Part shown: positions 1-64,000 of the stretch, one piece after another
How positions within the stretch are numbered: position 1 is the first letter of the stretch
Layout: the number at the start of each line of letters is the position of its first letter
Assembly: GCA_002070605.1 (NCBI GenBank)
Contig: MWDO01000004.1
Span: forward strand, 8,184 to 72,183
Direction: 5' to 3'
Source: Spirochaetes bacterium ADurb.Bin133
GTDB lineage: Bacteria; Spirochaetota; GWE2-31-10; MWDO01
Length of the DNA stretch: 64,000 bases
The notes under the pieces: generated by a model
Told to the model about the DNA's origin: nothing
What the model saw: the letters and a program-made list of their open reading frames with translations, nothing else
The model's database searches: none
Translations under genes and position numbers: made by a program

Positions 1-6
1 ATTTGT

Positions 7-2838
7 ATGAACTATGCCAACAGGGTAAAAGGGAATAGACGCGTCGGCGAGAAGGTTTTTATGCAAGGCGGGGTATGTTATAATAAAGCGGTGCCGGTCG
101 CAATGGCGGCTCTGACCGGCAAGGAGATAATCGTTCCGCCGGATCCGGGGCTTATGGGGGCTTTTGGAGTGGCGCTCGAAGCGAAAAAGCGTCTCGACAA
201 CAATCTTTTAGAGCCGGTCGAATTTGATCTCGACGCGCTTATTAATAGAGAGGTAACTTACGGTAAAAATTTCAAGTGCGCCGGCGGACAAGAGAAGTGC
301 GATATAGGCTGCGAAATTCTATCGATAATCATCGACGGCAAAACTTACGCATTTGGCGGCGCTTGCAATAAATATTACAATATTATCCATAAATTGAAAT
401 TTGACGAAGACAGATTAGATATAGTGTCGCGAAGGGAAAGACTGCTTTTCGGGAAATACGCTCCCGAATATCCCGTTTCAGAAAACAAGGTTATAGGTAT
501 AAACAGAAGTTTTTATACAAATACGTATTTTCCGCTATACTACAACTTTTTCAGCAAACTTGGTTTTAAAGTCATAGTATCGGAACATAGCGCAAAAGAG
601 GGGGAAGAGTCCCAACTATCTTCATTCTGTTATCCGATGCAGTTGGCTCACGGATTTTTCTGGGATCTCTTAGAAAAAAAGCCGGACTATATCTTTATGC
701 CGCACCTTGTTCAGATCGAGACGGACGGAGGATGCGACAATTGTTCTAAGCAAATCGGTTACCGTAAAGCGTGCGTATTCAATCAAGGCGAACCCTTTAC
801 GATGAAGGCGACCTTTAAGGATAAGATAGGTAATACCGAGATGCTTATACCGTTACTCGATTTTTCAAGAGGGATCGATAGGGAGAAGAAAGTTTTTATT
901 CGGCTTGCCGTCGACAAACTCGGGCGTAAAGCGTCGGACGCCGCCGCCGCTTTCGACGAAGCTCTAAAACTGCAAAGAGAGTTTTTTGCGGAAATGAAAA
1001 AAATCGGGGCGGATTTGCTTACCGAACTCGAGAAGAATCCCGATAAAATCGGAGTCGTTCTTTTTGGAAGGTCGTATAACGCTTTTACTGAAAAAGCGAA
1101 TCTCGGAATTCCCAGAAAATTTACGTCGCGCGGTATCGAGATATTTCCTTACGATATACTAAATTTTGAAGGGGAGACCTTCGAGCCGTTTATGCATTGG
1201 GGTATGGGGGAGACGATTCTCAAAGCCGTTCAGATAGTAAAAAGACACCCGCAATTGTTTGGAACTTTTATCACGAATTTCAGTTGCGGACCGGATTCTT
1301 TTATGGTCGAGCTTTTTAGAGAAGAGCTTGAAGGCAAGCCGTCGCTAACTTTGGAGCTTGACAGTCATAGCGCCGACGCCGGAGTCAATACCCGAATCGA
1401 AGCGTTCTTGGACGTCGTCAAATATTATAGAGAACTACAAAAAAACAATAAATTGGAAGAAAAAGAGAAGAGCGATTTCAAGCCGGCTTGGATAGAAGGG
1501 GAAGGGTTTAAAGCTAAGATTCATCTATCCGACGGAAAAACCGTTATATCCGCCAGATCCGATAAATACACCTTTATGTTTCCTTCTTTGTCGCGATACG
1601 TTATGGGACCTGCGAACGAATACCTCAATAAAATCGGGATCAAAGGGCGGCTCGTCCCGCCGACTACGATGGAGAGCATCAAACTTGGTCGTTCGCAGTC
1701 GTCGAGTAAAGAGTGTTTGCCGTTAGCTATAATGATGGGCAATATGATGACCTACATCCGGGATCATCACAAAAAGGGAGAGCCGTTGGTGCTTCTGCAC
1801 GCCACGGACACCTCCCCATGCCGATTGGAGCAGTATTACAACGGATTTAATAACTTTATCAAACGCAACAAGATAGAGAATTTTGCGGTTTTTAGACTCG
1901 ACGACCGAAAAGGTTACGCCGGATTTGGAACGGGACTTTTGTTGACGCTTTTTAAATCCTTTGTTCTCGGCGACGTTTTTGAGACTATAAAGAACGGCAT
2001 AATCGTTCTCGCCGAAGACAAAGAGTACGGCTTGAAAGTTATGGAGGAGGAGTTTGCCAAAATTACCGACAATTTCGGCGGGCGGGAAAAAATGTCTCTC
2101 AATAAACGCCTGAAACTATCGGCAAAACGAATCTCGGAGATCCCCAGAAAAATGGAGATAGACGACGCAAAATTCATAACTATAACGGGCGAAATATACG
2201 TCCGAAACGATCACTTTGCAAGAAGAAATATCGAGGGTTTTCTCGCCGAAAAGGGATTTATCGCCCATATTGTGCCGTTTATGGAAGTCCTGTTTTATAT
2301 CGATTATTGTCTTATGAACGATCTCACCGAAATAAACGTCAGTCCGTTTAAGAAGATCTACTTCTTCTTCAAGTCGTTTTTTCAACAAAAAATCGATAAA
2401 CAGATCAAAGATGTTTTTGCGAATTGCGGATTTTACAAACCGACTTATATAAATATTAAGGAGATAATAAATTCGTCGAGATTGATAGTAAGTCCCTATT
2501 TGAGAGGCGAAGTGCCGATAACGACCGGAGCGGCGTTGAAATATATCCTTAACGACGCGTGCGGAGTTATATCGATAGGACCTTTTGCGTGTCTTCCGTC
2601 TCGAATGGTAGAAAGTTTGTTAAAAACCAATATGAATCTTGTTCATAAGATCGCGCTTTCGCGTAAATATCCGCTTTACGAAGAGCTTGATAAAATGGGC
2701 GTTCGCAATCTGCCGTTTTTGCCGATAGAATCGGACGGCAACCCGTTTACGCAAGTTACGCAAGCGCAGATCGAAGTATTCTGTTTGCAAGCGGATAGAC
2801 TTCATAACAAGATGGTCGAAGCAAAGAAAAGGATATAA
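7..2838 (+). CDS. C-terminal ~940 aa of a giant activase-dehydratase fusion protein (BadF/BadG/BcrA/BcrD ATPase end followed by a 2-hydroxyglutaryl-CoA dehydratase D-component-like domain). The 5' end lies outside the window. Paralogue of 56668..60780.
   Basis: The ORF is open to the window edge. Its N-terminal visible stretch (GGVCYNKAVPVAMAALTGKEIIVPPDPGLMGAFGVALEA) is the characteristic end of an acetate/sugar-kinase-fold activase domain. The remainder aligns by eye with the C-terminal two-thirds of the 1370-aa protein at 56668..60780; the shared motifs include FCxP, GYxxxxxP and YDGxxxP. Confidence 0.75.
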   Translation: MNYANRVKGNRRVGEKVFMQGGVCYNKAVPVAMAALTGKEIIVPPDPGLMGAFGVALEAKKRLDNNLLEPVEFDLDALINREVTYGKNFKCAGGQEKCDIGCEILSIIIDGKTYAFGGACNKYYNIIHKLKFDEDRLDIVSRRERLLFGKYAPEYPVSENKVIGINRSFYTNTYFPLYYNFFSKLGFKVIVSEHSAKEGEESQLSSFCYPMQLAHGFFWDLLEKKPDYIFMPHLVQIETDGGCDNCSKQIGYRKACVFNQGEPFTMKATFKDKIGNTEMLIPLLDFSRGIDREKKVFIRLAVDKLGRKASDAAAAFDEALKLQREFFAEMKKIGADLLTELEKNPDKIGVVLFGRSYNAFTEKANLGIPRKFTSRGIEIFPYDILNFEGETFEPFMHWGMGETILKAVQIVKRHPQLFGTFITNFSCGPDSFMVELFREELEGKPSLTLELDSHSADAGVNTRIEAFLDVVKYYRELQKNNKLEEKEKSDFKPAWIEGEGFKAKIHLSDGKTVISARSDKYTFMFPSLSRYVMGPANEYLNKIGIKGRLVPPTTMESIKLGRSQSSSKECLPLAIMMGNMMTYIRDHHKKGEPLVLLHATDTSPCRLEQYYNGFNNFIKRNKIENFAVFRLDDRKGYAGFGTGLLLTLFKSFVLGDVFETIKNGIIVLAEDKEYGLKVMEEEFAKITDNFGGREKMSLNKRLKLSAKRISEIPRKMEIDDAKFITITGEIYVRNDHFARRNIEGFLAEKGFIAHIVPFMEVLFYIDYCLMNDLTEINVSPFKKIYFFFKSFFQQKIDKQIKDVFANCGFYKPTYINIKEIINSSRLIVSPYLRGEVPITTGAALKYILNDACGVISIGPFACLPSRMVESLLKTNMNLVHKIALSRKYPLYEELDKMGVRNLPFLPIESDGNPFTQVTQAQIEVFCLQADRLHNKMVEAKKRI

Positions 2839-2846
2839 ATTTGAGT

Positions 2847-2875
2847 CCTCAAAAAAGTCTTCAACTTTTTTGAGG
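2847..2875. terminator. Bidirectional intrinsic-terminator-like hairpin between convergent genes
   Basis: A perfect 12-bp inverted repeat, CCTCAAAAAAGT-cttca-ACTTTTTTGAGG, lies between the stop of the + gene (2838) and the stop of the - gene (2878). It is A/T-rich on both sides. Confidence 0.5.
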
Positions 2876-2877
2876 AA

Positions 2878-4758
2878 CTATTTGTATTTCTCTATAATAA
2901 CGTTTCGCTTCTTTTTCATCGTATTTGTAAGTTCGACGCCGACCTCAAAATCGTTTGGCAATAACGAAAAGTCTTTTATCAATTCGTGAAATAAAAATCC
3001 CCTCGAACTATTAACCTTGCTTTTTATCTCCTTTTTATAGAAATCGTTCACTTCGGCTTGTTTTAGTATTTCCGATAATATTCCCGGCGCTTTTTCATCA
3101 AATTTAAATACTTTTTTCAAATTATCTACGTTTGGAACTATCAGAGCGGATAGCCCCTCTTTGTCCTGTCCGCTTACCAGCGCGTATTTGATATATAGCG
3201 AATCTTCCAGCGCCATCTCTATCGGCTCCGGTTCGACGTTCTCGCCGTTAGCAAGCACAATTGTGTCTTTTGCTCGTCCGGTAAATACCAGATTGCCCGT
3301 CGCCGTTTCGCATACAAGATCGCCGGTATTAAAATACCCGTCTTTATCAAACGCTTTTTTAGTCGCTTCGTCGTTTTTATAGTATCCCATAAATATCTGG
3401 TCGCCTTTTACAAACAAAATTCCGGTCTCCCCAATTTTACATATTGTTCCGGTTTGCTCGTTTACGATTTTATAGGAAGTTCGAGGCGTAATTTTGCCGA
3501 TCGAATACTTGACGTCGTCGTCGCTTCGTATCGTTACTATAACGGCGGTCTCCGTAGAACCGTAGCCGTCTATTACGTCAAATCCGACTATTTCAAAAAA
3601 ATCGTCGCATTCGTTTTGAAGTTTTCCGCCGCCCGACGTAATCGTTCTGATATGTCCGCCGGTTTTAGCTCTGATTTTCGAATAAACTAAAGACGAGCCG
3701 AGTTTATGAAGAGGAAGATTTATCATCATTTTAAAAAAGGCGGAAATGTTTTCTGAAAATCCCGGTTTTTTAAACCTAATATCCTTTTTTCTGAGGACTC
3801 TTCGGGCTTTTATATAGCTTAAGCTTTTATTATAGAAAAAATGGAATATTTTACCTTTGCCGCTATCCTCTATCCCTTTGATAATCCCGTCCATACTTTT
3901 CTTCCAAACAAGCGGCGCTCCCGGTATAAGATGCGGCTTTTCTTTAATCATATCCTCTCGCATAGCGTAAATTGAAGATAAAATAAGCGTTACGCCGTGA
4001 ATAATCGCCATAAACTCAAAAAATCTCTCGCCGACGTGCCATATCGGAAGAATACTCATCCAGCGGTCGTCGTCGTAAGCGGTAACTCTCCCCGGGGTTT
4101 CGGTCGGCGAATAGGTTAGATTTTTATGCGAGAGCATTACTCCTTTTGGGGCGCCGGTTGTTCCGGACGTGTATATTATCGAACATAGATCGTCGGGTTT
4201 TACTTTTGAAAATCTTTCGATAAAAAAAGCGTCGTCGCCGTTCCTGATCTTCTTCCCGAGAGCGCAAACTTCGTCAAAAGTTATCTCGTTAGGTTTTAGC
4301 GTTATTCCGTCCGCGTTAAATATTATTCTTTTAAGGTTATTCCCGACGCCGTTTTTATTAAGTTTATCGTTTCCGTCTCTATTATGAACGGCGATAAAAT
4401 CTGCGTCGGCGTGATTTAAGATATATTTCAGTTCGCCGTCGGGGCAATTGAGCCCTCGAGGAACGTCCGTTCCTCCCAAGCCCATTGAGGCGATAACGGC
4501 TATCATCCACTCGACGCAATTGTCGGATATAATCGCCATTCGTTTGCCGTCGAGTTTCAAATCAATCAATCCTTGAGCAAAATCGCAGACCTTTTCGTAA
4601 AATTCGCCGTATTTTATAGAATTAAACTTACCCGACTTGTCTTTAAATCTGAAAATAATATGCTCGGGGTATTTTTTTACCGCTTCGTAAAAAAGCTGAA
4701 CGAGATTTTTATCCATTCTGTTAGAATACTCAAGTTTCATATAATCCTCCATGATCAA
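2878..4758 (-). CDS. Long-chain fatty-acid--CoA ligase (AMP-dependent synthetase/ligase family)
   Basis: Carries the AMP-binding signature IYTSGTTGAPKGV and the downstream GYGSTE and TGDL motifs. Length 626 aa. Confidence 0.85.
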   Translation of the reverse strand: MIMEDYMKLEYSNRMDKNLVQLFYEAVKKYPEHIIFRFKDKSGKFNSIKYGEFYEKVCDFAQGLIDLKLDGKRMAIISDNCVEWMIAVIASMGLGGTDVPRGLNCPDGELKYILNHADADFIAVHNRDGNDKLNKNGVGNNLKRIIFNADGITLKPNEITFDEVCALGKKIRNGDDAFFIERFSKVKPDDLCSIIYTSGTTGAPKGVMLSHKNLTYSPTETPGRVTAYDDDRWMSILPIWHVGERFFEFMAIIHGVTLILSSIYAMREDMIKEKPHLIPGAPLVWKKSMDGIIKGIEDSGKGKIFHFFYNKSLSYIKARRVLRKKDIRFKKPGFSENISAFFKMMINLPLHKLGSSLVYSKIRAKTGGHIRTITSGGGKLQNECDDFFEIVGFDVIDGYGSTETAVIVTIRSDDDVKYSIGKITPRTSYKIVNEQTGTICKIGETGILFVKGDQIFMGYYKNDEATKKAFDKDGYFNTGDLVCETATGNLVFTGRAKDTIVLANGENVEPEPIEMALEDSLYIKYALVSGQDKEGLSALIVPNVDNLKKVFKFDEKAPGILSEILKQAEVNDFYKKEIKSKVNSSRGFLFHELIKDFSLLPNDFEVGVELTNTMKKKRNVIIEKYK

Positions 4759-4828
4759 AATTATAACATAATTAAATAAGTTATGCTAATTGATTTTATT
4801 AACTTATATGTTATTATTTTATTTTTAA

Positions 4829-4970
4829 GCCCGTCGGTCTTTTGGGGTGGGGAAAATAAATTCGACACATATGCGTCGCTGTGTTTCATCTTATAGTTTG
4901 ACGCATATGTGTCAATTTGAAGGAACTGTCTCAAGAGTTCTCATTCCTCCCTAAAAAACCGGCGAGGGTA
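4829..4970. repeat. Copy of the MITE-like palindrome-bearing intergenic element
   Basis: Left end GCCCGTCGGTCTTTTGGGG, units TTCGACACATATGCGTCG and TTTGACGCATATGTGTCAA, right end CCCTAAAAAACCGGCGAGGG. Confidence 0.6.
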
Positions 4971-5051
4971 CATTTTTAAAATAAAAATTGTTGCAATAAT
5001 TTTTCATTTGTAATATATTAATTGTAACAATCTAAATTTTGGAGAAATAAT

Positions 5052-5825
5052 ATGATTTTAAAAGATAAAATAGCGCTTATAACGGGAATAACTAACGAGA
5101 ATTCAATCGCTTACCACATTGCGAAAGGATTTTCCAGAGAGGGGGCTAAATTAATATTGACATATCAAGGATCTCGGTTGAAAGAGACGCTTGATAAATT
5201 AAGCGAGAATCTTAATGCAGAGTTGACGATGGAGTGCGACGCGACTAACGACGATCATCTTCATCATTTATTTACTGAAATCGACAAGAAATTCGGCGGA
5301 TTGGATATATTTTTACATGGCATAGCTTTCGCAAATAAAAACGAACTCGCCGGCGGAATAACCAATTCTACTTCCGAGGGATTTAAATTGGCAATGGACG
5401 TATCATGCTTTACCTTAATTAAAATGTCCAAATATTGTATTCCTCTTATGGAAAAAAGAGGCGGCGGCTCGATTATGACGTTGACTTATATCGGTTCCGT
5501 TCGGGCTTTGCCGGCGTATAACGCTATGGGATGCGCAAAAGCCGCGCTGGAATCTTCTGTCAGATACCTTGCTTACGAAGTTGGCGAGAAAAATATACGA
5601 GTAAACGCCTTATCTCCGGCGCCGATGAGGACTGTGGCGGCTCGCTCGATACCGGGTTTTTTAGATATGTACAATAATTTTGTTAAAAATACGTTTATGA
5701 AAAGACACGTCGATGGAGAGGATATCGCCGGTTCGGCTATCTATCTCGGATCTGACTTAAGTAAAATGGTTACCGGAATGGTTATTTATATTGACGGCGG
5801 TTTTCACTGCTCGGCGCTTATGTGA
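5052..5825 (+). CDS. fabI: Enoyl-[acyl-carrier-protein] reductase (NADH), FabI
   Basis: N-terminus KIALITGITNENSIAYHIAK is typical of FabI. SDR fold. Active-site Y/K region AYNAMGCAKAALE. RBS GGAGAAATAAT precedes the ATG. Confidence 0.9.
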   Translation: MILKDKIALITGITNENSIAYHIAKGFSREGAKLILTYQGSRLKETLDKLSENLNAELTMECDATNDDHLHHLFTEIDKKFGGLDIFLHGIAFANKNELAGGITNSTSEGFKLAMDVSCFTLIKMSKYCIPLMEKRGGGSIMTLTYIGSVRALPAYNAMGCAKAALESSVRYLAYEVGEKNIRVNALSPAPMRTVAARSIPGFLDMYNNFVKNTFMKRHVDGEDIAGSAIYLGSDLSKMVTGMVIYIDGGFHCSALM

Positions 5826-5849
5826 TATATTGCGGAATATAAATTAATT

Positions 5850-6365
5850 TTAGGTAGAGTGGACGTATTTGGGATAATTTTCGATTACGAGGGCGTATAA
5901 TAGCCGTTTTTGAGCGGCGATACTCAACAGTTGTGTCATTTTACCCAAAAAGTCTTTTTCCACTTTATCAATCCTTAATTTCTTACCAACAAGCTCAAGA
6001 AATCCTTCCAACCCGTATTTCATAACGCCGTTATAAAAAAACAGTATGATATCGCGGACTATCGAAGCTATACAGAATTCGTTATACAAGGAATGCCATT
6101 TTTTTATTTTTAAATAGTCCGCTTCGCTAATTCTAAGGTATTTATCCAGCCTTTTATCGTCGGAGTTATCTATAACGGCGTATTCGGAGCGGCAATTTCC
6201 GATTATTCTTTTCATCTTTAGGACTTTTTTGTCAATAAGGCGAAACATAGTTTCAAACAGTTTGCTGAACGTATTAATTTTGAACTCTTTTAGTAGAAAA
6301 TCTATGACATTGGTATTCATAGATTCCGATACTATAAAATGGAACAAATGTTTTTTGTTTTTCAT
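5850..6365 (-). CDS. Hypothetical protein
   Basis: A 171-codon ORF with protein-like composition. No recognisable motif. Confidence 0.4.
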   Translation of the reverse strand: MKNKKHLFHFIVSESMNTNVIDFLLKEFKINTFSKLFETMFRLIDKKVLKMKRIIGNCRSEYAVIDNSDDKRLDKYLRISEADYLKIKKWHSLYNEFCIASIVRDIILFFYNGVMKYGLEGFLELVGKKLRIDKVEKDFLGKMTQLLSIAAQKRLLYALVIENYPKYVHST

Positions 6366-6445
6366 AAAATTTTCTCCTTTTTCTTTTATATATATAACAA
6401 TTAAAAGTAGAAAACGTTATACAAAAACTTGTATAAATTTTTAGA

Positions 6446-6527
6446 AAATAACAAATAATTTACTAATCAAAAATATTTTTCTCATATGTGTCAATTTTCT
6501 CTTCTACTACCAACAAACCGTTGGGGG
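6446..6527. repeat. Partial copy of the MITE-like element: internal conserved block plus one CATATGTGTCAA unit and a degenerate right end
   Basis: AATAATTTACTAATCAAAAATATTTTTCTCATATGTGTCAATTTT matches the conserved internal block seen at 12166, 16296 and 60881. It ends CAAACCGTTGGGGG. Confidence 0.5.
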
Positions 6528-6614
6528 TAAAAATATTAATTTAGTTTTTGATTGATTTTTTTTGAAGGTTATTGTAATTTACAGGATGTTAAAGTAGTAC
6601 ATGAGGTGGAAGTT

Positions 6615-6833
6615 TTGAGAAAAAATGTTGTCGTTATAAATAAAGAGAGATGCAAATCATGCTCGCTATGTATTCCCGAATGCAGCCGGGGAATAATTAA
6701 AATTAGTCCGGAAATAAACAAAATGGGCTACCATCCTATTTATATTGAAGATATGAGTAAATGTATAGGTTGTACGTTGTGCGCGATAATATGCCCCGAT
6801 TCGGTTATAGAAGTTTATAGGGAAGAGGATTGA
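6615..6833 (+). CDS. korD: 2-oxoacid:ferredoxin oxidoreductase delta (ferredoxin) subunit. Start uncertain: TTG at 6615 sits behind a GGAGGTGGA RBS, while the ORF track begins at 6552.
   Basis: Two CxxCxxCxxxCP motifs (CKSCSLCIPEC and CIGCTLCAIICP). It directly precedes the alpha, beta and gamma subunit genes. Confidence 0.7.
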   Translation: MRKNVVVINKERCKSCSLCIPECSRGIIKISPEINKMGYHPIYIEDMSKCIGCTLCAIICPDSVIEVYREED

Positions 6834-6834
6834 A

Positions 6835-7905
6835 ATGAAAGATAAAATATTGATGAAAGGTAACGAAGCGTTAGCTGAGGCGGCGATAAGAGGGGGATGC
6901 AGATACTATTTCGGTTACCCTATTACCCCTCAGAACGAGGTTCCGGCGTATATGTCGAAGCGGCTTCCCGAAGTCGGCGGGGTATTTATTCAGGCTGAGA
7001 GCGAAACGGCTTCAATTAATATGGTTTACGGGGCGTGCGCTTCCGGAGCCAGGGCTATGACGTCGTCGTCTTCCCCGGGTATATCATTAATGCAGGAGGG
7101 AATTTCGTATATCGCCGGTTCGGAAGTTCCCGCGGTTATTATAAACGTTATGAGGGGAGGTCCCGGTCTTGGAAATATATCCCCTTCGCAGGCGGATTAT
7201 TTGCAATCGGTAAAGGGGGGCGGTCACGGCGATTACAATGTAATAATATTTGCGCCGTCGACGGTTCAGGAGCTTGCGGATTATGCTTACGATTCGTTCG
7301 ACGTTGCGTTCAAATACAGGAATCCCGTTATGATTTTGGCGGACGGCGTATTGGGACAGATATCCGAAGGGGTAATTCTTCCGGAATTTAAAGAGATAAA
7401 AGACGCGCCGGAGTGGGCTTTGGGCAAAGGAAAGGAGAGAAATATTATCAGGTCGCTTTTTTTGAATCCTGAAGATAGATTGACAACGCACAATATACAT
7501 CTGCAAGAGAAGTACAGGCGGATTGAAAAAGAGATTCAATATTTTGAAGAGTACAAATGCGAAGACGCCGAATATCTGATCGTCGCTTATGGAACTACTT
7601 CCAGAATTTGCAAATCGGCGATTGATAATATGAGAAATAACGGAATTAAGATCGGACTTTTCAGACCCATCTCGTTATGGCCGTTTCCTTACGCAAAGCT
7701 TAAAGAAAACGCCGCGTCTAAAGAGACTCTGTTTGTCGTAGAGATGGCTTACAATCAGCTGGAGCAAGACGTTCGGATTGGCGTTGAGGGCGCCGCTCCC
7801 ATAGAAAGGCTAAACAAACTGGGCGGTTCGGTATTTAACGAAGAGGAGATAATTGATTTTATTTCAAATTCTATAACTTTAAAGGGAAATAAGTATGTCG
7901 GATAA
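6835..7905 (+). CDS. korA: 2-oxoacid (probably 2-oxoglutarate):ferredoxin oxidoreductase alpha subunit
   Basis: The N-terminus KGNEALAEAAIRGGCRYYFGYPITPQNEV is the typical KorA/PorA motif. Confidence 0.9.
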   Translation: MKDKILMKGNEALAEAAIRGGCRYYFGYPITPQNEVPAYMSKRLPEVGGVFIQAESETASINMVYGACASGARAMTSSSSPGISLMQEGISYIAGSEVPAVIINVMRGGPGLGNISPSQADYLQSVKGGGHGDYNVIIFAPSTVQELADYAYDSFDVAFKYRNPVMILADGVLGQISEGVILPEFKEIKDAPEWALGKGKERNIIRSLFLNPEDRLTTHNIHLQEKYRRIEKEIQYFEEYKCEDAEYLIVAYGTTSRICKSAIDNMRNNGIKIGLFRPISLWPFPYAKLKENAASKETLFVVEMAYNQLEQDVRIGVEGAAPIERLNKLGGSVFNEEEIIDFISNSITLKGNKYVG

Positions 7906-8647
7906 AAAATATTTATATAAAAAGACCGCCGTTTTGACAGACAAATCGTCTCATTATTGTCCGGGGTGTTCGCACGGCTTGGTTCATAAAATGCTTGCGG
8001 AGATTATTGAGGAGTTTGGTATTCAAAAAAAGACGATTTTTGTCGCTCCGGTAGGTTGCGCCGTGCTGTTGTACGATTATATAGATTGCGATACGTTGGA
8101 GGCGGCGCATGGCAGAGCTCCGGCGTCTGCGACGGGGATAAAAAGAAGCAATCCGGATAATGTCGTAATCGCTTATCAGGGGGACGGCGATCTTTTGGCT
8201 ATCGGAATGGCCGAAACCATACATGCCGCTAACAGAGGCGAGAATATTACGGTAATATTTATAAATAACGCTATATACGGGATGACCGGCGGGCAGATGG
8301 CTCCGACGACTCTGGTAGGGCAAAAAACTTTAACTACGCCTCTTGGGAGGAATCCGTCAAACGAAGGTTATCCTATAGGCGCTTGCGAATTGTTAAATAC
8401 TCTGACGGCTCCGTATTTTATAGAGAGATGTAAGGTAAACAGTTCGAAAACCGCCATATATACGAAGAAAGTTTTAAAAAAAGCCATAACAAATCAGATG
8501 AATAATAAAGGGTATTCGTTTGTGGAAATTTTGTCGAATTGCAATACTAATTGGGGCATGACTCCGTTAGACGCGAATAAATGGATAGACGAAAACGTTG
8601 AGAAGATATTTCCCGTTAAGAATTTCAGAGACGGCGACGCAAAATAA
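7895..8647 (+). CDS. korB: 2-oxoacid:ferredoxin oxidoreductase beta subunit (TPP-binding)
   Basis: CPGCSHG motif and a TPP-binding GDG region (YQGDGDLLAIG). Its start overlaps the korA stop. Confidence 0.9.
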   Translation: MSDKKYLYKKTAVLTDKSSHYCPGCSHGLVHKMLAEIIEEFGIQKKTIFVAPVGCAVLLYDYIDCDTLEAAHGRAPASATGIKRSNPDNVVIAYQGDGDLLAIGMAETIHAANRGENITVIFINNAIYGMTGGQMAPTTLVGQKTLTTPLGRNPSNEGYPIGACELLNTLTAPYFIERCKVNSSKTAIYTKKVLKKAITNQMNNKGYSFVEILSNCNTNWGMTPLDANKWIDENVEKIFPVKNFRDGDAK

Positions 8648-8664
8648 TAATTATCAGAGGAGCA

Positions 8665-9204
8665 TTGATGTTAAATAAAATAGTACTAGCCGGATTTGGC
8701 GGTCAAGGCATTATTGTTGCCGGCAAACTTTTGGCTATATCTGCGATGAATGAAAAAAAGGAGACGACGCATTATCCTTCGTATGGAGCGGAGATGAGAG
8801 GCGGGACTTGCTCTTGCTCCGTAGTAGTTGGAGACAATCTTATTGCGTCTCCTATCATAAAAAATCCAGATATTGCCTTGATATTTAATAAACCGTCTAA
8901 AGAAAAATACGAACCTCTTATGAGACATGGCGGAATCATGATTTTAAATAAATCTTTAATTGAAGATACAAATTTGAGAGGAGATATAAAAAAATATTTG
9001 ATCAAAGCGTCCGAAATTGCCGAACAACTTGGAAGCGTTAAATCGACAAATATGGTCATGCTTGGGGCTTTTGTCAAGGCTACTTCGATAATCAAACTTG
9101 ACGCTATTATTAATTCATTGACCATAGCTTTTCCAAACGCTAAAGAGAAGGCTATAGAGTTAAATATTAGAGCTCTTGAAGCGGGATATAATAATTTGGA
9201 GTGA
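8665..9204 (+). CDS. korC: 2-oxoacid:ferredoxin oxidoreductase gamma subunit
   Basis: AGFGGQGIIVAGKLLA is the gamma-subunit motif. Confidence 0.85.
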   Translation: MMLNKIVLAGFGGQGIIVAGKLLAISAMNEKKETTHYPSYGAEMRGGTCSCSVVVGDNLIASPIIKNPDIALIFNKPSKEKYEPLMRHGGIMILNKSLIEDTNLRGDIKKYLIKASEIAEQLGSVKSTNMVMLGAFVKATSIIKLDAIINSLTIAFPNAKEKAIELNIRALEAGYNNLE

Positions 9205-9208
9205 GAAA

Positions 9209-11155
9209 ATGGGAAAATCAGTTGCGCAAAAAATCTTAGAAATTCATATAGTCGAAGGGGAGTATAAATACGGCTCTGAAATAGGAATCAAAATCGATCA
9301 AACCTTGACTCAAGACGCTACGGGAACTCTCGCATATCTTCAATTTGAGGCGATGAACGTTCCAAAAGTACAGACTGAAATATCGGTAAGTTACGTCGAC
9401 CACAACACTTTACAGACGGATAATAGGAATATGGACGATCATCTTTATCTTCAATCGGTAGCTTCCAAATACGGCATATACTATTCGAGACCCGGCAACG
9501 GAATTTGTCATCAAGTACATCTTGAAAGATTTGCCAGACCCGGTTATACTCTTTTAGGATCCGACTCGCATACTCCGACTTCGGGGGGGATCGGAATGAT
9601 AGCGATCGGCTCCGGCGGACTAGACGTAGCTTGCGCTATGGCGGGCGAGCCGTTTTTCTTGAAAGTTCCAAAAGTTATTAATATAAAATTAACGGGCAAA
9701 CTCAAACCGTGGGCGTCGGCAAAAGATATAATTTTACGCATATTAAAGATCAAAAGCGTAAAAGGCGGCGTCGGCGCTATAATAGAATATTCGGGCGACG
9801 GGCTTAAAAATCTATCCGTTCCTGAAAGAGCCGTTATTACTAATATGGGCGCCGAACTCGGGGCTACGACTTCAATTTTTCCCTCCGACGAGATAACGCT
9901 GGATTTTATGAAAAGACAGGGAAGAGAACATCAATTTGTAGAGATAAAAGCGGACGAAGACGCGATATACGACGAAACGATAGAAATCGACTTATCCTCT
10001 ATCGTAACTTACGCGGCGGCTCCACACTCGCCCGATAACGTAAAAAAAATCTCGGATTTAAGCGCTGTCAAAGTAAATCAGGTTTCGATAGGAAGTTGCA
10101 CAAATTCAAGTTATAGAGACTTATGGATCGTCGGAAAAATCCTCGAAGGGAAAGTTATAGCAAAAAACGTCTCTCTGACTATATCCCCCGGATCAAAACA
10201 GGTTTTTTCTATGATATCGAGAGACGGAACGCTAACTAGACTAATAGACGCCGGAGCGAGAATATTGGAATGCGCTTGCGGACCCTGCATAGGAATGGGT
10301 CAATCTCCAAACAGCGCCGGAGTATCTCTTAGGACTTTCAACAGGAATTTTGAAGGACGAAGCGGAACTAAAGACGCCGAAATATATCTCGTCAGTCCCG
10401 AAGTAGCGGCGATATCGGCTCTTAACGGGTTCATATCGGATCCGATGGAACATCTGGGAATTATGCCGGAATTTAAGTTCCCCGACGAATTTGTTATCGA
10501 CGACAGGTTTATTATACCGCCCGCTATCGAGCCGGACAAAGTCCAAATTATCCGGGGACCGGGTATCAAACCGCTTCCCGAACAGAAACCCTTGCCGGAT
10601 TCGATCGAGGCAAAAGTTATAATAAAAGTCGGGGACAATATTACGACGGATCATATACTTCCGGCCGGAGCAAAAGTATTGCCGTATAGGTCTGATATAC
10701 CAAAAATAAGCGAGTTCGCATTCGGCTCTATAGACCCCGAATTTTACAAAAAAGCGTTGAAAGAAAAAACGGGCGTCATAGTCGGGGGTGAAAATTACGG
10801 TCAAGGTTCGTCGAGAGAGCACGCCGCTCTTGCGCCCAAATACCTCGGCATAGCCGTCGTAATTGCGAAATCCTTTGCCAGAATTCATAAAGCGAATTTG
10901 ATCAACTTCGGCATAGTTCCTATGACTTTTGAAAACCCTGGCGACTACGACTCGATCAAAGAGACCGACCTTGTAAAGATATCTTCAATCAAAAGCGATA
11001 TTCAAGGGTCTAAGAAATGCGAAGCGTATATAAACGATAAGAAAATTATTTTAAACGTCGATCTTTCAGAAAGAGATATACAAATACTCCTGGACGGCGG
11101 AACGCTTGCGAATATAAAAAATAAATTTAGCAAAATAAAGATAGTCGAAGGATAA
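9209..11155 (+). CDS. Aconitate hydratase of the short (~650 aa) type, aconitase/IPM-isomerase family
   Basis: Aconitase-family motifs GSDSHT, GSCTNSS and ACGPC(I)GMGQ, plus a swivel-domain SSREHAA. ATG at 9209 is chosen over the in-frame TTG at 9176 because it follows the korC stop at 9204. Confidence 0.85.
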   Translation: MGKSVAQKILEIHIVEGEYKYGSEIGIKIDQTLTQDATGTLAYLQFEAMNVPKVQTEISVSYVDHNTLQTDNRNMDDHLYLQSVASKYGIYYSRPGNGICHQVHLERFARPGYTLLGSDSHTPTSGGIGMIAIGSGGLDVACAMAGEPFFLKVPKVINIKLTGKLKPWASAKDIILRILKIKSVKGGVGAIIEYSGDGLKNLSVPERAVITNMGAELGATTSIFPSDEITLDFMKRQGREHQFVEIKADEDAIYDETIEIDLSSIVTYAAAPHSPDNVKKISDLSAVKVNQVSIGSCTNSSYRDLWIVGKILEGKVIAKNVSLTISPGSKQVFSMISRDGTLTRLIDAGARILECACGPCIGMGQSPNSAGVSLRTFNRNFEGRSGTKDAEIYLVSPEVAAISALNGFISDPMEHLGIMPEFKFPDEFVIDDRFIIPPAIEPDKVQIIRGPGIKPLPEQKPLPDSIEAKVIIKVGDNITTDHILPAGAKVLPYRSDIPKISEFAFGSIDPEFYKKALKEKTGVIVGGENYGQGSSREHAALAPKYLGIAVVIAKSFARIHKANLINFGIVPMTFENPGDYDSIKETDLVKISSIKSDIQGSKKCEAYINDKKIILNVDLSERDIQILLDGGTLANIKNKFSKIKIVEG

Positions 11156-11160
11156 ATGGG

Positions 11161-11318
11161 GGCTAGGGCGGGCGCTTTTGATCGTCCTGAACCAAGCCGA
11201 AGGACGACGCATATGATGTTCAAGGAGGGAATTGACACATATGCGCCGCGCTACGCCTTGATGAAAAAATTGACACATATGTAACAAATATTTTTTATTC
11301 CCCAAAAAAACCGACGGA
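11161..11318. repeat. MITE-like element copy with three CATATG units and a clear right end TTCCCCAAAAAAACCGACGG. It forms the left flank of the PIN cassette.
   Basis: Contains GACGCATATG and two TTGACACATATG units. The 44-bp block at 11238..11281 is identical to 12203..12246. Confidence 0.6.
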
Positions 11319-11502
11319 TTACGTCTGTTTTTTACTTTTTTATTGAATAAATAATATGTTTTTGTTAGTATATAACAGTTTATGTAAAATGGTAAAAATA
11401 TTTTAAAAGATGAGATTATAAGTATAATAAAGGAGTCGTTATGCTCGCAAAAAACCTTTTCAATGTAATCTCCAAGATAAAGGCGCAATTGGAGCGCAAT
11501 TT

Positions 11503-11949
11503 ATGAGTAAAATTAAAATTTATCTGGATAATTGCTGTTTTAACAGACCTTACGACGACCAGAAACAACATAAAATTTTTCTTGAAACGGAAGCTAAACT
11601 TTTTATACAGCAGAGAATTAAAAATGGGGAATTTGACCTTATCTGGAGTTTTATTCTTGATTATGAAAATTCTGCAAATCCTGATATTGAAGCAAAAAAA
11701 GCTATTCAATTATGGGAAAATATTGCAATTAAATCAATTTTATTGTCTCCTGAATTACAAAGTAATGCAAAAATTTTCAATAATAAAGGTTTTGGAATAA
11801 AAGATTCGCTACATATAGCCTGCGCTATCGAATCAGGAGCAAAATATTTTTTAACAACTGATAAGGGAATATTGAATAAAAAACATTTTATCAGTAAAAT
11901 AACAATATTAAATCCTGTGGATTTTATAGTATTGGAGGAAAACTTATGA
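11503..11949 (+). CDS. PIN-domain protein (VapC-like putative toxin ribonuclease)
   Basis: Carries a conserved N-terminal acidic residue in IYLDNCCF and the typical later motif DSLHIACAIESGAKYFLTTDKGI. Low GC relative to its neighbours. Confidence 0.75.
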   Translation: MSKIKIYLDNCCFNRPYDDQKQHKIFLETEAKLFIQQRIKNGEFDLIWSFILDYENSANPDIEAKKAIQLWENIAIKSILLSPELQSNAKIFNNKGFGIKDSLHIACAIESGAKYFLTTDKGILNKKHFISKITILNPVDFIVLEENL

Positions 11950-12155
11950 AAACAGATGCAATAATAAAACAAGTTGCTTTTAAGGCAATATTTGAAAAAC
12001 TTGATATTGTTGAAGCTGAAAGGTTTATAGCATTGATCAAAAGGGATAATTTTGATTATACAGAGTGGAGAAAAAATTTATGGGAAGATTTAACTATTGA
12101 AGAGTTGTCTAAAAATGCGATGGATTATTGCGATAAAAGGCAGGGATCCTGTTAG
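11946..12155 (+). CDS. Small protein translationally coupled to the PIN gene (ATGA overlap). Putative cognate partner or antitoxin.
   Basis: A 69-aa ORF with a 4-nt overlap. Its stop lies inside the degenerate left end of the next repeat element. Confidence 0.4.
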   Translation: MKTDAIIKQVAFKAIFEKLDIVEAERFIALIKRDNFDYTEWRKNLWEDLTIEELSKNAMDYCDKRQGSC

Positions 12156-12299
12156 TTTTTTAGGGAATAAAAAAATAATTTACTAATTTAAAATATTTGT
12201 TTCATATGCGCCGCGCTACGCCTTGATGAAAAAATTGACACATATGCGTCAAAAAAAATCGCCCATATGCGTCAAATTTCCAAAAAACCGACGGCGCGA
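12148..12299. repeat. MITE-like element copy forming the right flank of the PIN cassette
   Basis: Degenerate left end CCTGTTAGTTTTTTAGGG, a conserved internal block, three CATATG units, and right end TTCCAAAAAACCGACGGCGCG. Confidence 0.6.
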
Positions 12300-12395
12300 G
12301 CAAAAGGGATAATTAATTTGATTTTCAATAAAAAAGGATTATAATGTATGATAATAAAAATAAAATTCGAGGGAGAAAAGGAATTCTTTATATCT

Positions 12396-13094
12396 ATGAA
12401 AAAACTTGGGACGGTTATTTTTGCGTTATTTGTTAACGCTATAGTTTATTCTCAAAGTATTCCTTTAATTCTTGTCGAAAAATCCGGTATTGTAGATATA
12501 AAAACTCCCGACGATAAACTTGTCCCTTTAGATTTGAAGATAAACGATGAAATCCCGTCGGGAGTCGAAATTTTTACCGGAATTCATTCGCAAATATCGA
12601 TAAGAATAGGAGAGTCGAGTTATATAACCGCAAATCAGCTTACTCGTTTGGTTTTTGATCCCGTAATTTCTAAGGACGGCTTAAATAGAATCGGGGCGTA
12701 TCTTTTTGACGGATATGTCGTCGTTTTATCAAAAAGAGAAGGGAAAACAAAAAATAGGATTCTCATTTCATTCGATACGGGCAACGTAGCTTTTGAGAAT
12801 TCGAGCGGCGAGTTGTTTTTTAGAGTTGACAAAGGGACGATAATCAAAATCGGTTCGGGTTTTGCGCAGGTTAAATCTAAGATATTAAATTTTTATACTA
12901 TCGGTAAAAACGAAGTTTGCGGTATAAATGAATATGGCAAACTTATAGAAAGCGATTTCTTTTTGAGAAATAAGATCAATACGATATCGAATAATATGAA
13001 AGAACGCGAGATTGATCTGTTATTAAATTTAATAAGCGCCGGGTATACGGAAGAATTTGGTCGGAACGATTACGGCGATTATAATAAACCTTAA
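12396..13094 (+). CDS. Hypothetical secreted protein
   Basis: N-terminal signal-peptide-like stretch MKKLGTVIFALFVNAIVYSQ. No recognisable domain. Confidence 0.45.
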   Translation: MKKLGTVIFALFVNAIVYSQSIPLILVEKSGIVDIKTPDDKLVPLDLKINDEIPSGVEIFTGIHSQISIRIGESSYITANQLTRLVFDPVISKDGLNRIGAYLFDGYVVVLSKREGKTKNRILISFDTGNVAFENSSGELFFRVDKGTIIKIGSGFAQVKSKILNFYTIGKNEVCGINEYGKLIESDFFLRNKINTISNNMKEREIDLLLNLISAGYTEEFGRNDYGDYNKP

Positions 13095-13108
13095 CTAAGG
13101 GAACGTTT

Positions 13109-13513
13109 ATGATTTTTCCAAACTTTATTTCCGATTGGGACGACTCTCTGTTGCGGGACTCTGAAATTACTCTGTATATTAAAGACGATATTAGAAATTT
13201 TAACGAATTTTATAAAATATCGTCGGTAAATAACGTATGTTTTTTCAACGCGATAATTAATTCGAACGATAAAGAGAAGAAAATTTCGCTAAATGTTGAA
13301 AATAGCGTTTATAAAAACATTTGGTCAAAAATTTTAGAAGAAAAAACGTCTCTAATAAAAAGTATCTATGTTTTTTCATCGGGAGAAACGGTATCGTACT
13401 TATTTACGTTTAGATATTTTGATAAAATAAAAAAGTCGTCCGGTATTGGCAATATTTTCCAAAAAGATCTGTTGTTTTTATATAACTCTTTTAAAAAAAT
13501 CTCGGATATGTAA
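13109..13513 (+). CDS. Hypothetical protein
   Basis: A 134-codon ORF co-directional with the upstream gene. No motif recognised. Confidence 0.35.
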   Translation: MIFPNFISDWDDSLLRDSEITLYIKDDIRNFNEFYKISSVNNVCFFNAIINSNDKEKKISLNVENSVYKNIWSKILEEKTSLIKSIYVFSSGETVSYLFTFRYFDKIKKSSGIGNIFQKDLLFLYNSFKKISDM

Positions 13514-13625
13514 TTTTTTAGTTGATTTATCAGAATAAAAATTTTATCATAATTCCGCTTAAATTTGCTTAGATTTCTGTTAAAAAGAATTGCGTATTGG
13601 AATATAAATTCGGAGGAGAACTCAA

Positions 13626-14918
13626 ATGATATGGAATGAAAAATACGAGACTATGAAAAGCGCCGACATGAAAAAACATCAATCGGATAAACTTGTTAAT
13701 CTTGTAAATAAAGTTTACGACAAAGTTCCGTTTTATAGAGAAAAGATGGATACACTCGGGATTAAACCTTCGGATATCAAAAGCATCTCGGATATTGTCA
13801 AGCTCCCTTTTACCTCAAAAGACGATATGAGAGAAGTATATCCATACGGTTTATTGGCTTGCGATAAAAAAGATATTGTTGAAATTCATACGTCGTCCGG
13901 CACAACGGGCAAACCGGTTGTAGACGCATATACGTCAAACGACGTGGAGATATGGAGCGAAGTGATGGCTCGAACTTTTGCTATGGGAGGCGCAAATGAA
14001 GACGACGTCGTTCAGATAGCTTACGGCTACGGATTATTTACAGGAGGACTCGGCGCGCACTACGGCGCGAAAAAACTTGGGGCGATGGTTATTCCAATAT
14101 CTGCGGGCAACTCAAAAAGACAACTCAGTATAATGCGCGATTTTGGAACTACGATTTTGGCTTGCACCCCTTCTTACTCTTTATATATAGCGGAAATCGC
14201 CGCCGAGGAAAAAATCGAAATAAAAGGTCTAAAGGCGGGATTTTTTGGCGCCGAACCCTGGAGCGAAAGTATGCGAAAGGAGATAGAAGAAAAATTGAAA
14301 ATCAAAGCGTACGATATTTATGGATTAACTGAAATTATCGGTCCGGGCGTCGCTTCCGAATGCGAATGTCAAGATATGTTGCATATTAATGAGGATCACT
14401 TTTATCCGGAAATTATTAATCCTGAAACCGGCAAAGTTTTACCGGACGGAGAGAAAGGAGAATTAGTATTCACTACGCTTACAAAAGAGGGAACTCCGAT
14501 TATAAGATATAGAACCAGAGATATTACGTATCTCGATAGGTCTCCTTGTAAGTGCGGAAGAACTACGGTCAGGATGCATAGACTTCTTGGTAGAACGGAT
14601 GATATGTTAATTATAAGAGGAGTTAACGTATTTCCTTCTCAAATAGAAGAGGTTTTATTAAAACTGGAAAATATAGAGCCGCATTATCAATTACTGGTAA
14701 GCAGAAAAGATAAAATGGATTTTATAGAAGTCCAGATTGAGATGAACGAGAAATTATTTTCCGACGAGATGAAAAATCTTTCTCAAACCGAGAAAATGAT
14801 AGAACAGGAACTTTATAAAACGTTAAATATTCATACAAAAGTTAAACTCGTCGAACCAAAAAGTATCCCCAGAAGCGAAGGGAAAGCAAAAAGGATTATC
14901 GACCAAAGACAAATTTAA
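13626..14918 (+). CDS. paaK: Phenylacetate--CoA ligase family protein (PaaK / coenzyme F390 synthetase-like)
   Basis: 430 aa, with an N-terminus typical of PaaK (FYREKMDTLGIKPSDIKSISDIVKLPFTSKDDMRE ... HTSSGTTGKPVV). RBS GGAGGAGAA. Confidence 0.85.
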   Translation: MIWNEKYETMKSADMKKHQSDKLVNLVNKVYDKVPFYREKMDTLGIKPSDIKSISDIVKLPFTSKDDMREVYPYGLLACDKKDIVEIHTSSGTTGKPVVDAYTSNDVEIWSEVMARTFAMGGANEDDVVQIAYGYGLFTGGLGAHYGAKKLGAMVIPISAGNSKRQLSIMRDFGTTILACTPSYSLYIAEIAAEEKIEIKGLKAGFFGAEPWSESMRKEIEEKLKIKAYDIYGLTEIIGPGVASECECQDMLHINEDHFYPEIINPETGKVLPDGEKGELVFTTLTKEGTPIIRYRTRDITYLDRSPCKCGRTTVRMHRLLGRTDDMLIIRGVNVFPSQIEEVLLKLENIEPHYQLLVSRKDKMDFIEVQIEMNEKLFSDEMKNLSQTEKMIEQELYKTLNIHTKVKLVEPKSIPRSEGKAKRIIDQRQI

Positions 14919-14936
14919 AATAGAAGGAGCGTTAAT

Positions 14937-15368
14937 ATGTTGATGAAGCAAATATCTGTTTTTTTAGAGAATAAAAAAGGGAGATTAGCCGAGGTTACTC
15001 AAGTTCTCGCAGATGAAAAAGTTAATATTAGAGCTTTGTCGTTAGCGGACTCGAGAGACTTTGGCGTATTAAGAATTATTGTAGACGATCCGGATAGATG
15101 TTTAGACGTTTTGAAAGCAAAGAGTTTTATTGCCCAAACGACCGAAGTCGTAGGTATTGAAATTGAAGATAAACCGGGCGGATTAGATAAGGTGCTCGAT
15201 ATTATTGAAGCAAACGATATAAATATTGAATATATGTACGCAACGATAGATAGAAGGAAAGATAACGCTATTGTAATATTTAGAGTCGGCGATACAAAAA
15301 AAACTGTGGATGTTTTACATAAAAACGGCATAAATCTCAGCTCTACGGAAAATCTTGCCAAAAACTAA
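14937..15368 (+). CDS. ACT-domain protein, the usual PaaK partner
   Basis: Two ACT-like repeats (ISVFLENKKGRLAEVTQVLADEKVNIRAL and VVGIEIEDKPGGLDKVLDII). Immediately downstream of paaK. Confidence 0.75.
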   Translation: MLMKQISVFLENKKGRLAEVTQVLADEKVNIRALSLADSRDFGVLRIIVDDPDRCLDVLKAKSFIAQTTEVVGIEIEDKPGGLDKVLDIIEANDINIEYMYATIDRRKDNAIVIFRVGDTKKTVDVLHKNGINLSSTENLAKN

Positions 15369-15450
15369 GTTTATATGCAGGCTTTGCCAAAAAAAACTGG
15401 TAATAACAGGTTGAATTTGTGGAGATTCTACTATTAGCGGTTAAATACGG

Positions 15451-16197
15451 CTAATTGGATTGAAAATAATCCCTTTTTATCTCTTTGTGTATGTCTACGA
15501 CTTTACTCCAGCAGGCGTTGGCAAACTCTTCTTCGGAGCTAAAATCAGTCGGGTAAAGCGGTTCGGAATATTTAAGTATTACTCTCTGGAAAAATTTATA
15601 ATAAATACGGCCTCTTTGTATAACGTTCCTGCTTCCTTCTATTGCCGACGGTATTACCGGAACTTTGAGTTTATAGGCAAGTTTAACTAACGTTAGATTG
15701 GGCTCAAGCAACTCGCCGTCGACGCTTCTAGTGCCTTCCGGATAGTAACACATCGAATAGCCCTGTTTCAAGAACTCCATAACCTCTTTTATTATACCGA
15801 TTCTGGATTTTTTATCGTCTCTGTCAAAAAATATTCCCCCGGCGTAAATAGTCAAAATTCCAACCACAGGTATTCTGCGAACCTCGGATTTTGACAGAGC
15901 GGTAGACGGAGTATATCTAAGAAAAGCCGGAATATCTGCCCACGATTGATGATTGCATATAAATAAAGAATTCTTCTCTTTTGACAAATGCTCTTTACCT
16001 AAAACTTTAAGCCGCATACAGAACAAAAAATTATTGGCAATAATCGTCCAAGGAACGACTAGAAATTTACGCGCGACAAGATACCTTTTATTTCTTGGTA
16101 TAAAAAGCAGCCACCAGTCGATTAATACAAAAATAAGAGACATAAACAAAACAAGCATTCCTGAAATGAAAGAAAAAATTAAATTAATTAATATCAT
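15451..16197 (-). CDS. 1-acyl-sn-glycerol-3-phosphate acyltransferase family protein (PlsC-like)
   Basis: Acyltransferase motifs I (CNHQSWADIP) and III (YPEGTRS). N-terminal transmembrane segment. Confidence 0.75.
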   Translation of the reverse strand: MILINLIFSFISGMLVLFMSLIFVLIDWWLLFIPRNKRYLVARKFLVVPWTIIANNFLFCMRLKVLGKEHLSKEKNSLFICNHQSWADIPAFLRYTPSTALSKSEVRRIPVVGILTIYAGGIFFDRDDKKSRIGIIKEVMEFLKQGYSMCYYPEGTRSVDGELLEPNLTLVKLAYKLKVPVIPSAIEGSRNVIQRGRIYYKFFQRVILKYSEPLYPTDFSSEEEFANACWSKVVDIHKEIKRDYFQSN

Positions 16198-16271
16198 AAA
16201 TCATCCTGAAACATCTTTTTTTTTGTAATAGCATTATTTAATAAGAAATAAAAGGAATTTATCAAAAATTT

Positions 16272-16434
16272 GCGCGCCCCGTCGGTTTTTTGGGGGATAA
16301 AAAATAATTTGCTAGTTAAAAATATTTGTTTCATATGTGTCAATTTTAATAGGCGCCTCAATCCGACGCATATGTGTCAATTTATCCTTAGCTCCATATG
16401 TGTCAATTTTTCTCCCGCCCCAAAAAACCGACGG
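16272..16434. mobile_element. Complete MITE-like element with terminal inverted repeats and three CATATGTGTCAA units
   Basis: Left end GCGCGCCCCGTCGGTTTTTTGGGGG and right end CCCGCCCCAAAAAACCGACGG are inverted repeats of each other. The conserved internal block GATAAAAAATAATTTGCTAGTTAAAAATATTTGTTTCATATGTGTCAATTTT is present. Confidence 0.65.
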
Positions 16435-16447
16435 AGTATAAAATTTG

Positions 16448-17236
16448 CTAAATATCCGCTTTTACTTTCCACGCTTTTTGTATCGGGGTAAGTTTTCCTT
16501 GAGACCATAATAACAATAAATTTTTCAAGTCCTCGTTTTTAAAAGTTATTGATTCTCCTTTTTTTAATACGGAAATTTTATCTTCTATTGCTAAATAACT
16601 TTTCGGAATTAGGTCTCTAAACTCTTTGCTCTCGACAATGTCTTGCAACGGCTTGGCGGGAATCATTTTTTCATTATAGGCTATTTTATAAAATTCCTGC
16701 GAGATACCGTTGCCCTTGGTAATAGAATCTACAGCGACCGTTTTTAATTTAAGATTATTGATAAGGGCAAGACGATATTTATACTCTTCCGCCGATATAT
16801 ACTCTCCGTACGAGTGAAAGGATTGGTTTTTGGAAAAAACAAAACCGTTTGTTACGAGGCTTCCGTCTTTATTTATATTTGAAGTTCCCTCTTTAGAAAA
16901 TATTTTTGATTTATCCGCAACGTCGGTATTATTTACAGTTTTTGTTAAGGTTTTAGCTATCGTCGTCGCAGTCGAGATTATTTCGGAGGTCTCTTTAATA
17001 TCCGACAAATCTTTTTGGATTTTTTCAACGTCTATTATTTCATTTTTTATCTTTTTTAAGTCGTTATCTTTCAATACTTTGGACTCGATTACTTTATTTG
17101 GAAAATTTATAGAGTAGTTGTCGCCTTTGTTTAATCCGAACCAATTGAAAAAATATATTCCGACAATAAAAATAATCGACAATAAAACCGCGCCTAAAAG
17201 AGAAAGTATAATAAGAATAAAACGCTTTGATATCAT
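16448..17236 (-). CDS. Hypothetical membrane-anchored protein
   Basis: N-terminal transmembrane helix ILIILSLLGAVLLSIIFIVGIYFF. K/E-rich. Confidence 0.45.
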   Translation of the reverse strand: MISKRFILIILSLLGAVLLSIIFIVGIYFFNWFGLNKGDNYSINFPNKVIESKVLKDNDLKKIKNEIIDVEKIQKDLSDIKETSEIISTATTIAKTLTKTVNNTDVADKSKIFSKEGTSNINKDGSLVTNGFVFSKNQSFHSYGEYISAEEYKYRLALINNLKLKTVAVDSITKGNGISQEFYKIAYNEKMIPAKPLQDIVESKEFRDLIPKSYLAIEDKISVLKKGESITFKNEDLKNLLLLWSQGKLTPIQKAWKVKADI

Positions 17237-17352
17237 AATAAATCCTCTCTAAATTATTCTATAGTAATTTTCGGAAGTAAATTAATTATGTTTACCAAAT
17301 TTTCAAGGAAAACCGTAAACGGTCTCGAAATTTTAAGTAAAAGCCGTTAATA

Positions 17353-18072
17353 TTATAGCAAATCCGCTTCCAGTAAAGCTCTAAAAAAAGTAACGGCTCT
17401 GATTTTAGTAAATCCCGCCTCTTTTAATAATCGCGCGCCGTAATTAATTGTCGAACCGGTCGTAAAAATATCGTCGATGAGATATATTTCTCCGGAGTAT
17501 CTATTTTTATTTTCGGATGGGAGGTAGAATAAACTCTGTATTTCGTCCTCTCGTTTAAGTTTGTTTTTCATTTTTTGAGGAGTAAATTTAAAATTCTTTT
17601 TATAAATATCTTTATATACTATGAACTTCTCTTTTTTCAGCAGGCGCAAAAGGTAATATAGACTGCTTCTGCCTTTTTTAAACCGCTTAAATTTGGTATC
17701 CGGGACTATAGTTATAGGGATATTCTTATTTAAAATTCCTTTATATTTTAATAATTCAAAAAATAATTTTATAATCGTAAACTGTCCGTTAAGTTTTAAT
17801 TTTTTAAGCGCCGTCTGTAAAAAACCGCTATAATATTGGACAAATTGGTATGAATCAAAAAAAATCGGTCTCTCTTTGTTGCAAGACGGGCATCCCTCGT
17901 TTTTTAAAGGATGCCCGCAAATTTGACAAATATTATCAAAGGTAGTATTAAACGAATTAAAACACTTATTACAAATTAACCCGATTTTCTCGGATAAGTC
18001 TTTACTATCGCAAAGTATGCACCTTGAATCTAAAAAAATTTCTTTAATTCGCTTTAAATTACCCAAAAGCAT
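17353..18072 (-). CDS. ComF-family protein (phosphoribosyltransferase domain with N-terminal Cys4 zinc finger)
   Basis: CxxC pairs (CILCDS..CNKC..CQICGH..CPSC) and a C-terminal PRTase motif YLIDDIFTTGSTI. Confidence 0.6.
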   Translation of the reverse strand: MLLGNLKRIKEIFLDSRCILCDSKDLSEKIGLICNKCFNSFNTTFDNICQICGHPLKNEGCPSCNKERPIFFDSYQFVQYYSGFLQTALKKLKLNGQFTIIKLFFELLKYKGILNKNIPITIVPDTKFKRFKKGRSSLYYLLRLLKKEKFIVYKDIYKKNFKFTPQKMKNKLKREDEIQSLFYLPSENKNRYSGEIYLIDDIFTTGSTINYGARLLKEAGFTKIRAVTFFRALLEADLL

Positions 18073-18075
18073 AAA

Positions 18076-19545
18076 TTATACGGAAGTATTAATTAAACTC
18101 TCAATGTTAAAAACTTCATTTTTTCTTGACGGAGTATTCTTTTTAGCTTCTTTATTAAAAAAATTTATCCCGCTTTTTTCTAAAAAATTGAAAAAGTCTT
18201 CTTTGTTTTCATCGGGAATAATATAAACTTCGTCTTTTATTAATTCGTAAGCGGTTATTACGTCTTTTTCAATTAAATTTTTTATTAGTTTGCCTTTTTC
18301 CGCGCCGTTGCAAAAGAAGAGCGTTCCGGTTGAATAAAAATAGGAGCCGTATTTATCAAACCACTGCTTTATTGTCGTTTCAACGTTCTTTGGCAGATCT
18401 ATGCCGTTATTTTCAAAAAAATTCTGAAAATTATCGTAATTATATCCGGCGACTACGCTTCTTTTTATAGAGAGTTCGGAAATCTCAAATTCTACAAGTT
18501 TATTGTAGTTTAACATATCTCCAAAAAGCGCTATCTCATAATAATCTTTTTGCGTTGAATTTGCATTAACAAAAAAGGTAAAATTAGTCGAAATTGTTAT
18601 TCCGTTTCCGACCTCCTCGTCGTTTTTATAATAACAAATTATAAGAATTCTACCGTCGTCAAGCGTTCTTATCATACCGATTTTTTCCAGAAAAGATAAA
18701 ACTTCGTCGAAATCTTTTTTAATGGGGGGATAGGTATAGGTTTGGTTCATTAACGTAAGTTCCCATAATTTTTTTAAATCTTCTCTTTTAAAAGCGACAG
18801 ACTGTTTGTTTTTGTAATAAAACTTCAGAATAGAATAAAAATTTGGAAACGTTATTTCGACAAAATAGAGAATCCTTTCAAACATATTTTTTGAAAAAAA
18901 TATTTCGACCTTATTCAAAGAAATATTAAACTGTTCGTCGCAAAAAGCGTTGGAGAAAAAATAACTAATTGCGTTTAAATCGTCGTAATCAAAATTTGAG
19001 TAATTTGCAAATATCTGGTCTGAAGATATATTATCCTTTTTATATAAAGAGTATGAGTTTGAGAATTTAAATTCTTTTGTAATAAAATAAAGAATTATAT
19101 TATTAATGTCCGTAATCGATTTTGAACTGTAGATTTCGCCGGATATATCGACAATTTCATACGACGTAGAGTTGGCAACTTCATAGTATATTTGGGGTAT
19201 GATAATCAAATCTTCGCGTTGAAAAATGTAACTTTTCAATAAGAGATTAGATATGACTTTGTTGACTAAAAAAAGTTGCATATCAAGTATTATACTGATT
19301 TTTTCAATCAAGTAATGATTTGATAGCGCGTCAAAGTTTGTAATAAATTTTAATACTTTGAACTCGTCTCCGTTAAGTTTTTCAACAAACGAGCTGATAA
19401 CGTTCTCTTTTGACAAAACTGACAAAAGATTTTTACGATATGAGAAATCCTCTCTTTTCATCAATATCTTTCCAAGGAAAACCTCGTATAAACTTTTTAT
19501 CTCATCGTCGTTTAAATTATCAAGATTTATCAATTTTTCCGACAT
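18076..19545 (-). CDS. Hypothetical protein co-transcribed with the XPB-like helicase. Candidate XPB partner.
   Basis: 489 aa. Its start overlaps the helicase stop by 16 nt, and there is a 4-nt gap to the ComF-like gene. No motif recognised. Confidence 0.45.
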   Translation of the reverse strand: MSEKLINLDNLNDDEIKSLYEVFLGKILMKREDFSYRKNLLSVLSKENVISSFVEKLNGDEFKVLKFITNFDALSNHYLIEKISIILDMQLFLVNKVISNLLLKSYIFQREDLIIIPQIYYEVANSTSYEIVDISGEIYSSKSITDINNIILYFITKEFKFSNSYSLYKKDNISSDQIFANYSNFDYDDLNAISYFFSNAFCDEQFNISLNKVEIFFSKNMFERILYFVEITFPNFYSILKFYYKNKQSVAFKREDLKKLWELTLMNQTYTYPPIKKDFDEVLSFLEKIGMIRTLDDGRILIICYYKNDEEVGNGITISTNFTFFVNANSTQKDYYEIALFGDMLNYNKLVEFEISELSIKRSVVAGYNYDNFQNFFENNGIDLPKNVETTIKQWFDKYGSYFYSTGTLFFCNGAEKGKLIKNLIEKDVITAYELIKDEVYIIPDENKEDFFNFLEKSGINFFNKEAKKNTPSRKNEVFNIESLINTSV

Positions 19546-21230
19546 ATTAATTCCTCCTTTTTCCAGTAATCAATTTCATAACTATAACCTTGTTCGGTTA
19601 AAAATCTTTGTCTGTTATGAGCGTATTGTTCTTCTATAGAATCTTGAGTCGTCAACGTATAAAAGTAGGAGTTATTGTTTTTTTTGGGACGCAATATTCT
19701 CCCTAATCTTTGGGCTTCCTCCTGTCTGGAGCCGTACGTTCCGCTTAATTGTATAAGAACCGCCGCGTCCGGTAAGTCTATAGAAAAATTGGCTACTTTG
19801 CTGACGACTAAAATTCTTAATTCGCCCGCTCTGAATCTCCTATATAAATCTTCTCTTTTAAGATTTGGCGTTTTGCCGATTATAAGCGGCGCTTTAATAA
19901 TTTTAGCGACTAATTCTAATTGATCTATAAATTGCCCGATTACTAATATTAAAGAATTTCTATGTCTTAATAAAATATCGGATAAAACGTCGATTTTTAA
20001 CGGATTGGTGGCGGCTATAGCAAATTTAGCTTTTTGATCGGCGGCAAGATAATCCATAACAAGATCTTCCTGTAACGGAAGTTTTATTTCATAACATTTA
20101 GCTTCCGCTATCCACCCCTGCTTTTCCAGAACTTTCCACGGAGTATCGTATTTCTTAGGACCTATTAGGCAGAAAACGTCTTTTTCATGTCCGTCTTCCC
20201 TGATTAAAGTTGCGGTAAGTCCCAGTCTTCTAACGCTTTGTAACTCCGAGGTTATCTTAAAAATAGGGGCGGGCAAGAGATGCGCTTCGTCGTAAATAAT
20301 CAATCCCCACTCTTGAGACAGAAATATCCCAAAATGAGGGAAATCGCTCTCTTTTGTTTTTCTGTATATTAAAATTTGATACGTGCAAACCGTTATAGGT
20401 TTTATCTCTTTTTTATCTCCGGTATATTCTCCGATCATATCCGGAGAAATATCTGTTTTATCAAGAATTTCCCTTATCCATTGATGAACCGCCGCTACGC
20501 TGGTAGTAAGAATAAGAGCGTATCCCTTTACTTTTGTTATAACGTCTATACCGATTATTGTTTTACCCGAACCGCAGGGTAAAACAATAGTTCCATGACC
20601 GCCGAAGTTTGATCCCGCCTGATAAAAGGCTTCCGACGCCATCGTCTGATAATCTCTGAGTTTAAACGGTACCCGCGCGCTTGTTTCGGTTTTCAAATTA
20701 ATATCGAGGAATTTTGATTTTGCATATCCCGCAATGTCGTTTACAGGTATATTAAAATTAAAAAAATCGACTTTTAGTTCGCCCCTCAATAGCAACGGGA
20801 TCAAATAACGCTGCTCCGATATCTTATGCGTCACATATTTTTTTAATTTTGGAATAGATAAAATCTCTATTTCCAGATTTTTTTCCTTTATGAATAGTAT
20901 CAATTTTGTATTGTCGGCTTCGTATTTTAATATTTCGACTACCCCAAATCTACCGAAAATTGCTCTGATCTCCTCAAGAACGTTGTTGGGGACGTCAAAT
21001 TTAGAATAATTAATAAGACTATCCGTTATATATTTAACGTCTAAACCCATCGCCGCCGCATTCCAAAGGCTAAGAGTTGAAATTTTGTAAGTATGTATGT
21101 GTTCGGGCGATTTGACCAATTCTGCAAATTTGGTTAATTCGTTTCTGACGATCTCAAATTTATCGTTATGAACTTCTAAAAGCAGTGAGAAATCGCTCTG
21201 AACAATTAAAGGATTGCTGGTATCCGGCAC
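19530..21230 (-). CDS. XPB/ERCC3/Rad25-family SF2 DNA helicase
   Basis: Motif I LPCGSGKT, motif II DEAH, motif III LGLTATL followed by the XPB-specific RED motif (TATLIREDG), and motif VI QEEAQRLGRILR. Has an N-terminal XPB-type domain. Confidence 0.8.
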   Translation of the reverse strand: MPDTSNPLIVQSDFSLLLEVHNDKFEIVRNELTKFAELVKSPEHIHTYKISTLSLWNAAAMGLDVKYITDSLINYSKFDVPNNVLEEIRAIFGRFGVVEILKYEADNTKLILFIKEKNLEIEILSIPKLKKYVTHKISEQRYLIPLLLRGELKVDFFNFNIPVNDIAGYAKSKFLDINLKTETSARVPFKLRDYQTMASEAFYQAGSNFGGHGTIVLPCGSGKTIIGIDVITKVKGYALILTTSVAAVHQWIREILDKTDISPDMIGEYTGDKKEIKPITVCTYQILIYRKTKESDFPHFGIFLSQEWGLIIYDEAHLLPAPIFKITSELQSVRRLGLTATLIREDGHEKDVFCLIGPKKYDTPWKVLEKQGWIAEAKCYEIKLPLQEDLVMDYLAADQKAKFAIAATNPLKIDVLSDILLRHRNSLILVIGQFIDQLELVAKIIKAPLIIGKTPNLKREDLYRRFRAGELRILVVSKVANFSIDLPDAAVLIQLSGTYGSRQEEAQRLGRILRPKKNNNSYFYTLTTQDSIEEQYAHNRQRFLTEQGYSYEIDYWKKEELICRKN

Positions 21231-21310
21231 AATTCCTCCAAATCGGATTCTTCATGGGAAGGAAATTATATACCATTTTTAACTTAATTGCAAGATAATT
21301 CTTTACAAAT

Positions 21311-21392
21311 GGCGCCCCGTCGGTTATTTGGGGATTGAGAAATATTTGTTCCATATGCGTCAAATTTCTCTTCCCTAAAAAACCGCCGGGGT
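21311..21392. mobile_element. Short MITE-like element with inverted-repeat ends and a single CCATATGCGTCAA unit
   Basis: GGCGCCCCGTCGGTTATTTGGGG ... CCCTAAAAAACCGCCGGGGT. Confidence 0.6.
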
Positions 21393-21421
21393 AAAACAAA
21401 TGAGACTGTTTGAAAAGGTAG

Positions 21422-22390
21422 TTATATGCCAAATTTACTCTTTAACGCTTCGACGGCCGTTTGGAATCGGGTATCCCAATCGCCCGATATTAATGTAAAA
21501 TCAATTTTCCTATCGGTCAGCTCTTTCATAAACAGCCGTCTATGAATCTCTCTGAAATTTTGGCTGTCCCGTTGAACGTGCGGAACCCACGGTACGTCTA
21601 TATCGCAAAATAGATAGTGATCGTAATTGTGCGTCGCCTCCACCCATTTAGGTATTTTTGGATATTTGCCGAAATAATGCTCGGAATATATCTTAGAAGT
21701 AAATAAATCTGTATCGCAAAAAAGAATTTTCTCGGTAGTTTTTGACTTTTTCAATACTTCTTCCGCTTGTAAGACATAAATTTTCTCAAAATCGTCGTAA
21801 ACCACATGTCTATCGCCAAGATAAACGACCGCCATTTCCGGAACAAAGTCGGTATTATACCAATCGGCTAGTTTTTTGGTTAGCGTAGTTTTACCGGTAC
21901 TCTCAGGTCCGTATATGCACGTTTTTTTAAAATAATAGGGCTTAACTACTTCGGGTAAAAAGGACCAGTTTTTATACGGGTTTTTCCTTATTTCTGTCGC
22001 TGAAATTGGCAAGATATTTCTATCTATGTCGTAAACGACGTTTTCAATTTCCATATATCCGGACACATATTCGCCGTATTTTTCCGAAGAGAACAAAACC
22101 TTTACGTCGGGAAATCTTTTTATCAAATAATCCGCCCAAACTCGCGATACGTCTTTGGAAGGAACGCTTGATTCGGGTAGAAGTATATCGTTAGCTTCTA
22201 TTTTTATAGATTTATCGTCCCCAAATATTTTGTATAACCACCCGAGTCTTACCGTAATGTCTATGCAGTCGTCGGCGCCCTTATGAGCGAATACGATCAG
22301 TTCGTCGCATCTCTCTTTTGCGAAATTAATTAGGGATATATGCCCTTTATGTAGCGGTAAGAATTTACCGATAACAAGACCGCGTTTCAT
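21422..22390 (-). CDS. NadR-like bifunctional NMN adenylyltransferase / ribosylnicotinamide kinase
   Basis: N-terminal nucleotidyltransferase motif GKFLPLHKGH. C-terminal P-loop GPESTGKTTL. Confidence 0.7.
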   Translation of the reverse strand: MKRGLVIGKFLPLHKGHISLINFAKERCDELIVFAHKGADDCIDITVRLGWLYKIFGDDKSIKIEANDILLPESSVPSKDVSRVWADYLIKRFPDVKVLFSSEKYGEYVSGYMEIENVVYDIDRNILPISATEIRKNPYKNWSFLPEVVKPYYFKKTCIYGPESTGKTTLTKKLADWYNTDFVPEMAVVYLGDRHVVYDDFEKIYVLQAEEVLKKSKTTEKILFCDTDLFTSKIYSEHYFGKYPKIPKWVEATHNYDHYLFCDIDVPWVPHVQRDSQNFREIHRRLFMKELTDRKIDFTLISGDWDTRFQTAVEALKSKFGI

Positions 22391-22405
22391 AGATTACGAC
22401 CTCGA

Positions 22406-23377
22406 TCAATAAGCCGGGGAGGCGTCGACGTCAAGCGCGTCGAGAAATCGTTTTATTAGCGTATCAAAGTCAAACCTTTCATAATTTTTGATAATCCCGC
22501 CCGCCATATCGCTATGACCGCCGCCAAATCCTATACCGGATAAAACTTTTTGGATAACTCTTGCCGCATTCCAATCGTCCCGTTCGGAGCGAACGGATAG
22601 GTTAATATTGCTTTCGTTATTTGCCGCTAAAACCATAAAGTCTACCTCTCTTAACGATAGAAAAAAATCCCCTATGATTCCCAATAAATTTTGGTTGCAC
22701 CCGTCCGGAAAATAACAAAAACCGACTTTGTCGATAATTTTTAGATTATCTATCGCTTCTTTATAAAATCTTAGATCTTTTTGCTGAATGTAATTTCTAA
22801 GTATGGAGTTGACCATCTTGGAGTTGGCGTATGAATATAGGTAGGAATACGCCCCAATATCCTCCTCGCTGACTCCTCTAGTTAACAAAGCGGTATCCAT
22901 ATTCAAACCGATAAGCAAAGCGGTAGCCACGTCTTTAGGCATATCTTGTTTTAAAAGAATGTAATAAGAGAAAATTATGGTTGAACAGGCTCCATACTCC
23001 GGTCGTATATCCACATAGGCGACGTCTTCGGTTACTTTTACTTGGTGGTGGTCTATTACGGCTACCTCTTCGCCGATAAGATCTGTAACGTTTTTATTCC
23101 CTTTGCAGCCGTCTACAATAATTATTTTATCGCTCTCTTTTAGTTCGTAAGCGCTGGCATGTTTTATGTCTATATGAAGACCTTCTATCATTAATCTTAG
23201 CGAATCTCTTTGTATCTCCCCCTCGTAAATGATAGAAGTTTTGATGTTATAGTTTCTTAAAAGATATTGAAGGGCGAAAGCGGAAGCGACCGCGTCGTGG
23301 TCCGGGAAATTGTGCGTCTGAATATAGACGTTATCTGATCTCTTAAGATTGTTAATAAGCGCCATTAAGTCTTTCAT
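22406..23377 (-). CDS. DHH/DHHA1 phosphoesterase (NrnA-like oligoribonuclease/pAp phosphatase)
   Basis: DHH motif (HNFPDHDAV) and DHHA1 GGGH motif (GFGGGHSDMAGG). Confidence 0.75.
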   Translation of the reverse strand: MKDLMALINNLKRSDNVYIQTHNFPDHDAVASAFALQYLLRNYNIKTSIIYEGEIQRDSLRLMIEGLHIDIKHASAYELKESDKIIIVDGCKGNKNVTDLIGEEVAVIDHHQVKVTEDVAYVDIRPEYGACSTIIFSYYILLKQDMPKDVATALLIGLNMDTALLTRGVSEEDIGAYSYLYSYANSKMVNSILRNYIQQKDLRFYKEAIDNLKIIDKVGFCYFPDGCNQNLLGIIGDFFLSLREVDFMVLAANNESNINLSVRSERDDWNAARVIQKVLSGIGFGGGHSDMAGGIIKNYERFDFDTLIKRFLDALDVDASPAY

Positions 23378-23445
23378 AGAAATCTCCGTAATAATAACTG
23401 AATTCCGATTGTACTACTTTATTTGAAAATAATAAAATTTTATTT

Positions 23446-24780
23446 TCATAATTTGTTTTTTGCAAAATAATTTTTAATTTCAACGTCGTTTTTAATAATA
23501 ATTGAATAAATATCTTTTATCCATTTCTCCTGAAGATAGTTATAATTTTGTTTCGAACTTAATAAAATAATTTTTATATCAAAATCAGGCAAAAAATGAA
23601 CGCTCGAATTAAAACTAAATATACAGCCGTTATGGTTGATCGAAGATATACGTATATCGTCTATGTCGTAATCGTTAATCATAAATCCGTAACCGTAGCG
23701 CTTGTTTCCGGTTTCTACAAAGCTGTTAAAGAGCGTATCGACGCTCTCTTTTGAAAGTATCGAGTTGTCGGCAAAAGAAGAAAGCCATTTATTAAGATCC
23801 GCCGCCGAAGAATACGCGCTTCCCGCCCCGCCGGGCCAAAACGACATATCTATTTTTTGAGGAAGTTTTTCGTCGTAGTCCGTATAGCCTTCGATAAGCA
23901 AATTGCTTGAATTTTTATCGTATCCAAAACCGGAATTTACCATGCCAAGAGGTTCAAAAATATTTTTTCGGACAAAATCGTTATAATTCATACCGCCGGC
24001 TTTTTCAATTATTGAAGATAAAATAATATAACCGAAATTACTGTAACTATAACGGACTCCGGGATAAAATAACGCCTTTATCTTATCCCGCGCAATAGCC
24101 TCTTTCAACATAGAATCGACGTCGTAATTCAGGGTTTCGGATATGTAACAAGTAAGAAAAATAATGTTTAATATTTTCATACGGTTATTAAAGGAGACGG
24201 TTTTTTTTATAAGATATTTTTTTGACGCCGGATCATAGTAATAGCTGTTTGTAATAAATCTTAATTCATTTTTATTTAAAACGCGCTTAGTTATAAATTC
24301 GTCAAAATGAGCCTTATCAATCCGCTCTATCATATAGTCGTAAAAAGGATCTCTTTGCAAACCGGAGGTGTGATTTAATAAATTTTTTATTCGTATCATA
24401 TTCCCGTAAGGAAAATCCGGGAAATATTTGTCTATAGTATCGTCTACGCTCAACAGTTTCCTCTCTGCAAGAAGCAATATCGACGCGGCGGTAAACTGTT
24501 TTGTTACCGAACCTATCATAAATCTTGAGGATTTTGAAACGGCATAATCCTGCGACAGATCGTCGGTTAAATAAGAGTTTACATACGCCGGCGTTTGACC
24601 GACATATATTGCGGCTATTCCGTTAAAACCGGCGTCTTTAGCCTGTTTATCGAGATATTCGCCTAACTCTTTCGACGCTATATGCTTTTCCTGACTTTTT
24701 TTTACTTTATAAGATTGGCAGTTGTTTATTAGCGTTAGACATACGATTATCGACGCCGTTAATATTAAAAATCTATTCAT
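23446..24780 (-). CDS. Serine hydrolase of the beta-lactamase/PBP fold (class C-like), secreted
   Basis: Signal peptide and an SxxK motif (GSVTKQF). Confidence 0.75.
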   Translation of the reverse strand: MNRFLILTASIIVCLTLINNCQSYKVKKSQEKHIASKELGEYLDKQAKDAGFNGIAAIYVGQTPAYVNSYLTDDLSQDYAVSKSSRFMIGSVTKQFTAASILLLAERKLLSVDDTIDKYFPDFPYGNMIRIKNLLNHTSGLQRDPFYDYMIERIDKAHFDEFITKRVLNKNELRFITNSYYYDPASKKYLIKKTVSFNNRMKILNIIFLTCYISETLNYDVDSMLKEAIARDKIKALFYPGVRYSYSNFGYIILSSIIEKAGGMNYNDFVRKNIFEPLGMVNSGFGYDKNSSNLLIEGYTDYDEKLPQKIDMSFWPGGAGSAYSSAADLNKWLSSFADNSILSKESVDTLFNSFVETGNKRYGYGFMINDYDIDDIRISSINHNGCIFSFNSSVHFLPDFDIKIILLSSKQNYNYLQEKWIKDIYSIIIKNDVEIKNYFAKNKL

Positions 24781-24894
24781 TACTAAATCGAAACCTTTAT
24801 TTTATATTCTTAACTGTCATAATAAATTTCTTAAATATGATATGAACAATTAAATAACATATTTATTAATAATAGTAAATATAAAATAAAAATA

Positions 24895-25068
24895 ACGCCG
24901 CGCCCCCGGTTTTTTGCGGTAAAAAAATGACACATATGCGACTCCTTTCGTATAGGGACGTCCGGTCGTATGAGTTCCTGTGGGGGAAAAATTGACGCAT
25001 ATGTGTCATTATGGAAATCGACGCATATGAGCTGCATATATAACGCGCCGCGCGTCGATAAAAAGGGC
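24895..25068. repeat. MITE-like element copy with three CATATG units and degenerate ends
   Basis: Left end ACGCCGCGCCCCCGGTTTTTTGCGG, followed by TGACACATATGCGAC, TTGACGCATATGTGTCA and TCGACGCATATGAGC. Confidence 0.55.
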
Positions 25069-25085
25069 TTGATATAATATCGGCG

Positions 25086-25547
25086 TTACTTTTCTCTAAG
25101 AGCGACGTTTATCTCAATTCGTCCCATCGGCGTTTCTATTGGAACTATAAGAGCTTCTATTTCAGAGTCGGATATTTCCATATTTTGACCTGAAAAAACC
25201 GCCGGAGGCGTTACGTCAAATTTATACCCCATTTCGGATAATTTTGTTACCGCTCTTCCGGTAATCATATTGCCAAGTTCCGTTATCGTAGCCTTTGCTA
25301 ATTCGTCGAATTCCGAAATTTTTTCGCCGTTCATATTGGAAGCTATCTTTAACGCCGTCTCTCTTTTCATATCAAAAAGGACTCGTCCTTCGACTTGACC
25401 TACAAGACCTACTATTACCGCAACGTCTAGAATAGGAACCGCTTTTGACTTTAAGGTTATCTGCTCTCTTTTTACCTCAACGCCGAGAGTCTCTCTTATA
25501 ACGCTAACGGACGATTCAACAAAAGGGTTAATATACTCCACTCTCAT
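25086..25547 (-). CDS. cheX: Chemotaxis protein CheX (CheC/CheX-family CheY-P phosphatase)
   Basis: 153 aa. N-terminus MRVEYINPFVESSVSVIRETLG resembles CheX. Immediately downstream of cheY. Confidence 0.7.
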   Translation of the reverse strand: MRVEYINPFVESSVSVIRETLGVEVKREQITLKSKAVPILDVAVIVGLVGQVEGRVLFDMKRETALKIASNMNGEKISEFDELAKATITELGNMITGRAVTKLSEMGYKFDVTPPAVFSGQNMEISDSEIEALIVPIETPMGRIEINVALREK

Positions 25548-25563
25548 AGTTTTTCTCCAAAAA

Positions 25564-25977
25564 TTATTTCTTTAGAACAGTCTCAATTCTCGATAAAACC
25601 TTATCTCTATCTAACGGCTTGACTATATAATTTTTTGCTCCGCTAATAAGCGCTTTTTTTACTAAATCTTCTTTTCCAAGGGCGCTAATCATAATTATTT
25701 TAGCGTTTTTATCAAACTCTATAATTTTTTCCAGCGTAGATATGCCGTCCATTTTGGGCATAGTAATATCCAACGTAACTATATCTACATTTGGATGAAG
25801 TTCTTTATACTTTTCAAATCCTTCGATGCCGTCGTTAGCGGATCCAAGGATCTCAAACTTTTCCGATTGCAAAATCTGGCTAAGTTGCTTAACGACAAAA
25901 ACCGAATCGTCGATGATTAGCGCTTTAAAAAAAGTCCCGTCGCCTTTAGAGCCAACCGGCGTTTTATTATCTGACAT
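25564..25977 (-). CDS. cheY: Chemotaxis response regulator CheY (receiver domain only)
   Basis: Receiver motifs: the acidic pair in LIIDDS, the phospho-acceptor in TLDITMP, and a conserved K in YIVKP. Confidence 0.8.
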   Translation of the reverse strand: MSDNKTPVGSKGDGTFFKALIIDDSVFVVKQLSQILQSEKFEILGSANDGIEGFEKYKELHPNVDIVTLDITMPKMDGISTLEKIIEFDKNAKIIMISALGKEDLVKKALISGAKNYIVKPLDRDKVLSRIETVLKK

Positions 25978-26088
25978 ACTTAATCTCCATACATAAATTA
26001 ATCTAAATTTATTTTAGATTTTCTTCTCAAGAAAATAGTATAACAGAAAATAATTAAAATTCAAGAATTTATATAAAAATATTTAAAC

Positions 26089-28173
26089 CTATTCTGATTT
26101 TTCAAGAACAATCGGAATATTAATCGAATGTTCGACCTCTAATAAATTTTTTCTAAACTGTTTATATTCGTTTACGTTTACTACCGTTTTTTTTCTAACA
26201 AACTCGTCTGTAAATTTCAAAACGTTATTTTCTAGACTATAATTCGATACGTAGTCCAAAATATCGCTTTTAATCGACAATCCCTCGGGAATTCCTCTTA
26301 CTTTATAACCTTCCGGCAACTCAAGCGTAACCGAGCGGATTTCTGCGGAAGTCGTATTGTATTTCAAAGGATATTTTCTGCTTTCAAACGAGGTAAAGCT
26401 AAAAGAATATTTTATAGGCAGAGTGAAAATATAGTATTCCCCCGATTTTTTTAAAACTTGCGAAGAGGCAAAATTATATTTTATCGAAAAATCGCTTTTA
26501 TAATCTGATAGCGCCGAATATTCGTATCCCTTCAATTTACTGCCGGGATAATCTCTGCCCGATAGAGAAACAAAAAGACTCTCTATCTCCTTATCTTTCA
26601 TAGATAAAAAATATTGTCTCAGTCCGGCGTCCAACTCCCCTTTATAGATATTCTCTTTAAATATTTCGGCAGAATTATCGTTTTTCAGGTTTATCCTTGT
26701 ATTAAATACCTGCTTGTTAAACTCCGGGTCCGGCGGATCGATCTCTCTTACCGTGTTCAATATCGGATTCCATACCGGTATACCGTGATTGTCGCTTCTG
26801 AAATTCGGGTATTTATAAGTTACGCTGGTCGAATCGAGATATATAATTTTGTTTCCATTCTGCTTCAAATGAATTTCATTAATAGCGTGATTGCCGCTTA
26901 TAACTCCCAGTTCGCCGTATAACGGTCTCGGCTGATCGTTTGTTCTGACAATAACAGGATAAGCCTCCACGCCGACTAATCCTAAAATCGTAGCAAAAAA
27001 AATGGATTTGTCGATACAATCGCCGTATCTGTTCTCAAAAGTCTCGGTCGCCGGATGCCCCGCCAAACCGGACGATATGCTCGTCTTTATCGATCTGTAA
27101 TGTATAAACTCCTGAGTAAATCTATATAACGCCGCTACTATCTCTTCCTCCGTCCGGGCGCCGCTATTTTTGACAACCTCGTCTACCGTCGCCTTTATTT
27201 TATCGTTTGACCTCATCCTTTCCTTGAAAAATCCCGCAAGCCATTGAGATAAATAAGTTTGATCCTTATACGTACTGCCAAAAACAAACGGAATCAACTC
27301 CCACATAGGAGGGGATTGCGGTTCGGCTACAAAGGGGGGACATTCGCCTCTGCTAAACTTGTAAATTTTATATCCCTCTTTTTTTGAAATCTCCGGAGAG
27401 GGGTCGTAAGGGTCAAAATTTTTAGCGACCCAATAAAATTCTCTATTTTCCGGAACTATATAACTAACTTTTGATTCGAAGACCGGGTCGTCCCCTCCAA
27501 AATACCAATGAGTATAAAACTGGTTTTTATCTTCCGGTTTGAGATCGAGAGTCTCCCATTCAAAATCTATAATCGATCCGACCTTTACGTTCGGGATTAC
27601 CGCCTTTATTATCTTCGTATCTTTTTTTCCGCTAAAATATTCTAATCCCTGACTGGGACTCGCGTACGTTACGTCGTCAAGCGATAGATAACTTACTTCG
27701 CCGTTTTTATCTATCGAACGAGCCATTATTATTCGGCTCTCGTATTCGCCGGGTTGCGAATAAAACGACAAATTTGCTTCGTTTAAATCTTTTTCGCTAT
27801 TTATTTTTAGCGAATATCTTGAGCGAGAATATTGCGAGCCGTCGATATTCATTCTTTGGTATCCCTCGTCAAGTAAAATAAGCTTAGCGTTGTCCGGATA
27901 TTTTTCTTGAAGAATATCGGCTCTTCTTTTCAATTCGTTCGGAGTTACCTCGCCGATTATATCTGATTTCTCCGACTCAACCGGCTCTTTTAAATTAAAT
28001 TTTATCAGAGATACCTCCGACCGATCTATTATGTCCCCCTCTTTTGAAATAAATTTCCCGTCTTGGAAAATAATCGTCTCGGAAGTCTTAACGGATTTAT
28101 CCCACTTGATAATCTGATCGAACGAGTATAAAAACGGCGCCGTAATCAACAAAAATATTAAAATTTTTTTCAT
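26089..28173 (-). CDS. Secreted DUF3857-like / transglutaminase-like cysteine protease domain protein
   Basis: Signal peptide. Transglutaminase core with Cys (YGDCIDKSIFFATILGLVGVEAYPV), His (GNHAINEIHL) and Asp (IYLDST). Confidence 0.55.
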   Translation of the reverse strand: MKKILIFLLITAPFLYSFDQIIKWDKSVKTSETIIFQDGKFISKEGDIIDRSEVSLIKFNLKEPVESEKSDIIGEVTPNELKRRADILQEKYPDNAKLILLDEGYQRMNIDGSQYSRSRYSLKINSEKDLNEANLSFYSQPGEYESRIIMARSIDKNGEVSYLSLDDVTYASPSQGLEYFSGKKDTKIIKAVIPNVKVGSIIDFEWETLDLKPEDKNQFYTHWYFGGDDPVFESKVSYIVPENREFYWVAKNFDPYDPSPEISKKEGYKIYKFSRGECPPFVAEPQSPPMWELIPFVFGSTYKDQTYLSQWLAGFFKERMRSNDKIKATVDEVVKNSGARTEEEIVAALYRFTQEFIHYRSIKTSISSGLAGHPATETFENRYGDCIDKSIFFATILGLVGVEAYPVIVRTNDQPRPLYGELGVISGNHAINEIHLKQNGNKIIYLDSTSVTYKYPNFRSDNHGIPVWNPILNTVREIDPPDPEFNKQVFNTRINLKNDNSAEIFKENIYKGELDAGLRQYFLSMKDKEIESLFVSLSGRDYPGSKLKGYEYSALSDYKSDFSIKYNFASSQVLKKSGEYYIFTLPIKYSFSFTSFESRKYPLKYNTTSAEIRSVTLELPEGYKVRGIPEGLSIKSDILDYVSNYSLENNVLKFTDEFVRKKTVVNVNEYKQFRKNLLEVEHSINIPIVLEKSE

Positions 28174-28275
28174 AATTCCCTCTCTATTTTTTTATCATAA
28201 TCCATTAATTTTGCAACTTCTTTCGATTCATATTTTAACGGGAGCGCTAAAATTGGATTTGAATTTAAGGAATAT

Positions 28276-28533
28276 TTAGATATCATTATATACATTTCTT
28301 CGATGACCAATTTTATAAATACATACAATTTGATTAATTTCATCGACGGTATAAATAACTCTGTAATCTCCAATTCTTATTCTATAACCGTCGGCATTAA
28401 CTAATTTTGTAGAAGTAGCCGGAATCGGATTCTCGGATAAATTTCCAATCTTCTCAATTATCTTCTTCAATTGATCTTTAGGAATGGTTCTGGTTTCTTT
28501 ATCAATTTTATTGTCAAATATTACCTCATACAT
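28276..28533 (-). CDS. Type II toxin, RelE/ParE family
   Basis: C-terminal hallmark GYRIRIGDYRVIYTVDEINQIVCIYKIGHRRNVY. 85 aa. Confidence 0.8.
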   Translation of the reverse strand: MYEVIFDNKIDKETRTIPKDQLKKIIEKIGNLSENPIPATSTKLVNADGYRIRIGDYRVIYTVDEINQIVCIYKIGHRRNVYNDI

Positions 28534-28725
28534 TTAAATTCGATTTTCTTGTTTTAATTTTTTTACAAAATCATTGTACTTTATAAATCCTGAAGCGTCG
28601 CGCTCTGCTTTTAATAATTCAAGAGAATCTTCTAAGTCTTCAAAATAATCATAATCCAATATAACCCCTTTTCTGTTACCGGATTTATCAGTTATATAAG
28701 TCGGATTTTCTATTGTTTCTATCAT
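28534..28725 (-). CDS. Putative cognate antitoxin, upstream of the toxin and immediately abutting it (no gap)
   Basis: A 63-aa acidic protein. Its stop abuts the toxin start. Confidence 0.55.
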   Translation of the reverse strand: MIETIENPTYITDKSGNRKGVILDYDYFEDLEDSLELLKAERDASGFIKYNDFVKKLKQENRI

Positions 28726-29054
28726 TTATTTTTCCTATATTTATTTTTACTTTATTAAAATTTACCCAAAATTTATGAAATTGTCAAAGGAAATGTTTTT
28801 TAGAATAAGCCCTTATCAAGTTTTACTTCCGCCCTAATGATTAACTTCTTTTGTTTTTATCTCTCGCAACGGTCTCAACTTCAACAACTGCATTTTGCCG
28901 TCTTTCGCCGTCTCGGTTTTAACTTTAACAAATATATTCTACAGCTATTCTAAGTATAAAATTAAAATAAAAAATTATATTTTTCAATAATTTTTGACTT
29001 ATAACTAAAATTATAATATGATATTTAATATTCTATCAATCAAGGAAAAGTTAT

Positions 29055-29984
29055 ATGGCTCTAAATTATAAAAACCCCGCTATAATATGCAATCCAAACG
29101 CCATGGGCGGTAAAGTTAAGCTCCTGTTCGACAACTATTACTATAAGCTTAAAGAATCAAATTTATTCAACGATATAGCCGTATTCGTATCGGAAAGTAA
29201 GGAGGGGGCTATTAAAGCCGTCGATACTATTTGCGCTAGTAAGGAGCGGGATCTTATTATTACCGTAGGAGGCGACGGCACGATTTCTACCGTAGTCAAC
29301 GCTCTTATGAAGTTAGATAAGAGTAAGCGGCTCCCCATATTTCCCCTGCCGTCCGGTTCGGGCAATTCGCTTTTAAGAGATTTTAACGTTTTAACGTTAG
29401 AGGACGCTATAAATAATTATAAAAAAGCCGAAGCTCCGGAAAAATTTGATCTCCTTTTTGTGGAGGAGATTGAAGGAAATTTCAAGTATTACTGTATAAA
29501 CGTTCTTGGTATGGGTTTTATATCGGACGTCGTAGTAACCGTTTTAAAATTTAATAAGAGGTTCGGCGCGTTATCGTATTTTATCGGCATCTTCTCGTCG
29601 CTGGGCAAATTCAAGCCTTACGATACAAAGATCGTCTACGACGGCGGAACTAACGAGTACAAATCAAGTAAAGTTTTTTTTCTTACCGTTTCAAACACAA
29701 AACGGTCGGGAGGCAAGATTCTTGTAGCTCCCGAAGCCCATCATAACGACGGCTTTATGGATGTCGTAGCTCTTCACGATATAGGAAGATTTAGATTTCT
29801 TAAAGGATTTTTGAAAGCTTTTAGAGGCAAGCGGATAAAAGATAAAGGGCGTAAATATATCAGAACCGATTCGCTCGAAATATATGCGTCCCCAAAATTT
29901 TATCTTATGCCCGACGGCGAATTGGAGGGAACTTCGCCGGTTAGAGTTTCTGTAATAAGGAACGAAGTGGAACTAATTGTTTAA
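29055..29984 (+). CDS. Lipid kinase of the diacylglycerol-kinase catalytic-domain family (YegS/BmrU-like)
   Basis: DAGK_cat signature ITVGGDGTISTVVNAL, with PSGSGN downstream. Confidence 0.7.
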   Translation: MALNYKNPAIICNPNAMGGKVKLLFDNYYYKLKESNLFNDIAVFVSESKEGAIKAVDTICASKERDLIITVGGDGTISTVVNALMKLDKSKRLPIFPLPSGSGNSLLRDFNVLTLEDAINNYKKAEAPEKFDLLFVEEIEGNFKYYCINVLGMGFISDVVVTVLKFNKRFGALSYFIGIFSSLGKFKPYDTKIVYDGGTNEYKSSKVFFLTVSNTKRSGGKILVAPEAHHNDGFMDVVALHDIGRFRFLKGFLKAFRGKRIKDKGRKYIRTDSLEIYASPKFYLMPDGELEGTSPVRVSVIRNEVELIV

Positions 29985-29985
29985 T

Positions 29986-30705
29986 ATGAAAAAAATATTG
30001 TTAGCGCCGTTATCGATAATTCTCTGGATAAATTTCTGGACGTTATCGACGCTATCTATATCTTTACTAATATTTTTAGCCTTATTTATCCCTAAAAAAT
30101 ATTATAATCCATTGGTAAGGCTTGTCTGCCGTATTTTATCCTATTCTGTTCTAATATTTCCCGTTTTAAAAACAGACGTTTCAAAAGATTTTCCATTTCC
30201 GGTAATATATGTCGCTAATCACGTTAGTTTTTTCGATTTATTTATTTCCGGGACGGCGCTCCCCGGATACCCCAGAGGACTCGAACTAAAAGAGCATTTC
30301 AGCAAGCCCATATACGGCTGGTTTATAACAAAATTCGGGCAAATACCTATCGACAACAAAAATCCCGCTAAAACAAGGACGTCGCTAAACGAAGCGTCGA
30401 ACATTTTACTAAGAAAAGAGAGAAATCTGTTAGTCATGCCCGAAGGAACAAGGACTAAAACCGGACGTCTCGGTAAATTTAAATTCGGCGCCTTTTTTAT
30501 CTCCAAAAAAACCGGCGTTCCGATTATACCGGTAATATACAAAAATTTGTATGAATTAAACAATCGCAATAGTTTGATAATAAAGCCCGGTATTTTAAAG
30601 GTATATCTTTTAGAGCCCGTCTATCCAGAAAAGTTTGACAGCGAAGACGAAATGGCCGAATATGTCAGAACGATTATGCAAAATAAATTGGATGAAAAAA
30701 TATGA
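29986..30705 (+). CDS. 1-acyl-sn-glycerol-3-phosphate acyltransferase family protein (PlsC-like)
   Basis: Motif I (VANHVSFFD) and motif III (MPEGTRT). Its start overlaps or abuts the lipid kinase stop. Confidence 0.75.
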   Translation: MKKILLAPLSIILWINFWTLSTLSISLLIFLALFIPKKYYNPLVRLVCRILSYSVLIFPVLKTDVSKDFPFPVIYVANHVSFFDLFISGTALPGYPRGLELKEHFSKPIYGWFITKFGQIPIDNKNPAKTRTSLNEASNILLRKERNLLVMPEGTRTKTGRLGKFKFGAFFISKKTGVPIIPVIYKNLYELNNRNSLIIKPGILKVYLLEPVYPEKFDSEDEMAEYVRTIMQNKLDEKI

Positions 30706-30968
30706 GATTGGATAAATTTTTAAAAATATCGCTGATTTTTAAAACAAGGAGTTCTTCAGATAAATATTTTGATGAAAATAAGATATTTATCAATGAAAAA
30801 GTCGCTAAACCTTCCGCTACTGTAAAAATAGGAGATGTTTTAAAGATTTTTTTTCCCGAATCTACTAAAACTTACAAGATTATAGATATTCAAGAGAAAA
30901 ATGTTTCTAAAAAAGAGGCGAAAAAATTATACGAACAGATAGGGGAAGAGAAAATTGAGATCTTTTGA
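30702..30968 (+). CDS. S4-domain RNA-binding protein (Hsp15/YabO-like)
   Basis: MRLDKFLKIS ... VKIGDVLKI is the S4 fold motif. Confidence 0.7.
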   Translation: MRLDKFLKISLIFKTRSSSDKYFDENKIFINEKVAKPSATVKIGDVLKIFFPESTKTYKIIDIQEKNVSKKEAKKLYEQIGEEKIEIF

Positions 30969-33036
30969 TAAAAAAATAGAATTAGCGGCTCCGGCGGGTT
31001 CGCCTGAGGCTCTCAACGCCGCGATAGGCGAAGGCGCGGACGCGGTATATCTCGGTCTTAAAGATTTTAACGCGAGAATTAGAGCTAAAAACTTCTCTTA
31101 TAAAGAGCTTGAATCTATTACCGATAGACTTCATCGGTTAGATAAAAAGGTCTACGTAACGGTTAATACCGTAATCGAGGAGTGGGAGTTAGACAGAGTT
31201 TACAATCTTTTAAAATTTCTCTCGCAAATAAACGTCGACGCCGTAATTGTTCAAGATATCGGACTTATTAAAATAATAGGGGATTTTGTTCCAAATCTAA
31301 AAATTCACGCGTCGACTCAGATGAATATTTCATCGGCTAGAGCGGTAAATGCGCTATCAAAATACAACGTTAAAAGAGTCGTTTTATCGAGAGAACTAAC
31401 TCTTTCTGAAATAAAAAATATTACGGCAAATACAAGTTCGGAAATAGAAATATTTTGCCACGGAGCTATATGTATATCGGCGTCGGGATTGTGCCTTTTT
31501 TCCAGTTATTTTGGCGGCAGGTCGGCTAACAAGGGGCAGTGTACTCAGGCGTGCAGACGAATATATAAAGACGCAAATGGGGTCGGAAAATTTTATTTCT
31601 CGCCAAAAGATCTCAGTTTAATCCGTAATATTCCGGACATTATTGAAAGCGGAGTCTCGAGTCTAAAAATCGAGGGGAGAATGAAGTCCGAGGGATACGT
31701 AGCTGTCGTAGTAAAAGCGTATAGATATATGATAGATAACTACCAAAATAACGATTTTGAAGAGGTCGCTAGGCGAGCCGAAAGTATCTTACTCGACGAT
31801 CTGGCGAGAAAAAAGACGACGCTGTTTTTCCTTGATAAAAACAACAGAGATTTTATCGACAACGCGTCGTCCGGCGAAACCGGCTCGAAAATAGGTCAAG
31901 TCGACGACGTGGAAAAAAATGGAAATACCAATATAATCTATTTTCAATCAAAATCCTCTCTGGAAGACGGAGATAAAATTAAGATTCGAAGCGCTAAAAA
32001 CGATTTTACCAAAATATTAAAATTATTAACGTCCAAAAAAGAAAACGATCTATATAAAGTCGAGACGGAAGACTCCTTTGAAAAAGGGGATGAAATATTT
32101 TTATACAAAAAACGCTCTCTTATGGGGAGCTATAAATCTATTATTCCAAATAACCTTGCGCCGTATAGAGCGCATCCGGGGATTCAAAAAATTCCGGCGG
32201 CGCAATCGGCAAAGATAAACAATAAAAGTAGATTGAAAGAGGGCGTTTATATAAAAATCAATAAATTCAGCCAACTCTTTTTATTACAGAGTTATAAACC
32301 TGAAAAAATTATATTTGAATTGTCGTATAAGAATTTACGCGAATTTAAAGATAATATCAACAAAATTCCTTTTAATAAAGAAAACATAATTTTGTCTCTT
32401 CCGCCCTTTCATAGAGAAGACGAGGATTTGTCTATAATTGAAGAGACGAATTTTATAATTGGTAAAGGATTTATATATTTTATTATAAATAATGTAGCTC
32501 AATTAAATTTTTTTAAAAACAATCCGGATATTACTGTTATTTGCGGCTCAAATTTGTATGCGTTTAACAGTTATTCTATAAATTTTTTATTTGCAAACGG
32601 GATCGATTACATAATTCCTCCGCTTGAGACGAGCAAAAAAAATTTTTTAGAATCTACTCAAACTTTTAACGCAAGAAACTTTATTATTACTATCTTTTCG
32701 TTCCCAAAACTGTTTAATATTAATTATCCGTTTTCAAATTATCCCGATTACTTGACGGATAACAGAGATAACGGTTTTTTCCTTATAAAAAATTCCAAAA
32801 CTATGGAAGTAATACCCGAAAAACCTTTTTCTATTATGGATAAAGTTCCGTTCTTATCTAAAAAAGGATTTAACAGGTTTTTAATAGATTTGAGCGACGT
32901 CAATCTTTCAAAAAATTTATATAAAAACTTGGTTAAAATTCTCCAACGATCGGGCAACGTCGACAAATTCGAGCGCTTTAACTGGAAAGACGGTTTTTTC
33001 AGAAGTAAAGAGGTTTACCGGAAAAAAGAGGAGTGA
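30955..33036 (+). CDS. Peptidase U32 family protein (collagenase-like), long form with C-terminal extension
   Basis: N-terminus ELAAPAGSPEALNAAIGEGADAVYLGLKDFNARIRAKNF is the canonical U32 start. Carries a Cys-rich motif CHGAICISASGLC. Confidence 0.85.
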   Translation: MRSFDKKIELAAPAGSPEALNAAIGEGADAVYLGLKDFNARIRAKNFSYKELESITDRLHRLDKKVYVTVNTVIEEWELDRVYNLLKFLSQINVDAVIVQDIGLIKIIGDFVPNLKIHASTQMNISSARAVNALSKYNVKRVVLSRELTLSEIKNITANTSSEIEIFCHGAICISASGLCLFSSYFGGRSANKGQCTQACRRIYKDANGVGKFYFSPKDLSLIRNIPDIIESGVSSLKIEGRMKSEGYVAVVVKAYRYMIDNYQNNDFEEVARRAESILLDDLARKKTTLFFLDKNNRDFIDNASSGETGSKIGQVDDVEKNGNTNIIYFQSKSSLEDGDKIKIRSAKNDFTKILKLLTSKKENDLYKVETEDSFEKGDEIFLYKKRSLMGSYKSIIPNNLAPYRAHPGIQKIPAAQSAKINNKSRLKEGVYIKINKFSQLFLLQSYKPEKIIFELSYKNLREFKDNINKIPFNKENIILSLPPFHREDEDLSIIEETNFIIGKGFIYFIINNVAQLNFFKNNPDITVICGSNLYAFNSYSINFLFANGIDYIIPPLETSKKNFLESTQTFNARNFIITIFSFPKLFNINYPFSNYPDYLTDNRDNGFFLIKNSKTMEVIPEKPFSIMDKVPFLSKKGFNRFLIDLSDVNLSKNLYKNLVKILQRSGNVDKFERFNWKDGFFRSKEVYRKKEE

Positions 33037-33324
33037 TTACCAATAAAACTTTATTCCCTCTTTTAACATTTTTTCATAGAATATTTCTGCTCTTTTAAGA
33101 TACTCTTCCTTTGTAAAGCTATCGATTTCGCCCAGATCCCGGAGATTTGGATCGCATTTTCTGCAGTGAATAAGATCGGAGTTTTTAAGAATATCTTCGT
33201 TATCTCCGCTTTTTTCATAAACCGGACACTTTTCAGGGAGATGGTATCCCTCTTTGATTCTCTCTTCGATCCAAAGATCGCGTAATATCGAAGCAAGAAT
33301 ACTAATAATTTTTTCTTCATCCAT
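33037..33324 (-). CDS. Small hypothetical protein (Cys/His-containing)
   Basis: A 95-codon ORF, preferred over the overlapping frame at 33063..33356 because its composition is more protein-like. Confidence 0.3.
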   Translation of the reverse strand: MDEEKIISILASILRDLWIEERIKEGYHLPEKCPVYEKSGDNEDILKNSDLIHCRKCDPNLRDLGEIDSFTKEEYLKRAEIFYEKMLKEGIKFYW

Positions 33325-33367
33325 ATCGTTTCCTTAACGAAAAAAATTAAACTCAAAAAATTACCGT

Positions 33368-34447
33368 TTATTTTAAAGCTTTCAGCAACTTTTCCGCTTC
33401 CTCCGGAGTAATCTTCCCCTCTTTTAGCAGAGATATTATCTCCATTTTTTCATTAGCCGCGTTAGTTTTATTATCCGTTTTATCTTTATTGTCTGTTTTA
33501 TCCTTATTACTATCGTCGCCTTTTTTATCCGTAATATTGCTAAACAATTTTTCTAAAAAACTTTTCCCCGATTTGATCGCTTGTTCTCCTATGCCTTCCA
33601 ATTTTAGCGCAAGTTTTTTTAGATCTTTGCTCAGTTGTTCGTCCAATTCTTGAAATATTTTGTCAAAATCCGGCGATATTCGATCGACGTCTTCCTTGTA
33701 AGCGACTAAAACTTTGTTCGTTGCGCTAAAAGCCGTAATGTTTTTAGAGCCGTCCCCGTTTTTAATTTGAGAAGGGCTTCCAAGCGATTCTCCGGTAATC
33801 TTTGTAAGATAACTTACTACGTCCTGTCCTCTTGCGATAATTGAGCAACCTGCGTTTTTATTTAGCCCAAGGACTAATTTGCCGTATTTAGATTTAACGT
33901 CTAGAGAATTGTTAATCGACTCTATATTGATCAAAATTTGCCCGTTTTCGCTTTCAACGTTTCCTCCGGATTTCTCAAACGAACCGATCTTAATAGCCCC
34001 GTTTGCCGTTTTTACGGAGGCGGTTCCTATAACTTTATCGATTTTTATATCTCCGTCTAAAACCGATACGTTAAGTCCGACCGGAGCTTTCTCTATATAA
34101 GCGTTCCCTTTGGTAAGAGTAATATCCAAATACGCTTCGCAATTATTAACGGCAATGTTGCCGGCGTCTAAAACTATCGAAATTTTTTTTATCTCTTTTG
34201 GGATAGTCAGCGAAACGTCGGTAGTCGCCAGATCGGAATTCTTTAATATAATTTTATTTACTTCGTCGACCGTTAACTCCGCCTCCGGCTCAATATTTCC
34301 AAACTTTTCGCTGTTATACTCGATCTTGGACCTCTCCCCAACATTTAAAAAAATATTGCCCTTTATACCTTTAAAAACAACGTCCTTTGAAACGTCCAAA
34401 TTCAAATCCATCGACTTTGCGCTCATCTTATCCTCCGATTTTTCCAT
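33368..34447 (-). CDS. DUF4097-like putative adhesin-repeat protein with a C-terminal SHOCT-like tail
   Basis: Repetitive G/N/V-rich beta-strand repeats. C-terminus LLKEGKITPEEAEKLLKALK resembles a SHOCT motif. Confidence 0.45.
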   Translation of the reverse strand: MEKSEDKMSAKSMDLNLDVSKDVVFKGIKGNIFLNVGERSKIEYNSEKFGNIEPEAELTVDEVNKIILKNSDLATTDVSLTIPKEIKKISIVLDAGNIAVNNCEAYLDITLTKGNAYIEKAPVGLNVSVLDGDIKIDKVIGTASVKTANGAIKIGSFEKSGGNVESENGQILINIESINNSLDVKSKYGKLVLGLNKNAGCSIIARGQDVVSYLTKITGESLGSPSQIKNGDGSKNITAFSATNKVLVAYKEDVDRISPDFDKIFQELDEQLSKDLKKLALKLEGIGEQAIKSGKSFLEKLFSNITDKKGDDSNKDKTDNKDKTDNKTNAANEKMEIISLLKEGKITPEEAEKLLKALK

Positions 34448-34469
34448 TAATTGAAAAAATTACCTATAA

Positions 34470-34579
34470 CGGCGCCCGTCGGTTTTTTGGGAGAGGGGAA
34501 TTGACACATATGACGTTAAAGATAAAATTGACACATATGGAGCAAATATTGTTATCCCCCAAAAACCGACGGGGCGCCC
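34470..34579. mobile_element. Prototype ~110-bp MITE-like element with perfect terminal inverted repeats and two TTGACACATATG units
   Basis: CGGCGCCCGTCGGTTTTTTGGG ... CCCCCAAAAACCGACGGGGCGCC. The ends are reverse complements over about 20 bp. Confidence 0.7.
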
Positions 34580-34712
34580 TATTATATAGATAATACCAAA
34601 ATTTATTATTTTTAAATAGTTATTTTTATAACATTTTGTATAAATAAAATTTGTTGATATATTTATTGTCGTAAAGTAATATTTTATTTATTATAAGCGA
34701 AAGAGGGCGCTT

Positions 34713-35837
34713 GTGAAAGTTTATTTACATTTATTGCCGCTATCGCTTTTTTTTGTAGCAAATTTAATACTCTTTCTATCGGCTATTATTTTGTATATCA
34801 AATCTAAAAACAACTCTACGGTAAATATTTCGGAAAGAAAAAAGACGGAAGAGGCTTTTTTAGATAGCGAAAGAAAACTTAGAAAAATAGTCGAGACTTC
34901 AAACGAAGGAATATGTTTTGTAAACTCAGACGGGAGTTTGATTTTTGTTAATGAAAAACTCGCAGAAATTATTGGGCGCGATGCGCAAGAGATTCTCGGA
35001 AAGTCTTTGTTCGACTTTATGGACAAAGAAAGTATGGAAAAAGCTAAAGAAAAATTTAAAGATCGAAAAAACGACGTTAAAGAGATTTTTGACTCTAAAT
35101 TTATCAAAAAAAACGGAGAAGAAGTTTGGACTATTGTATCCGCAACGCCGTATTTTGACGACAATAAAAAAAATTACGGCTCTATCGCAATTGTGTCAAA
35201 TATTACTCCAATAAAACTTTTTGAACTACAATTAAAAGAAAAAGAGGCTCTCATTAAAGAGATACATCATAGAGTTAAAAATAATCTGGCAATAATATTA
35301 AGCGTTATCGGCATACAATATCGTAAATGCGATAACGAGGAGGTCAAGACGGCGCTGGAGGAGACAAGAGGAAGGATAAAATCGATTTCTTATATTCATG
35401 AAAATTTATGCCGCTCCGACGATTGCGTAAATATAAATATAAAAAAATATCTAAACGATCTGGCAAGTTATCAATATAAAAATTATATTTCGAAAAATAA
35501 AAATATCGCGCTAAAAACAGATATTGACGACGAAAAAATAAATATCGAACGGAGTATTCCTATAGGATTAATAATTAATGAGCTTCTCACAAATTCTTTA
35601 AAATACGCCTTTCCCTCCGCGCCAAACGGAGAAATTTTTATCTCTTTCAAAAACCGAAAGGAGGAGTACAATCTTATAGTTAAAGATAACGGCGTCGGGT
35701 ATCGTTACGATTTGGATATTGATAACGTAGAAACGACCGGATTTAAAATAGTCTCTCTCTTAGCTAATCAGCTGAACGGTAAAATTTTTCTTAATACCAA
35801 AAACGGTTTTGAAACGGTAATTACTTTTCCAAAATAG
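34713..35837 (+). CDS. PAS-domain sensor histidine kinase, HisKA_2 type; no adjacent response regulator
   Basis: N-terminal transmembrane segment and a PAS block. H-box IHHRVKNNLAII is typical of HisKA_2. ATPase G-boxes are present. Confidence 0.75.
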   Translation: MKVYLHLLPLSLFFVANLILFLSAIILYIKSKNNSTVNISERKKTEEAFLDSERKLRKIVETSNEGICFVNSDGSLIFVNEKLAEIIGRDAQEILGKSLFDFMDKESMEKAKEKFKDRKNDVKEIFDSKFIKKNGEEVWTIVSATPYFDDNKKNYGSIAIVSNITPIKLFELQLKEKEALIKEIHHRVKNNLAIILSVIGIQYRKCDNEEVKTALEETRGRIKSISYIHENLCRSDDCVNINIKKYLNDLASYQYKNYISKNKNIALKTDIDDEKINIERSIPIGLIINELLTNSLKYAFPSAPNGEIFISFKNRKEEYNLIVKDNGVGYRYDLDIDNVETTGFKIVSLLANQLNGKIFLNTKNGFETVITFPK

Positions 35838-35945
35838 TCCAAAAAATTAAATTTGACTTTATCGTTCAAATATATTATTTTCGATTTGATCCTTGATAGT
35901 ATTTATGCAATAAAGTCAGATTAATAAATTGGAATAATAATATAT

Positions 35946-36767
35946 ATGGCGCAAAATTCTTTAGGGCAAAAAACAACATATGTTTCAAATTACGATCCTT
36001 CCGTATTGTACGCTATTCGCAGGTCTGAGAGTAGAAAAAAAAACGGCGTCGACGAATCCGGTTTTTATGGATACGACAGGTGGAATTGTTACGAATTTAG
36101 TTTTTTAAATAACAACGGCAAACCGATTCAAAAAGTTTTGCGTTTTGCCTACGGTTCCGATTCTCCAAATATTGTGGAATCAAAATCTCTAAAACTTTAT
36201 CTGTACGGATTTTCTGCGACGCGTTTTTTTGACGAAAAAGACGTGATTTTGACAATTAAGACCGATTTGGAAAATATTATACTTTCGCCGATCGAATACG
36301 TCGATTTATACGATCACAACTATTCTTATTCGATTGAAAAAATTAGTAATAAAAATCTTTTAGACAATCTTGAAGTAGAGGTAAACGGTTATAAACCGGA
36401 CAGATCCCTTTTGAAAACGGAGAAAATTGATAGTTTTAAAAAAATTGAACGATTTTCTTTTTTATTTAAGACTAATTGCCCGGTAACAGGTCAACCGGAT
36501 TGGGCTACCGTCCATATAAAATATATATCAAATAATATAATAGAGGATTCGTCGCTATTAAAATATATCGTCTCTTTCCGCAATCATGCCGATTATCACG
36601 AATCCTGTTGCGAAAAAATTTATTCGGACGTCTACGCGATCTCTTCTCCCCGATACCTTCTTGTCGAGTGTTTTTTTACTCGAAGAGGCGGAATAGATAT
36701 AAATCCGATGAGAGTCAATCAACCGATAGAGAGTCTTGAGTTGGAAAAACGTTATTGGAGACAGTAA
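35946..36767 (+). CDS. queF: NADPH-dependent 7-cyano-7-deazaguanine reductase QueF, bimodular type II (YqcD-like)
   Basis: QueF motif ESKSLKLYL and active-site Cys region FKTNCPVTGQPDW. Also LLKYIVSFRNHADYHESCCEKIY and TRRGGIDINP, which align with E. coli QueF from memory. Confidence 0.9.
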   Translation: MAQNSLGQKTTYVSNYDPSVLYAIRRSESRKKNGVDESGFYGYDRWNCYEFSFLNNNGKPIQKVLRFAYGSDSPNIVESKSLKLYLYGFSATRFFDEKDVILTIKTDLENIILSPIEYVDLYDHNYSYSIEKISNKNLLDNLEVEVNGYKPDRSLLKTEKIDSFKKIERFSFLFKTNCPVTGQPDWATVHIKYISNNIIEDSSLLKYIVSFRNHADYHESCCEKIYSDVYAISSPRYLLVECFFTRRGGIDINPMRVNQPIESLELEKRYWRQ

Positions 36768-36770
36768 AAA

Positions 36771-38096
36771 ATGAAAGTATTAATGTTAGCTTTAAACAGA
36801 GAAAAATTCCCGGATCCGGTTTTTCCGTTGGGGGCAAGTTATATAGCGGGAGCTTTGTCTAAAGCCGGGCATATTGTCGACGTTTTCGACGCCTGTTTTC
36901 TGGAAAATCCTCAAATCGAACTTGAGAACTTTCTTAAAGGAAAGAGTTACGATTCGATCGGAGTATCGATTCGAAACGTGGATAACAACAGTTTTCCGAT
37001 AGCAGAAAACTACCTTAACTATTATAAAAGCATGGTCGATATATGCAGAAAATATTCGAAAGCGCCTATTACTCTCGGCGGATCGGGTTTTTCAATATTT
37101 CCCGAACTCTATATGAAAGAACTCGGAGCCGACTACGGCATTAAAGGGGAGGGGGAGTACGCTTTTCTCGAACTTTTAAAAAAAATTGAGACCGGGGATC
37201 CTCCGACCGAAAAACTTTTTTATTCCGAGACTATAAAAGATATTAACTTTGATACGTTTCCCGATAGAAAAGGATTCGATATTGATAAATATTATAAGTA
37301 TTCCGGTTGTATTAATATTCAAACGAAAAGAGGATGCGCATACAATTGCTCTTACTGCACGTATCCCGTATTGGAAGGGAGATCCTATCGATTTCGCTCT
37401 GCAAAAAATGTTGTAGACGAGATCGAATTTTGGAACAAATCAAAAGGGATCGACTATATTTTTTTTGTAGATAACGTATTCAATCATCCTGAAAATTACG
37501 CGCTGGAAATTTGTAACGAAATAATCAGAAGAAAATTAAAAATCAAATGGACGGGATTCTTCACGCCGACGTTGTCCGATAATGAATTTATCGGCAAATG
37601 TTTGGAGTCGGGATTAACCAGCGCTGATTTTGGAACCGACGCCTTTTCGCCTGAAACTCTCAAAGGGTATAACAAATCGTTTACGGTTGAAGATATATTT
37701 AGAAGTTGCGAGATATGCAAAGAGAGAGGTATAAAATTTAATCATAGTTTGATATTCGGCGGACCAAACGAAACTATGGATACCTTAAAAGAGACTCTGG
37801 CAAACGTCGAACTAACCGCCCCAACTTCCGTTATAGGATTTATCGGAGTTAGATTATACGCCGGCACTCAGATTGCGGAGACGTTTAAAGACTTGGATAT
37901 AGGCATAACGCCGGTATTTTACATATCCGAAGCGGTTAGAGACGAGATATTGGATTATTTAGCGGAATATGTTAAAGACAAACGAAACTGGATTATTCCC
38001 GGACTGGAAAAGGGGACAAATTTAAGTTTAATAAACCGCATACGAAACAAAGGGGTTAAAGGACCTCTTTGGGAATTGCTTGTTAATTTAAAATAA
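36771..38096 (+). CDS. B12-binding-domain radical SAM protein
   Basis: N-terminal cobalamin-binding-like fold (VLMLALNREKFPDPVFPLGASYIAGAL) and radical-SAM cluster motif CAYNCSYC. Confidence 0.85.
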   Translation: MKVLMLALNREKFPDPVFPLGASYIAGALSKAGHIVDVFDACFLENPQIELENFLKGKSYDSIGVSIRNVDNNSFPIAENYLNYYKSMVDICRKYSKAPITLGGSGFSIFPELYMKELGADYGIKGEGEYAFLELLKKIETGDPPTEKLFYSETIKDINFDTFPDRKGFDIDKYYKYSGCINIQTKRGCAYNCSYCTYPVLEGRSYRFRSAKNVVDEIEFWNKSKGIDYIFFVDNVFNHPENYALEICNEIIRRKLKIKWTGFFTPTLSDNEFIGKCLESGLTSADFGTDAFSPETLKGYNKSFTVEDIFRSCEICKERGIKFNHSLIFGGPNETMDTLKETLANVELTAPTSVIGFIGVRLYAGTQIAETFKDLDIGITPVFYISEAVRDEILDYLAEYVKDKRNWIIPGLEKGTNLSLINRIRNKGVKGPLWELLVNLK

Positions 38097-38152
38097 ATAT
38101 GTTTATACAGATTTTTCTTTAATTATATCAAAAAAAAGCGTATAAATATAGT

Positions 38153-39277
38153 ATGAACTGTCAAGATATAGGCGATTTTATTTTATCCCGCAATAATATT
38201 TTTTATGCGATAATAAAAGATGATTTTAGTTTAGTTTTTCCGGATAATTCTCTGTTATCGTATCTAGGCGTCGATATTCCGCAAGATTCTTCAAGTCTCG
38301 AAAACGTTTTTCCTGAATTATTCGGAATGGACGAAGAAATTCAGGATATTTTAAACGGCAACAACGGCGAAATAACCATTCCTTTAATAAACAGAAAGCT
38401 GCCGGATAAAACAATATTTTTTGATTTAAGCGTTTTAAATAATCCCGCCGATCGCAAAACGGCTCTTTTGGTCGTTAAAGATACGACGCTTATCGGAGAG
38501 GATATTCAAAAACTCCAACAAAGCAGAAACGACGTCGATCTACTGCAGAAACAAATTAATAAAATTAACGAAGAACTAAAAGAATCAAACGCGACTAAGG
38601 ATAAATTCTTTTCGATAATCGCTCACGATTTGCGCTCGCCGATAAGTTCCTGTATCAGCTATTTAGACTTGCTAAACCATCATAAAGAGTTTTCAGAGCA
38701 ACAAAAAAACAACGTCTATCTCAATTTAAATAAATATCTGAAAAACACCTTAAGTTTGCTTGAAAATTTACTTTTGTGGGCTAGAAGTCAAAAGGAACTT
38801 TTAAATTTTGAGATATCCGACTTTGATCTGTATGGAATAGCGTTAGAAAACGTCGAAATTTTTCAAAACAACTTAAATCAAAAAAACATTCAAATCTCAA
38901 ACAACATACCCGAAGGAGTTATTGTTAACGTCGATTATGAAATGTTTAACACCATAGTAAGAAACATTTTATCAAACGCGATTAAGTTTACAAAATCGGG
39001 CGGTAAAATTATAATAGATTACTCGTCTAACGATGAATTTCACAATTTGATAATTATCGATAACGGAATAGGTATGGAACAAGCTAAAATAGACAATCTT
39101 TTTAAGATCGATAAAGTCTCTTCGACTCCGGGAACCAACGGGGAAATGGGAAGCGGACTTGGATTAACGTTGTGTCATGAATTTATAAAGAAGCATAATG
39201 GGAACATATCTGTAGAAAGCGAACTAAACGTCGGAACAAAATTTATTATTTCAATACCAAAAGGAAAGTCTGTATGA
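38153..39277 (+). CDS. Cytoplasmic sensor histidine kinase (HisKA + HATPase_c); no adjacent response regulator
   Basis: H-box FSIIAHDLRSPIS, N-box NAIKFT and G-boxes DNGIGM and GSGLGL. Confidence 0.85.
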   Translation: MNCQDIGDFILSRNNIFYAIIKDDFSLVFPDNSLLSYLGVDIPQDSSSLENVFPELFGMDEEIQDILNGNNGEITIPLINRKLPDKTIFFDLSVLNNPADRKTALLVVKDTTLIGEDIQKLQQSRNDVDLLQKQINKINEELKESNATKDKFFSIIAHDLRSPISSCISYLDLLNHHKEFSEQQKNNVYLNLNKYLKNTLSLLENLLLWARSQKELLNFEISDFDLYGIALENVEIFQNNLNQKNIQISNNIPEGVIVNVDYEMFNTIVRNILSNAIKFTKSGGKIIIDYSSNDEFHNLIIIDNGIGMEQAKIDNLFKIDKVSSTPGTNGEMGSGLGLTLCHEFIKKHNGNISVESELNVGTKFIISIPKGKSV

Positions 39278-39600
39278 AATTATCAATAAATCAAAAACAA
39301 AGATTAACTTCGATAATGTTGCAATATGCGATTATTTTCGGATACGGTCTTTTCGAGGAAAATATGGAAATTCTTATAGAATCTAACAGATTAATAGACG
39401 TAATAAACGACTCCCACCCTAACGACGACGAAGTGTCAAAATTGTTATCAATCGTTAGGCAAAGACAGCTTCTGTTTGGGAGCGGTATAGTTTCGACGGA
39501 CTCCTACGTCCACAAAGAGTGCGAACAACTAATTAGAGCGCTTAAAAATTTAAATAAACCAAAGCTTTATATCGGCGACTTAAAATACAAAAGACGTTAG
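39274..39600 (+). CDS. Hypothetical protein, start overlapping the HK stop (ATGA)
   Basis: A 108-codon ORF translationally coupled to the kinase gene. Confidence 0.35.
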   Translation: MKLSINQKQRLTSIMLQYAIIFGYGLFEENMEILIESNRLIDVINDSHPNDDEVSKLLSIVRQRQLLFGSGIVSTDSYVHKECEQLIRALKNLNKPKLYIGDLKYKRR

Positions 39601-39603
39601 AGA

Positions 39604-39732
39604 GCCCGCCGGTTTTTTTGGGGGAGGAGAAATTGACGCATATGCGACGGCGTCGATAACGCGCGACAATTGTTGCATAAAAATTCGACGCATATGTGTC
39701 AATTGTTTTTTTATCCCCAAAAAACCGACGGC
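39604..39732. mobile_element. MITE-like element with inverted-repeat ends and two palindrome units
   Basis: GCCCGCCGGTTTTTTTGGGGG ... TCCCCAAAAAACCGACGGC, with TTGACGCATATGCGAC and TTCGACGCATATGTGTCAA inside. Confidence 0.65.
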
Positions 39733-39756
39733 TTACGGCGCTAAATTAAAATATTC

Positions 39757-39787
39757 TTGACAAAAATATTTTAATTTGTAGTATAAT
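39757..39787 (+). promoter_or_regulatory. Sigma-70-like promoter (TTGACA-N19-TATAAT) for the OmpA-like gene, directly abutting the MITE-like element
   Basis: TTGACA at 39757 and TATAAT at 39782. The 19-nt spacer is longer than optimal. Confidence 0.35.
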
Positions 39788-39867
39788 ACGTTTTAACGGA
39801 GAATATATGAATAACATTTCATTTGATTTATCGTTAGGGATCAAATTATAATTAAATCGAGCGAATT

Positions 39868-41403
39868 ATGGATGATAAAAAACAGTATTTATCTTACGAA
39901 CCGTTAGACTCAAAACTTGAAAACTTGGAAAATTTAGAACTCACTCAATTAAAAAAACTTCAACGGGCGTTAAAGTATGAAAGTTTAAATGCGGAAATTG
40001 TCAGCGAAGTTTTACCTCAATCAATCTCGATGAGAAATCAAGTTGATTCTATGCTTCCCATATCTTTAGTAGATTCGACGGAGGAAGCGATAAAGTATTC
40101 GGTAAAAAACGATTCTGAAGTTTTAAGTTCCGCGCTCTCTCCGATACTTGGACCTATGATTACAAAGTCGGTTTCGACTCTATTTAAAGAGTTTTTAGAA
40201 TCTATAAATAATAAAATAGAAAAGAGCGTATCTTTTCAAGGACTGAGGTGGAGACTCGAAGCTAAAAAAACCGGCAAGAGTTACGCCGAGATCTTATTTA
40301 TGCATACGCTCCTTTATCGCGTAGAACATATTTTTTTAATTCACAAAAAAACCGGATTGCTGATCAATGAGGTCAAATCTATCGAATCGACTATCGTCGA
40401 CTCCGACTTGGTAACGTCGATGCTGGTCGCTATTAAAGATTTTGTTAAGGAATCTCTAAGAATTTCTAAAGAAAAAGACGTCGACGCGCTTGAAGTCGGA
40501 GAATACAATATATGGCTGGAATCGACGTCCGAGTTAACGCTTGCTTGCGTAATAAAAGGAATTCCTAATGTTGAATTACGAAAAAAAATGAGAGAAACAA
40601 TTTCGATAATTCGTTATAAATACGATACTGAACTGGAAAAGTTTGAAGGAAATATGGAGCCTTTCAAAACTTCTTCGATCTATCTGGAAGCCTGCTTATT
40701 ATCTGAAAATAAAACTTTGAAAAAAAAGAAATTCCCGATATTTGCCGTTGTTTTTATTTTAATTATTTTGTCGATATGCGGTTTCTTGGCGTCGATTCCT
40801 ATAGCGCGTAACGTAAGATTTCGCAAGTTTGTTAACGCTCTCGACGCGCTGGACGGAACCAGAGTAACCAGAATTGTTAATAAAAATTTTAAGAAGCATA
40901 TTTATGGAATCAGAGTTACTCAATCTGAAGACCTTGAAGAACTTCAGAAAAAATATTTATTAGACGGTTCAAAAATAGTATATCATTGGGAATCGTTAAC
41001 CGGTACGGATAATACGGAAATTGAAAAAATTAAAGAGAGTATCGAGACTCTATACGTCAACTTCAGCGCGAATTCTGAAGAGTTAAATCCCGATCAAATA
41101 AAAGCGCTGAACAATATGATTGTGGATTTTAAGAAGCTTAAAAAACTTGCCGTAAATCAAAAAAAGAAATTTAAAATAAACGTTGAAGCGCGATCGATGA
41201 GTATAGGGAATGCAAATTTGGAACTACTTACAAGCGAAAGGAGAGCAAATACCGTTGTGAATTTCTTATTATCAAACGGATTTTTACGGGAAGACTGCGA
41301 GATTTTTGCCCTCGGTTCCTCCAAACCAATCTCAACCGGCAATATAGAGAAAGACTCTATACTAAACAGAAGCGTAATATTCAGCGTTATTATGGAAGAT
41401 TAA
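39868..41403 (+). CDS. OmpA/MotB-domain protein with a central transmembrane helix
   Basis: C-terminal OmpA-like peptidoglycan-binding motif (LSNGFL.. / TSERRANTVVNFL). Transmembrane segment FPIFAVVFILIILSICGFLASI. Confidence 0.55.
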   Translation: MDDKKQYLSYEPLDSKLENLENLELTQLKKLQRALKYESLNAEIVSEVLPQSISMRNQVDSMLPISLVDSTEEAIKYSVKNDSEVLSSALSPILGPMITKSVSTLFKEFLESINNKIEKSVSFQGLRWRLEAKKTGKSYAEILFMHTLLYRVEHIFLIHKKTGLLINEVKSIESTIVDSDLVTSMLVAIKDFVKESLRISKEKDVDALEVGEYNIWLESTSELTLACVIKGIPNVELRKKMRETISIIRYKYDTELEKFEGNMEPFKTSSIYLEACLLSENKTLKKKKFPIFAVVFILIILSICGFLASIPIARNVRFRKFVNALDALDGTRVTRIVNKNFKKHIYGIRVTQSEDLEELQKKYLLDGSKIVYHWESLTGTDNTEIEKIKESIETLYVNFSANSEELNPDQIKALNNMIVDFKKLKKLAVNQKKKFKINVEARSMSIGNANLELLTSERRANTVVNFLLSNGFLREDCEIFALGSSKPISTGNIEKDSILNRSVIFSVIMED

Positions 41404-41410
41404 TTATAGA

Positions 41411-42781
41411 TTAAATATCCGCTCTTTTTTGAATATATTTGATAGGCTTGACGTAATGAAGAGCGAACCTCAAATAATTTGCTACTCCTCTCCACAATTC
41501 GTCTAAAAATATTCCTATTAAAAGACCGGCTATTCCCAGATTAAATATAAACATAAAAATATAACAAAAAAATACAAGCAGTATAGTTCCGGGTATCTGG
41601 GTAATAAGCATCCACATAGTATCTCCTCTCCCTCTAATTGCGTTGCCGCCGACGACGTTTAGCGCCGTTGGAAAGGTAATAATCGCCATAATGTAAAGCA
41701 GTTTGTAGTATTGGTCAATAATGGTTTTATCGTTAGTAAATATCGACAAAATTTCCTTAGGAAACAGCGCAAATAAAAACGACGCTATGACGCAAATTAT
41801 TAATGCGTAAAATATCGACAAGTTGCCCGCTCTATACGCTTCGTTTTTGTCGTCGGCTCCGGTAGCCTTACCGACCAGATTTAGCGCCGCGATAGATATT
41901 CCCATATAAAGATTTACGGTAAGATTTAAAATTACGCCAAATATTCCGAACAATCCCGCGGCAAGCGAATCGTATCTGTTTAGTATGAAGACCAAAGCGT
42001 TTTGTCCCAAAACCCATAACATAAAGTCAAGTCCGACGGGTATTCCGAGTTTAAACGATTTTAAATATATGATAAAATTAGGTCTCATAATGCCCCTAAA
42101 CCGTAAAATAAAATCTTTTTTTATCAAAAAAACAAAAATCATAAGTATAACGTCGCCGACTAAGGAACTTATCAAAGTGGCTATTGCGGCTCCTTCTATC
42201 CCCAATTCCGGAAAACCAAGCTTCCCAAAAATTAAAACCCAATCTAAAAAAACATTTAACAAAGTTTTAATTATTGAACTAATCATAATCGGAGAAGTTA
42301 TCCCTTTTCCTTCCAATGTCGAATTTCCCCCTAAAACAAAGCCCAATACAAGAAAGCGAAAAGAAATAATTTTTACATAATTATAGGACATCTCAAGAAT
42401 ATCGTCTCTGGCGCCAAGCAAATGAATAATACTTTTACCGAAAATAAACCATATTATAAAATAACTGCATGAAATAATTTGATTAAAAACAAACGATACT
42501 TCGGCGTATCTTCTCGCTTCTTTAAAATTTTTAGCGCCTATAGATTGGGATATAAGAATCGTCGTTCCTTTTGAAGTGGCGAACATCAGCGACATAAATA
42601 TAGATAAGGGGTATATAGCGTTAGTAATAGCCGTTACCCCTCTTATATCGTAATGACCTATGAAAGCGGTATCCGTTAGATTTAACAGATATTCCACAAT
42701 CATTTGTATCGTTATGGGTATCGATATAACAAATATCTTTTTGCTTAATTCGGTATTTTTTTGTATTAATTTTCTTATCAT
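41411..42781 (-). CDS. MATE-family efflux transporter
   Basis: 12-transmembrane pattern and the N-terminus typical of MATE (KKIFVISIPITIQMIVEYLLNLTDTAFIGH). Confidence 0.85.
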   Translation of the reverse strand: MIRKLIQKNTELSKKIFVISIPITIQMIVEYLLNLTDTAFIGHYDIRGVTAITNAIYPLSIFMSLMFATSKGTTILISQSIGAKNFKEARRYAEVSFVFNQIISCSYFIIWFIFGKSIIHLLGARDDILEMSYNYVKIISFRFLVLGFVLGGNSTLEGKGITSPIMISSIIKTLLNVFLDWVLIFGKLGFPELGIEGAAIATLISSLVGDVILMIFVFLIKKDFILRFRGIMRPNFIIYLKSFKLGIPVGLDFMLWVLGQNALVFILNRYDSLAAGLFGIFGVILNLTVNLYMGISIAALNLVGKATGADDKNEAYRAGNLSIFYALIICVIASFLFALFPKEILSIFTNDKTIIDQYYKLLYIMAIITFPTALNVVGGNAIRGRGDTMWMLITQIPGTILLVFFCYIFMFIFNLGIAGLLIGIFLDELWRGVANYLRFALHYVKPIKYIQKRADI

Positions 42782-42910
42782 AAATTTATTTGTTCAGAAT
42801 TTAATAATTATTTTCTTTACGTACAGTAATATATAGAATTTATACAGATTTACTCAAATATTTATTTTATTCTTTACAAATTAATTATATATTGTTATAC
42901 AATTCAGGAT

Positions 42911-43825
42911 ATGGTTAGTTATTTAAAAATTGAAAACAATAAATTGGTAGAATCCAACTTAGAAGAGTCAAAGGTAATAATTTATAAAAAGCCGGACAGA
43001 GATGAGATGAACTATTTGGTCGGCGCTTACGGGATGGACGAGCATAACGTAATCTCTTCTATAGATCCGGACGAATTGGGAAGAATCGAGTTTGAAGAGG
43101 ATCATATTATGTTTTTGTTAAAAAGACCCAAGGACTACTCTAATGAAGACAATCTATTATTTAAAGTAACTTCCGTCGGCGTATTCATTTTTAAAGATAA
43201 AATGATAATTATTATGCCGGAAGATATTCAAATATTTGAGGGGAGGCAATCTTTCAAACTTAATTCTCTTTTGGACGTTTTATTAAAACTGCTGTTTGGC
43301 ACAATTTCTCATTTTCTCGGTCATTTAAAAGTAATTAATATGATATCGGATTCGTTGGAGCAAAAAATAAATACGTCGATGGAGAATAAATTTCTAATTA
43401 ATATGTTTACTCTTGAAAAGAGCTTGGTTTACTTCCTAAACGGTATTAATTCTAATTCGGTATTATTTGAAAAAATGAAAGCCGCCGCCGCAAGGATCGG
43501 ATTCACCCCCGACAATTTATCTCTACTGGACGATATAATAATCGAGAATACTCAGTGTTACAAACTGGCGGAAATCTACGCTAACGTCTTGTCGGGGATT
43601 ACCGCCGCAAGAGCCGCTATTGTGAGCAACAATCTTAACGTCCTTATGAAAACCTTAAATATTATAACTATTTCGATAATGGTGCCTACTTTTGTAGTCA
43701 GCGTTTTTTCTATGAACGTAGGCATTCCTATGCAAGACAAACCGTTTGCGTTTTGGGTCATTATGGGACTCTCCGCCGTATCGATTATTTTAACGTCCAT
43801 TTTTTGGAAATTAAAGAGATGGTGA
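42911..43825 (+). CDS. CorA-family divalent-cation transporter with a variant S-M-N loop
   Basis: Two C-terminal transmembrane helices with FSMNVG between them, in place of the canonical YGMN motif. Size about 300 aa. Confidence 0.6.
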   Translation: MVSYLKIENNKLVESNLEESKVIIYKKPDRDEMNYLVGAYGMDEHNVISSIDPDELGRIEFEEDHIMFLLKRPKDYSNEDNLLFKVTSVGVFIFKDKMIIIMPEDIQIFEGRQSFKLNSLLDVLLKLLFGTISHFLGHLKVINMISDSLEQKINTSMENKFLINMFTLEKSLVYFLNGINSNSVLFEKMKAAAARIGFTPDNLSLLDDIIIENTQCYKLAEIYANVLSGITAARAAIVSNNLNVLMKTLNIITISIMVPTFVVSVFSMNVGIPMQDKPFAFWVIMGLSAVSIILTSIFWKLKRW

Positions 43826-43979
43826 TTTTTAGCGTAAAATTTTACTTCAAACGGCGTTTGTTACTCTGAATTTATATCGGTTGTAGCGGGTTTTGCGTTT
43901 TTTGAACTAGCTATTTGCCGGTTTTTAAGATCAACGGTTTGCGCCGAATATAATCATATAATTTTAAAAAGGAGATTCT

Positions 43980-45650
43980 ATGAAAAGCGTAAAATATACG
44001 CCAAAATTAATTACGGTTTTTAAAGAGGGATACTCTTTTAAAACTTTTACAAAGGACTTATCCGCCGGAGTTATTGTCGGGATTGTGGCTCTCCCGTTAT
44101 CAATAGCTTTTGCTATCGCATCCGGAGTCAAACCGGAGCAGGGGTTATACACCGCGATTGTCGCCGGAATAGTTATATCCATACTCAGCGGCAGCCGCGT
44201 TCAGATAGGGGGACCTACCGGAGCTTTTATTGTAATGCTTTACGGTATTGTACAAAAATACGGCTACGACGGATTAGCCGTCGCCGGAATGATGGCCGGA
44301 ATACTTTTGGTCATAATGGGTATAGCGGGGCTGGGCTCCGTTATCAAGTTTATCCCGTATCCCGTAACGGTCGGATTTACGACGGGTATAGCTCTAATAA
44401 TATTTACGACTCAGATTAAAGACTTTTTAGGATTGCAAATAGACAAAGTTCCGGCGGAATTTATTAATAAAATTATAGCATATTCGCAAAATATACTTAC
44501 CGTCAATCCTTACGCTCTATTAATTGGAGGGGTATCTATCGTTATTATGATATTGTGGAAAAAAGTTTCTCTCAAAATTCCCGGTTCTCTAATTGCGATT
44601 ATCGTATCCACCCTGATAGTTTTGATATTCAAACTACCGGTCGATACGATCGGAAGTAAATTTGGATCCGTTCCAAATATGCTGCCTCTACCCAAGTTTC
44701 CTCATATAGACTTTAAAGTACTGCCGGAACTTTTTCAACCGGCTCTATCGATCGCGCTTCTAGCGGGTATAGAGAGTCTTCTCTCCGCGGTAGTCGCCGA
44801 CGGTATGACCGGCGGGAAACATAGATCGAATATGGAGCTAATCGCTCAAGGGGCGGGAAATATAGTATCTCCGTTATTCTGCGGAATCCCCGCGACCGGA
44901 GCGATTGCCCGAACGGCGACAAATATTAAAAACGGGGGAACGACTCCGATAGCCGGCATTATACACTGCGTTACTTTATTATTAATTATGCTTTTTTTCG
45001 GCAAACTGGCGGCTCTGATTCCTATGCCCGCGTTATCGGCAATTTTAATTATGGTTGCATATAATATGAGCGAAATTCATATTTTTGTTAAGATTTTTAA
45101 AAGCACAAAGAGCGACGTTATTGTTCTTTTAGTAACATTTTTATTGACGGTAATTTTAGATTTAACGGTGGCGATACAAGTCGGAGTCGTTCTTGCTTCT
45201 CTACTTTTTATGTATAGAATGTCAAACGTATCTCAAGTCGGAAAGATGATTGTCGACGACGAAAACGAAACGGACGCAAATTCAATTAAAAATAAAAACG
45301 TTCCCGCCGGCGTAGAAGTCTATGAAATATACGGTTCATTCTTCTTTGGGGCGGCTGAAAAATTTAAGGACCAAATAAAATCCATAGAAAAAAAGCCAAA
45401 GATCTTAATACTTAGAATGAGGAACGTTTTAATGATAGACGCGACCGGTTTGACGGCTCTTGAAACGATTATCGTAGATAGTCAGAAACAGGGGATCAAA
45501 GTTGTTCTTTCCGGAGTTAGAACTCAGATGTTTTTAGTTTTACAAAAATCCGGTTTGGTTAAAAAACTTGGCGAAGAAAATGTAGCGGCAAACATAGACC
45601 TAGCTTTAGCCAGAGCTAATGAAATATTATCTGAAGAAGCTGAAATTTAA
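43980..45650 (+). CDS. SulP-family anion transporter with C-terminal STAS domain
   Basis: Sulfate-permease signature region and a STAS domain at the C-terminus. 556 aa. Confidence 0.9.
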   Translation: MKSVKYTPKLITVFKEGYSFKTFTKDLSAGVIVGIVALPLSIAFAIASGVKPEQGLYTAIVAGIVISILSGSRVQIGGPTGAFIVMLYGIVQKYGYDGLAVAGMMAGILLVIMGIAGLGSVIKFIPYPVTVGFTTGIALIIFTTQIKDFLGLQIDKVPAEFINKIIAYSQNILTVNPYALLIGGVSIVIMILWKKVSLKIPGSLIAIIVSTLIVLIFKLPVDTIGSKFGSVPNMLPLPKFPHIDFKVLPELFQPALSIALLAGIESLLSAVVADGMTGGKHRSNMELIAQGAGNIVSPLFCGIPATGAIARTATNIKNGGTTPIAGIIHCVTLLLIMLFFGKLAALIPMPALSAILIMVAYNMSEIHIFVKIFKSTKSDVIVLLVTFLLTVILDLTVAIQVGVVLASLLFMYRMSNVSQVGKMIVDDENETDANSIKNKNVPAGVEVYEIYGSFFFGAAEKFKDQIKSIEKKPKILILRMRNVLMIDATGLTALETIIVDSQKQGIKVVLSGVRTQMFLVLQKSGLVKKLGEENVAANIDLALARANEILSEEAEI

Positions 45651-45661
45651 TAAGAGATACG

Positions 45662-46000
45662 ATGAAGATTGTTATACCTATTATACTGCTATTAATTTCA
45701 AACGTTTTTATGACCTTTGCCTGGTACGGTCATCTAAAATTTAAAAACAAACCGCTACTGATAGTTATCGTAGTAAGCTGGCTTATCGCGTTTCTTGAAT
45801 ACTGCTTTCAAGTCCCGGCAAATAGAATAGGACACGGGCAATTTAGCGCGGCGCAATTAAAAACCATACAGGAGATTATAACTCTTTCGGTTTTTTCCGT
45901 ATTTTCTGTTCTCTACCTTGGAGAGGAGATAAAATGGAATTATATCGTAGGTTTTATTTTGATTGTAGCCGCCGCATTTTTTATCTTCAAAAAGTGGTAA
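45662..46000 (+). CDS. Small DMT-superfamily-like membrane protein (DUF486-like)
   Basis: 112 aa with four predicted transmembrane segments. Confidence 0.5.
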   Translation: MKIVIPIILLLISNVFMTFAWYGHLKFKNKPLLIVIVVSWLIAFLEYCFQVPANRIGHGQFSAAQLKTIQEIITLSVFSVFSVLYLGEEIKWNYIVGFILIVAAAFFIFKKW

Positions 46001-46024
46001 ATAATTAGCAAATAATATTTTTTC

Positions 46025-46051
46025 TAAATCAAAATTCCAAAATTCCGATAA
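46025..46051 (+). promoter_or_regulatory. Sigma-28 (FliA)-type promoter upstream of flgG
   Basis: TAAA-N15-tCCGATAA matches the flagellar sigma-28 consensus TAAA-N15-GCCGATAA. It lies 27 nt upstream of the flgG ATG, with a GCGAGG RBS in between. Confidence 0.45.
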
Positions 46052-46077
46052 TAATTATATAGCAAAGCGAGGTAATT

Positions 46078-46929
46078 ATGTTAAGAGGAATTTATACGGC
46101 GGCTTCAGGTATGGCGGCGATGGAAAAAAAATTAGACATTATATCTAATAATCTGGCGAACGTAGATTTAGTGGGATTTAAGCAGGATATGGCTATTATG
46201 AAAGCTAACCCGGATATGCAAATAAGGCGTCTCGACGACGACGGAAAATTGTCGTTTCCTTTGGGCAGTTACGACGAAGCTCCTTTTGTCGGGAAACTCG
46301 GAACCGGAGTCGAGCTTAACGAGTCGTACACTATTTTTAATCAAGGTTCGCTTAAAGAGACCGGCAACGATTTCGATCTGGCGCTGGACGGAAAAGGATT
46401 TATAGCGATAGAAACTGAAAAAGGGGAGAGATATACCAGAAACGGAGCTTTTACTATCGACAAAGAGGGATACTTAGTTACAAAAGACGGATTGAAAGTT
46501 TTAACGGAAACCGGTCCGATAAAAATAAAGAGCAATAATTTCGTTATAGATAAAGAGGGGAATATATATCAAAATAACGAGTTTGCGCAGGATGAGAATC
46601 GTTTGGTTTTAAAAGAAGAAAACGAGTGGAAAGCGACCGAGTTTATCGGAAGATTAAAAATTGTCAGATTCCCTAGAGAACGCGAGTTGAGAAGAGAGGG
46701 AAACTCGTTTTTCTACGAGGATCAATTTACCGGAGAACCGTTTATAGCGGAAGGGAATCTGCGCCCGAACGTTTTACAAAACTTCGTCGAGGCGGCGAAC
46801 GTTAATCCCGTTACGGAAATGACAATGATGATAGAAGTTCAAAGGTCTTACGAAGCGAATCAAAAATCTATACAATCCCACGACCAACTTCTCGGAAAAT
46901 TAATTAATGAAGCGGGAATAGTTAGATAA
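46078..46929 (+). CDS. flgG: Flagellar basal-body rod protein FlgG/FlgF
   Basis: N-terminal rod motif MLRGIYTAASGMAAMEKKLDIISNNLANV and the conserved C-terminal rod domain. Confidence 0.85.
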   Translation: MLRGIYTAASGMAAMEKKLDIISNNLANVDLVGFKQDMAIMKANPDMQIRRLDDDGKLSFPLGSYDEAPFVGKLGTGVELNESYTIFNQGSLKETGNDFDLALDGKGFIAIETEKGERYTRNGAFTIDKEGYLVTKDGLKVLTETGPIKIKSNNFVIDKEGNIYQNNEFAQDENRLVLKEENEWKATEFIGRLKIVRFPRERELRREGNSFFYEDQFTGEPFIAEGNLRPNVLQNFVEAANVNPVTEMTMMIEVQRSYEANQKSIQSHDQLLGKLINEAGIVR

Positions 46930-46937
46930 TCTTAAAC

Positions 46938-47948
46938 CTAGTTATATTTTCTAAAAAATATCTCGGGGCGGTATTCAAAGTGCATAAGATCGTATCTTTT
47001 CCACTTGCCGCCCCAGCAAAATCCGTGTTTCTCGAAGATCTCGATTATCTTTTGAGGAAAGCGCGCTTTATCCTCTTCGGGGATAGTCCACCAATAGTCG
47101 CGAAATTTGGAAGTCCAATACCAATATAACTCTTTGCCGTATGTTCTAGGGGATATATCTATCGCAATCGCCCACGAGTGTAACGACGGTCTTTTTTGAT
47201 AAGCGACCTCGCGACGGGAATACGACGAAACCGATCTTAAGTTTTTAAACCAAAGTTTAATATCCTCGTTCCCGTCAATCTCTCTATTAATTTCCGACAA
47301 CGCTTTGCTAAACCGATAAGCGCATTTATTTTTACCGTTTATCTGGAATTTAAATTTATTTATTTTAAAGTAGTTGAAATTTTCTTCAATTTCTCTCTTA
47401 TCTTTGCCGTATATCGAGTCAAAAAAAGCGTAATTAGTAAATCTGTCGATTACAAAAGTCGAGAAAAAGAGCGGATACTCTTCGAAAACCAAATCCGACT
47501 TGATATATTCGTAATATAAATAGCCCAAAAAATGTTCGTCCGCGGAAACGTCCTTTTCGGGAAGCATTAAACTCTCTTTAAAAAAGAATTTCTCTCCGTT
47601 TTTCAGGAAAAATATTATATCCCGGCTATTTTCGTCGTATAACAATCGGGCTTTACTAAAATTATACCTATAAGACAGATACATAGCGTTTGCTTTATCG
47701 ATCCATCTGATTTTGGAATATTCGTCCGGAAAAATCTCGTTAGGATAAAATTTGTCCAAAATATTTTCAAAATCCGGACTAATATTTAACGCGCCGGATA
47801 TATCGCTAAAATAAACTAATTTGGAAGAATTAAACTTATCGGCGCTCTTAGGTTTGCCGCTCTCTTCTAAAAATAAATACGCCAAGTGAGACGCAACGGC
47901 AAGATAGAGTAAAATAACGAAAATAAGCGCAAAATATTTTGGTTTCAT
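46938..47948 (-). CDS. Peptidase M15-family (VanY/D-Ala-D-Ala carboxypeptidase-like) protein, secreted
   Basis: Zinc-ligand motifs SLHSWAIAIDI (SxHxxGxAxD-like) and LMHFE. N-terminal transmembrane or signal segment. Confidence 0.55.
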   Translation of the reverse strand: MKPKYFALIFVILLYLAVASHLAYLFLEESGKPKSADKFNSSKLVYFSDISGALNISPDFENILDKFYPNEIFPDEYSKIRWIDKANAMYLSYRYNFSKARLLYDENSRDIIFFLKNGEKFFFKESLMLPEKDVSADEHFLGYLYYEYIKSDLVFEEYPLFFSTFVIDRFTNYAFFDSIYGKDKREIEENFNYFKINKFKFQINGKNKCAYRFSKALSEINREIDGNEDIKLWFKNLRSVSSYSRREVAYQKRPSLHSWAIAIDISPRTYGKELYWYWTSKFRDYWWTIPEEDKARFPQKIIEIFEKHGFCWGGKWKRYDLMHFEYRPEIFFRKYN

Positions 47949-48001
47949 AGATTTGATAAAAAAAGAGACCGTCTAATCGACGGCCCCTTTATTATTAAAA
48001 G

Positions 48002-48166
48002 TTACTGACTAATTGCATTAACGGGGCATACCGCCGCGCAACTGCCGCAGTCGGTACATTTTTCTTCGTCGATTTTGTATGGACTTCCCTCGGATATAGC
48101 GTCAACCGGACACTCCGACATGCAAGTCCCGCACTCGATACAGTCGTCAGAAATCTTATAAGCCAT
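48002..48166 (-). CDS. 54-aa 2[4Fe-4S] ferredoxin, absent from the ORF track (below its size cutoff)
   Basis: The reverse-strand translation is MAYKISDDCIECGTCMSECPVDAISEGSPYKIDEEKCTDCGSCAAVCPVNAISQ. It contains two CxxCxxCxxxCP motifs. The overlapping track ORF at 47995..48261 is in a different frame and low-complexity. Confidence 0.8.
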   Translation of the reverse strand: MAYKISDDCIECGTCMSECPVDAISEGSPYKIDEEKCTDCGSCAAVCPVNAISQ

Positions 48167-48254
48167 CTTAATAGCCTCCTAATAAATATTTCATTATAAT
48201 ATACAAAAAAAAATCGATTTGGTAAATATATTTTATCATTATTTTTTACCAAGA

Positions 48255-48465
48255 GACGCATATGCGTCAGACCAAAACCGCATATGCGTCAAATTACTCT
48301 TAACATCATATGTGTCAATATTTCTTTCTACGACAATTGTCGCGCGTTATCGACCCGGCGCGTATGTCAAATTCTCTCGGGGAGCATGGCGTCTCATATG
48401 TGTCAATTTTTGTCGAGGAGCGACGCGGCGTCGCATATGCGTTGATTTATTTTGACACATATGCG
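48255..48465. repeat. Array of six 18-bp palindrome units (CATATG-centred, TTGAC/GTCAA arms) with variable spacers
   Basis: CATATG centres lie at 48259, 48281, 48307, 48396, 48434 and 48458. Sub-repeat TCGAGGAGCGACGCG-N-CATATG. Confidence 0.65.
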
Positions 48466-48576
48466 ACGATTTTTTCATCGGGGAGCGACGGGGCGCAAAA
48501 TACCGATTAAAAAGATAGAAAACAATTCAATTTAAGTGTATAATATAGGTTAAATAAAAAAAAGCAAGGCGTATAG

Positions 48577-50076
48577 ATGAAAAAACATTTGATTTTGGCG
48601 CTGTTAATTGCCGTCATGGCAGATATGTATCCGGTAAAAATTAAGATCGACCAAAAGGATAAAACGAAAGAGCCGATTATCTTACAGGCGATATTAGATA
48701 CCGGTTTCGGAATTGTCGGGGTAAACGACGGCGTTGGGGTAACGGATTATCAATCTTATTTTATCAAGACCGCTTTTCATATTAATGATTTTGGGATCGG
48801 TTTGGATTTTACTATCAGGTTTAAAATATTCTCTTTGGAACCCGAGTTCCGTTTTCGCGATTGGTATATCGAAGGGGATCCGTTGGCGACCGTTTTTTTA
48901 TATCTCGACAGGATAGATTATATACGATACGGGAACGCGCAAAGCCCGATTTTTTTTACGACGGGCAAGATTCCTTATACGACTTTCGGATCGGGGACGC
49001 TTGTAAACAATTTTCATAATAACTTTTTTGTCCCGATTAATAAAGAAAACGGCGCGTATTTTCGCCTCGACGGAGAGTATTTTGAAAAATATAAGATAAA
49101 AAACATCCCTATCAATTTTACTTTTTTTTGCCCGGATTTACTGGATCCCGACATATTTGGATTTGATTTCAATATAAACCCCCTTGGATTTGCTAAATTC
49201 AAAGATATTTTCAAATTATCGTTAGGCGTTACTTTTATGTCGGATCTTGATACTTTTGAGAGAAACAGGCTGAGCGCTCTCAAAGGGCAATATTTTCAAA
49301 GCCATAGAAATTTTCACGTTAACGGATTTAGTTCGGCGTTGATTAGCGGATCCGTTCCGATATCTTTTGTATATTTTAAAAAGGATTACGTCAAAGTATC
49401 TGTAATCGACGAAGTAGCTTTTGCATACAACGGAGCCAATCCGTCCGATCCGGATAAGTCCGATTTTGGGATTGCCAATAATCTTGAAGTGGAAGCGAGA
49501 TTCTTAAACGTTAAGAATTCCGGATTGCTTTTAGGATTAAGCTCCGGATTTATCGTTCAAGGCAAAGATTTTTTTATAAATTATTTTTCCTCTAACTACC
49601 AGATAGTCAGGCAGAAGCAGTATAGCGGGCAGAGCGAAGATTATAATTTATACGTATCTGCGGGATTTGGTCTGTACGCTTTAAACGACAATTTGCATTT
49701 CAAATTTAAGATACTAATGCCGTTAATAACGGACGTATTCAAATCTAAATACGCGATGGAATTTAGATTGTCCGAATTTGCCGTTAAAGGGTTGACGATA
49801 GACGTTTTTTATGAAACGGGATGTACCGATCTGCACATATCCGGATCAAACGGGGGACACTTTCTCGAGTCGATAACGGAGAATTTCAGATTTTACGCCG
49901 AAGTAAGCTATAAGATTTATTCCGCTAAGATAAGTTTTATTATCGGGCTTCAAACTCCCGGTTGGATAGTCGAGGAAGACTATTTGCCGCCGGAAAATCC
50001 TAACGAGTTTTATATAGAGAGATATGGCGCTGATATTCAAAAATTTGTCGGAGTGGGGGTGTCTTTTGTTTTATAA
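48577..50076 (+). CDS. Hypothetical secreted / outer-membrane-like protein
   Basis: Signal peptide MKKHLILALLIAVMA. Aromatic-rich alternating pattern. C-terminus ends in a hydrophobic residue. No domain recognised. Confidence 0.5.
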   Translation: MKKHLILALLIAVMADMYPVKIKIDQKDKTKEPIILQAILDTGFGIVGVNDGVGVTDYQSYFIKTAFHINDFGIGLDFTIRFKIFSLEPEFRFRDWYIEGDPLATVFLYLDRIDYIRYGNAQSPIFFTTGKIPYTTFGSGTLVNNFHNNFFVPINKENGAYFRLDGEYFEKYKIKNIPINFTFFCPDLLDPDIFGFDFNINPLGFAKFKDIFKLSLGVTFMSDLDTFERNRLSALKGQYFQSHRNFHVNGFSSALISGSVPISFVYFKKDYVKVSVIDEVAFAYNGANPSDPDKSDFGIANNLEVEARFLNVKNSGLLLGLSSGFIVQGKDFFINYFSSNYQIVRQKQYSGQSEDYNLYVSAGFGLYALNDNLHFKFKILMPLITDVFKSKYAMEFRLSEFAVKGLTIDVFYETGCTDLHISGSNGGHFLESITENFRFYAEVSYKIYSAKISFIIGLQTPGWIVEEDYLPPENPNEFYIERYGADIQKFVGVGVSFVL

Positions 50077-52828
50077 CAAAAGAAATCTTCCGATTATTGT
50101 AGTTTTCTTGTTTTTTTTTGCGCGGTTTTCTGTAAACGCCGGCGAAGCATTTTTACAACTGATCGATACTTCCGATAGCTCGTCGGACTATTTTTTTTAC
50201 GACAAAGATTCTAAGGAAAATCTTATAAAAATTAACGATTATCTCTATTCCGGATCGACCTTTCTGACGCTTGAGAAACAGAGAGCGGAATTTGTCATAA
50301 TTAAGGACTATACGCCTATCGGTTCTATAGTATTAAGCGAAAATAGCGATTTTTATTTTTACAACGCTGGCGCTAAAAACAAAATTTACTTAAAAATGAA
50401 TTACGGTAGAATAAGGAGCGTTATAGACGAGGGAAACCAAATTGAGATAGAGCTAAAATCTGTAAAACTATACAATAACGGCGGCGATTTTGGCGTAACG
50501 ACTATATTAAACGAAGAAAAAGATCTCGTCGGTTATACGATCGTTTTTAACGGAGTAGTGGAGAATTATTTGATCAAAGATAATAGATCGGTAAAACTTG
50601 AAAAATGGGATAAGGCGGGCTTTAACGAAAATACCCTTGAAGAGATAGAGAAATTTACTCCGGAAGATCTGGAAATATGGCAAGAAAAGATGTCTTTTAA
50701 CTCTTACTATATTTCTAAAACGACGCCGATAGTTTTAGAGAGCTTATCGTTTGATACGATTGAACAATTTTCCGACCCGACCGGCGATTTATTAATGATA
50801 AGCGACTTAACGGAGGATATTCCCGACCAAAACGACCCGACGGAAGACTTAACGGCTCCGGAATTTAAGCGAGATGAAACCGAGGAAACAGATAAAACGG
50901 AACTAATGCCTCCTAAAGAGGAGATTTTTGCAGAATTAGCCAAAATTAAGCCGAAAAACTTCGTTTTAGACGAAGATTCCGATAGAGATTATACTTACGC
51001 CCCCGAATCTAAACTAAAAGAGCCGCTTTATCCCGTTATAGAAGATAAATTGATCCCAATTATGTTTATAAGCAAAACCGGCGAGGTAGACGAAGATATC
51101 GAGTCGGAGAAGGAGAGTCCGCTTAAAGAATATATCGAAGACGCTGAGCCTATTTTTAGCGATACGGACGACTCAAACGACGTTTTCGACGATATTGCTT
51201 TGCTTGACGAAACTTCGGATGCGGAAGTTCCGGACGCCGACGAGTCGGCCGACAGCGTTGTTATCGAGCCGAAAATTGAAAGCAAGATCGTCGTTAAAGA
51301 TCAAACGTCGGACTTGAAAGCGATAAAACTGCTGAGATTTTTTTCGTCGTTTTTCGCTAATGAAACGGGATTTTATAGTTACGATAAAAAGACCTGCGTA
51401 AAATTTGTATGGAAACCGGGCGTCGCGCTGGAAAAAGAAAAATTTGAATTTAGTTTTTATTTTCCCGTATTTTTCTCCGTAGACAAAATGTTTGCAAATA
51501 ATATGTTGTTGCCCGTCAATAATACCAATAACGAGTGGTCGTTTGGGTCGGATCAAAACGGCTCGACGGTAAAAATCGTTCTCGACGCCGTCGACGACGC
51601 TTTGTTAAAATTGAGAATACTCAGATACAATAACATAAACGATAATTTCTTCTTTCAGATGGGGGAGTTGAACAATTTTTCAGACTCCTCGAGATTTTCG
51701 CTGGTAAATTTTTGTTCTAAAATATTCTTCCCTATGTATAGAAAAACCTCGTTCATAATAAAAGGAGAGTCTAATATATTTGAAGGATTTTTCTATGCGG
51801 AAGATATTCTGCCGAAAGGGCTTTACGGACTGTCGTTGAAATTTATGACGCCGTATTCGAGTTTTAAATTCAAGTTTGGAATAGATATATTTGCCGACGG
51901 CTACGATTTTATGAATTTTGACAAGGGGCGCGAGCTGTATTTTCCGACGCAAGTCAATCTTATTTCGGAATTCAACGCCTTCAATATACCGTCGTTTAGT
52001 TTCTCTATATTCTTGAATATGGGGGCGCTATTTCCGTTGTCTTACAATTTCGGATCGAATAGTTCGCTCGCCATTAATACTATAAAAACTAATCCCCTTA
52101 TGCTAGTCGATAATATCTCCGCCGCTATGGGGCTGTCGATCAGGATTAAGAAACTGCAGTTTATCGGGGAGATAATCGCCGATTCGGGGTTGAACAAAAT
52201 CGGACTTTTCGATCTATCCTATTCGGCAAAAAGAGACCAAAGGATGACCGACTCGATAAATTGGTTGACCTCTACCGGCGCAAAACCGATCTCCATATCT
52301 AATTACAATTTTGGGGCGAGAGTAAGTTTCCTGATAGATATAGATAAATATCTCTATATGGAAACTTCATATCAAGCGACTTTTACTTACTATAAGACGA
52401 TAATTTTTTCAAAGAGTTATTACGACAAATTTTTCTTTAAGTTCTCGGCGGATTCGCGAGACAAATTAAAGATAAATCTTAAACTCTACCTCGAATGGCA
52501 GATAGAAAATCTAGCGGTAAGCATAATCGATACGATAGATCAAAAATACGAAACTATTTTCGATAACAATATTTTCTATCTGGGCTTCTCGATCAAGCCG
52601 CATAATATTGTCGATATAAATATCCGCGGCGGCTTGTATCCCGACTTCTACAATACGACGACCGATATGAAACTGCTATTCGACTGCTACGTCTCGATAA
52701 ACCCCGAGCCGCTTCCGCTAAAAAAGACGCCGCCGAAAAAACCGATTGAAACAAAAACAACAAAAACAACAAAGACAAAGAAAACAACGACAAAAAAATC
52801 GGAAAATAAACCGCCGCCGGCTAAATAA
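50066..52828 (+). CDS. Large hypothetical secreted protein with an acidic disordered region and a basic KTT-repeat C-terminus
   Basis: Signal peptide follows the TTG at 50066 (MFYNKRNLPIIVVFLFFFARFSVNA). The track start at 50024 overlaps the upstream gene by 53 nt. D/E-rich segment around 50760-51290. C-terminus KTTKTTKTKKTTTKK. Confidence 0.5.
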   Translation: MFYNKRNLPIIVVFLFFFARFSVNAGEAFLQLIDTSDSSSDYFFYDKDSKENLIKINDYLYSGSTFLTLEKQRAEFVIIKDYTPIGSIVLSENSDFYFYNAGAKNKIYLKMNYGRIRSVIDEGNQIEIELKSVKLYNNGGDFGVTTILNEEKDLVGYTIVFNGVVENYLIKDNRSVKLEKWDKAGFNENTLEEIEKFTPEDLEIWQEKMSFNSYYISKTTPIVLESLSFDTIEQFSDPTGDLLMISDLTEDIPDQNDPTEDLTAPEFKRDETEETDKTELMPPKEEIFAELAKIKPKNFVLDEDSDRDYTYAPESKLKEPLYPVIEDKLIPIMFISKTGEVDEDIESEKESPLKEYIEDAEPIFSDTDDSNDVFDDIALLDETSDAEVPDADESADSVVIEPKIESKIVVKDQTSDLKAIKLLRFFSSFFANETGFYSYDKKTCVKFVWKPGVALEKEKFEFSFYFPVFFSVDKMFANNMLLPVNNTNNEWSFGSDQNGSTVKIVLDAVDDALLKLRILRYNNINDNFFFQMGELNNFSDSSRFSLVNFCSKIFFPMYRKTSFIIKGESNIFEGFFYAEDILPKGLYGLSLKFMTPYSSFKFKFGIDIFADGYDFMNFDKGRELYFPTQVNLISEFNAFNIPSFSFSIFLNMGALFPLSYNFGSNSSLAINTIKTNPLMLVDNISAAMGLSIRIKKLQFIGEIIADSGLNKIGLFDLSYSAKRDQRMTDSINWLTSTGAKPISISNYNFGARVSFLIDIDKYLYMETSYQATFTYYKTIIFSKSYYDKFFFKFSADSRDKLKINLKLYLEWQIENLAVSIIDTIDQKYETIFDNNIFYLGFSIKPHNIVDINIRGGLYPDFYNTTTDMKLLFDCYVSINPEPLPLKKTPPKKPIETKTTKTTKTKKTTTKKSENKPPPAK

Positions 52829-52904
52829 ATTTTCGGAATTTACCGCTCTCCGCTATCTTTATTTTTAAAAAAAGATCGACAAGCGCTTGAAATTATGTCG
52901 CAGT

Positions 52905-53075
52905 CTGTCGGCGTTTTGGGGCTAAAAATTTTTGACACATATGCGTCGCATAATAATTCGACGCATATGTGTCAATTTCTTCATCGAGAAGCGGCGCGTA
53001 TCATATGTGTCAATTTCTCATCGAGGAGCGACGCGTATCATATGTGTCAAATTCTATCAAGACGCGTCGAGGCGC
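52905..53075. repeat. Array of four to five palindrome units with left end TGTCGGCGTTTTGGGG
   Basis: CATATG centres lie at 52939, 52964, 53002 and 53039. Tandem sub-unit TCATCGAGGAGCGACGCGTATCATATGTGTCAATTTC. Confidence 0.65.
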
Positions 53076-53256
53076 ATAATATATCTAAAAAATATTTGAC
53101 AATTTTTCAATTTAGTTTATACTCGTTCGATATTGAAAAAATATTTCTATCGCCCGATTGAAAACTACGGACGGCGAAAGCGCGAAGCGTTTTCAGCGGG
53201 ATATACGGCATTCTTTGAAACGCAATATTTAACAACTTAATTAAGGAGATTTTGGC

Positions 53257-54558
53257 ATGGCATATCCAAAAAGAATTGTAATAACCGGAATGGGAATAAA
53301 CGCGCCTAACGGCGATACTCCCGAAACTTTTTATAATAATCTTATAGCAGGGAAGTCCGGTATAAAAAAAATGACGAGCGTTAACACCGATAGAATCAGA
53401 TGTAAGATCGGAGGCGATCTGGGAGACTACGACGTTAGAGGAAAGTTGGACTCGTTGAAAGATAATATTCCGGAAGACGTTTTAAAAAGAGCTAAAAAGA
53501 TCATAAAGACCGCCCCTTTTTCGACAAAGCTTACGCTTCTAGCCGCTTTGGACGCTTACAAAGACGCCGGATTATTTAAAAACGCCCCCGATCCGGACAG
53601 AATGGCGGTAGTTTTGGGGGGACACAATTTCCACGACAACTACATTGTAAAGAACGTAAGGCAATTTGAAGAAGAGCCGGAGTATATAGACGGATTGATG
53701 GGTATCTGCGTTTTTGATAGCGACGTTGCGGCAAGTATAACGGAATCCTTACAAATATATGGGCCTATGTACATAACCGGCGGCACTTGCGCAAGCTCGG
53801 GTATGGCGATGAAAAACGGCATAATGGAGATATTGTACAACGATTGCGATATTGCTATGATCGGCGGGGGGCTTTTGGATTATTCAGACGTAGGATATCA
53901 AGCTCTTATTTTAGTAAGCGCGATTTCGTATAAAAGTTTTAACGACGAGCCGGAAAAGTCCTCCAGACCGTACGACGTTAGAAGAGAGGGATTTGTTCCG
54001 TCCCACGGAACCGGTATAATGATTATCGAGGAGTTGGAACATGCGTTAAAGCGAGGAGCTCATATCTACGCCGAGATACTGTCCGTCGAGTCAAACTGCG
54101 ACGGCAACCACTTATCAAATCCATCGGTAGAGGGGCAGACTAAAGTTATGAAAAGAGCCATTCAAAAAGCCGGGATTAAAGTTGAGGATATAAGCTACGT
54201 TAATTGTCACGCTACTTCTACTCCTCTTGGAGACGAGGTAGAGCTTACGACTATAAAAAACGTTTTTGGCGAACACGCTAAGAATATTAAGGTCAACGCC
54301 ACAAAATCGATGATAGGTCATACCGGCTGGACTTCTAATACGGTAGAATTAATTGGAGCGATTATGCAGATGAATAACTCGACTCTGCATCCTTCTATAA
54401 ATATCGAAAATCTTGATCCGAAAATTGCCGCTTTGGGGATAGACGTTTGCGCCAATAAAAAAGTTGAAAATTATAATATTGACTATTTGTTGAAAAACTC
54501 TTTTGGTTTCGGCGGCATAAACTGCTGTTCGATAATAAAAAAATGGAAGGGAAAATAG
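53257..54558 (+). CDS. Beta-ketoacyl synthase (FabF/FabB-like KAS). Cys-His-His triad retained; GH-box divergent.
   Basis: N-terminus RIVITGMGINAPNGDTPETFYNNLIAGKSGI. Cys in GGTCASSGMA, His in NCHATSTPLGDEVE, and His in KSMIGHTGW, which departs from the canonical GHLLGAAG. Confidence 0.85.
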   Translation: MAYPKRIVITGMGINAPNGDTPETFYNNLIAGKSGIKKMTSVNTDRIRCKIGGDLGDYDVRGKLDSLKDNIPEDVLKRAKKIIKTAPFSTKLTLLAALDAYKDAGLFKNAPDPDRMAVVLGGHNFHDNYIVKNVRQFEEEPEYIDGLMGICVFDSDVAASITESLQIYGPMYITGGTCASSGMAMKNGIMEILYNDCDIAMIGGGLLDYSDVGYQALILVSAISYKSFNDEPEKSSRPYDVRREGFVPSHGTGIMIIEELEHALKRGAHIYAEILSVESNCDGNHLSNPSVEGQTKVMKRAIQKAGIKVEDISYVNCHATSTPLGDEVELTTIKNVFGEHAKNIKVNATKSMIGHTGWTSNTVELIGAIMQMNNSTLHPSINIENLDPKIAALGIDVCANKKVENYNIDYLLKNSFGFGGINCCSIIKKWKGK

Positions 54559-54562
54559 AGAG

Positions 54563-55702
54563 ATGGATTTCTTAGATAAATATTTAATTGATCAATTGGT
54601 TAAAGACGCGGAAGACGTTTGGCCGAAAAGGTGGAGCGAGATTGAAAGTTCTTTTCAGAAAATTACGCTGTCGGCCGCCGTCGACATTATTATTTGGGAT
54701 TTATCGCTTTTTTCAAAAAAGGGCGATACCGGAACTTATTCTGATATGAAAAATACGGTAGGCATAACGCCGGACAATGAATACGTATTTAAAAAACTTT
54801 TAGATATCCTTGTCGAAGAAAATATTTTATCGCGCGAGGGCGAAGTTTACGTATGCGTCGATAACGATCCGGAGATTCATTCTCCGATAGAGTATATAGC
54901 GGAGGCGGTAAGAGACATTCCGGAAGAGTGGGCCGCTTTCCAATGGCTGGCTAGAGGTATCGGCGGATTGAAGAGATTTATCAAAGGAAAACTATCCGGC
55001 GAAGAGGCGATGTTTGGTCCGTGGGGCGATTTTACCTTAGTAGGTCAAGTATATTATACCAGCGAAGTTTACGGTTATTGGTCTAAGCTCGCCGGTAAAA
55101 CTGTAACGCGGCTTATAAACAACGTTTTTGATAGAAAAATAACCGTTTTGGAGATTGGAGCGGGAACCGGCGGAGGAACGACCGATTTGTTTAAAAGTTT
55201 GGGCGAACCTAGAAACAAAATCGAGAAATATATTTTTACCGATATTCATAAAAGATTGGTAAAAAAGTCTTCCAAAAATTTTGAGGAATATTTCGATTTT
55301 ATGGAATTTAAGGGATTAGACGTAACTCTTCCGCTTGAAGAGCAGGAGGTCGATCTTGAAAGCGCCGATCTGTTATACGCCGTAAACGTCATGCACGCGA
55401 CAAACAATATACTATCGGCTTGTTCCGCAATGTATAAGCTTATTAAAAAAGGGGGGTATGCCGTTCTTGGCGAAATAGCCCCGCCTAAAGATAAACTTTA
55501 CAGGTATATGGAGCTTACGTTTGGGTTATTATCAAGCTATTCGTATTACGAAGATAAAGAGTTGCGACCGCTGTCTCCGATCTTAAGACCCGAACAGTGG
55601 ATAGAATATTTTAAAAAAGCGGGCTTCAGAGACGCTATTGCGATACCGGGAGATAGATTGCCCGGTTGCGACAGGGGCGGAGCGATTATTGCGATAAAAT
55701 AG
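54563..55702 (+). CDS. Class I SAM-dependent methyltransferase, polyketide/O-MT-like
   Basis: Motif I VLEIGAGTGGGT. 379 aa. Begins 5 nt after the KAS stop. Confidence 0.6.
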   Translation: MDFLDKYLIDQLVKDAEDVWPKRWSEIESSFQKITLSAAVDIIIWDLSLFSKKGDTGTYSDMKNTVGITPDNEYVFKKLLDILVEENILSREGEVYVCVDNDPEIHSPIEYIAEAVRDIPEEWAAFQWLARGIGGLKRFIKGKLSGEEAMFGPWGDFTLVGQVYYTSEVYGYWSKLAGKTVTRLINNVFDRKITVLEIGAGTGGGTTDLFKSLGEPRNKIEKYIFTDIHKRLVKKSSKNFEEYFDFMEFKGLDVTLPLEEQEVDLESADLLYAVNVMHATNNILSACSAMYKLIKKGGYAVLGEIAPPKDKLYRYMELTFGLLSSYSYYEDKELRPLSPILRPEQWIEYFKKAGFRDAIAIPGDRLPGCDRGGAIIAIK

Positions 55703-55738
55703 TCCTGTTTCAATAATTATAATTCGGAGAAATATCTT

Positions 55739-56596
55739 ATGAGTAATTTTAGAGTCGCGTATTTACTTATCGTTTTGGTTTTGTTATTTGGCTGTTCGGT
55801 GAAAAAAGATGCAAAATATTATAAAAAGGTTGAAAATCTTTTTATTGACAATAAAATAGACAAAATATTAAAAATAGCGGGAAAAAATGAAAATAAGATC
55901 GACGTGAATTTAATTTTTTTTTCCATAAGACATAACAAACCGGAATTACTAAAAAGATTTATTCCGCGCTCGCTGACCTCCGATTACGCCAAAAATGATC
56001 TTTTCAAATCTGCGATTATATCCGAAGCGATTGATTCCGGGAGCGTTGAAATGTTTAAGATCGTCGACGATCAAATAATCAACGACGACGATTTCTACAT
56101 AAAATATAATAATTTTGAAGGGACAAAACTTGATAAAGCGGTTCAATGCGGCGACAAGGAGATGATCGACTATCTGCTAAGTAAAAATTCGAAAGGAGTA
56201 TGGACTCTCTGCTATGCGGTACAGAAGAATGATATCGAACTTGTCGATAAAGTGTTTCATACAGGCTCGGGTAAAACCTGGGATTTTGCTCTGGTGGTCG
56301 CGGTACAACAGGGCAGTTTTGATATTATCAAATATTTTATCGAACAAAAAAAAATATCGCCAAATATATATTTTGAATGGAAGCCGGATTACCCGCCGTT
56401 TGTGAGAGAATTTTACGAACTATACCAGGTAGATCCCGGCGGCGGTTATACGGAAACGGCTACCGGAGAAGCGTTGAGATTTATGAATATGATGGTAGTC
56501 GATTATTTAAGATCCAAAGGGGGAAAGTCCATGAAAGAACTTGGATTTACTCCGCCTAAACCTTCCGAAGAATTTCATAGCGACCATACGCATTAA
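55739..56596 (+). CDS. Lipoprotein with ankyrin-like repeats
   Basis: Lipobox LLFGCS. Repeated helix-pair motifs (DKAVQCGDKEMIDYLLSKN, CYAVQKNDIELVDKVF, ALVVAVQQGSFDIIKYFIEQ). Confidence 0.4.
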   Translation: MSNFRVAYLLIVLVLLFGCSVKKDAKYYKKVENLFIDNKIDKILKIAGKNENKIDVNLIFFSIRHNKPELLKRFIPRSLTSDYAKNDLFKSAIISEAIDSGSVEMFKIVDDQIINDDDFYIKYNNFEGTKLDKAVQCGDKEMIDYLLSKNSKGVWTLCYAVQKNDIELVDKVFHTGSGKTWDFALVVAVQQGSFDIIKYFIEQKKISPNIYFEWKPDYPPFVREFYELYQVDPGGGYTETATGEALRFMNMMVVDYLRSKGGKSMKELGFTPPKPSEEFHSDHTH

Positions 56597-56667
56597 AAAG
56601 AAACCGTGTTTCAGACGTAAAACGATAGATATGGATAGATACAAGCGCATAAATTTGATTCATACGG

Positions 56668-59600
56668 TTACGATTTACTTTTATTCCTTAGATAATACAG
56701 TTGCGGAATAATTATTTTATTAGGTTTGTTATTTCCGTCGTAAAAAATATCGATGATCGGTATATTGAAGTCCTTTTGAATTTTTCTAAAAATTGACGCG
56801 GAAACTACCCCGGGACAGCAGAATAACGGATTGAGATGGACCATAGCGTCTACGGTATTATGTTTTATATAATAGAGCGCTCGTCCGACGTTCATCGAGG
56901 TTTCGCCGGCTATAAAATTATTTATCCCAAACTCTTCCATTAGTTTAACCTGCTCCTCCATCGGCGGTTCGAACGAATCCTCAAGTAACTCTTTAAAAAC
57001 ATTCTCATATCGCCTTTCAAAGAGCGATAAGCCGCGTTTGTATTTGATATCAAGCCCGTTATCTCTATAATCGGCGTCCAAAAAGTGAGCCGCGGTTTCC
57101 GTAAAGGAAGGAACTAGAACTTCGCCGTCAAGTTCTTCTATTAGAGAGTATATATCGTCGTTAAGAATAAAGTTATATTTTGCGTAAAGATCGCCGAGTA
57201 CTGCGATACGGGGCTTTCTAACGCTCATATCGACTTGAAGGTTTTGAAATAAATTTTTAATTTCTTTAGCGGCTTCCATTAATGGCTTTTTGTTAGTCAG
57301 ATTGGTTTTGATTAACTCCATCGATCGATTTAGCGCGTCGTCTATATCGGGCGGGTTCTTCGTATAAGGGCGGAATTTATAATATAGTTTATATAAAATT
57401 GATCCCAAAATGTTTACTTCGAGAATATTAACGTTCAACTCTTTTGGAAGTTCGTCGATATGCTTCATTGAGTTGCCGTTGGCGATTTTTATCTTATCGT
57501 AGCCGGCTTTCTCCGAAGCCAATTCGAGAAGTATTGAATATTGATTAAAGTTGCACGCCATACATAGAGTAGGGAGATAGACTATACAATTTTCAGGATT
57601 TAAAGAATATTTTTCTATCGATTCAATTAAGGAACCCGAGATAGCGACGTTCGGCATACACTCCCCGCCCGAAGCGTATCTATATCCTTTGTTTATAATT
57701 TTTTGATCGAGAGGCATTACTATGGCGTTATATCCGTAAGCGGTAAATACAGATTTTTGAAGTTCGCTGATAATGGGACTTACATAAGGTATGAGAACGG
57801 TATCGTTCGGTTCGATAGAATCGTTTTTATACGACTTTATCTCTATGTTTTTGGGAGCGGCGGATTTATGATTTTTGAAGGTCTCAATCGCCGCTTCTAT
57901 TCGAGTTTGATAACCGACGTCGCTGGAGTGTTCGTCGAGCTGAATTATGAGATACGGTTTGTTGTAGCGATTCATAATATCTTTGAAATAACTTATGAGA
58001 TACGAGTCGGGACTGCATCTAAAGCATGTCAGAAATACCGGAAAAAGATTTTCGGTTTTGGCGGCAAATTCGGCCGCGCATATTATCTCTTGTCCGAAAA
58101 TCCAGTGCGCTTTATCAATGAATCTTTTAGCGTAATCGAGTTCTTGAGGTTTAAGTTCTAGCATCGATTGATAAAGAATATCAAATCCGTAATTTTCAAA
58201 CGTTTTTGGGATATTTAAATTTACGACGTTATCAAAAAAAGTATACGGACGCCCGAGAAAGAGAATTTTACTTTTATCGACGTTTTTTAGTATATTCTCG
58301 CCGGCTCTCCTAAATTTCTTTTTGTTTTCAAGGAATTTGTTATAAGAATCTAAAAACATCTCTCTGAGTTTTTCAGAGTCGATATTTGTTATTTTGGAAG
58401 TTATATCGATCAATTCTACGGAAATATCGTTGGTATTAGATTTGTTAAACTTCATTTTTGGCGAGATTAATTTATCTTTAATATTAAGAGCGGTTAGATT
58501 ATCTATAATCGTTGCGGCGTATTCCGAGTAGTAACAATAATACCCGTCGTTGATTTTATCGATGAAATACTCCGTTTCAACCTCATTTTTTATCAAACTT
58601 TTATTGTTGATAATCGTCGGAAAAAAAATGTAGTCGACTTTTTTGTTTTGCAACGACTCGACGAGACCGTGAGCGAGCAGCATAGGCGCGCAAAAGTCGG
58701 AATTGACCAATTTAGAGCCGTTTTTCATCTTTGCTTGGGAGGGCTCCTCTATTATTACTTCAAAACCCGCTTTTTCAAAAAAACTTTTAAATAGCGGATA
58801 GAATTCCGTTAAATAGAGCGTTTTTGGAATTCCGATAATTTTTCCGTTTTTTTCAACTCCGGAAATATTTTCGATAAACGTCGAATTAAATATCTTATCG
58901 ATCGCCGTTTTGGTCTCTTTAACTTTTACTTTATGATCTTCGTATTCTCTGCCGCATTTTAGCCCCCACGCGACTTTGTTTCCGCGAACTTCGTATATCG
59001 AAAGGGCGCATTTGTTTACGCACAGTTCGCAAACTTCCGTAGATAATTTAAATTCAAAGTCTATTCCTGAAAACTTAGACTTTTGATAATTTCTCTCTTT
59101 CAAAATGACCGCGATTCCCAGAGCGCCGGTCAGATGACAATATTTCGATACAAATATCGGCTTTTTGATCTCCTTCTCAAATACGGCGACAAGAGCTTTA
59201 TTTCGCGCGGTGGCTCCCTGAAAAAATATTTTATCTCCAAGATTTTCCCGACCCGCCACTTTAGAGAGGTAGTTGTCTCTTACGCTGTAAAGAACGGCGG
59301 TTATTATCTCTTCTTTGGAATAGCCCTCTGAAAGAAACAAATTTAGATCTCTTTCCATATACACTGTACATCTATCCGAGGTATATGGGGCTTTTCTTCC
59401 AAGCGCCATTTTTGATATATCGTCGAGCGTTATGTCCAGGCGTTTCGCTTGCTCCTCGATAAACGAGCCGGTGCCGGCCGCGCAAACGTAATTCATCGTC
59501 GAACTTACGACGTTTCCATTTTTTAAAAGAGTGAATTTTGAGTCCTGTCCGCCGATCTCGATAATTGTGTCGACGTCGTTGGAAAGAAAGGTCGCGCCTC

Positions 59601-60780
59601 TCGCGTGAGCAGTTATCTCGTTTATTTCCAGATCCGCGTTAATTATCTCTTTGACTAATTTTCTGCCGGAGCCGGTCGTTCCGACTCCTAATATGTTTAT
59701 CTTTTTCCCTGAAAATATTTTTTTAACCTTTTGAAAAATATTTTGAGTCGCTTTTACCGGATCGCCCGCGGTTTTTGTATATAATCCGTATAGGATTTCA
59801 TTATTTTCGTCCGTAATTATCGACTTTGTGCTGGTAGAGCCGATATCAATCCCGATATAAACGTCGGCGACCTCTTTTACTTCCGAATATTTTGTTATCT
59901 CAATGTTGTCTTCGATATAAAACTCGTCCTCGTAAAAATTTGGGTAGTCGGTCGACTCGAGTTTTAGTTCGTCTCTTATCTCTCTTTTGGTAGAGATATT
60001 AGATATAACATTTTTTAAATTCAGGTCTTTTTCTTTACCCAAAAGCGCCGCGCCGATAGCGTTAAAATATGCGCTTTCAGGTATAATTTTGACGGGGCTT
60101 CCCAAAATTTTTGAAAGTTCGGAAACGATTTTTTTATTCTTGCTCACTCCGCCCGCAAATAAAACTCCGCCTTTTAACGTCCTCCCTTTCAACAAATTTG
60201 CAAGAACTCCGCGAGCCATACCTTCGCAAAGTCCCGCGGCGATCGCCTCTTTAGTAAAGCCCTCGGCTTGCGAGTGTATAATATCGGATTTTGCAAAAAC
60301 GGCGCATCTGGTAGCGATAACCGGAGTTTTCCCTTGAAATTTATACGATAATTCGCCTAACTCCTCGCTGGTAAGTCCTATTCTTTCCGCTTGTTGATCG
60401 ATAAAACTTCCGGTGCCCGAAGCGCATAAAGGATTGATAGCGTGTTCTATATAGTTAAAATTTTCGTCAAGAATAATTAACGAATAAGATTCGCAACCGA
60501 TAGTGAGAATATTTCGGCAACCGGTCGATAAATACCTATTTGACTCAACGCTCGCAAGTATCGTATCTATAGTTTTAATTCCTTTTAGATCGACGCTCCC
60601 GCAAATTCCGTAAGATTCAATATCTTTTAAGCTAAATTTTTGAAGCAAAATCTCGATTTCTTCTATTAAGTTCTTGAAAATATTGCCGTTATGAGGAAAA
60701 GTTTTATGAAAAACTACGCCTGAATCTTCCAAGAGAACTATCGAAATATTTTTTGAGCCTATATCGATTCCTAATTTCAT
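56668..60780 (-). CDS. Giant 1370-aa fusion protein: two BadF/BadG/BcrA/BcrD-type (activase-like) ATPase domains plus a 2-hydroxyglutaryl-CoA dehydratase D-component-like domain. PlsA/PlsR (anaerobic plasmalogen synthase)-like architecture.
   Basis: Two N-terminal actin-fold ATPase modules (LGIDIGSKNISIVLLE.. and YIGIDIGSTSTKSII..) with conserved Cys pairs. C-terminal HgdB-like module with FCAPMLLAHG and CPGVVSA motifs. Confidence 0.8.
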   Translation of the reverse strand: MKLGIDIGSKNISIVLLEDSGVVFHKTFPHNGNIFKNLIEEIEILLQKFSLKDIESYGICGSVDLKGIKTIDTILASVESNRYLSTGCRNILTIGCESYSLIILDENFNYIEHAINPLCASGTGSFIDQQAERIGLTSEELGELSYKFQGKTPVIATRCAVFAKSDIIHSQAEGFTKEAIAAGLCEGMARGVLANLLKGRTLKGGVLFAGGVSKNKKIVSELSKILGSPVKIIPESAYFNAIGAALLGKEKDLNLKNVISNISTKREIRDELKLESTDYPNFYEDEFYIEDNIEITKYSEVKEVADVYIGIDIGSTSTKSIITDENNEILYGLYTKTAGDPVKATQNIFQKVKKIFSGKKINILGVGTTGSGRKLVKEIINADLEINEITAHARGATFLSNDVDTIIEIGGQDSKFTLLKNGNVVSSTMNYVCAAGTGSFIEEQAKRLDITLDDISKMALGRKAPYTSDRCTVYMERDLNLFLSEGYSKEEIITAVLYSVRDNYLSKVAGRENLGDKIFFQGATARNKALVAVFEKEIKKPIFVSKYCHLTGALGIAVILKERNYQKSKFSGIDFEFKLSTEVCELCVNKCALSIYEVRGNKVAWGLKCGREYEDHKVKVKETKTAIDKIFNSTFIENISGVEKNGKIIGIPKTLYLTEFYPLFKSFFEKAGFEVIIEEPSQAKMKNGSKLVNSDFCAPMLLAHGLVESLQNKKVDYIFFPTIINNKSLIKNEVETEYFIDKINDGYYCYYSEYAATIIDNLTALNIKDKLISPKMKFNKSNTNDISVELIDITSKITNIDSEKLREMFLDSYNKFLENKKKFRRAGENILKNVDKSKILFLGRPYTFFDNVVNLNIPKTFENYGFDILYQSMLELKPQELDYAKRFIDKAHWIFGQEIICAAEFAAKTENLFPVFLTCFRCSPDSYLISYFKDIMNRYNKPYLIIQLDEHSSDVGYQTRIEAAIETFKNHKSAAPKNIEIKSYKNDSIEPNDTVLIPYVSPIISELQKSVFTAYGYNAIVMPLDQKIINKGYRYASGGECMPNVAISGSLIESIEKYSLNPENCIVYLPTLCMACNFNQYSILLELASEKAGYDKIKIANGNSMKHIDELPKELNVNILEVNILGSILYKLYYKFRPYTKNPPDIDDALNRSMELIKTNLTNKKPLMEAAKEIKNLFQNLQVDMSVRKPRIAVLGDLYAKYNFILNDDIYSLIEELDGEVLVPSFTETAAHFLDADYRDNGLDIKYKRGLSLFERRYENVFKELLEDSFEPPMEEQVKLMEEFGINNFIAGETSMNVGRALYYIKHNTVDAMVHLNPLFCCPGVVSASIFRKIQKDFNIPIIDIFYDGNNKPNKIIIPQLYYLRNKSKS

Positions 60781-60861
60781 AAGAATTTCCTTAACAAAAA
60801 GATGTATTTATAAATATTTATATTTAATTACTATATAAATGTCAAATTAATATTATTTGTA

Positions 60862-60930
60862 TCCCGTCGGGTTTTTTGGGAATTAAAAATATTTGTTTCA
60901 TATGTGTCATTTTATTTGACACATATGCGA
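60862..60930. repeat. Truncated MITE-like element (left end plus conserved block plus two units) with no right inverted repeat
   Basis: TCCCGTCGGGTTTTTTGGG-AATTAAAAATATTTGTTTCATATGTGTCATTTTATTTGACACATATGCGAC. Confidence 0.55.
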
Positions 60931-61039
60931 CTGTTTCGACATGCGGGTCAAGGGCGTTTCGCCCTTGCGCTGTCCGAGTAGGACAAGATCTTGACTTTTT
61001 ATAAAATTTAACTTATATTTAGAATAAGAGGTAAATAAT

Positions 61040-61249
61040 ATGAGAACAATAATAATAAAAACTACCGATAAATCCTATAATCAAGTTATTAGTTTAATAA
61101 AAAAAATTCCGGATATTAAATATTACGACGACGAAGACGATGTTTTTACTGAGGAAGATGAAAAAGCGTATATTGAAGCAAAAAAAGAATTAGAAAATGG
61201 CGAAACAAAATCATGGGATGAATTAAAAAAGGAACTAAATCTTGTATAA
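61040..61249 (+). CDS. Putative antitoxin of a RelE/ParE module
   Basis: A 69-aa acidic protein overlapping the toxin start by 8 nt. AT-rich. Confidence 0.45.
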   Translation: MRTIIIKTTDKSYNQVISLIKKIPDIKYYDDEDDVFTEEDEKAYIEAKKELENGETKSWDELKKELNLV

Positions 61250-61511
61250 GATTGAAATTTCAAAAAGCGTTGAGAAGTTCTTAAAATCTAGAAATAGAAA
61301 TGTTCAAATAAAAATTAGTAAAATGATAGATGTTATTTCAGTTAATCCATTTATTACTAATCTTGATATAAAAGAGCTTAAAGGTAATAAAAATCATTAT
61401 AGACTAAGAGTTGGTAAATATCGCATTTTATATGAAATAATCGACGAAAAGATATTAATATATTTTTATAAAGCAGATTCAAGAGGCGATATTTATAAAA
61501 AGTCTGGTTAG
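61242..61511 (+). CDS. Type II toxin, RelE/ParE family; paralogue of 28276..28533
   Basis: HYRLRVGKYRILYEIIDEKILIYFYKADSRGDIY is the RelE/ParE C-terminal hallmark. Confidence 0.75.
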   Translation: MYKIEISKSVEKFLKSRNRNVQIKISKMIDVISVNPFITNLDIKELKGNKNHYRLRVGKYRILYEIIDEKILIYFYKADSRGDIYKKSG

Positions 61512-61513
61512 TC

Positions 61514-62470
61514 TTAAAAAACCGTTACTCTCATGGGATTGATAATAGCGCCGTATCTTCTGACTTCAAAATGAAGGTGGCTTCCCGTAGATCGTCCGGT
61601 CGAGCCCATAAGCCCGATTATTCTTCCCGCTTCTACCCATGTTCCGTTTTTTACTAGGAATTTGCTCAGATGCCCGTAGTAGGAGACGTAACCGGAAGTG
61701 TGCTGAATTTTTATGGCGTTGCCAAGAGGCCAGTAAGAACCTACAAAAATCACTTTACCCGGAGCCGCGGCGTATATATACGAACCGGCGCTATTTGCTA
61801 TATCTACTCCCGAATGGTACGACCTAAGTTTAGTCCACGGGTCTTTTCTATAGCCAAAATACGAAGTAAAGCGCCCGTAGCAAGGTCTTCTAAAATATTC
61901 CCCAAGAAGGAGTTGTTTTGAGATGTTGTCGTGATGAATACCGGGGATAAAAACGGTCTTAACGTCCGACGAAGCGTCGCAATTATTAACTCTTAAGATT
62001 TCCTCTTTTTCTACGCCGTACTTATCGGAAATTTTTTCAAGAGTGTTGTTTTTTGTTACGTTTTCTACGATACCGTCTTGATTGGGAATCATAACTTTGG
62101 TTCCGAGAACTATCTTTGAAGGTATGGCAATATTGTTGTATTTGATTATCGTTACTTCGTCTATTCCAAATTTACCCGCTATGCTGTGAATAGAGTCGCC
62201 TATTTTGACGTAATAATCGAGATGCGATAGCGGAGCGGATATCGTATCGGGCGTATACGCTCCTCCGACCCCCTCGCTGTTTGAGTTATTGTCGTCGTAT
62301 AAACTTTTTACAGATTTTAGATTTCTCTGTTTGATAAGGATATTGTTATTCTCAAAGAAGCCCAGCGAAAATATCGCAAAAAGCATTAGAAAGAGCGTTA
62401 GAGCGCTAACCAGGTATAGTATAATAAAATTATTCTTGTAGTCTTTGTCCATTTTTCTTCTTCTGATCAT
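61514..62470 (-). CDS. LysM-domain M23-family metallopeptidase
   Basis: LysM motif (YVKIGDSIHSIAGKFGI) and M23 motifs HSGVDIA and GSTGRSTGSHLHFEV. Confidence 0.85.
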   Translation of the reverse strand: MIRRRKMDKDYKNNFIILYLVSALTLFLMLFAIFSLGFFENNNILIKQRNLKSVKSLYDDNNSNSEGVGGAYTPDTISAPLSHLDYYVKIGDSIHSIAGKFGIDEVTIIKYNNIAIPSKIVLGTKVMIPNQDGIVENVTKNNTLEKISDKYGVEKEEILRVNNCDASSDVKTVFIPGIHHDNISKQLLLGEYFRRPCYGRFTSYFGYRKDPWTKLRSYHSGVDIANSAGSYIYAAAPGKVIFVGSYWPLGNAIKIQHTSGYVSYYGHLSKFLVKNGTWVEAGRIIGLMGSTGRSTGSHLHFEVRRYGAIINPMRVTVF

Positions 62471-62487
62471 AGTAATTTTATCGGATT

Positions 62488-63690
62488 TTACAACATTATC
62501 TTTAACGGGTCAACTAATTTCCCATCTTTTCTTATCTCAAGGTGAAGATGAGGTCCGGTGCTTCTCCCCGTCGATCCTACTTTTCCGATAACCGCCCCCT
62601 GATTTACAAAGTCTCCTTTCTTGACGTCGACTTTATTCAGATGGGCGTATAATAAGATTATATCATCATTATATTTAATTTCAATATAATTTCCATAAAC
62701 TTTATTTTTTCCGACAAAAGAGACTTCTCCGCTAGTTACCGCGAGAACTTTTGCGTTGAGATCGTCTTTAATGTCTATTCCCGTATGAAAACTGTACGCC
62801 TTTGTGAAAGGGTCTATTCTAGGTCCGTATTTTGAAGTTATCTTTCTGCTTTTCAAGGGCCAAAGATAAATTTCCGAATAGAACCGTTTTTTTTCATAAT
62901 CCGTCATTTTTGATCCAGGGATAAATAAAGAGTCTCCCTCTACGATCAGAGAAGATTCTATTCCGTTAGCGTCGGCTATATTTTCCCATTTTACGCCGTA
63001 ACGATTGGCTATCTTAAATATAGAGTCGTTTTTGCCGACTTTTATTGTTCTACCGTCGCGGTTTGGAATTTTAAGGAGCATCCCGGACTTAACCGAGTTA
63101 GTATTTTTAAGGTTGTTTACAAGAATTATTGTGTCTTTAAGAAGACCAAATTTTTTCGAGATAGAATTTAGATTCTCGTTATTTACGACTCTGTATTTTG
63201 AATATTCGACTTTGCCCGTTACAAACTGCGTTATTTGACCGGGATCGCTCTCTTCTTTATCGTTTTCATCGTCTTCAAAAAAAACGTAGCTTTCGAGGTA
63301 TTTATCGGGATTATCTTCTCTCATAACGTCAAATTCTATATCTCCTCTTTTTTTAGTATTAAGATTTGAGGCGGAACTGATAGAGATTGACAAAAAAAAT
63401 AGGGTTATAAATATACAAAGAAACGACGCGGTATAAATTATTTTATACTTCGCAAGAAAGTTTGAACCGCTTTTGGCTCGTCTCCTTTTGGTTTGTTTTA
63501 AAGTAGAATTCAAAGCAGAAATAGAATAGGAGTTAATACTCTTTTTATTAACGACGGCTTTTTTTCTTATATTGACGGCCGGCGATTTGGGAGCGTATTC
63601 CCACGTTATTCCAAGCAAGTTTTTATTTTTATTATTCAATATGACTCTCCGATATTTTCTATTTCGACAATATAGATTTTTCTTTAACAA
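62488..63690 (-). CDS. M23-family metallopeptidase with two LysM domains
   Basis: Two LysM blocks and M23 motifs HTGIDIK and GSTGRSTGPHLHLEI. Confidence 0.85.
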   Translation of the reverse strand: MLKKNLYCRNRKYRRVILNNKNKNLLGITWEYAPKSPAVNIRKKAVVNKKSINSYSISALNSTLKQTKRRRAKSGSNFLAKYKIIYTASFLCIFITLFFLSISISSASNLNTKKRGDIEFDVMREDNPDKYLESYVFFEDDENDKEESDPGQITQFVTGKVEYSKYRVVNNENLNSISKKFGLLKDTIILVNNLKNTNSVKSGMLLKIPNRDGRTIKVGKNDSIFKIANRYGVKWENIADANGIESSLIVEGDSLFIPGSKMTDYEKKRFYSEIYLWPLKSRKITSKYGPRIDPFTKAYSFHTGIDIKDDLNAKVLAVTSGEVSFVGKNKVYGNYIEIKYNDDIILLYAHLNKVDVKKGDFVNQGAVIGKVGSTGRSTGPHLHLEIRKDGKLVDPLKIML

Positions 63691-63783
63691 AAAATTTTAA
63701 AATTCATACAAATTATTAATTAAACTTTTTTCGGATATATAAGATAATTAATAATATATTTAACAATTTCTCGGAGACAAAAT

Positions 63784-64000
63784 TTGAAAAAAAAGATATT
63801 AACGACTTTCGCTATATTAGCTCTATCCGGAATGTTTCTAAACTCTGAAGATAAAACCGTAAAATGGAACGTATCGGATAATATCGCCGATTTTATTTAT
63901 AAACAAAAAAACGTGGAAAAAATTTATTACGGGGATAAACCGGTCGGCTACGGTTTGTCGAAAAATATTTACGGAGTAAAGAGCGACGTCGAGCTCTACC
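63784..64000 (+). CDS. 5' part of a secreted protein gene (TTG start, signal peptide), running off the window
   Basis: An open frame LKKKILTTFAILALSGMFLNSEDKT runs to the window end. Confidence 0.3.
   Translation, partial: MKKKILTTFAILALSGMFLNSEDKTVKWNVSDNIADFIYKQKNVEKIYYGDKPVGYGLSKNIYGVKSDVELY

What the first reader, a model, noticed from the sequence alone, without database searches (positions are those of the whole stretch)
48255..48465. Six-unit palindrome array in a divergent promoter region between the ferredoxin and a secreted-protein gene
Six CATATG-centred dyads lie within 210 bp, with spacers of roughly 20-90 bp: GACGCATATGCGTCAG, CCGCATATGCGTCAAA, TCATATGTGTCAATA, TCTCATATGTGTCAATTT, GTCGCATATGCGTTGA and TTGACACATATGCGACG. 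Between them is a repeated GC-rich linker, TCGAGGAGCGACGCG. This locus lacks the inverted-repeat ends of the solo elements. It therefore looks like local tandem amplification of the unit, or a multi-operator array. The irregular spacing excludes a CRISPR array.
Basis: seen in the sequence. Interest (0 to 1): 0.6.

Follow-up and report, generated by a model that had tools for sequence, protein, structure and literature searches.

The report
Leftover array from a transposon family
The six-unit array is real, but it is not a private control region for the two flanking genes: it is an end-less, mosaic copy of the inner repeat modules of a very abundant, undescribed mobile-element family in an uncultured digester spirochaete, and those modules probably carry the binding site of a small DNA-binding protein encoded by the parent element.

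Summary
Six CATATG-centred units and one decayed seventh lie at 48255-48497, with GC-rich linkers, and twelve independent assemblies reproduce them.

The unit is genome-wide: 43 hits at about 14 loci in the window, against 0.8 expected. The conserved unit is an asymmetric 15-mer, AAW-TGACR-CATATG, not a palindrome.

It forms the interior of a transposable-element family:
- Short elements of 72-312 bp (mode 100 bp) have ~22-bp inverted ends and 8-9-bp target-site duplications. Thirty of 55 show a duplication, against 2.9 in a permuted control.
- A ~0.7-0.85-kb parent form carries a 171-aa gene (ORF171) and no transposase. There are at least 24 distinct copies, with dN/dS 0.12.
- ORF171 is predicted to be a single-chain tandem ribbon-helix-helix protein; its best structural match is F-plasmid TraY.
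- A 43%-identical homologue in another organism has the same 14-mer at a similar distance (118 bp against about 125 bp) upstream of its start codon.
- End-less arrays also occur, with up to 23 units.

Arrays change between strains by gain, loss and replacement of modules. The finding locus has no inverted ends and no duplication. It is absent next to the orthologous gene in a related species.

Most likely it is a passive cluster of ORF171 binding sites. A new member of a known kind; moderate interest.

The parts
48255..48497 (.). The finding: a mosaic array of six intact units and one decayed unit, without inverted ends and without a target-site duplication.
   Evidence: The right edge, 48497/48498, is where homology with the related species L012 begins.
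48259..48269 (+). Unit 1, CATATGCGTCA. It sits inside a true dyad, GACGCATATGCGTC (48255-48268).
48281..48291 (+). Unit 2, CATATGCGTCA, 22 bp after unit 1. The same module type occurs at 12241/12264.
48307..48317 (+). Unit 3, CATATGTGTCA, preceded by the 'CTTAACAT' 26-27-bp module, the commonest module type in the family.
48333..48372 (+). Palindrome-bearing module ACGACAATTGTCGCGCGTTATCGAC followed by decayed unit 4, CGTATGTCAAAT.
   Evidence: 91% identical to 39639-39673 in reverse. The same module occurs in L027, L072, L076 and L095.
48395..48405 (+). Unit 5, CATATGTGTCA, followed by the GC-rich linker TCGAGGAGCGACGCG (48413-48427).
   Evidence: 90% identical to the 37-bp tandem unit at 52996-53035.
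48434..48463 (.). Units 6 and 7 facing each other: CATATGCGTTGATTTATTTTGACACATATG. The same inverted-pair module occurs at 60899-60927.
48478..48497 (+). Terminal GC-rich linker TCGGGGAGCGACGGGGCGC. Its last 12 nt differ by 1 from the outer end of the family's inverted repeat (CCGACGGGGCGC). Whether it is a linker or a remnant of an element end is ambiguous.
48002..48166 (-). Flanking gene: a 54-aa 2x[4Fe-4S] ferredoxin. Its start is 89 bp from the array.
   Evidence: Pfam Fer4
48577..50076 (+). Flanking gene: a 499-aa protein with no Pfam family. A promoter-like TAGAAA-17-TATAAT at 48516-48544 lies between array and gene and is conserved in L012.
5835..6527 (-). The window's own copy of the parent element. 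ORF171 is at 5850-6365 (minus strand) and one unit at 6483-6497. The right end is degenerate (CCAACAAACCGTTGGGGG) and the left end is lost.
16279..16434 (.). Complete short element with 3 units, both inverted ends and the 8-9-bp duplication (G)CAAATTTT.
21317..21389 (.). Minimal 73-bp element: end, 15-mer unit, end.
34476..34572 (.). Complete 97-bp element with 2 units.
39606..39731 (.). Complete 126-bp element carrying the palindrome module also present in the finding.
4831..4965 (.). Complete 135-bp element in another divergent spacer.
52905..53070 (+). Array with one recognisable end and a clean 37-bp tandem repeat of 2.8 copies (52964-53066), built from the same unit plus linker as 48395-48433.
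11205..11317 (-). Family array with one end.
12203..12294 (+). Family array with one end and a 23-bp two-unit repeat.
24903..25065 (.). Family array with one degenerate end.
60864..60935 (+). Family array with one end and the inverted-pair module.

Best explanation
The locus is a decayed or recombined derivative of a lineage-specific transposable-element family in an uncultured anaerobic-digester spirochaete. It has no inverted ends and no gene.

Shown:
- The family has ~22-bp inverted ends (5'-GTAATCCGTCRGTTTTTTGGGG or GGCGCCCCGTCGG...) and makes 8-9-bp target-site duplications.
- Its interior is a variable string of modules. Each module carries the 15-mer AAW-TGACR-CATATG.
- A longer form carries ORF171 and no transposase. 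The short elements are that form with the gene deleted.
- Modules are gained, lost and swapped between strains. End-less arrays are a recurrent class.

Inferred:
- The 15-mer is the binding site of the ORF171 protein, a single-chain tandem ribbon-helix-helix protein of the TraY type. Such proteins bind trains of direct and inverted sites.
- In the parent element the site serves autoregulation, or assembly of the transposition complex near one end.
- An unidentified DDE-type transposase acts in trans.
- Arrays grow and shrink by slippage and recombination between the conserved 15-mers.

At 48255-48497 the array is therefore most likely a passive cluster of about 6 such sites upstream of two promoters. 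Any effect on the ferredoxin gene or the 499-aa gene would be incidental.
For: Dispersed family:
- The unit occurs 43 times against 0.77 expected, and the end motif 16 times against 0.23.
- All of the roughly 12 loci in the window are intergenic.
- There are 172 distinct arrays in 108 metagenome loci.

Transposon hallmarks:
- There are 55 non-redundant short elements, with a length mode of exactly 100 bp.
- Thirty of the 55 have a flanking direct repeat of at least 7 nt. Permuted flanks give a mean of 2.9 and a maximum of 7.

Parent element:
- Window 5835-6497 matches 24 distinct copies at 84-91% identity, with sharp boundaries at the unit and at the end beyond the stop codon.
- Eight copies have both ends, 698-843 bp apart.

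ORF171:
- 100 homologues at 76-100% identity all come from this lineage, with at least 10 in one MAG.
- Only 16 hits were found among 1.84 billion cluster representatives.
- Median dN/dS is 0.118.
- The AlphaFold model (pLDDT 72) is beta-alpha-alpha twice.
- The best PDB matches are the roughly 110-residue chains E, F and G of the F relaxosome (probability 0.99, TM 0.62), then VirC2. I take these chains to be TraY. The paper describes three TraY copies in that structure. It also says TraY is a single-chain RHH protein that binds two direct sites and one inverted site (PMC12117103). The chain assignment was not checked.
- Distant homologues hit Pfam RHH_3 above its cut-off and the PHROG 'Arc-like repressor' family at 4e-6.

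Link between site and protein:
- The homologue P0131 (43% identity, single copy, another organism) has AAATGACACATATG 118 bp upstream of its ATG. The corresponding distance for ORF171 is about 125 bp.

Dynamics:
- Strain pairs differ by a 27-bp unit indel, by module replacement and by a 9-bp duplication.
- Between two strains the array diverges at 8 of 243 positions. The rest of the spacer shows 0 of 167 and the 499-aa gene 10 of 1500.

The locus itself:
- Every one of its modules recurs elsewhere.
- The array is absent in related species L012, where homology starts exactly at 48498.
- Thirty-three of 172 arrays lack both ends, as this one does.
Against: - This locus has no inverted ends and no target-site duplication. 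Its own origin by transposition is inferred from family membership, not shown.
- L012 is not a clean empty site, because the genes upstream differ.
- No transposase with matching ends was found in about 0.96 Mb.
- ORF171 itself hits no Pfam, NCBIfam or PDB sequence family.
- Binding of ORF171 to the 15-mer is untested.
- A more distant homologue (P0134, 34% identity) lacks the motif upstream.
- Only 2 of 8 full-length copies show a duplication.
Confidence: 0.75

Rival explanations
1. It is a dedicated multi-operator array. A regulator binds the CATATG dyads to control the divergent ferredoxin and 499-aa genes.
For: The array sits between two divergent promoters. Unit number is the same in two strains.
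Against: The same units occur in about 12 other spacers of this window next to unrelated genes. They are found in convergent, co-directional and divergent spacers alike, at 13, 29 and 12 sites. The related species keeps the 499-aa gene's promoter but has no array. The array diverges faster than its flanks.
Confidence: 0.08
2. It is purely selfish or neutral repeat DNA. The conserved 15-mer is a sub-terminal binding site for the unknown transposase, or is merely the homology that drives slippage. ORF171 is an unrelated passenger.
For: Transposon hallmarks are present. Module turnover always has its end points at the 15-mers. ORF171 binding is untested.
Against: The same 14-mer is conserved upstream of a 43%-identical, single-copy homologue that lies outside any inverted-repeat element. 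This ties the site to the gene family and not to the transposon ends. ORF171 is under strong purifying selection in all copies.
Confidence: 0.15
3. It encodes a structured RNA or small RNA, or acts as a transcript-level hairpin, as proposed for BOX, ERIC and Correia elements.
For: The plus strand folds better than shuffles (z = -3.35). Family elements with both ends would form long stems.
Against: The predicted helices are just pairings between repeated dyads. The minus strand gives z = -1.87. Rfam finds nothing at gathering threshold or at E<=1. This locus lacks the ends that would form the long stem.
Confidence: 0.03
4. It is a REP/REPIN-type element moved by a RAYT (Y1) transposase, or a degenerate CRISPR array.
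For: The units are palindrome-like and intergenic. A weak Y1_Tnp gene sits at the orthologous position in a distant relative.
Against: No Y1 transposase is found in the window or the loci by tblastn. The elements have ~22-bp inverted ends and 8-9-bp duplications, which I recall REPs lack. The relative with the Y1 gene has no CATATG units. Spacings are multimodal at 22-48 bp, with no unique spacers.
Confidence: 0.02

Closest known systems
BOX elements of Streptococcus pneumoniae (boxA-boxB(n)-boxC), a modular MITE-like repeat (PMC3049150)
   Same: Both are small, intergenic and high in copy number. Both have inverted ends and target-site duplications. Both have an interior made of a variable number of tandem modules. 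Both range widely in size (BOX 67-637 bp; here 72-312 bp, with longer end-less arrays). In both, length varies between strains through gain and loss of modules.
   Different: No relationship in sequence is claimed or was tested. Here there are several module types sharing one 15-mer. There is a longer form with a protein gene. End-less satellite arrays of up to 23 units also exist.
Mobile insertion cassettes (MICs): inverted ends flanking passenger genes, with no transposase (as I recall them; a qnrS2-carrying example is reported in PMC5444012)
   Same: The ~0.7-0.85-kb form has the family's inverted ends around a single non-transposase gene. It is multi-copy, so presumably it is moved in trans.
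   Different: The passenger is a DNA-binding protein whose upstream site makes up the interior of the derived short elements. The mobilising insertion sequence is unknown.
F-plasmid TraY (single-chain tandem ribbon-helix-helix protein) on its oriT sites (PMC12117103)
   Same: The predicted fold of ORF171 is beta-alpha-alpha twice in one chain. TraY binds a 'train' of two direct sites and one inverted site, and the finding has five direct units and one inverted unit.
   Different: There is no detectable sequence similarity. ORF171 has about 50 extra helical residues at its C-terminus. No relaxase or oriT context is present. Binding is untested.
Correia elements of Neisseria, which carry IHF sites (PMC10969869)
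   Same: A MITE family that spreads a protein-binding site through intergenic regions and can alter neighbouring transcription.
   Different: In Correia elements the bound protein is a host factor. Here the candidate is encoded by the element family itself.

Membership tests
MITE (miniature inverted-repeat transposable element) | Terminal inverted repeats | tested here: met
   Met for the family: 17-22-nt ends at 55 non-redundant elements. Not met for the finding locus itself, where the best match has 6-7 mismatches of 17.
MITE | Target-site duplication | tested here: met
   Met for the family: 30 of 55 elements have a flanking repeat of at least 7 nt, against 2.9 in permuted controls. The typical length is 8-9 bp. 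None is present at 48255/48497 (longest shared string, by eye, is 4 nt).
MITE | Small, non-coding, many copies | tested here: met
   Lengths are 72-312 bp with a mode of 100 bp. There are about 12 loci per 64 kb.
MITE | A partner insertion sequence with the same ends that encodes the transposase | tested here: inconclusive
   None was found in 0.96 Mb. Pairs of ends more than 400 bp apart enclose only ORF171 (843 bp) or a 466-bp stretch that was not examined; the 4.5-6.5-kb pairs look like ends of separate elements. The other multi-copy segments encode TPR and lipoprotein paralogues. The complete genome was not available.
Mobile insertion cassette | Inverted ends flanking a passenger gene, with no transposase inside | tested here: met
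   Eight copies have both ends 698-843 bp apart around ORF171.
Mobile insertion cassette | Evidence that the whole cassette transposed (target-site duplication) | tested here: inconclusive
   A duplication is seen in 2 of 8 copies: L041 AATAGAGA and L021 TCAAAAC. The copies are old (dS about 0.5).
Ribbon-helix-helix DNA-binding proteins (for ORF171) | Beta-alpha-alpha fold, two motifs forming the DNA-binding sheet | tested here: met
   The AlphaFold model (pLDDT 72) has a strand at 5-13 with helices 14-28 and 33-47, then a strand at 72-80 with helices 81-94 and 99 onward. The top Foldseek hits are F relaxosome chains E, F and G, which I take to be TraY, at probability 0.99, then VirC2.
Ribbon-helix-helix DNA-binding proteins (for ORF171) | A sequence-profile match | tested here: inconclusive
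   ORF171 itself gives no Pfam or NCBIfam hit. Distant homologues hit RHH_3 at 24.4 bits (cut-off 21.6) and the PHROG 'Arc-like repressor' family at 4e-6.
Ribbon-helix-helix DNA-binding proteins (for ORF171) | Binds the repeated site | not testable with these tools
   Support is comparative only: the same 14-mer lies upstream of the 43%-identical homologue.
CRISPR array | Identical repeats at a regular period, separated by unique spacers of similar length | tested here: not met
   Spacings here are 22, 26, 88, 39 and 24 bp. Family spacings are multimodal, and the linkers are themselves repeated.
REP/REPIN with RAYT | Y1 transposase partner; no target-site duplication | tested here: not met
   tblastn with two Y1 proteins finds nothing. 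Duplications are present.
Rfam RNA families | A covariance-model match | tested here: not met
   No hits at gathering threshold over the whole window, and none at E<=1 over 48100-48650.

The most novel reading that the evidence does not exclude
A transposase-less element family depends on its own single-chain ribbon-helix-helix protein, ORF171, and the 15-mer is that protein's operator. By spreading as short elements and end-less satellites, the family has seeded hundreds of binding sites for one element-encoded protein across the chromosome. Arrays such as 48255-48497 would then assemble TraY-like protein trains on the DNA. The module lengths of about 26.5, 37 and 47.5 bp differ by one helical turn, which would phase such trains. 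The trains could act as regulators, roadblocks or recombination hot spots.
Probability: 0.3. Interest if true: 0.6.

Novelty: new member of a known kind. Interest (0 to 1): 0.38.

Why it matters
For this window, the result removes a false lead: the array is not a bespoke regulatory region for the ferredoxin gene.

More broadly, it defines an undescribed and extremely dense repeat family, roughly one locus per 5 kb, in an uncultured digester spirochaete. The family will break assemblies and mislead promoter and operator predictions. Its arrays also differ between strains, so they could serve as strain markers.

The family is unusual in one respect. Its interior derives from the upstream site of a conserved, element-borne DNA-binding protein gene, not from a transposase gene. 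If ORF171 binds the 15-mer, this would be a bacterial case of a mobile element distributing the binding sites of its own protein across a genome.

Tried and rejected
1. **Structured RNA.** Rfam gave no hits. The fold z-scores are explained by repeat-to-repeat pairing.

2. **The unit's TTGACA as the -35 box of an outward promoter that selection uses to drive neighbouring genes.**
   - In the window, 4 of 4 informative elements pointed at a gene start.
   - Among 55 non-redundant sites the split is 16 against 13, and 13 elements lie in convergent spacers.
   - The promoter scan finds no promoter-like site upstream of ORF171, because the would-be -10 box (TTTAAT or TTTGAT) lacks the A at position 2.

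3. **REP/RAYT.** No Y1 transposase was found and target-site duplications are present. The Y1-like gene in L014 belongs to an unrelated AT-rich genome that has no CATATG units.

4. **CATATG as a specially avoided restriction site kept only in the repeats.** Outside the elements the observed/expected ratio is 0.50. GTATAC, CTCGAG and GATATC are similar, so this is general palindrome avoidance.

5. **Search for an autonomous partner element.** The multi-copy segments in 0.96 Mb are TPR and lipoprotein paralogues.

6. **Things that failed or gave nothing.**
   - The first AlphaFold run, on the shallow alignment, was unusable (pLDDT 52).
   - A PDB sequence-profile search gave nothing.
   - PADLOC gave nothing.
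   - The viral contig scan gave no hits.

7. **A target-site duplication or inverted end at the finding locus itself.** None was found.

Full report
**Observation**

The 410-bp spacer lies between a 54-aa ferredoxin gene (48002-48166, minus strand) and a 499-aa gene (48577-50076, plus strand). A seventh, decayed unit (CGTATG-TCAAAT) lies at 48361. GC-rich linkers lie at 48377, 48413 and 48478. The array ends at 48497.

The pattern is far beyond chance. CATATGYGTCA with at most 1 mismatch occurs 43 times in the window against 0.77 expected. Thirty-two of the 33 CATATG hexamers in the window lie in such loci.

The spacer is essentially identical in nine assemblies from different samples, one of which differs at four positions. 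Three assemblies of a variant strain have the same six units. It is therefore not an assembly artefact.

**Host organism**

The host is an uncultured Spirochaetota MAG lineage from anaerobic digesters ('Spirochaetes bacterium ADurb.Bin133').

**What the unit belongs to**

The same units occur at about 12 intergenic loci of the window. Many of these are bracketed by inverted ends, CCGTCRGTTTTTTGGGG (16 hits against 0.23 expected).

A pattern scan of public metagenomes returned 108 loci, about 0.9 Mb, from digester and sludge samples. A scan of viral contigs returned none.

In these data I found 55 non-redundant short elements with both ends. They are 72-312 bp long, with a sharp mode at exactly 100 bp. 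Their termini are 5'-GT...AC-3'.

Thirty of the 55 are flanked by an identical direct repeat of at least 7 nt, typically 8-9 bp. Examples are TAAAAATTT, CTATAAAA, GGAGAACTT and CCTTGACT. Pairing each left flank with another element's right flank gives a mean of 2.9 and a maximum of 7. These are the hallmarks of a MITE family.

**The parent form**

An all-against-all comparison showed that window 5835-6497 is itself multi-copy. There are 24 distinct copies at 84-91% identity. Conservation begins just beyond the stop codon of a 171-aa ORF (5850-6365, minus strand). It ends exactly after a CATATGTGTCAATTT unit about 125 bp upstream of the ORF's start codon.

In other copies this block is bracketed by the same inverted ends, 698-843 bp apart. 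Between zero and five further CATATG modules lie between the first unit and the end.

The short elements appear to be this form with the gene deleted. Read by eye from the copies shown, the deletion joins two short AAATAATTT repeats; this was not tested formally.

**ORF171**

- It has 100 database homologues at 76-100% identity, all from this lineage, with at least 10 in one MAG.
- Only 16 hits appear among 1.84 billion cluster representatives.
- ORF171 itself has no Pfam or NCBIfam family.
- Fifteen intact copies give a median dN/dS of 0.118 at dS 0.48, so the protein is functional.
- With distant homologues added to the alignment, AlphaFold gives pLDDT 72 and a beta-alpha-alpha motif twice in one chain.
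- The best PDB matches are the roughly 110-residue chains E, F and G of the F-plasmid relaxosome (probability 0.99, TM 0.62 on the target), followed by VirC2.
- I take those chains to be TraY, although the chain assignment was not checked. The relaxosome paper describes three TraY copies in the structure. It states that F TraY carries a whole ribbon-helix-helix dimer fold in one polypeptide. It also states that the three copies bind as a train on two direct sites and one inverted site (PMC12117103).
- Distant homologues hit Pfam RHH_3 above its cut-off and the PHROG 'Arc-like repressor' family.

**Link between the protein and the site**

The conserved unit across 396 family units is asymmetric: AAAW-TGACR-CATATG, with a C at +9. 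Only 17 of 562 distinct CATATG contexts are true dyads. An asymmetric site suits a pseudo-dimeric single-chain protein.

P0131 is a 43%-identical homologue, single-copy in another organism, and no inverted ends were seen around it by eye. It has AAATGACACATATG 118 bp upstream of its start codon. At that divergence, retention of a 14-mer at about the same position argues that the site belongs to the gene family, most simply as its operator.

A 34%-identical homologue instead has three TGTAAAT direct repeats upstream.

Binding itself is inferred, not shown.

**Array dynamics**

- Arrays hold 1 to 23 CATATG units; nine arrays away from contig ends have six or more.
- Spacings fall into classes of 22-23, 26-27, 36-38 and 46-48 bp, which correspond to module types.
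- Between strains I found a clean 27-bp one-unit indel, a replacement of several modules (a 126-bp difference) and a 9-bp duplication.
- Pure head-to-tail arrays of the ~47-bp module without inverted ends reach 8, 11 and 23 units.
- Thirty-three of 172 arrays have no end within 110 bp.

**The finding locus in this frame**

Each of its modules recurs elsewhere:

| Module | Location in the finding | Where it recurs |
|---|---|---|
| 22-bp module | 48259 to 48281 | as at 12241/12264 |
| 26-bp 'CTTAACAT' module | 48281 to 48307 | commonest type in the family |
| palindrome module | 48333-48358 | 91% identical to 39639-39673 |
| ~39-bp GC-linker module | 48395 to 48434 | 90% identical to the 37-bp tandem unit at 52996-53035 |
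| inverted pair | 48434/48458 | as at 60899/60922 |

The locus has no end core and no target-site duplication. In the variant strain it has the same units. It differs there at 8 of 243 positions, against 0 of 167 in the rest of the spacer and 10 of 1500 in the 499-aa gene. That strain also has an unrelated 94-bp indel next to the array.

In a related species (92% protein identity for the 499-aa gene), homology begins exactly at 48498. The promoter-like TAGAAA-17-TATAAT is conserved and the array is absent, but the upstream genes differ as well.

**Rivals**

- A locus-specific operator array is contradicted by the genome-wide spread, and by the lack of any preference for orientation or spacer type. 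In co-directional spacers the split is 16 against 13, and 13 elements lie in convergent spacers.
- A structured RNA has no support beyond trivial repeat pairing.
- REP/RAYT and CRISPR fail their defining features.
- The reading that the 15-mer serves only transposition or slippage, with ORF171 an unrelated passenger, remains possible. The P0131 comparison weakens it.

**Verdict**

The array is a transposon-derived relic of a new family of a known kind: a modular MITE or insertion cassette that works like the pneumococcal BOX elements (PMC3049150). It probably carries binding sites for the family's own ribbon-helix-helix protein.

Noticed in passing
window 5850-6365 (minus strand) and 5835-6527: A 171-aa ORF with no Pfam or NCBIfam family is a multi-copy gene: 24 distinct copies at 84-91% nucleotide identity, with dN/dS 0.12. 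It is predicted to be a single-chain tandem ribbon-helix-helix protein. It is the cargo of the parent element of the repeat family.
   Followed up: yes
window 52964-53066: A clean 37-bp tandem repeat of 2.8 copies, built from the same unit and GC-rich linker, lies downstream of the 934-aa gene. Only one inverted end (52905) is recognisable.
   Followed up: partly
window 48243/48244, against L125-L127:1080-1175: The variant strain has 94 extra bp just left of the array, flanked by the 8-bp direct repeat TTTTACCA. The segment is unrelated to the CATATG units. It is either a deletion between repeats or a second small insertion element.
   Followed up: no
L011:1990-3150 against L065:9830-10330: The same right flank (CATCTATGGTAAAAGTCAACG...) adjoins the ~47-bp satellite array in opposite orientations in the two assemblies. 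This is either an inversion between palindromic CATATG cores or a mis-assembly.
   Followed up: partly
all loci: CATATG-to-CATATG spacings cluster at 26-27, 36-38 and 46-48 bp. These are steps of about 10.5 bp, one helical turn, which would phase bound proteins. It may be coincidence.
   Followed up: no
window and L017-L124: About 92% of all CATATG hexamers lie inside the elements. Outside them the observed/expected ratio is 0.50, similar to GTATAC, CTCGAG and GATATC. Several palindromic hexamers (ACTAGT, GCATGC, CACGTG, GTGCAC) are absent from the 62 kb of unmasked window.
   Followed up: partly
L012:150-225: In the related species that lacks the intergenic elements, ACACATATGTGTCAAC occurs twice inside a Ser/Thr-rich coding stretch of a 1113-aa protein.
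   Followed up: no
L014:9130-9842: A 163-aa gene with a weak Y1_Tnp (PF01797) hit lies just upstream of the 52%-identical orthologue of the 499-aa gene. It is preceded by three direct repeats, TTTATAAGTCTGTCCCTC. The catalytic tyrosine motif looks substituted.
   Followed up: partly
L128:2880-2895 and L130:420-460: The single-copy ORF171 homologue P0131 keeps AAATGACACATATG 118 bp upstream of its start codon. The more distant P0134 instead has three TGTAAAT direct repeats upstream, which may be a changed operator.
   Followed up: partly
L097:10258-11844 and L046:4828-5875: Tandem families of roughly 163-aa lipoprotein paralogues (75-96% nucleotide identity), and a 1315-aa protein rich in TPR repeats (L069), are the other multi-copy sequences in this organism's contigs.
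   Followed up: no

Follow-up and report, generated by a model that had tools for sequence, protein, structure and literature searches.

A palindrome array upstream of a KAS gene is probably an incomplete copy of a mobile, MITE-like repeat family in an uncultured digester spirochaete

The palindrome array at positions 52903–53085 is probably one incomplete copy of a lineage-specific, non-autonomous family of mosaic transposable elements, which is MITE-like and has a BOX-like build. Positions are those of the window, the whole stretch of 64,000 nucleotides that was analysed. The family is mobile: copies carry terminal inverted repeats and target duplications, and two of them are absent from the orthologous spacers of a sister species, one of which is a clean empty site. 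The element most likely has no dedicated function.

Organization of the array at 52903–53085

The array is located between the 920/934-aa gene, whose stop codon is at 52828, and the KAS gene (53257). It is composed of a hairpin with 20-bp arms, four CATATG cores, and two 37-bp tandem units that are 92% identical. The features of the array and of the adjoining promoter region are as follows.

52903–52921, + strand: degenerate left terminal (T-like) module, GTCTGTCGGCGTTTTGGGG, with at most three substitutions to the 17-mer T consensus (T+ at 52905)
52932–52975, unstranded: head-to-head pair of P modules, TTGACACATATGCGTCGCAT aata ATTCGACGCATATGTGTCAA, identified by inverted-repeat search, motif search and fold
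52964–53001, + strand: P-S unit 1, 38 nt, CATATGTGTCAATTT followed by CTTCATCGAGAAGCGGCGCGTAT
53002–53038, + strand: P-S unit 2, 37 nt, CATATGTGTCAATTT followed by CTCATCGAGGAGCGACGCGTAT
53039–53085, + strand: terminal P-S' unit, CATATGTGTCAAATTCTATCAAGACGCGTCGAGGCGCATAATATATC, after which there is no right terminal module
53096–53123, + strand: promoter-like site of the KAS operon, TTGACA-16-TATACT, outside the repeat and kept in the array-less sister species

The left T module agrees with the family T consensus, CC(C)CGTCGGTTTTTTGGGG, at 14 of 19 positions. The arms of the hairpin at 52932–52975 are 20 nt long, 95% complementary, and separated by a loop of 4 nt. Two of the four CATATG cores belong to full 14-bp palindromes inside this P pair, GACACATATGCGTC at 52934–52947 and GACGCATATGTGTC at 52960–52973, and the other two to half sites (53002 and 53039). 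Three head-to-tail units, each of which opens with CATATGTGTCAA, start at 52964, 53002, and 53039. Tandem Repeats Finder reports a period of 37 for 52964–53066, with 2.4–2.8 copies and 88–90% matches.

A previous sequence-only reading had described a palindrome array with a 37-bp tandem sub-repeat at 52905–53075. The array is real, as the motif GACRCATATGYGTC has 15 matches with at most one mismatch in the window, compared to 0.00 expected from 100 dinucleotide-preserving shuffles. The four to five units counted in that reading fit the four CATATG cores, and its 37-mer is a consensus that occurs verbatim nowhere: positions 52981–53017 match it with two mismatches and 53018–53054 with one.

The copy at 52903–53085 does not combine two T ends with a target duplication, as neither a right T module nor a direct repeat at its edges was found. 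We class it as incomplete or rearranged, since its only terminal module is the degenerate left T and the right one is missing. The right end of the array (..TATCAAGACGCGTCGAGGCGCATAATATATC) resembles the gene-proximal end of the array upstream of a malQ-like gene (..TTCAAGACAGTCGCCGCATTATATATTTT); judging by this likeness of sequence, it may be a regular array terminus and not a random truncation. The open reading frame 52895–53161 (88 aa), which spans the repeats, is probably a spurious product of them. A coding role of the units was rejected, as their lengths of 37–49 nt are not multiples of three and the reading frames across arrays consist of frame-shifting repeats. A CRISPR array was also rejected, as the units are contiguous, head-to-tail, and have no unique spacers between them.

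A dispersed family of modular elements

Elements of the family are assembled from short modules. The terminal module T (..CCCGTCGGTTTTTTGGGG) stands at each end of a complete copy, the two in inverted orientation, and the terminal inverted repeat sequence of the family is CCGTCGGTTTTTTGGGG. Module A, ATAAAAAATAATTTRCTARTTAAAAATATTTGTTT, is AT-rich and optional. Module P, CATATGYGTCAATTT, is present at least once in each complete element and is often arranged head-to-head, which forms palindromes of 14–18 bp; many P sites are asymmetric half sites (CATATGTGTCAATTT) and not palindromes. Module S (TCATCRRGGAGCGACGCG..) is optional, and P and S together form a tandem unit of 37–47 bp (CATATGTGTCAATTT + TCATCRRGGAGCGACGCG). 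A further module, ACGACAATTGTCGCGCGTTATCGAC, occurs occasionally. Complete copies in the window contain one to three P modules.

In the 64-kb window, modules of the family occupy 12 gene spacers, or about one every 5 kb, and consecutive elements are 1–10 kb apart. The elements are 84–250 nt long, add up to about 1.7 kb, or 2.7% of the window, and make up most of the window spacers longer than 190 bp. The P half-site CATATGYGTCAA has about 37 matches with at most one mismatch in the window, nearly all of them within the 12 spacers; motif matches inside genes are few and isolated. The family shares with MITEs that it is small, non-coding, multi-copy, and mainly intergenic. Besides the array at 52903–53085, the window contains the following elements.

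4829–4971, + strand: complete element flanked by ATTTTTAA
6438–6535, + strand: degenerate element with A and one P
11200–11320, − strand: element with a single terminal module, left of the PIN cassette
12158–12300, + strand: A, three P and right T, to the right of the PIN cassette, at the synteny breakpoint 12309
16273–16439, + strand: reference complete element, left T, A, three P and right T, with the 8-bp duplication AAAATTTG (16265–16272 and 16440–16447)
21312–21395, + strand: minimal complete element, 84 nt, one P, flanked by ACAAATG (21305–21311 and 21396–21402)
24893–25060, + strand: one-ended element at the synteny breakpoint 24897
34470–34577, − strand: complete element with both terminal modules
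39601–39735, unstranded: complete element that begins right after a stop codon, 75 nt from the synteny breakpoint 39810
48252–48505, + strand: partner array upstream of gene 48577, without terminal modules
60854–60990, + strand: left T, partial A and two P, upstream of a ParE toxin-antitoxin pair

The partner array contains seven CATATG cores, two S modules (48410 and 48475), and the internal module ACGACAATTGTCGCGCGTTATCGAC. Its presence at about 48252–48505, on the other side of genes 48577–52828, bears out the sequence-only reading, which had placed an array there. The genes that adjoin elements have unrelated functions; they include those for a FabI-like reductase, PFOR, aconitase, a toxin-antitoxin system, an acyltransferase, and an XPB helicase, as well as beta-lactamase-like, CheX, histidine kinase, OmpA-like, ferredoxin, KAS, and CoA-enzyme activase genes.

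Homologues of the proteins encoded next to the array are labelled as Spirochaetes or Spirochaetota MAGs. Metagenomes and MAGs (GCA_022704815.1 and GCA_035351215.1) from anaerobic digesters and sludge include more than 23 contigs that encode an identical KAS protein. The sister taxa used for comparison have 85–89% nucleotide identity and are represented by contigs L017/L019 (XPB helicase locus), L012 (KAS locus), and L021/L022 and L023/L024 (M15 peptidase locus). The species of the window occurs in digester samples such as JGI 3300010365, and a sister species of about 87% identity in samples SRR29782965 and SRR28229723.

Terminal repeats, target duplications, and an empty site

T modules of 17–20 nt are present in inverted orientation at both ends of six copies in the window and of four copies in contigs L031/L035. 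The terminal inverted repeats reach the length of at least 10–15 bp looked for in MITEs, and in copies such as 39601–39735 subterminal P sites lengthen the inverted repeat to about 40 nt. Target-site duplications of 7–8 bp flank three copies, AAAATTTG at 16273–16439, ACAAATG at 21312–21395, and ATTTTTAA at 4829–4971; they lie within the range of 2–10 bp of MITEs and are ambiguous for about half of the complete copies. MITEs are defined by terminal inverted repeats and target-site duplications (PMC3049150) and are abundant in Spirochaetes (PMC11602168). Their defining features also include a small size, many copies, a place between genes, and polymorphic insertions (PMC3049150 and PMC11602168).

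Two window elements are missing from the orthologous sites of the sister taxon represented by L017/L019, so that filled and empty versions of the sites exist. In L017, the element 16273–16439 is exactly absent and a single copy of the 8-mer is kept, which constitutes a clean empty site. Read on the bottom strand, the window has CAAATTTT[element]CAAATTTT and L017 a single CAAATTTT, and the two BLAST blocks between the window and L017 overlap by exactly the 8-nt target. At the second site, the 95 nt at 21312–21406 correspond to 17 nt in L017, which weakly resemble a remnant of T, and this absence could equally represent a loss in the sister species. Each of the missing copies is a single element that carries no cargo. 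The sequences of relatives (L012–L014 and L017–L024), about 76 kb in total, contain no T, no S, and one P match, compared to 12 loci in the 64 kb of the window. The copy at 52903–53085 has no orthologous empty site, because the sister species carries a different upstream gene there.

Pfam searches identified no transposase or recombinase among the open reading frames of the window or in about 9 kb past its right end, and no autonomous element with T-matching ends was found in the window or the fetched loci using Pfam and gene tables. Phage and plasmid collections and viral contigs contain no match to a complete element or array. Two matches to the 17-mer terminal motif in viral contigs are not accompanied by P or S modules and were taken as chance. 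A literature search with the motif strings returned only unrelated primer sequences.

The P-S unit as an expandable internal module

Scans for the P-S unit identified 11 loci in metagenomes and, with a gapped pattern, at least one locus in the genome collection. The unit has the consensus CATATGTGTCAATTT-TTCATCAGGGA-GCGACGCGGCGC-ATATAGCTC and is mostly 46–48 nt long. The 37–38-nt units of the window align with the consensus, and by this alignment they appear as a shortened version of it. In contig L035, positions 7353–7564 form a complete element of the type T-(P-S)x3-T directly upstream of the trigger-factor gene (tig). The array upstream of the malQ-like gene differs in length among three contigs whose flanks are identical (15, 17, and 24 units) and has 29 units in a variant strain, and that at locus B, at the 3' end of a FAD-oxidoreductase-like gene, has 22–33 units; the numbers were derived from short-read assemblies and may be collapsed, and several contigs end inside arrays. 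Since the P-S arrays at malQ, locus B, and 48252 are devoid of any T module, such arrays might spread or arise by a route other than T-ended elements.

Within the species of the window, ten contigs that are 98.5–100% identical to it show no variation in either of its arrays, and ongoing instability is not seen at 52903–53085, across which ten of ten contigs are identical. It is in our opinion unlikely that the P-S arrays are hypervariable minisatellites, which would be placed just ahead of promoter −35 regions or at the ends of genes, change length fast (from 15 to at least 29 units at a single locus), and act as preferred rearrangement junctions. In that case they would tune the expression of their neighbours in this spirochaete lineage and also rearrange the surroundings of genes, among them toxin-antitoxin and surface-protein genes.

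For the reading of the array as an incomplete copy of a transposable element, we propose the following mechanism. A complete element consists of a left T, an optional A, one or more P, optional S modules, and an inverted T on the right. Copies are inserted into AT-rich spacer DNA with a target duplication of 7–8 bp. Insertion would be catalyzed by a transposase encoded elsewhere, which may bind T and the subterminal P sites and make cuts staggered by 8 bp. The number of P-S units, which differs between contigs with identical flanks, could increase and decrease by slippage or unequal recombination and thereby give arrays of 2–33 units. The copy at 52903–53085 kept a degenerate left T, the P-P hairpin, and three units, and ends without a right T. 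Rearrangement junctions relative to relatives coincide with its right edge and with the left edge of the 48252 array. Possible side effects of the element are that it provides a strong hairpin 3' of the upstream gene, that it keeps this gene apart from the intact KAS promoter, and that it acts as a substrate or hot spot for rearrangement.

Arrays and the promoters of neighboring genes

The palindromes formed by P (TTGACRCATATGYGTCAA) could be operators bound by a protein dimer, for example a global regulator or nucleoid-associated protein, and the arrays could be regulatory or architectural platforms. The motifs are indeed near-perfect palindromes of 14–18 bp. Both arrays of the window abut promoter regions, and four of five P-S arrays point at the start of the next gene downstream (KAS, gene 48577, malQ, and tig). 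A gene start is present in all 12 element-bearing spacers and elements in none of the eight convergent spacers, but the latter absence is not significant (0/8 versus 12/47). The regions upstream of the orthologous KAS, ferredoxin, XPB, and acyltransferase genes are nevertheless conserved in relatives that have no P site, many P sites are half sites without dyad symmetry, and copies have terminal inverted repeats and target duplications. Moreover, arrays reach 33 units, one of them, at locus B, borders the 3' end of a convergent gene, and the flanking genes are functionally unrelated. We consider the operator function very improbable.

The upstream and promoter regions of the KAS and ferredoxin genes are conserved in relatives without arrays, and the arrays are therefore not required parts of these promoters. 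The TTGACA inside P was rejected as a promoter element, as it has no −10 hexamer at a usable spacing; the sole good match is at 53096–53123, outside the repeat. The sequence-only reading had suggested that the repeats coordinate the regulation of the genes that they bracket. Such coordination is unlikely, since the neighbours have unrelated functions and relatives that lack the repeats have kept the KAS and ferredoxin promoter regions.

Synteny breaks and bracketed genes

The segment 48252–53076, which includes the 48252 array, the pair of genes 48577–52828, and the array next to KAS, is not at the corresponding position in relatives, since the homology stops before the left array and resumes after the right one. 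The homology with L021 stops at 48241 and that with L023 at 48234, which is 14–21 nt short of the first palindrome in the left array. Next to the ferredoxin gene, L023 has the gene for an HtrA-like protease instead of the surface-protein pair. The homology with L012 resumes at 53077, just past the right array, where the upstream gene of L012 is RecO-like. L012 shares only the KAS-methyltransferase-ankyrin block (53077–56572), and the neighbours of the block differ on both sides. The segments bracketed by repeats are thus not universally syntenic, in keeping with the variability that the sequence-only reading had anticipated: relatives have other neighbours at the edges of 48252–53076.

Synteny breaks at 12309, 24897, 39810, 48241, and 53077 are at elements or within 75 nt of them, and breaks or indels at about 15400, 18079, 46019, and 56572 have no element. 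Five of nine breaks or indels are therefore in element-bearing spacers, which is weakly above the share that carries elements, whether counted among spacers of at least 50 bp (12 of about 29) or among gene junctions (12 of about 55). Since the excess is weak, the association of the family with rearrangement junctions is suggestive.

The coincidence of the breaks with the two arrays could also mean that a composite mobile cassette, with the arrays as its ends, brought the pair 48577–52828 to this site, and that the family mobilizes bracketed genes in general. The homology with relatives ends and resumes exactly outside the two arrays (48234–48241 and 53077), with other neighbours at both positions in relatives, the P-S units of the two arrays are in direct orientation, and direct repeats of 51 nt and 94% identity lie on either side of the PIN cassette. 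However, the outer ends of the segment (48252 and 53085) have no terminal modules and the sole T-like module faces inward, and the whole segment is not surrounded by a target duplication of the kind that delimits a composite transposon. The two arrays are merely 76% identical over 54 nt, and the GC content of the gene pair, 38%, is typical of the window. The different neighbours on both sides of the KAS block in L012 are better explained by rearrangements, and four of the nine synteny breaks have no element. The density of one element per 5 kb makes bracketing expected. A cassette of this kind is very improbable.

The role in gene mobility that the sequence-only reading had proposed holds in so far as the repeat family is itself mobile, as shown by its terminal inverted repeats, target duplications, and absences. 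It does not extend to the movement of the bracketed genes, as the arrays have neither outward-facing ends nor a common duplication. The recurrent bracketing of gene cassettes, on which that proposal was based, carries no meaning: 12 element-bearing spacers in 64 kb tile the whole window into intervals of 1–10 kb, so that every gene group is bracketed, and bracketing is therefore uninformative.

It is highly improbable that the hairpins act in RNA, as transcription terminators, stabilizers of the 3' end of the upstream gene, or a structured non-coding RNA. The predicted folds are very stable (−72.7 kcal/mol, z = −6.8, and z = −5.8 for a complete copy), elements at tandem gene junctions begin 0–75 nt past the upstream stop codon, and weak terminator-like matches occur at 52960–52973 and 52993–53011, but the stability follows trivially from the inverted repeats, the main hairpin is not followed by a proper U-tract, the orientation of elements relative to flanking genes is mixed, and relatives have the same junctions without elements. 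Rfam searches of the whole window at gathering thresholds and of the region at E ≤ 10 gave no family match and nothing meaningful.

Implications for annotation and metagenomics

The interpretation of the array as an incomplete copy of a mobile repeat family explains the likeness of long gene spacers to each other and removes the spurious open reading frame 52895–53161 from the annotation. The density of the family warns against deducing bracketed cassettes from repeats on both sides of a gene group. For repeat biology, the family contributes a clear MITE burst from an uncultured spirochaete of digesters and a BOX-like expandable module that exceeds 1 kb, with target duplications and one clean empty site documented from metagenomes alone. 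In metagenomics, the arrays likely cause contig breaks, as several contigs end inside them, and they are candidate strain markers. The family has not been described before. It is an ordinary kind of selfish DNA and reveals no new mechanism; what is new in detail is the family as such and the great length of its internal arrays.

Comparison with known repeat systems

BOX elements of Streptococcus pneumoniae (boxA-boxB(n)-boxC) are modular intergenic repeats, the terminal modules of which pair as inverted repeats, as in the family described here. Their build is A-Bn-C, in which the number of boxB units varies, and longer boxB arrays vary more between strains (PMC3049150). Both systems place an internal module of about 45 bp in variable tandem number between terminal modules, here as T-(P-S)n-T with n from 0 to at least 33, and both are MITE-like and non-coding, with highly folded predicted transcripts (PMC3049150). 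The likeness is one of architecture; no resemblance to the box modules was seen, with the modules compared without alignment to box sequences. Unlike BOX, the family belongs to another phylum, Spirochaetota, its arrays are much longer, up to about 1.3 kb, and many have no terminal modules, and its target duplications, at 7–8 bp, are more distinct than what has been reported for BOX.

Correia elements (NEMIS) of Neisseria and bacterial MITEs are elements of 70–170 bp with terminal inverted repeats and target duplications. They share with the family a dense intergenic distribution beside promoters, lineage-specific bursts, and ties to rearrangements. Correia elements duplicate TA and have terminal repeats of 26 bp (in part from PMC3049150), whereas the duplication here is 7–8 bp and the interior is composed of short palindromic modules in mosaic arrangement, with tandem expansion.

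The REP sequences and BIMEs of enterobacteria resemble the family as mosaic clusters of short imperfect palindromes in alternating orientation, with conserved linkers and a variable number of units. BIMEs differ in that they lack both terminal inverted repeats and target duplications, are associated with RAYT, of which none was found here, and are mostly at the 3' ends of genes. It is highly improbable that the array consists of REP/BIME-type units spread by a RAYT tyrosine transposase acting on single-stranded hairpins: short palindromes clustered in alternating orientation with linker motifs between them and a strong folding energy (z = −6.8) would agree with it, but complete copies have long terminal inverted repeats and 7–8-bp duplications, which are not products of Y1/RAYT transposition, the open reading frames of the window include no IS200/IS605-like gene or Y1 transposase domain, and the elements are upstream of promoters and not between convergent genes.

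MIRU minisatellites (VNTRs) of Mycobacterium tuberculosis are, like the P-S arrays, composed of intergenic tandem units, 40–100 bp in length, at several loci, with copy-number polymorphism among strains. MIRUs are not known to be bounded by inverted repeats and often stay in frame with the flanking genes. The units described here, in contrast, have a period of 37–49 nt, which is not a multiple of three, and are parts of transposon-like elements. The architecture that the family does display is that of BOX, with terminal modules around a variable tandem module.

Elements beside toxin genes

The PIN toxin cassette is flanked by two elements, copies of the MITE-like intergenic repeat family, that resemble each other far more closely than any other pair of copies. 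They have in common a 51-nt direct repeat with 94% identity (window 11238-11288 and 12203-12253, 965 bp apart). The PIN gene (11503-11949) has a GC content of only 27%, and homology with the sister species L017 ends at window 12309, beside the right-hand element of the cassette. The window also contains two ParE-type toxin-antitoxin pairs:

28276-28533, adjoining a 521-bp spacer without any element
61040-61511, directly 3' of an element

Differences from sister species and near-identical contigs

Relative to window 18079/18080, L017 (13152-15133) contains two additional hydrolase genes spanning about 2 kb, one coding for an alpha/beta hydrolase and the other peptidase S9-like. On one side of them is the helicase-associated gene, and on the other the DZR/PRT gene. 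The window has no repeat element at the site of this indel. The contigs of the sister species L021 and L022 end in an (AG)n run (positions 1-27 and 1-29, respectively), approximately 350 nt upstream of a ferredoxin gene. This site corresponds to the position of the left array of the repeat family, upstream of gene 48577 in the window, and the region is therefore difficult to assemble in both lineages.

Contigs L003 and L005 are near-identical to the window outside an approximately 2 kb CorA/SulP region (window 43250-45250). This region contains 321 of the 322 differences of L003 and all 72 differences of L005, the latter within 44766-45250, where the L005 contig begins. The differences have the appearance of an imported recombination tract.

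Surroundings of the KAS gene

In the more distant relatives L013 and L014, a short-chain dehydrogenase and HMG-CoA synthase come after the KAS-methyltransferase pair. Only L013 continues with enoyl-CoA hydratases, ACP, and phosphopantetheinyl transferase, and its KAS gene group is a beta-branching lipid or polyketide-like cluster. After its own pair (within 53257-56596), the window species has only an ankyrin-repeat protein. Upstream, the 920/934-aa gene codes at its 3' end (window 52749-52796) for a low-complexity K/T/P-rich tail. Its AAC/AAA-rich repeats, with a period of 3-15, are unrelated to the palindrome family.

Internal module and long arrays

Some elements carry an additional conserved internal module, ACGACAATTGTCGCGCGTTATCGAC, which is partly palindromic, centred on CAATTG, and occurs in both orientations:

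window 48330-48355
window 39650-39675
L031 5667-5700
L031 7098-7130

A long array is carried at the 3' end of a gene for a 523-aa FAD-oxidoreductase-like protein and is oriented into the gene end. It contains up to 33 P sites per locus and is about 0.9-1.1 kb long where spanned; several contigs begin or terminate within it:

L028 6525-7625
L031 40-970
L032 344-1265
L030 3189-3848

Another array, built of units of about 47 nt, lies 5' of a malQ-like gene:

L011 1990-3150, 24 units
L026 159-842, 15 units
L027 8931-9740, 17 units
L033 797-2175, 29 units

Since its flanks are identical among L011, L026, and L027, the malQ-upstream array looks like a minisatellite (VNTR-like) locus, barring array collapse in short-read assemblies.

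Follow-up and report, generated by a model that had tools for sequence, protein, structure and literature searches.

A divergent FabF-like ketosynthase and a free-standing polyketide-type C-methyltransferase form a conserved gene pair that may introduce methyl branches into acyl chains

Three routes of branching are known, namely the use of branched amino-acid primers, the incorporation of methylmalonyl extender units and the methylation of double bonds in the finished chain. Polyketide assembly lines are known to contain C-methyltransferases and HMG-synthase branching enzymes. The C-methyltransferases (C-MTs) of polyketide synthases (PKSs) carry a His-Glu dyad and methylate the C-alpha of ACP-bound beta-ketoacyl substrates (PMC9821293). 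The type II FAS gene clusters of anammox bacteria encode a stand-alone C-MT-like methyltransferase, AmxMT1, which binds a dedicated ACP and has been proposed to methylate beta-ketoacyl-ACP on the way to branched lipids, a function that is unproven (PMC9821293). Beta-branching in trans-AT PKSs involves HCS cassettes such as PksF/AcpK/PksG/PksH/PksI of B. subtilis (PMC7501309). The searchable literature contained no characterised lipid system consisting of a ketosynthase and a C-MT, with or without HMGS; only the AmxMT1 analogue and trans-acting PKS methyltransferases were found.

The window, i.e. the whole 64-kb stretch of DNA analysed here, comes from a Spirochaete from anaerobic digesters. 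The forward strand carries three genes: KAS (53257-54558; 433 aa), coding for a divergent FabF-like beta-ketoacyl-ACP synthase with an intact triad and a GHTGW loop, MT (54563-55702; 379 aa), coding for a free-standing methyltransferase of the PKS C-MT type, and the gene of an ankyrin-repeat lipoprotein (55739-56596; 285 aa). All three ORFs were confirmed where the first-pass annotation had placed them, facing a convergent giant gene on the reverse strand (PlsAR-like; 56668-60780), whose 1370-aa product contains two BcrAD_BadFG domains, DUF2229 and HGD-D. The MT start lies 4 nt past the KAS stop codon. The initial impression that neither an ACP nor other fab genes lie nearby was borne out by every search. 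Using tblastn, no second KAS, FabG-like SDR, HMGS or ECH was detected in the whole 64-kb window, and a six-frame HMM search of the same stretch gave no cluster-type ACP (best E 1.6; positive control E 3.5e-49). The gene calls for 20-43 kb and 43-64 kb contained no fab gene; for the first 20 kb, the search for fab, ACP and HMGS homologs relied on tblastn and HMM.

MT matched the Pfam families Methyltransf_12/31/23/11, and no CMAS (cyclopropane/mycolic-acid-type) domain was among its Pfam hits at E <= 0.01. It consists of an N-terminal helical lid and a class I SAM core with an inserted helix. The SAM motif LEIGAGTGGGT is followed by His278 in NVMHAT and by Glu304; both residues are invariant in 26 family members and align with NVLHAT...LYE of the CurJ C-MT. 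A profile of the MT family matched CurJ C-MT (5THY) over profile positions 4-369 with an E value of 4.8e-65, the next matches being the C-MTs of DisA, AprA (MT2), PsoF, PksCT and LovB. Superposition of the AF2 model (pLDDT 93.7) on 5THY resulted in a TM score of 0.86 and an rmsd of 2.9 A over 379 columns at 26% identity, and all top structural matches were PKS C-MTs. In a search of 1.84 billion representative sequences, 4298 matches were obtained at E <= 1e-30. The nearest relatives were MT domains of modular PKSs of 2-8 kaa; of the best 150 matches listed, about four were full-length stand-alone MTs, and all others except three short fragments were PKSs of 1.7-8 kaa. Sequence and model alike indicate that MT is a free-standing PKS-type C-methyltransferase. 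It resembles the C-MTs of CurJ, DisA/DszA, PksCT (CMeT) and LovB (CMeT) in the lid, the SAM motif and the His-Glu dyad. In contrast to the CurJ domain, it is a stand-alone 379-aa ORF outside any PKS module or megasynthase and has a discrete FabF-like KAS as its partner. The trans-acting C-MT-fold enzymes PsoF (6KJG) and CalH (7DMB), which use carrier-bound substrates, aligned with TM scores of 0.67-0.70; these belong to type I PKS or PKS-NRPS secondary metabolism and matched less well than the in-line CurJ domain.

By analogy with these enzymes, MT is expected to methylate the C-alpha of an ACP-bound beta-keto thioester (or malonyl) substrate. The first-pass annotation had considered a methyl-branched or methoxylated product and had warned that MT might be a ubiquitous RNA or protein methyltransferase. 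The latter concern does not apply to an enzyme of the PKS C-MT type. Since MT is a C-MT with a His-Glu dyad, the acyl product would most naturally carry a methyl branch, and a methoxy group is unlikely: all closest relatives are His-Glu C-MTs, and the model of the malonyl-ACP O-methyltransferase BioC (TIGR02072) scored only 20.4 bits against a cut-off of 184.95.

KAS contains the N and C domains of the Pfam ketoacyl-synt family. Cys178, His318 and His355 align with the FabF triad and, together with Lys350, are invariant in 118 homologs, in agreement with the earlier remark that the Cys-His-His triad is kept. Replacement of the glycine-rich loop, likewise noted before, proved to be a property of the whole family. 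The sequence KSMIGHTGWTSNTVE stands where FabF has GHLLG(A/G)AG, and GH(T/A)(G/C)W characterises the family, W358 being present in 117 of the 118 homologs. FabF enzymes are the closest solved structures and share with KAS the thiolase fold, Cys-His-His, the lysine and a C-terminal NSFGFGG. KAS differs from them in the GHTGW loop, in some 15 extra residues around positions 60-90 and in lacking a fab-operon context. Its class was judged by curated HMM scores. The best NCBIfam match was PRK07103 (327.5 bits, below the cut-off of 445), ahead of the fabF model TIGR03150 (309 bits, below the equivalog cut-off of 493.75). In line with B. subtilis annotation, we take PRK07103 to be PksF, the KS of HMG-synthase cassettes. 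PksF-type KS enzymes decarboxylate malonyl-ACP and do not condense, and dedicated KS-type decarboxylases have Ser or Gln in place of the active-site Cys. With Cys178 invariant and the PRK07103 cut-off missed, KAS is not a Cys-less enzyme of the PksF type. The invariant triad and lysine in 118 homologs argue that the condensing function has been retained, so that KAS is predicted to be a chain-extending condensing enzyme.

Conservation of the KAS-MT pairing in other genomes was examined, as the first-pass annotation had advised. KAS was found directly upstream of MT in 16 loci with gaps between -29 and 131 nt. Neighbour-joining trees of the two proteins were congruent and their pairwise distances correlated with r = 0.92 (120 pairs); by these sequence-based measures KAS and MT co-evolve. 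The loci L001/L013, L014 and L094 display the order KAS-MT-KR-HMGS-ECH1-ECH2-(PBP)-ACP-PlsC-ACPS, and HMGS, ECH1, ECH2 and ACP adjoin the pair in L001, L014, L082 and L094. The ACP and HMGS of these clusters are very highly conserved, and ECH2 of the relatives matched PRK07110 with 275 bits (cut-off 215). L082 is a variant cluster with a thioesterase and an AONS/Spt-like enzyme, while in L081 a MAT-KAS fusion followed by MT-KR-ACP heads a larger cluster. Minimal KAS2-MT2-PlsC operons exist in L091 and in the sister MAG (L022), and a PlsC-type acyltransferase is the commonest off-loading partner among the Spirochaete loci. In L007, KAS-MT lies immediately upstream of a true fabF-fabG, the KAS2 of this locus reaching 569.1 bits on the FabF model (TIGR03150). 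The window, L006, L007 and L008 form a short-form clade nested among loci with KR-HMGS beside the pair. Comparison with the sister-MAG locus L006 gave dN/dS values of 0.019 for KAS and 0.046 for MT, i.e. strong purifying selection in the short-form lineage (dS 0.6-0.9). Across these variants of a larger conserved pathway, the pair appears to form the constant core.

The clusters of the relatives resemble the HCS cassette in that the pair is followed by HMGS, ECH1, ECH2 and a small ACP, and in that PRK07103 is the best model for KAS. They differ from it in the retained Cys and the missed PRK07103 cut-off of KAS, and a C-MT and a KR are integral. Unlike the HCS cassette, they have no modular PKS to act on, and a PlsC acyltransferase takes care of off-loading. 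The window itself contains no cassette gene. AmxMT1 is similar to MT in being free-standing, in its PKS C-MT architecture with a His-Glu dyad and in having type II FAS-like genes around it. Its name was absent from the PDB matches of MT, which makes it a distant relative at best; moreover, the anammox clusters have not been reported with HMGS cassettes and the organisms differ. Phytoene-desaturase-like genes are found in the AmxMT1 clusters as well as in several of the relatives' clusters.

Contigs were provisionally assigned to the window's species by a species-specific 12-mer, which is absent from 103 other loci, together with shared metagenomes and similar coverage. A fabF-fabG-hadAB-like locus was found on contigs L083-L090, which carry the 12-mer; one of them comes from an assembly that also contains a window gene, at similar coverage. 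The encoded FabF (P0189) scored 548.7 bits, above the cut-off of 493.75, and shares 33% identity with KAS. Another tagged contig (L095/L096) harbors a cluster-type KR-HMGS locus. The scans made for this species did not locate ECH1, ECH2, ACP or PlsC, and no record of the KAS2-MT2-PlsC locus known from L022 and L091 was found for it. According to the repeat tag and the coverage, the pathway seems to be split over several loci, with KAS-MT in the window and KR-HMGS on another contig. The trio had been regarded as a compact biosynthetic module; the pair now looks like one piece of a larger conserved pathway whose genes are scattered in this species. A suggested tie to the PlsAR-like gene was not supported, as the same adjacency occurs in no related locus.

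We consider it reasonably probable that KAS and MT work together as a pair of enzymes to introduce a methyl branch into acyl intermediates carried by ACP. KAS would condense an acyl group with malonyl-ACP to beta-ketoacyl-ACP, which MT would methylate; alternatively, MT might methylate malonyl-ACP just prior to condensation, with the same product, 2-methyl-3-ketoacyl-ACP. Reduction and dehydration would then lead to a methyl-branched acyl chain bound for lipid. Elsewhere, the pathway would add a dedicated ketoreductase, the HMGS/ECH1/ECH2 beta-branching set, an ACP with PPTase and an off-loader, usually of the PlsC type. Within the window the pair has no ACP, reductase, dehydratase or acyltransferase beside it, so that its use of the housekeeping ACP and FabG/reductases is an assumption. 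The order of the reactions, the length of the acyl chain involved and the lipid that results are what we infer. Counting against this reading, the best named KS model is PRK07103, which we equate with the non-condensing PksF. A more far-reaching version, which we regard as improbable, is that KAS-C-MT and KR-HMGS(-ECH) are an ACP-bound system, independent of branched amino acids, which writes methyl branches at set positions and delivers the chains via PlsC to phospholipid. Alpha-methylation would yield branches at even carbons and HMGS beta-branching at odd carbons, and the dedicated PlsC would place the branched chain into the membrane phospholipid of anaerobes.

A tentative alternative to branching during elongation is that KAS makes branched primers for normal FAS without branched-chain amino acids. 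KAS might decarboxylate malonyl-ACP to acetyl, prime itself and make only acetoacetyl-ACP, which would be C-methylated and reduced to 2-methylbutyryl-ACP, an anteiso primer, while an HMGS/ECH branch would lead via 3-methylcrotonyl- to isovaleryl-ACP, an iso primer. A short acetoacetyl-type substrate has been proposed for the analogous AmxMT1 (PMC9821293). In another variant, MT would methylate malonyl-ACP and KAS would only decarboxylate, giving propionyl- or isobutyryl-ACP; here it is of note that AprA MT2, whose ACP substrate derives from malonyl, ranks third among the structural matches of MT. One scheme of this kind could employ KAS, MT, KR, DH, HMGS and both ECHs, and it is consistent with PRK07103 as best KS model, with the MAT-KAS fusion and MT-KR-ACP heading the L081 cluster and with the pair immediately before fabF-fabG in L007. 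However, the clusters possess their own ACP, PPTase and off-loaders (PlsC, thioesterase, AONS-like) after the pair, which speaks against primer supply because a primer that simply enters general FAS would need none of these. The pure-decarboxylase variant is furthermore at odds with the invariant Cys of KAS, a position at which dedicated decarboxylases carry Ser or Gln. We also judge it unlikely that a dispersed type II polyketide-like pathway produces a diffusible specialised metabolite or signal and not a membrane lipid. The closest characterised relatives of MT, ECH2, ECH1 and ACP all belong to polyketide pathways, and cluster variants include a thioesterase, an AONS-like enzyme, a FAD amine-oxidase-like protein, a type I KS-ACP and an AHL-lactonase-like MBL hydrolase. 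Yet PlsC is the commonest off-loader in the Spirochaete loci, the minimal KAS2-MT2-PlsC operons point to glycerolipid acylation, and the L007 pair adjoins fabF-fabG. The cross-phylum spread and the high conservation of ACP and HMGS are also more typical of a core lipid function.

Decay of the pathway provides a very improbable explanation. Nesting of the short-form clade among KR-HMGS-bearing loci would fit a pair left behind as an inactive remnant after an HMGS-type cluster had broken up in this lineage, but the low dN/dS values at dS 0.6-0.9, the intact catalytic residues, the conserved promoter and RBS and the KR-HMGS kept elsewhere in the same species argue against it. Hardly credible is the view that KAS is simply the housekeeping KAS II with MT as an unrelated chance neighbour, a possibility that the first-pass annotation had tied to the lack of another fabF in the genome. 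KAS does have the full triad, FabF enzymes are its closest solved structures and no other fab gene exists within the window. Its score lies far below the FabF cut-off, however, and a true FabF, FabG and a HadAB-like pair are present on the tagged contigs. KAS and a true fabF even lie side by side in L007, and MT is a PKS C-MT whose distances follow those of KAS. The earlier view that KAS is not a housekeeping FAS enzyme thus holds.

In the clusters described here, PKS-type branching enzymes are discrete proteins combined with a FabF-like synthase, a dedicated ACP and an acyltransferase of the phospholipid type. This combination is conserved in Spirochaetota, Myxococcota, Latescibacterota and other lineages. 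Provided that the inferred chemistry is correct, fatty acyl chains would be branched during elongation in a SAM-based manner, unlike in the three known routes. Branching at set positions, if true, would represent an undescribed route to methyl-branched bacterial lipids and, speculatively, a candidate origin of the orphan methyl-branched lipid biomarkers found in anoxic settings. The two-gene KAS-MT core is small enough for a direct expression test in E. coli.

The third gene of the trio was predicted correctly but is doubtful as a component of the pathway. Its product matched Ank_2 with 36.6 bits (cut-off 27.3) and begins with MSNFRVAYLLIVLVLLFGC, read by eye as a signal peptide with a lipobox-like LFGC (...LVLLFGC). 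A single-sequence AF2 model was all-helical with low confidence (pLDDT 59.7). The 36-nt gap between MT and the ankyrin gene is free of terminator-like sites, and the gene is probably co-transcribed with KAS-MT. Among 18 related loci, a homolog was found only in L006 of the sister MAG, relative to which dN/dS was 0.118. The ankyrin lipoprotein thus appears to be a lineage-specific passenger and not a conserved part of the pathway.

A sigma-70-like sequence on the forward strand (53096..53123; TTGACA-16 nt-TATACT), which agrees with the consensus at 11 of 12 positions, is the putative promoter of the KAS-MT-Ank unit. The ribosome-binding site AAGGAG (53243..53248, forward strand) is located 8 nt upstream of the KAS ATG and is kept in L006 and L002. 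The 5' leader (53128-53256) was considered as a riboswitch and rejected, as it had no Rfam match and a folding z-score of 0.02; its conservation ends at the sister MAG. The region from about 53083 to the KAS ATG is conserved with L006, but this conservation does not extend to the repeat array further upstream. The first-pass annotation had described this array as five palindromic units. Repeats do precede KAS, but only four exact copies of TTGACACATATG (52932+, 52964-, 53002- and 53039-) and not five clear units were found. Neither a feature of the operon nor an operon-specific operator is indicated, since the 12-mer is dispersed genome-wide and is missing upstream of the sister-MAG operon although promoter and leader are kept there. 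In the 64-kb window, 31 matches with at most one mismatch were counted (0.09 expected); 30 of these are intergenic, and the repeat also occurs on other contigs of the species.

Three plus-strand ORFs were found as described in the first-pass annotation: a FabF-like β-ketoacyl-ACP synthase gene (KAS; 53257–54558), a methyltransferase gene (MT; 54563–55702), which starts 4 nt past the KAS stop codon, and an ankyrin protein gene (55739–56596). The window derives from a Spirochaetota MAG repeatedly obtained from anaerobic digester metagenomes (e.g. GCA_035368145.1). Pfam agreed with the three assignments, detecting N- and C-terminal KS domains in the KAS, class I methyltransferase domains in the MT and Ank_2 above threshold in the ankyrin protein. 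A 1370-aa gene on the minus strand (56668–60780) is convergent with the three ORFs. Its product contains two BcrAD_BadFG activase ATPase domains, DUF2229 and a dehydratase-like HGD-D part, presumably the domain make-up of an anaerobic plasmalogen synthase of the fused PlsR/PlsA type. In none of the related loci examined did this gene adjoin KAS-MT. PlsR/PlsA plasmalogen synthase genes have been described (PMC9702350).

Alignment to FabF structures showed that the KAS retains Cys178, His318, His355, Lys350 and the NSFGFGG motif and that the GHLLGAAG region of FabF is replaced by KSMIGHTGWTSNTVE. The Cys-His-His triad was invariant among 118 KAS homologs (50–97% identity). Their loop follows the pattern GH(T/A)(G/C)W, with W358 present in 117 of the 118, so that the unusual loop is a signature of the family, not a peculiarity of this locus. 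The best curated model was PRK07103 'polyketide beta-ketoacyl:ACP synthase' (327.5 bits, cut-off 445), which we equate with PksF, the KS of HMG-synthase cassettes. Scores of 309 bits (cut-off 493.75) and 245 bits were obtained with the fabF and FabB models, respectively, and the KAS is an equivalog of none of the three.

The MT turned out to be a polyketide synthase (PKS)-type C-methyltransferase (C-MT) rather than a methyltransferase of RNA or protein, which supports the biosynthetic role proposed earlier. A profile of 26 family members gave a full-length match to the C-MT domain of CurJ (5THY; E 4.8e-65), followed by the C-MTs of DisA, AprA MT2, PsoF, PksCT and LovB. An AF2 model of the MT (pLDDT 93.7) superimposed on 5THY with a TM score of 0.86 across 379 columns. 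His278 (NVMHAT) and Glu304 are invariant in the family and were aligned to the His and Glu of CurJ; this dyad serves the methylation of the Cα of ACP-bound β-keto thioesters in PKS C-MTs (PMC9821293). Among 1.84 billion representatives, 4298 proteins matched the MT at E ≤ 1e-30. Nearly all of the best 150 of these were modular PKSs of 1.7–8 kaa with two to three MT domains, and only about four were full-length stand-alone proteins. BioC was ruled out as an identity of the MT (20 bits, cut-off 185). Judged by this family membership, a C-methyl branch is the expected outcome and not the methoxy group considered previously.

The pairing of the two genes was conserved in other genomes. Across 16 loci (Spirochaetota, Myxococcota, Latescibacterota and other lineages), the distance between KAS end and MT start ranged from −29 to 131 nt. 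Neighbor-joining (NJ) trees of KAS and MT displayed the same clades, and pairwise distances were correlated with r = 0.92 (120 pairs). The pair exists in two paralogous lineages, and both MT types are present in four Spirochaete MAGs.

Gene contexts of the pair ranged from minimal operons to extended clusters. The fetched loci L001/L013 and L014 are organized as KAS-MT-KR-HMGS-ECH1-ECH2-(PBP)-ACP-PlsC-AcpS(-DUF3187), in which KR is a ketoreductase, HMGS an HMG-synthase and PlsC an acyltransferase; L012 follows this order up to ECH1, where the contig ends. L094 reads KAS-MT-KR-HMGS-ECH1-ECH2-ACP-KAS'-FAD oxidase-PlsC, and the Latescibacterota MAG locus L082 reads FabA-like DH-KAS-MT-KR-HMGS-ECH1-ECH2-ACP-thioesterase-AONS/Spt-like-FAD oxidase-SDR-Sfp. 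Myxococcota loci (L016, L018) carry ACP-DH-KAS-MT-KR-HMGS, L081 a MAT-KAS fusion followed by MT-KR-ACP, and L091 and L022 a minimal KAS2-MT2-PlsC operon. In L007, KAS-MT lies immediately 5' of a true fabF (569 bits) and fabG. ECH2 scored above the cut-off of the PksI-type model PRK07110 (275 versus 215 bits), and the best models were PRK07112 for ECH1 and PRK07117 for the ACP. These ECH1, ECH2 and ACP types are components of HMG-synthase β-branching cassettes (PMC7501309).

The cluster ACPs (L001 16799–17134, L014, L016, L018, L020, L082 and L094) are unusually conserved, being 79–89% identical between Spirochaetota and Myxococcota and sharing the motif GANSLD as well as an invariant helix of the IVEIVSNTMRELKIKIPRDEL type. 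For HMGS, identity across phyla is 74–94%, and 61% to the Latescibacterota copy. This degree of conservation points to tight constraints from protein-protein interactions or to recent spread by horizontal transfer. A 6-kb contig labelled Promethearchaeota archaeon and binned as an Asgard archaeon (L017, JAFGBX010000424.1) carries KAS-MT-KR-HMGS with 60–76% identity to bacterial clusters, those of Myxococcota being the closest. Either the contig is bacterial and was mis-binned, or the genes were transferred horizontally.

The palindromes 5' of the KAS, which had been regarded as an array dedicated to this operon, are four exact copies of a dispersed repeat. At ≤1 mismatch, the window contains 31 copies of the 12-mer TTGACACATATG (0.09 expected), located at 4862–4915, 6483, 11232–11281, 12235–12275, 16332–16406, 21352, 24927–25009, 34501–34539, 39633–39702, 48281–48463, 52932–53050 and 60899–60927; 30 of the 31 are intergenic. 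The repeat is often palindromic, e.g. TTGACACATATGCGTCG...CGACGCATATGTGTCAA. A conserved AACAAATATTTTT-like stretch lies 3' of several copies, so that some may overlap promoters. At the sister MAG locus L006, the predicted KAS promoter (TTGACA-16-TATACT, 53096–53123) and leader are conserved and the repeats are missing; moreover, copy arrangement varies among assemblies of the window species. With copies dispersed through the genome as well, a function as operator of the KAS operon was rejected, and the array is a REP-like insertion. The exact 12-mer was absent from 103 of 118 fetched loci, including sister MAG loci with 94–96% protein identity. It thus appears to be species-specific and served as a tag for assigning other contigs to the species.

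Tagged contigs revealed two further loci of the window species. Eight loci (L083–L090; 2–9 tag copies each) carry fabF (548.7 bits, cut-off 493.75), fabG (319.9 bits, cut-off 297.75) and hadA/hadB-like genes. One of these contigs and a window gene were found in the same ENA assembly at similar coverages of 6.6 and 8.0. The encoded KAS II has the loop GHLLGGAG and shares only 33% identity with the window KAS. The species therefore has a separate housekeeping KAS II, in line with the earlier view that the window KAS is not the housekeeping enzyme. The HadA/HadB-like hotdog dehydratase subunits following fabF-fabG in L083 (8001–10953) fell short of the cut-offs, at 84 and 68 bits. No FabZ adjoins this locus; the hadA/hadB-like genes are followed by those for NusG_II, component I of heptaprenyl diphosphate synthase and a radical SAM protein.

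The second, isolated locus (L095 and L096; 6 and 3 tag copies) encodes a cluster-type KR and HMGS, 83% and 82% identical to those of L001. L095 and one fabF contig originate from the same metagenome. Searches of the 64-kb window by tblastn and HMMs revealed no HMGS, ECH, cluster KR, ACP or second KAS. The branching pathway is therefore split over at least two loci, and the proposed autonomous KAS-MT-ankyrin trio had to be abandoned. In NJ trees the short-form clade (window, L006, L007 and L008) is nested among HMGS-linked loci, indicating that the split is secondary. It is no sign of decay, with dN/dS values against L006 of 0.019 for KAS and 0.046 for MT.

The ankyrin lipoprotein gene follows the MT after 36 nt without a terminator-like site and is under purifying selection (dN/dS 0.118). 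Among the related loci examined, L006 and that of the window species are the only ones that have it beside KAS-MT. We treat it as a probably co-transcribed, lineage-specific passenger.

Enzyme identities, residues, pairing and gene contexts were shown for KAS-MT, and the best-supported reading is synthesis of a methyl-branched acyl chain. The KAS would condense an acyl group with malonyl-ACP, and the C-MT would methylate C-2 of the β-keto product, or malonyl-ACP beforehand. Reductive processing by the dedicated KR where present, or else by FabG and other FAS enzymes, would then yield the branched chain. In fuller clusters the HMGS/ECH set could add a β-branch, and a PlsC-type acyltransferase, thioesterase or AONS-like enzyme would off-load the chain from the dedicated ACP. 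We infer this reaction order, and likewise the product, the chain length and the identity of the ACP. Foremost among the rivals is a starter-unit model that would convert acetoacetyl-ACP to anteiso primers via C-MT and KR, and to iso primers via HMGS and ECHs. It accounts for the PksF-like ancestry of the KAS and for the MAT-KAS fusion of L081, but leaves the dedicated off-loading enzymes unexplained.

The central idea of the first-pass annotation, a biosynthetic module for a modified lipid or small polyketide, holds, except for its autonomy, methoxylation and dedicated palindromes. PKS C-MT, FabF-like KS and HCS (HMGS-ECH) cassette are parts of known kinds; a characterised KAS-C-MT core or HMGS/PlsC cluster of it was not found in the searchable literature. 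For a stand-alone enzyme of the C-MT type in a type II FAS setting, the nearest precedent is anammox AmxMT1, whose own function is only proposed (PMC9821293). A FAD amine-oxidase/phytoene-desaturase-like gene recurs in the clusters (L082 11310–12869, L094 10726–12243, L098 8014–9555). With the FabF-like KAS, the C-MT-like MT and the special ACP, it makes up a gene set resembling the unusual one reported for anammox FASII (ladderane candidate) clusters (PMC9821293).

Two PlsC-family acyltransferase genes lie in the window 23–38 kb from the pair (29055–30705, plus strand; 15451–16197, minus strand). Their products reached 82 and 94 bits on TIGR00530, each under the cut-off of 103. One gene overlaps a DAGK/YegS-like lipid kinase gene, and the other weakly resembles OlsA, the lyso-ornithine lipid acyltransferase; both are general lipid genes. 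Proteins of 499 aa (48577–50076) and 934 aa (50024–52828), both plus-strand encoded, have signal-peptide-like N-termini and no Pfam or NCBIfam match. The larger one ends in a Lys/Thr/Pro-rich tail, and both may be lineage-specific surface or outer-membrane proteins. Two small overlapping plus-strand ORFs of 69 and 89 aa (61040–61249 and 61242–61511) look like a candidate antitoxin-toxin pair.

Follow-up and report, generated by a model that had tools for sequence, protein, structure and literature searches.

A single-chain homologue of PlsA/PlsR and Ger in an uncultured spirochaete, a probable lipid ester-to-ether reductase

Characterised relatives

[quoted passage not shown] PlsA activity has been demonstrated for C. 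perfringens, E. faecalis, L. cremoris and B. longum, with M. elsdenii and S. mutans also cited (PMC12838417). Ger, studied from T. maritima (Tmari_0479/AGL49404) and D. alkenivorans (SHJ90043), gives saturated 1-O-alkyl and some dialkyl ethers (PMC13159169, PMC11150832), so the PlsA/PlsR pair, which an earlier note on this DNA took for the one characterised system, does not stand alone. All family members with demonstrated activity convert glycerolipid esters to ethers (PMC12838417, PMC13159169, PMC11150832).

D. alkenivorans Ger alone already made diethers in E. coli (PMC11150832), and a second enzyme is therefore not required for etherification at sn-2. Its paralogue Ger2 gave no ether lipid in the same host (PMC11150832), and neither did the homologues from T. 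geofontis and Kuenenia (PMC11150832; bioRxiv 10.1101/2022.04.21.487849 supplement). According to specialists, PlsA and Ger are at present indistinguishable by primary sequence (PMC13274423). The family has already been reported in Spirochaetes (PMC13159169), and the protein described here is in itself an expected homologue.

Bacterial ether lipids blur the archaeal/bacterial ‘lipid divide’ and underlie sedimentary proxies (alkylglycerols, brGDGTs), and plasmalogens are of nutritional interest. The field is as yet without a sequence-based split of the vinyl-ether-forming PlsA from the alkyl-ether-forming Ger, or a role for the extra paralogues of anaerobes. PlsA-specific sequence motifs were reportedly described by Jackson et al. 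2021.

Architecture and predicted mechanism

The window, the whole 64 kb stretch of DNA analysed, contains a complete gene of clade A of the family (defined below) at 56668..60780 on the minus strand. It starts with ATG and encodes a single polypeptide of 1370 aa (154.6 kDa), in agreement with the open reading frame called in the earlier note. Compared with an orthologue of 87% identity, its dN/dS is 0.054; this is a real gene under strong purifying selection. Its host is an uncultured low-GC spirochaete, which also carries the second paralogue discussed below.

Two tandem BadF/BadG/BcrA/BcrD-type ATPase modules had been proposed, and both are present: PF01869 (BcrAD_BadFG) matches the protein in two stretches (Pfam, E 8.4e-65), as does NCBIfam TIGR00241 (292 bits), and the modules match activators in the PDB at E 1e-18 to 1e-32. 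The first, Act1 (aa ~1-255; 60016..60780, minus strand), was delimited from Pfam, NCBIfam and the alignment, and carries Cys119 and Cys159; the second, Act2 (aa ~305-560; 59101..59868, minus strand), for which PDB matches were also used, carries Cys433 and Cys471. The phosphate-1 loop of Act2 is canonical (GIDIGSTSTK), whereas that of Act1 is degenerate (GIDIGSKNIS), unlike the GIDAGSTTLK of C. perfringens and L. monocytogenes PlsA.

Act2 leads into a Cys4 linker (C584-x2-C587-x3-C591 ... C609; 58945..59043, minus strand) that is unchanged throughout clades A, B and C as well as in C. perfringens PlsA, and is a predicted additional [4Fe-4S] site. The first catalytic half, Red1 (aa ~645-970; 57871..58848, minus strand), consists of DUF2229 (PF09989, Pfam E 5.5e-42) and an HGD-D-like tail, contains the invariant Cys697, Cys749 and Cys922, and is the counterpart of the C-terminal region of C. 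perfringens PlsA. The second, Red2 (aa 979-1370; 56671..57846, minus strand), contains the invariant Cys1041, Cys1076 and Cys1321 and is the equivalent of C. perfringens PlsR. The two halves are mutually homologous (hhalign 96.5%, E 8.6e-10), with three cysteines aligned.

An HgdB-like module had also been claimed for this catalytic part, and the claim holds for the fold but not for the sequence profile. PF06050 (HGD-D) reaches 24.6 bits where its gathering score is 28.4, and covers just the last 48 profile positions. The AlphaFold model of aa 560-1370 (pLDDT 85.4, pTM 0.85), by contrast, matches HadBC, DCCP, BzdNO and MbdON with a Foldseek probability of 1.00 and E values of 2e-7 to 5e-5; its sole PDB matches below E 1e-3 are a HadBC-type dehydratase, the double-cubane-cluster protein and benzoyl-CoA reductase catalytic subunits, at about 10-15% identity. 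As in HadBC/HadI, HgdAB/HgdC, class I benzoyl-CoA reductases and DCCP/DCCP-R, an activator fold whose Cys pair bridges a cluster occurs together with a catalytic-subunit fold, and driving low-potential electron transfer with ATP is probably a principle common to all. Unlike those systems, the spirochaete protein is one fused chain with the added Cys4 linker, and its characterised relatives act on lipid esters rather than CoA thioesters. Assignment as an HgdAB/HadBC enzyme with a separate activator fails on the PF06050 score, the single fused chain and a likeness that is confined to the fold (14% identity).

The earlier note had suggested checking the [4Fe-4S]-ligating cysteines. In an alignment of clades A, B and C with C. 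perfringens, all 14 family-invariant cysteines, those named above, are kept; they fall into groups of 2+2, 4, 3 and 3, from which four [4Fe-4S] clusters are predicted, by analogy with the cluster binding seen in HAD/BCR structures. Further cysteines are clade-specific and absent from PlsA: clades A and B share C548 and C1322 without exception, and C1073 is invariant in clade A only.

The protein is probably a reductase of the 2-hydroxyacyl-CoA dehydratase / benzoyl-CoA reductase superfamily that depends on ATP, is sensitive to oxygen and is either soluble or peripheral. In the mechanism proposed here, Act1 and Act2 would come together in the manner of an HgdC dimer, with Cys119/159 and Cys433/471 holding one [4Fe-4S] cluster between them, and ATP hydrolysis would push a low-potential electron via the linker cluster into Red1 and Red2. 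These may resemble the HAD alpha and beta subunits, each with a three-Cys [4Fe-4S] cluster. In a membrane glycerolipid, the carbonyl of an acyl ester, most likely at sn-1, would then be reduced and dehydrated to give an ether bond. Family membership, module architecture, fold, conserved cysteines and purifying selection are shown by the data; the proposed electron path, lipid substrate and ether formation all follow characterised homologues.

Family placement, paralogue pairs and the likely reaction

By BLASTP, residues 2-1356 are collinear with residues 4-1379 of concatenated C. perfringens PlsA+PlsR (CPE1194/CPE1195) at 27% identity. The order Act1-Act2-Cys4 linker-Red1 is that of PlsA, with Red2 in the place of PlsR; collinearity extends over about 1360 residues and takes in all 14 shared cysteines, and the fusion into one chain is that of the single-gene PlsA of Listeria, Enterococcus, Lactococcus and Bifidobacterium. 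The architecture of a plasmalogen synthase, as claimed earlier, is thus upheld as membership of the PlsA/PlsR-type fusion family, but not as orthology with validated PlsA: the C. perfringens and L. monocytogenes enzymes share 47% identity with one another and just 27% each with this protein, which clusters separately from C. perfringens PlsA+PlsR, in clade A.

Clade A comprises proteins of uncultured Spirochaetota, Desulfoluna and Omnitrophota, among which we found no biochemically tested member. It is small: in a search of 1.84 billion representatives, the best 150 included 20 with 40% identity or more to the catalytic half, of which just two are full length. Sister clade B (33-36% identity) contains Ca. 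Anammoxibacter and Holophagaceae. The nearest cultured relatives belong to Desulfobacterales, whose clade A/B proteins are of 149-159 kDa, and both the protein and Ger are confined to anaerobes. Relatives are annotated ‘predicted CoA-substrate-specific enzyme activase’ or ‘acyl-CoA dehydratase activase’, names as uninformative as the earlier note had warned.

The second paralogue, of clade C, lies at 1..2838 on the plus strand, where it runs from the final ~60 aa of Act2 through the Cys4 linker and Red1 to Red2. It had been described as truncated (7..2838), correctly: its frame is open from base 1 and is therefore cut by the window edge, and full-length orthologues have about 1440-1470 aa. The window thus offers a clean natural pair from one uncultured spirochaete, a complete clade A and a truncated clade C protein, 26% identical. 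Deep clades also co-occur elsewhere, as A+B in the MAG SO_2017_GW1_28 (L012, L031) and as A+B(+C) sets in Desulfobacterales, and paralogue pairs have been published for D. alkenivorans and Bacillota (PMC11150832, PMC13274423). That two paralogues have two specificities is plausible.

The D. alkenivorans pair is 25.9% identical, close to the identity of the pair in the window, with Ger of 159 kDa (1458 aa) and Ger2 (SHK01260) of a calculated 153 kDa. Set against clade sizes and between-clade identities, these published figures, rather than the sequences themselves, make Ger a better match to the clade C paralogue than to the clade A protein, and the inactive Ger2, close in mass to the Desulfobacterales clade A/B proteins, fits clade A or B.

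Within the PlsA/PlsR-Ger family, the protein is probably a reductase that uses ATP to turn lipid esters into ethers, with a vinyl or an alkyl ether as product; which of the two cannot be read from the sequence because the protein lies outside the proven plasmalogen-synthase branch. Against an ester-to-ether reductase stand the identity of just 27% to validated PlsA, the homologues that gave no ether lipid in E. coli (Ger2, T. geofontis, Kuenenia), the degenerate Act1 loop and a neighbourhood that lends no lipid support beyond the nearest relative.

A true plasmalogen synthase, making sn-1 alk-1-enyl (vinyl ether) lipids, can be proposed only tentatively. Beyond the fused layout, the collinearity and the retained cysteines, clade A scores highest of the three clades in BLAST with C. 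perfringens PlsA+PlsR (386-389 bits, compared with 297-339 for clade B and 300-324 for clade C). The position outside the Bacillota PlsA clade and the degenerate Act1 loop count against it, and for the clade relatives (Desulfobacterales, Omnitrophota and Spirochaetota MAGs) no plasmalogen record was found; moreover, the sequence likeness to PlsA is one that does not separate it from Ger (PMC13274423).

Equally tentative is a Ger-type glycerol ester reductase forming saturated 1-O-alkyl, possibly dialkyl, glycerol ethers. The nearest cultured relatives belong to the order of D. alkenivorans, the source of a validated Ger, and kin of the Ca. Anammoxibacter and Holophagaceae of clade B make alkyl ethers and carry ‘modified PlsA’ (PMC8788747, PMC13159169). 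Ger, itself a ‘modified PlsA’, has two PF01869 matches and PF09989 followed by weak PF06050/PF09989 matches (PMC13159169), and the protein is compatible with this pattern: its Pfam string at E<=10 is B2 D2 H2 (B2 D2 H1 in clade B, and similar in C. perfringens PlsA/PlsR), resembling the published BBD+H/D strings, which by the authors' own statement are not diagnostic (PMC13274423). However, the published sizes and identities fit better with Ger in clade C and Ger2 in clade A or B, and no D. alkenivorans protein is among the best 120 relatives.

It is more doubtful that the protein is a paralogue of different specificity acting beside the clade C enzyme, for example on sn-2, on another kind of lipid (glycolipid or cardiolipin, say) or in a partner-dependent step, and perhaps inactive alone, as Ger2 was. 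The two or three deep clades per genome, the published pairs, the clade-specific invariant cysteines and the small size of clade A point this way, but the diethers made in E. coli by a single D. alkenivorans Ger argue against it. A reaction of clade A distinct from those of both PlsA and Ger, carried out in concert with the clade C paralogue, is rather unlikely; it might be sn-2 etherification, the conversion of a non-phospholipid acyl lipid or the reduction of vinyl to alkyl ethers. If it were true, the A+C pair and the A+B(+C) sets of Desulfobacterales would be missing parts of the anaerobic dialkyl glycerol diether route of mesophilic bacteria.

A non-lipid enzyme, with fused activator and dehydratase or reductase and with a CoA thioester or a small molecule as substrate (as for 2-hydroxyacyl-CoA dehydratases, YjiL/YjiM-type double-cubane reductases or benzoyl-CoA reductases), is suggested by the best structural matches and by database names that all point to acyl-CoA dehydratase activases, but is very improbable, as those systems are multi-subunit and match at the fold level or in the ATPase part only, PF06050 is under threshold, full-length collinearity is seen only with PlsA+PlsR-type proteins, and amino-acid fermentation and aromatic-degradation genes are absent from the flanks of the gene.

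The framework of clades A, B, C and Bacillota PlsA could guide the choice of enzymes for expression, as could the degeneracy of the first ATPase loop in proteins that fall outside the PlsA clade.

Gene neighbourhood and expression signals

The lipid genes listed in the earlier note exist in the window: a KAS, a methyltransferase, two PlsC-type acyltransferases, a YegS/DAGK lipid kinase, FabI and an acyl-CoA ligase. The lipid-centred context drawn from them does not hold to the same extent, as they are dispersed across the 64 kb with unrelated genes between. The sole adjacent set is a convergent KAS-methyltransferase-ankyrin trio, which is kept in the relative of 87% identity and absent in that of 63% and in Desulfoluna; beyond the nearest relative, the neighbourhood gives no support to a lipid role.

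The gene looks monocistronic. Reading the upstream sequence by eye, we noted a putative promoter and ribosome-binding site at 60786..60845 on the minus strand: TTGACA (60845-60840), a 17-nt spacer and TATAAA (60822-60817), followed by AAGGAAA (60792-60786) 5 nt 5′ of the start codon. A consensus promoter scan of this region did not list the TTGACA-17-TATAAA site, because its rule needs a T at position six of the -10 hexamer. A protein 99% identical to the one described here is already on record.

An intact gene with a fused catalytic half

The target open reading frame (56668..60780, minus strand) runs for 1370 codons from an ATG start, with an AAGGAAA ribosome-binding site 5 nt upstream and a promoter-like TTGACA-17-TATAAA further upstream at 60845-60817, both read from the sequence. 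As 733 bp separate it from the next gene on the same strand and the downstream gene is convergent, the target looks monocistronic. Comparison with an orthologue of 87% identity gave a dN/dS of 0.054, indicating strong purifying selection, and a protein 99% identical to the target is already on record. Pfam identified two BcrAD_BadFG ATPase modules (PF01869, E 8.4e-65; here Act1 and Act2) and DUF2229 (PF09989, E 5.5e-42), so that the fused gene with two ATPase modules described in the earlier note is confirmed. NCBIfam returned the generic activase domain TIGR00241 and nothing more specific.

The remainder of the protein, which the earlier note had called HgdB-like, is barely detected by sequence models: the match to HGD-D (PF06050) reached 24.6 bits over the last 48 profile positions, under the gathering score of 28.4, and sequence matches to solved structures covered the ATPase modules only. 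For this reason, residues 560-1370 were modelled from an alignment of 30 relatives (mean pLDDT 85.4, pTM 0.85). A Foldseek search of the modelled half against the PDB retrieved 13 chains at E < 1e-3, every one a catalytic subunit of one of three enzyme types, namely (R)-2-hydroxyisocaproyl-CoA dehydratase (3o3m_B, E 2.3e-7), double-cubane-cluster protein (6eno, 7yyl) and benzoyl-CoA reductases (8s02, 9g87, 9gai). The HgdB-like label is therefore borne out at the level of the fold. The two halves of this region, Red1 (residues 644-975) and Red2 (979-1370), are homologous (profile-profile probability 96.5%, E 8.6e-10), and their conserved cysteine triads pair up in the profile-profile alignment; the catalytic part is thus a fused pseudo-heterodimer, resembling the alpha/beta subunit pair of the dehydratases.

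An alignment of 157 family members contained 14 cysteines that all clades share without exception and that also occur in Clostridium perfringens: C119 and C159 in Act1, C433 and C471 in Act2, C584, C587, C591 and C609 in the linker between Act2 and Red1, C697, C749 and C922 in Red1, and C1041, C1076 and C1321 in Red2. With HgdC and HadBC as models, these residues would ligate four [4Fe-4S] clusters. The truncated paralogue at the window edge (1..2838, plus strand) keeps every invariant cysteine within its visible part, so that conservation of the putative cluster ligands, a check suggested in the earlier note, holds for both genes. The target is a genuine PlsA/PlsR-Ger family protein, and its gene is intact.

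Four clades and the validated plasmalogen synthases

Family members drawn from protein searches and a genome scan fell into four deep groups, A to D, when clustered on 809 shared columns. Clade A holds the target, other uncultured Spirochaetota (63% identity to Spirochaetes bacterium GWB1_27_13), Desulfoluna, Desulforegula and other Desulfobacterales (45-52%), Omnitrophota and Elusimicrobiota. Clade B comprises Desulfobacula, Desulfocicer vacuolatum, Ca. Anammoxibacter, Holophagaceae, Bacteroidales and Leptospirales, and clade C the truncated paralogue with Spirochaetota and very many Desulfobacterales proteins of 1440-1490 aa. Clade D is that of C. perfringens, in which Listeria monocytogenes PlsA was placed by its 47% identity to the C. 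perfringens protein. Identities are 33-36% between A and B, 26-30% between A and C, 25-29% between B and C, and 24-27% between any of these three and C. perfringens PlsA+PlsR. Clades A and B occur together in one Desulfobacteraceae MAG, and A and C in the organism studied here. The catalytic half of the target had 456 matches at E<=1e-30 among 1.84 billion 50%-identity representatives; clade A is small: 20 of the best 150 of these matches reach at least 40% identity, and only two of the 20 are full length.

For comparison with a validated enzyme, the C. perfringens plsA-plsR operon was taken from a metagenome contig by means of a published cloning primer (PMC12838417 Table S6), giving a PlsA of 975 aa from a TTG start and a PlsR of 420 aa whose C-terminus agrees with the reverse primer. 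Target residues 2-1356 are collinear with 4-1379 of the concatenated PlsA+PlsR at 27% identity, the PlsA/PlsR boundary mapping to approximately residue 975; the truncated paralogue is 23% identical to the same reference. The L. monocytogenes homologue, recovered from a mislabelled chromosome in a plasmid collection, served as a second PlsA reference; anaerobic plasmalogen formation has been reported for this species (PMC9702350). The L. monocytogenes protein shares 47% identity with C. perfringens PlsA+PlsR, but only 27% with the target. The reading of the target as a plasmalogen synthase consequently survives in part: the architecture is that of PlsA+PlsR, whereas the target is not an ortholog of PlsA sensu stricto. 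Neither clade A nor clade C was represented in the plasmid collection, and the viral contigs contained no exact match to the published Enterococcus faecalis and Lactococcus cremoris plsA primers. PlsA motifs have reportedly been described by Jackson et al. in 2021.

The phosphate-1 loops of the ATPase modules also differ between clades. C. perfringens and L. monocytogenes PlsA carry the canonical loop (G-I/L-D-x-G-S-T-T-x-K) in both modules, whereas clades A, B and C carry it in Act2 only. Their Act1 loop is degenerate, reading GIDIGSKNIS in the target (aa 4-13, window 60742-60771; the corresponding Act2 stretch is aa 310-319), GIDIGSVS in clade B and GICLGAST in clade C, where Cys replaces Asp. 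Judged from these motifs, the two activator modules may form an asymmetric pair in clades other than that of the Bacillota.

Two further observations concern relatives and the paralogue. A Planctomycetales MAG protein (locus L026, 2318-...), 39% identical to the target, stops after approximately 1041 aa at the PlsA/PlsR boundary. Near clade A, too, the PlsA and PlsR parts may thus be either separate or fused, as is the case in the Bacillota clade. The truncated paralogue is much better conserved among Spirochaetota (75-81% identity, many matches) than the target, which falls to 63% or lower beyond its 87% relatives; window 1-2000, within the paralogue, also has the highest GC content in the window (44.6%), against 38-39% around the target (56001-60000) and 30-33% in some other stretches.

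The place of Ger and the predicted activity

PlsA/PlsR, the one characterized system named in the earlier note, is not the sole one in this family. Ger ('modified PlsA') of Thermotoga maritima and Desulfatibacillum alkenivorans converts sn-1 esters to saturated 1-O-alkyl ethers when expressed anaerobically in Escherichia coli (PMC13159169, PMC11150832), and the D. alkenivorans enzyme yields some diethers too (PMC11150832). A second D. alkenivorans homologue, Ger2, shares 25.9% identity with Ger and formed no product (PMC11150832). A 2026 paper states that primary structure cannot currently assign a protein to PlsA or Ger, and puts forward the hypothesis that a genome with a pair of homologues encodes one PlsA and one Ger (PMC13274423).

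Neither D. alkenivorans nor T. maritima was among the genome-scan matches listed, which came from MAGs and a few cultured Desulfobacterales, and the 120 matches listed in a search with a profile of Desulfobacterales clade C proteins were all metagenomic or MAG proteins. Protein-cluster look-ups likewise turned up no accession from Desulfatibacillum or Thermotoga. The placement of Ger was therefore approached indirectly, through published values. An identity of 25.9% is incompatible with an A/B pair (33-36%), so that one of Ger and Ger2 belongs to clade C or D. Published sizes are 1458 aa and 159 kDa for Ger and 153 kDa for Ger2 (PMC11150832); Desulfobacterales proteins measure 1370-1383 aa (149-154 kDa) in clade A, 1401-1425 aa (155-159 kDa) in clade B and 1438-1497 aa (160-166 kDa) in clade C. 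Taken together, sizes and identity are most economically read as Ger in clade C and Ger2 in clade A or B. Two weak hints point the other way: clade C is without the weak PF06050 matches, and BLAST scores against C. perfringens PlsA+PlsR are slightly higher for clades A and B than for clade C. On balance, we lean slightly towards a clade C position for Ger, in which case the validated alkyl-ether enzyme would correspond to the truncated paralogue rather than to the target. Two candidate discriminators were discarded: a transmembrane helix (published Ger is annotated '1*'), as a convincing hydrophobic helix was absent from all clades, and the Pfam domain string, which does not separate PlsA from Ger.

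The target probably converts glycerolipid esters to ethers by an ATP-driven, iron-sulfur-mediated reduction. As to the product, we give roughly equal weight to a vinyl ether, an alkyl ether and another specificity, with the enzyme working alongside the clade C paralogue. Searches of the literature for lipid phenotypes of Desulfoluna or environmental spirochaetes yielded nothing usable. Spirochaetes homologues and multi-paralogue genomes have already been reported, and the value of the target lies mainly in its being an expression candidate from a clade in which no tested member was found.

Gene context in the window

The lipid genes on which the earlier note based a lipid-centred context do exist: a KAS (53257-54558), a SAM methyltransferase (54563-55702), two PlsC-type acyltransferases (15451-16197 and 29977-30705), a YegS/DAGK lipid kinase (29055-29984), FabI (5052-5825) and a long-chain acyl-CoA ligase (2878-4758). 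They are, however, interspersed with flagellar, helicase, peptidase, two-component and central-metabolism genes, and only a convergent KAS-methyltransferase-ankyrin trio, apparently an operon (53257-56596, plus strand), adjoins the target. The trio is kept beside the 87% orthologue (L092) but absent beside the 63% orthologue (L093/L094) and in Desulfoluna spongiiphila (L095), so context adds little, and neighbourhood conservation was rejected as functional evidence beyond genus level.

The best match of the KAS is to 'polyketide beta-ketoacyl:ACP synthase' (PRK07103; 327 bits, under the cut-off of 445) rather than to housekeeping FabF, and the L092 relative has a second KAS upstream. The products of the trio may build a modified, perhaps methylated, acyl chain. 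Immediately upstream of the KAS in the window lie two large ORFs of 499 and 934 aa that overlap by 53 nt (48577-52828, plus strand) and an 88-aa ORF (52895-53161, plus strand); Pfam matches none of them even at E<=1, and all three are absent at the equivalent position in L092.

Opposite the target strand, its 733-bp upstream gap contains a gene pair (61040-61511, plus strand), probably a type II toxin-antitoxin module, in which a 69-aa acidic ORF (61040-61249) overlaps by 8 nt an 89-aa ParE/RelE-family toxin gene (61242-61511; PF05016, 25.2 bits, cut-off 23). Elsewhere in the window, a QueF-like gene (35946-36767, plus strand) lies 4 nt upstream of a gene for a 441-aa B12-binding radical SAM protein (36771-38096, plus strand) that matches the equivalog TIGR04072 (rSAM_ladder_B12, 'lipid biosynthesis B12-binding/radical SAM protein') at 383.5 bits (cut-off 360). 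It gives the window, which also carries the two PlsA/Ger-family genes, a second sign of unusual lipid chemistry.
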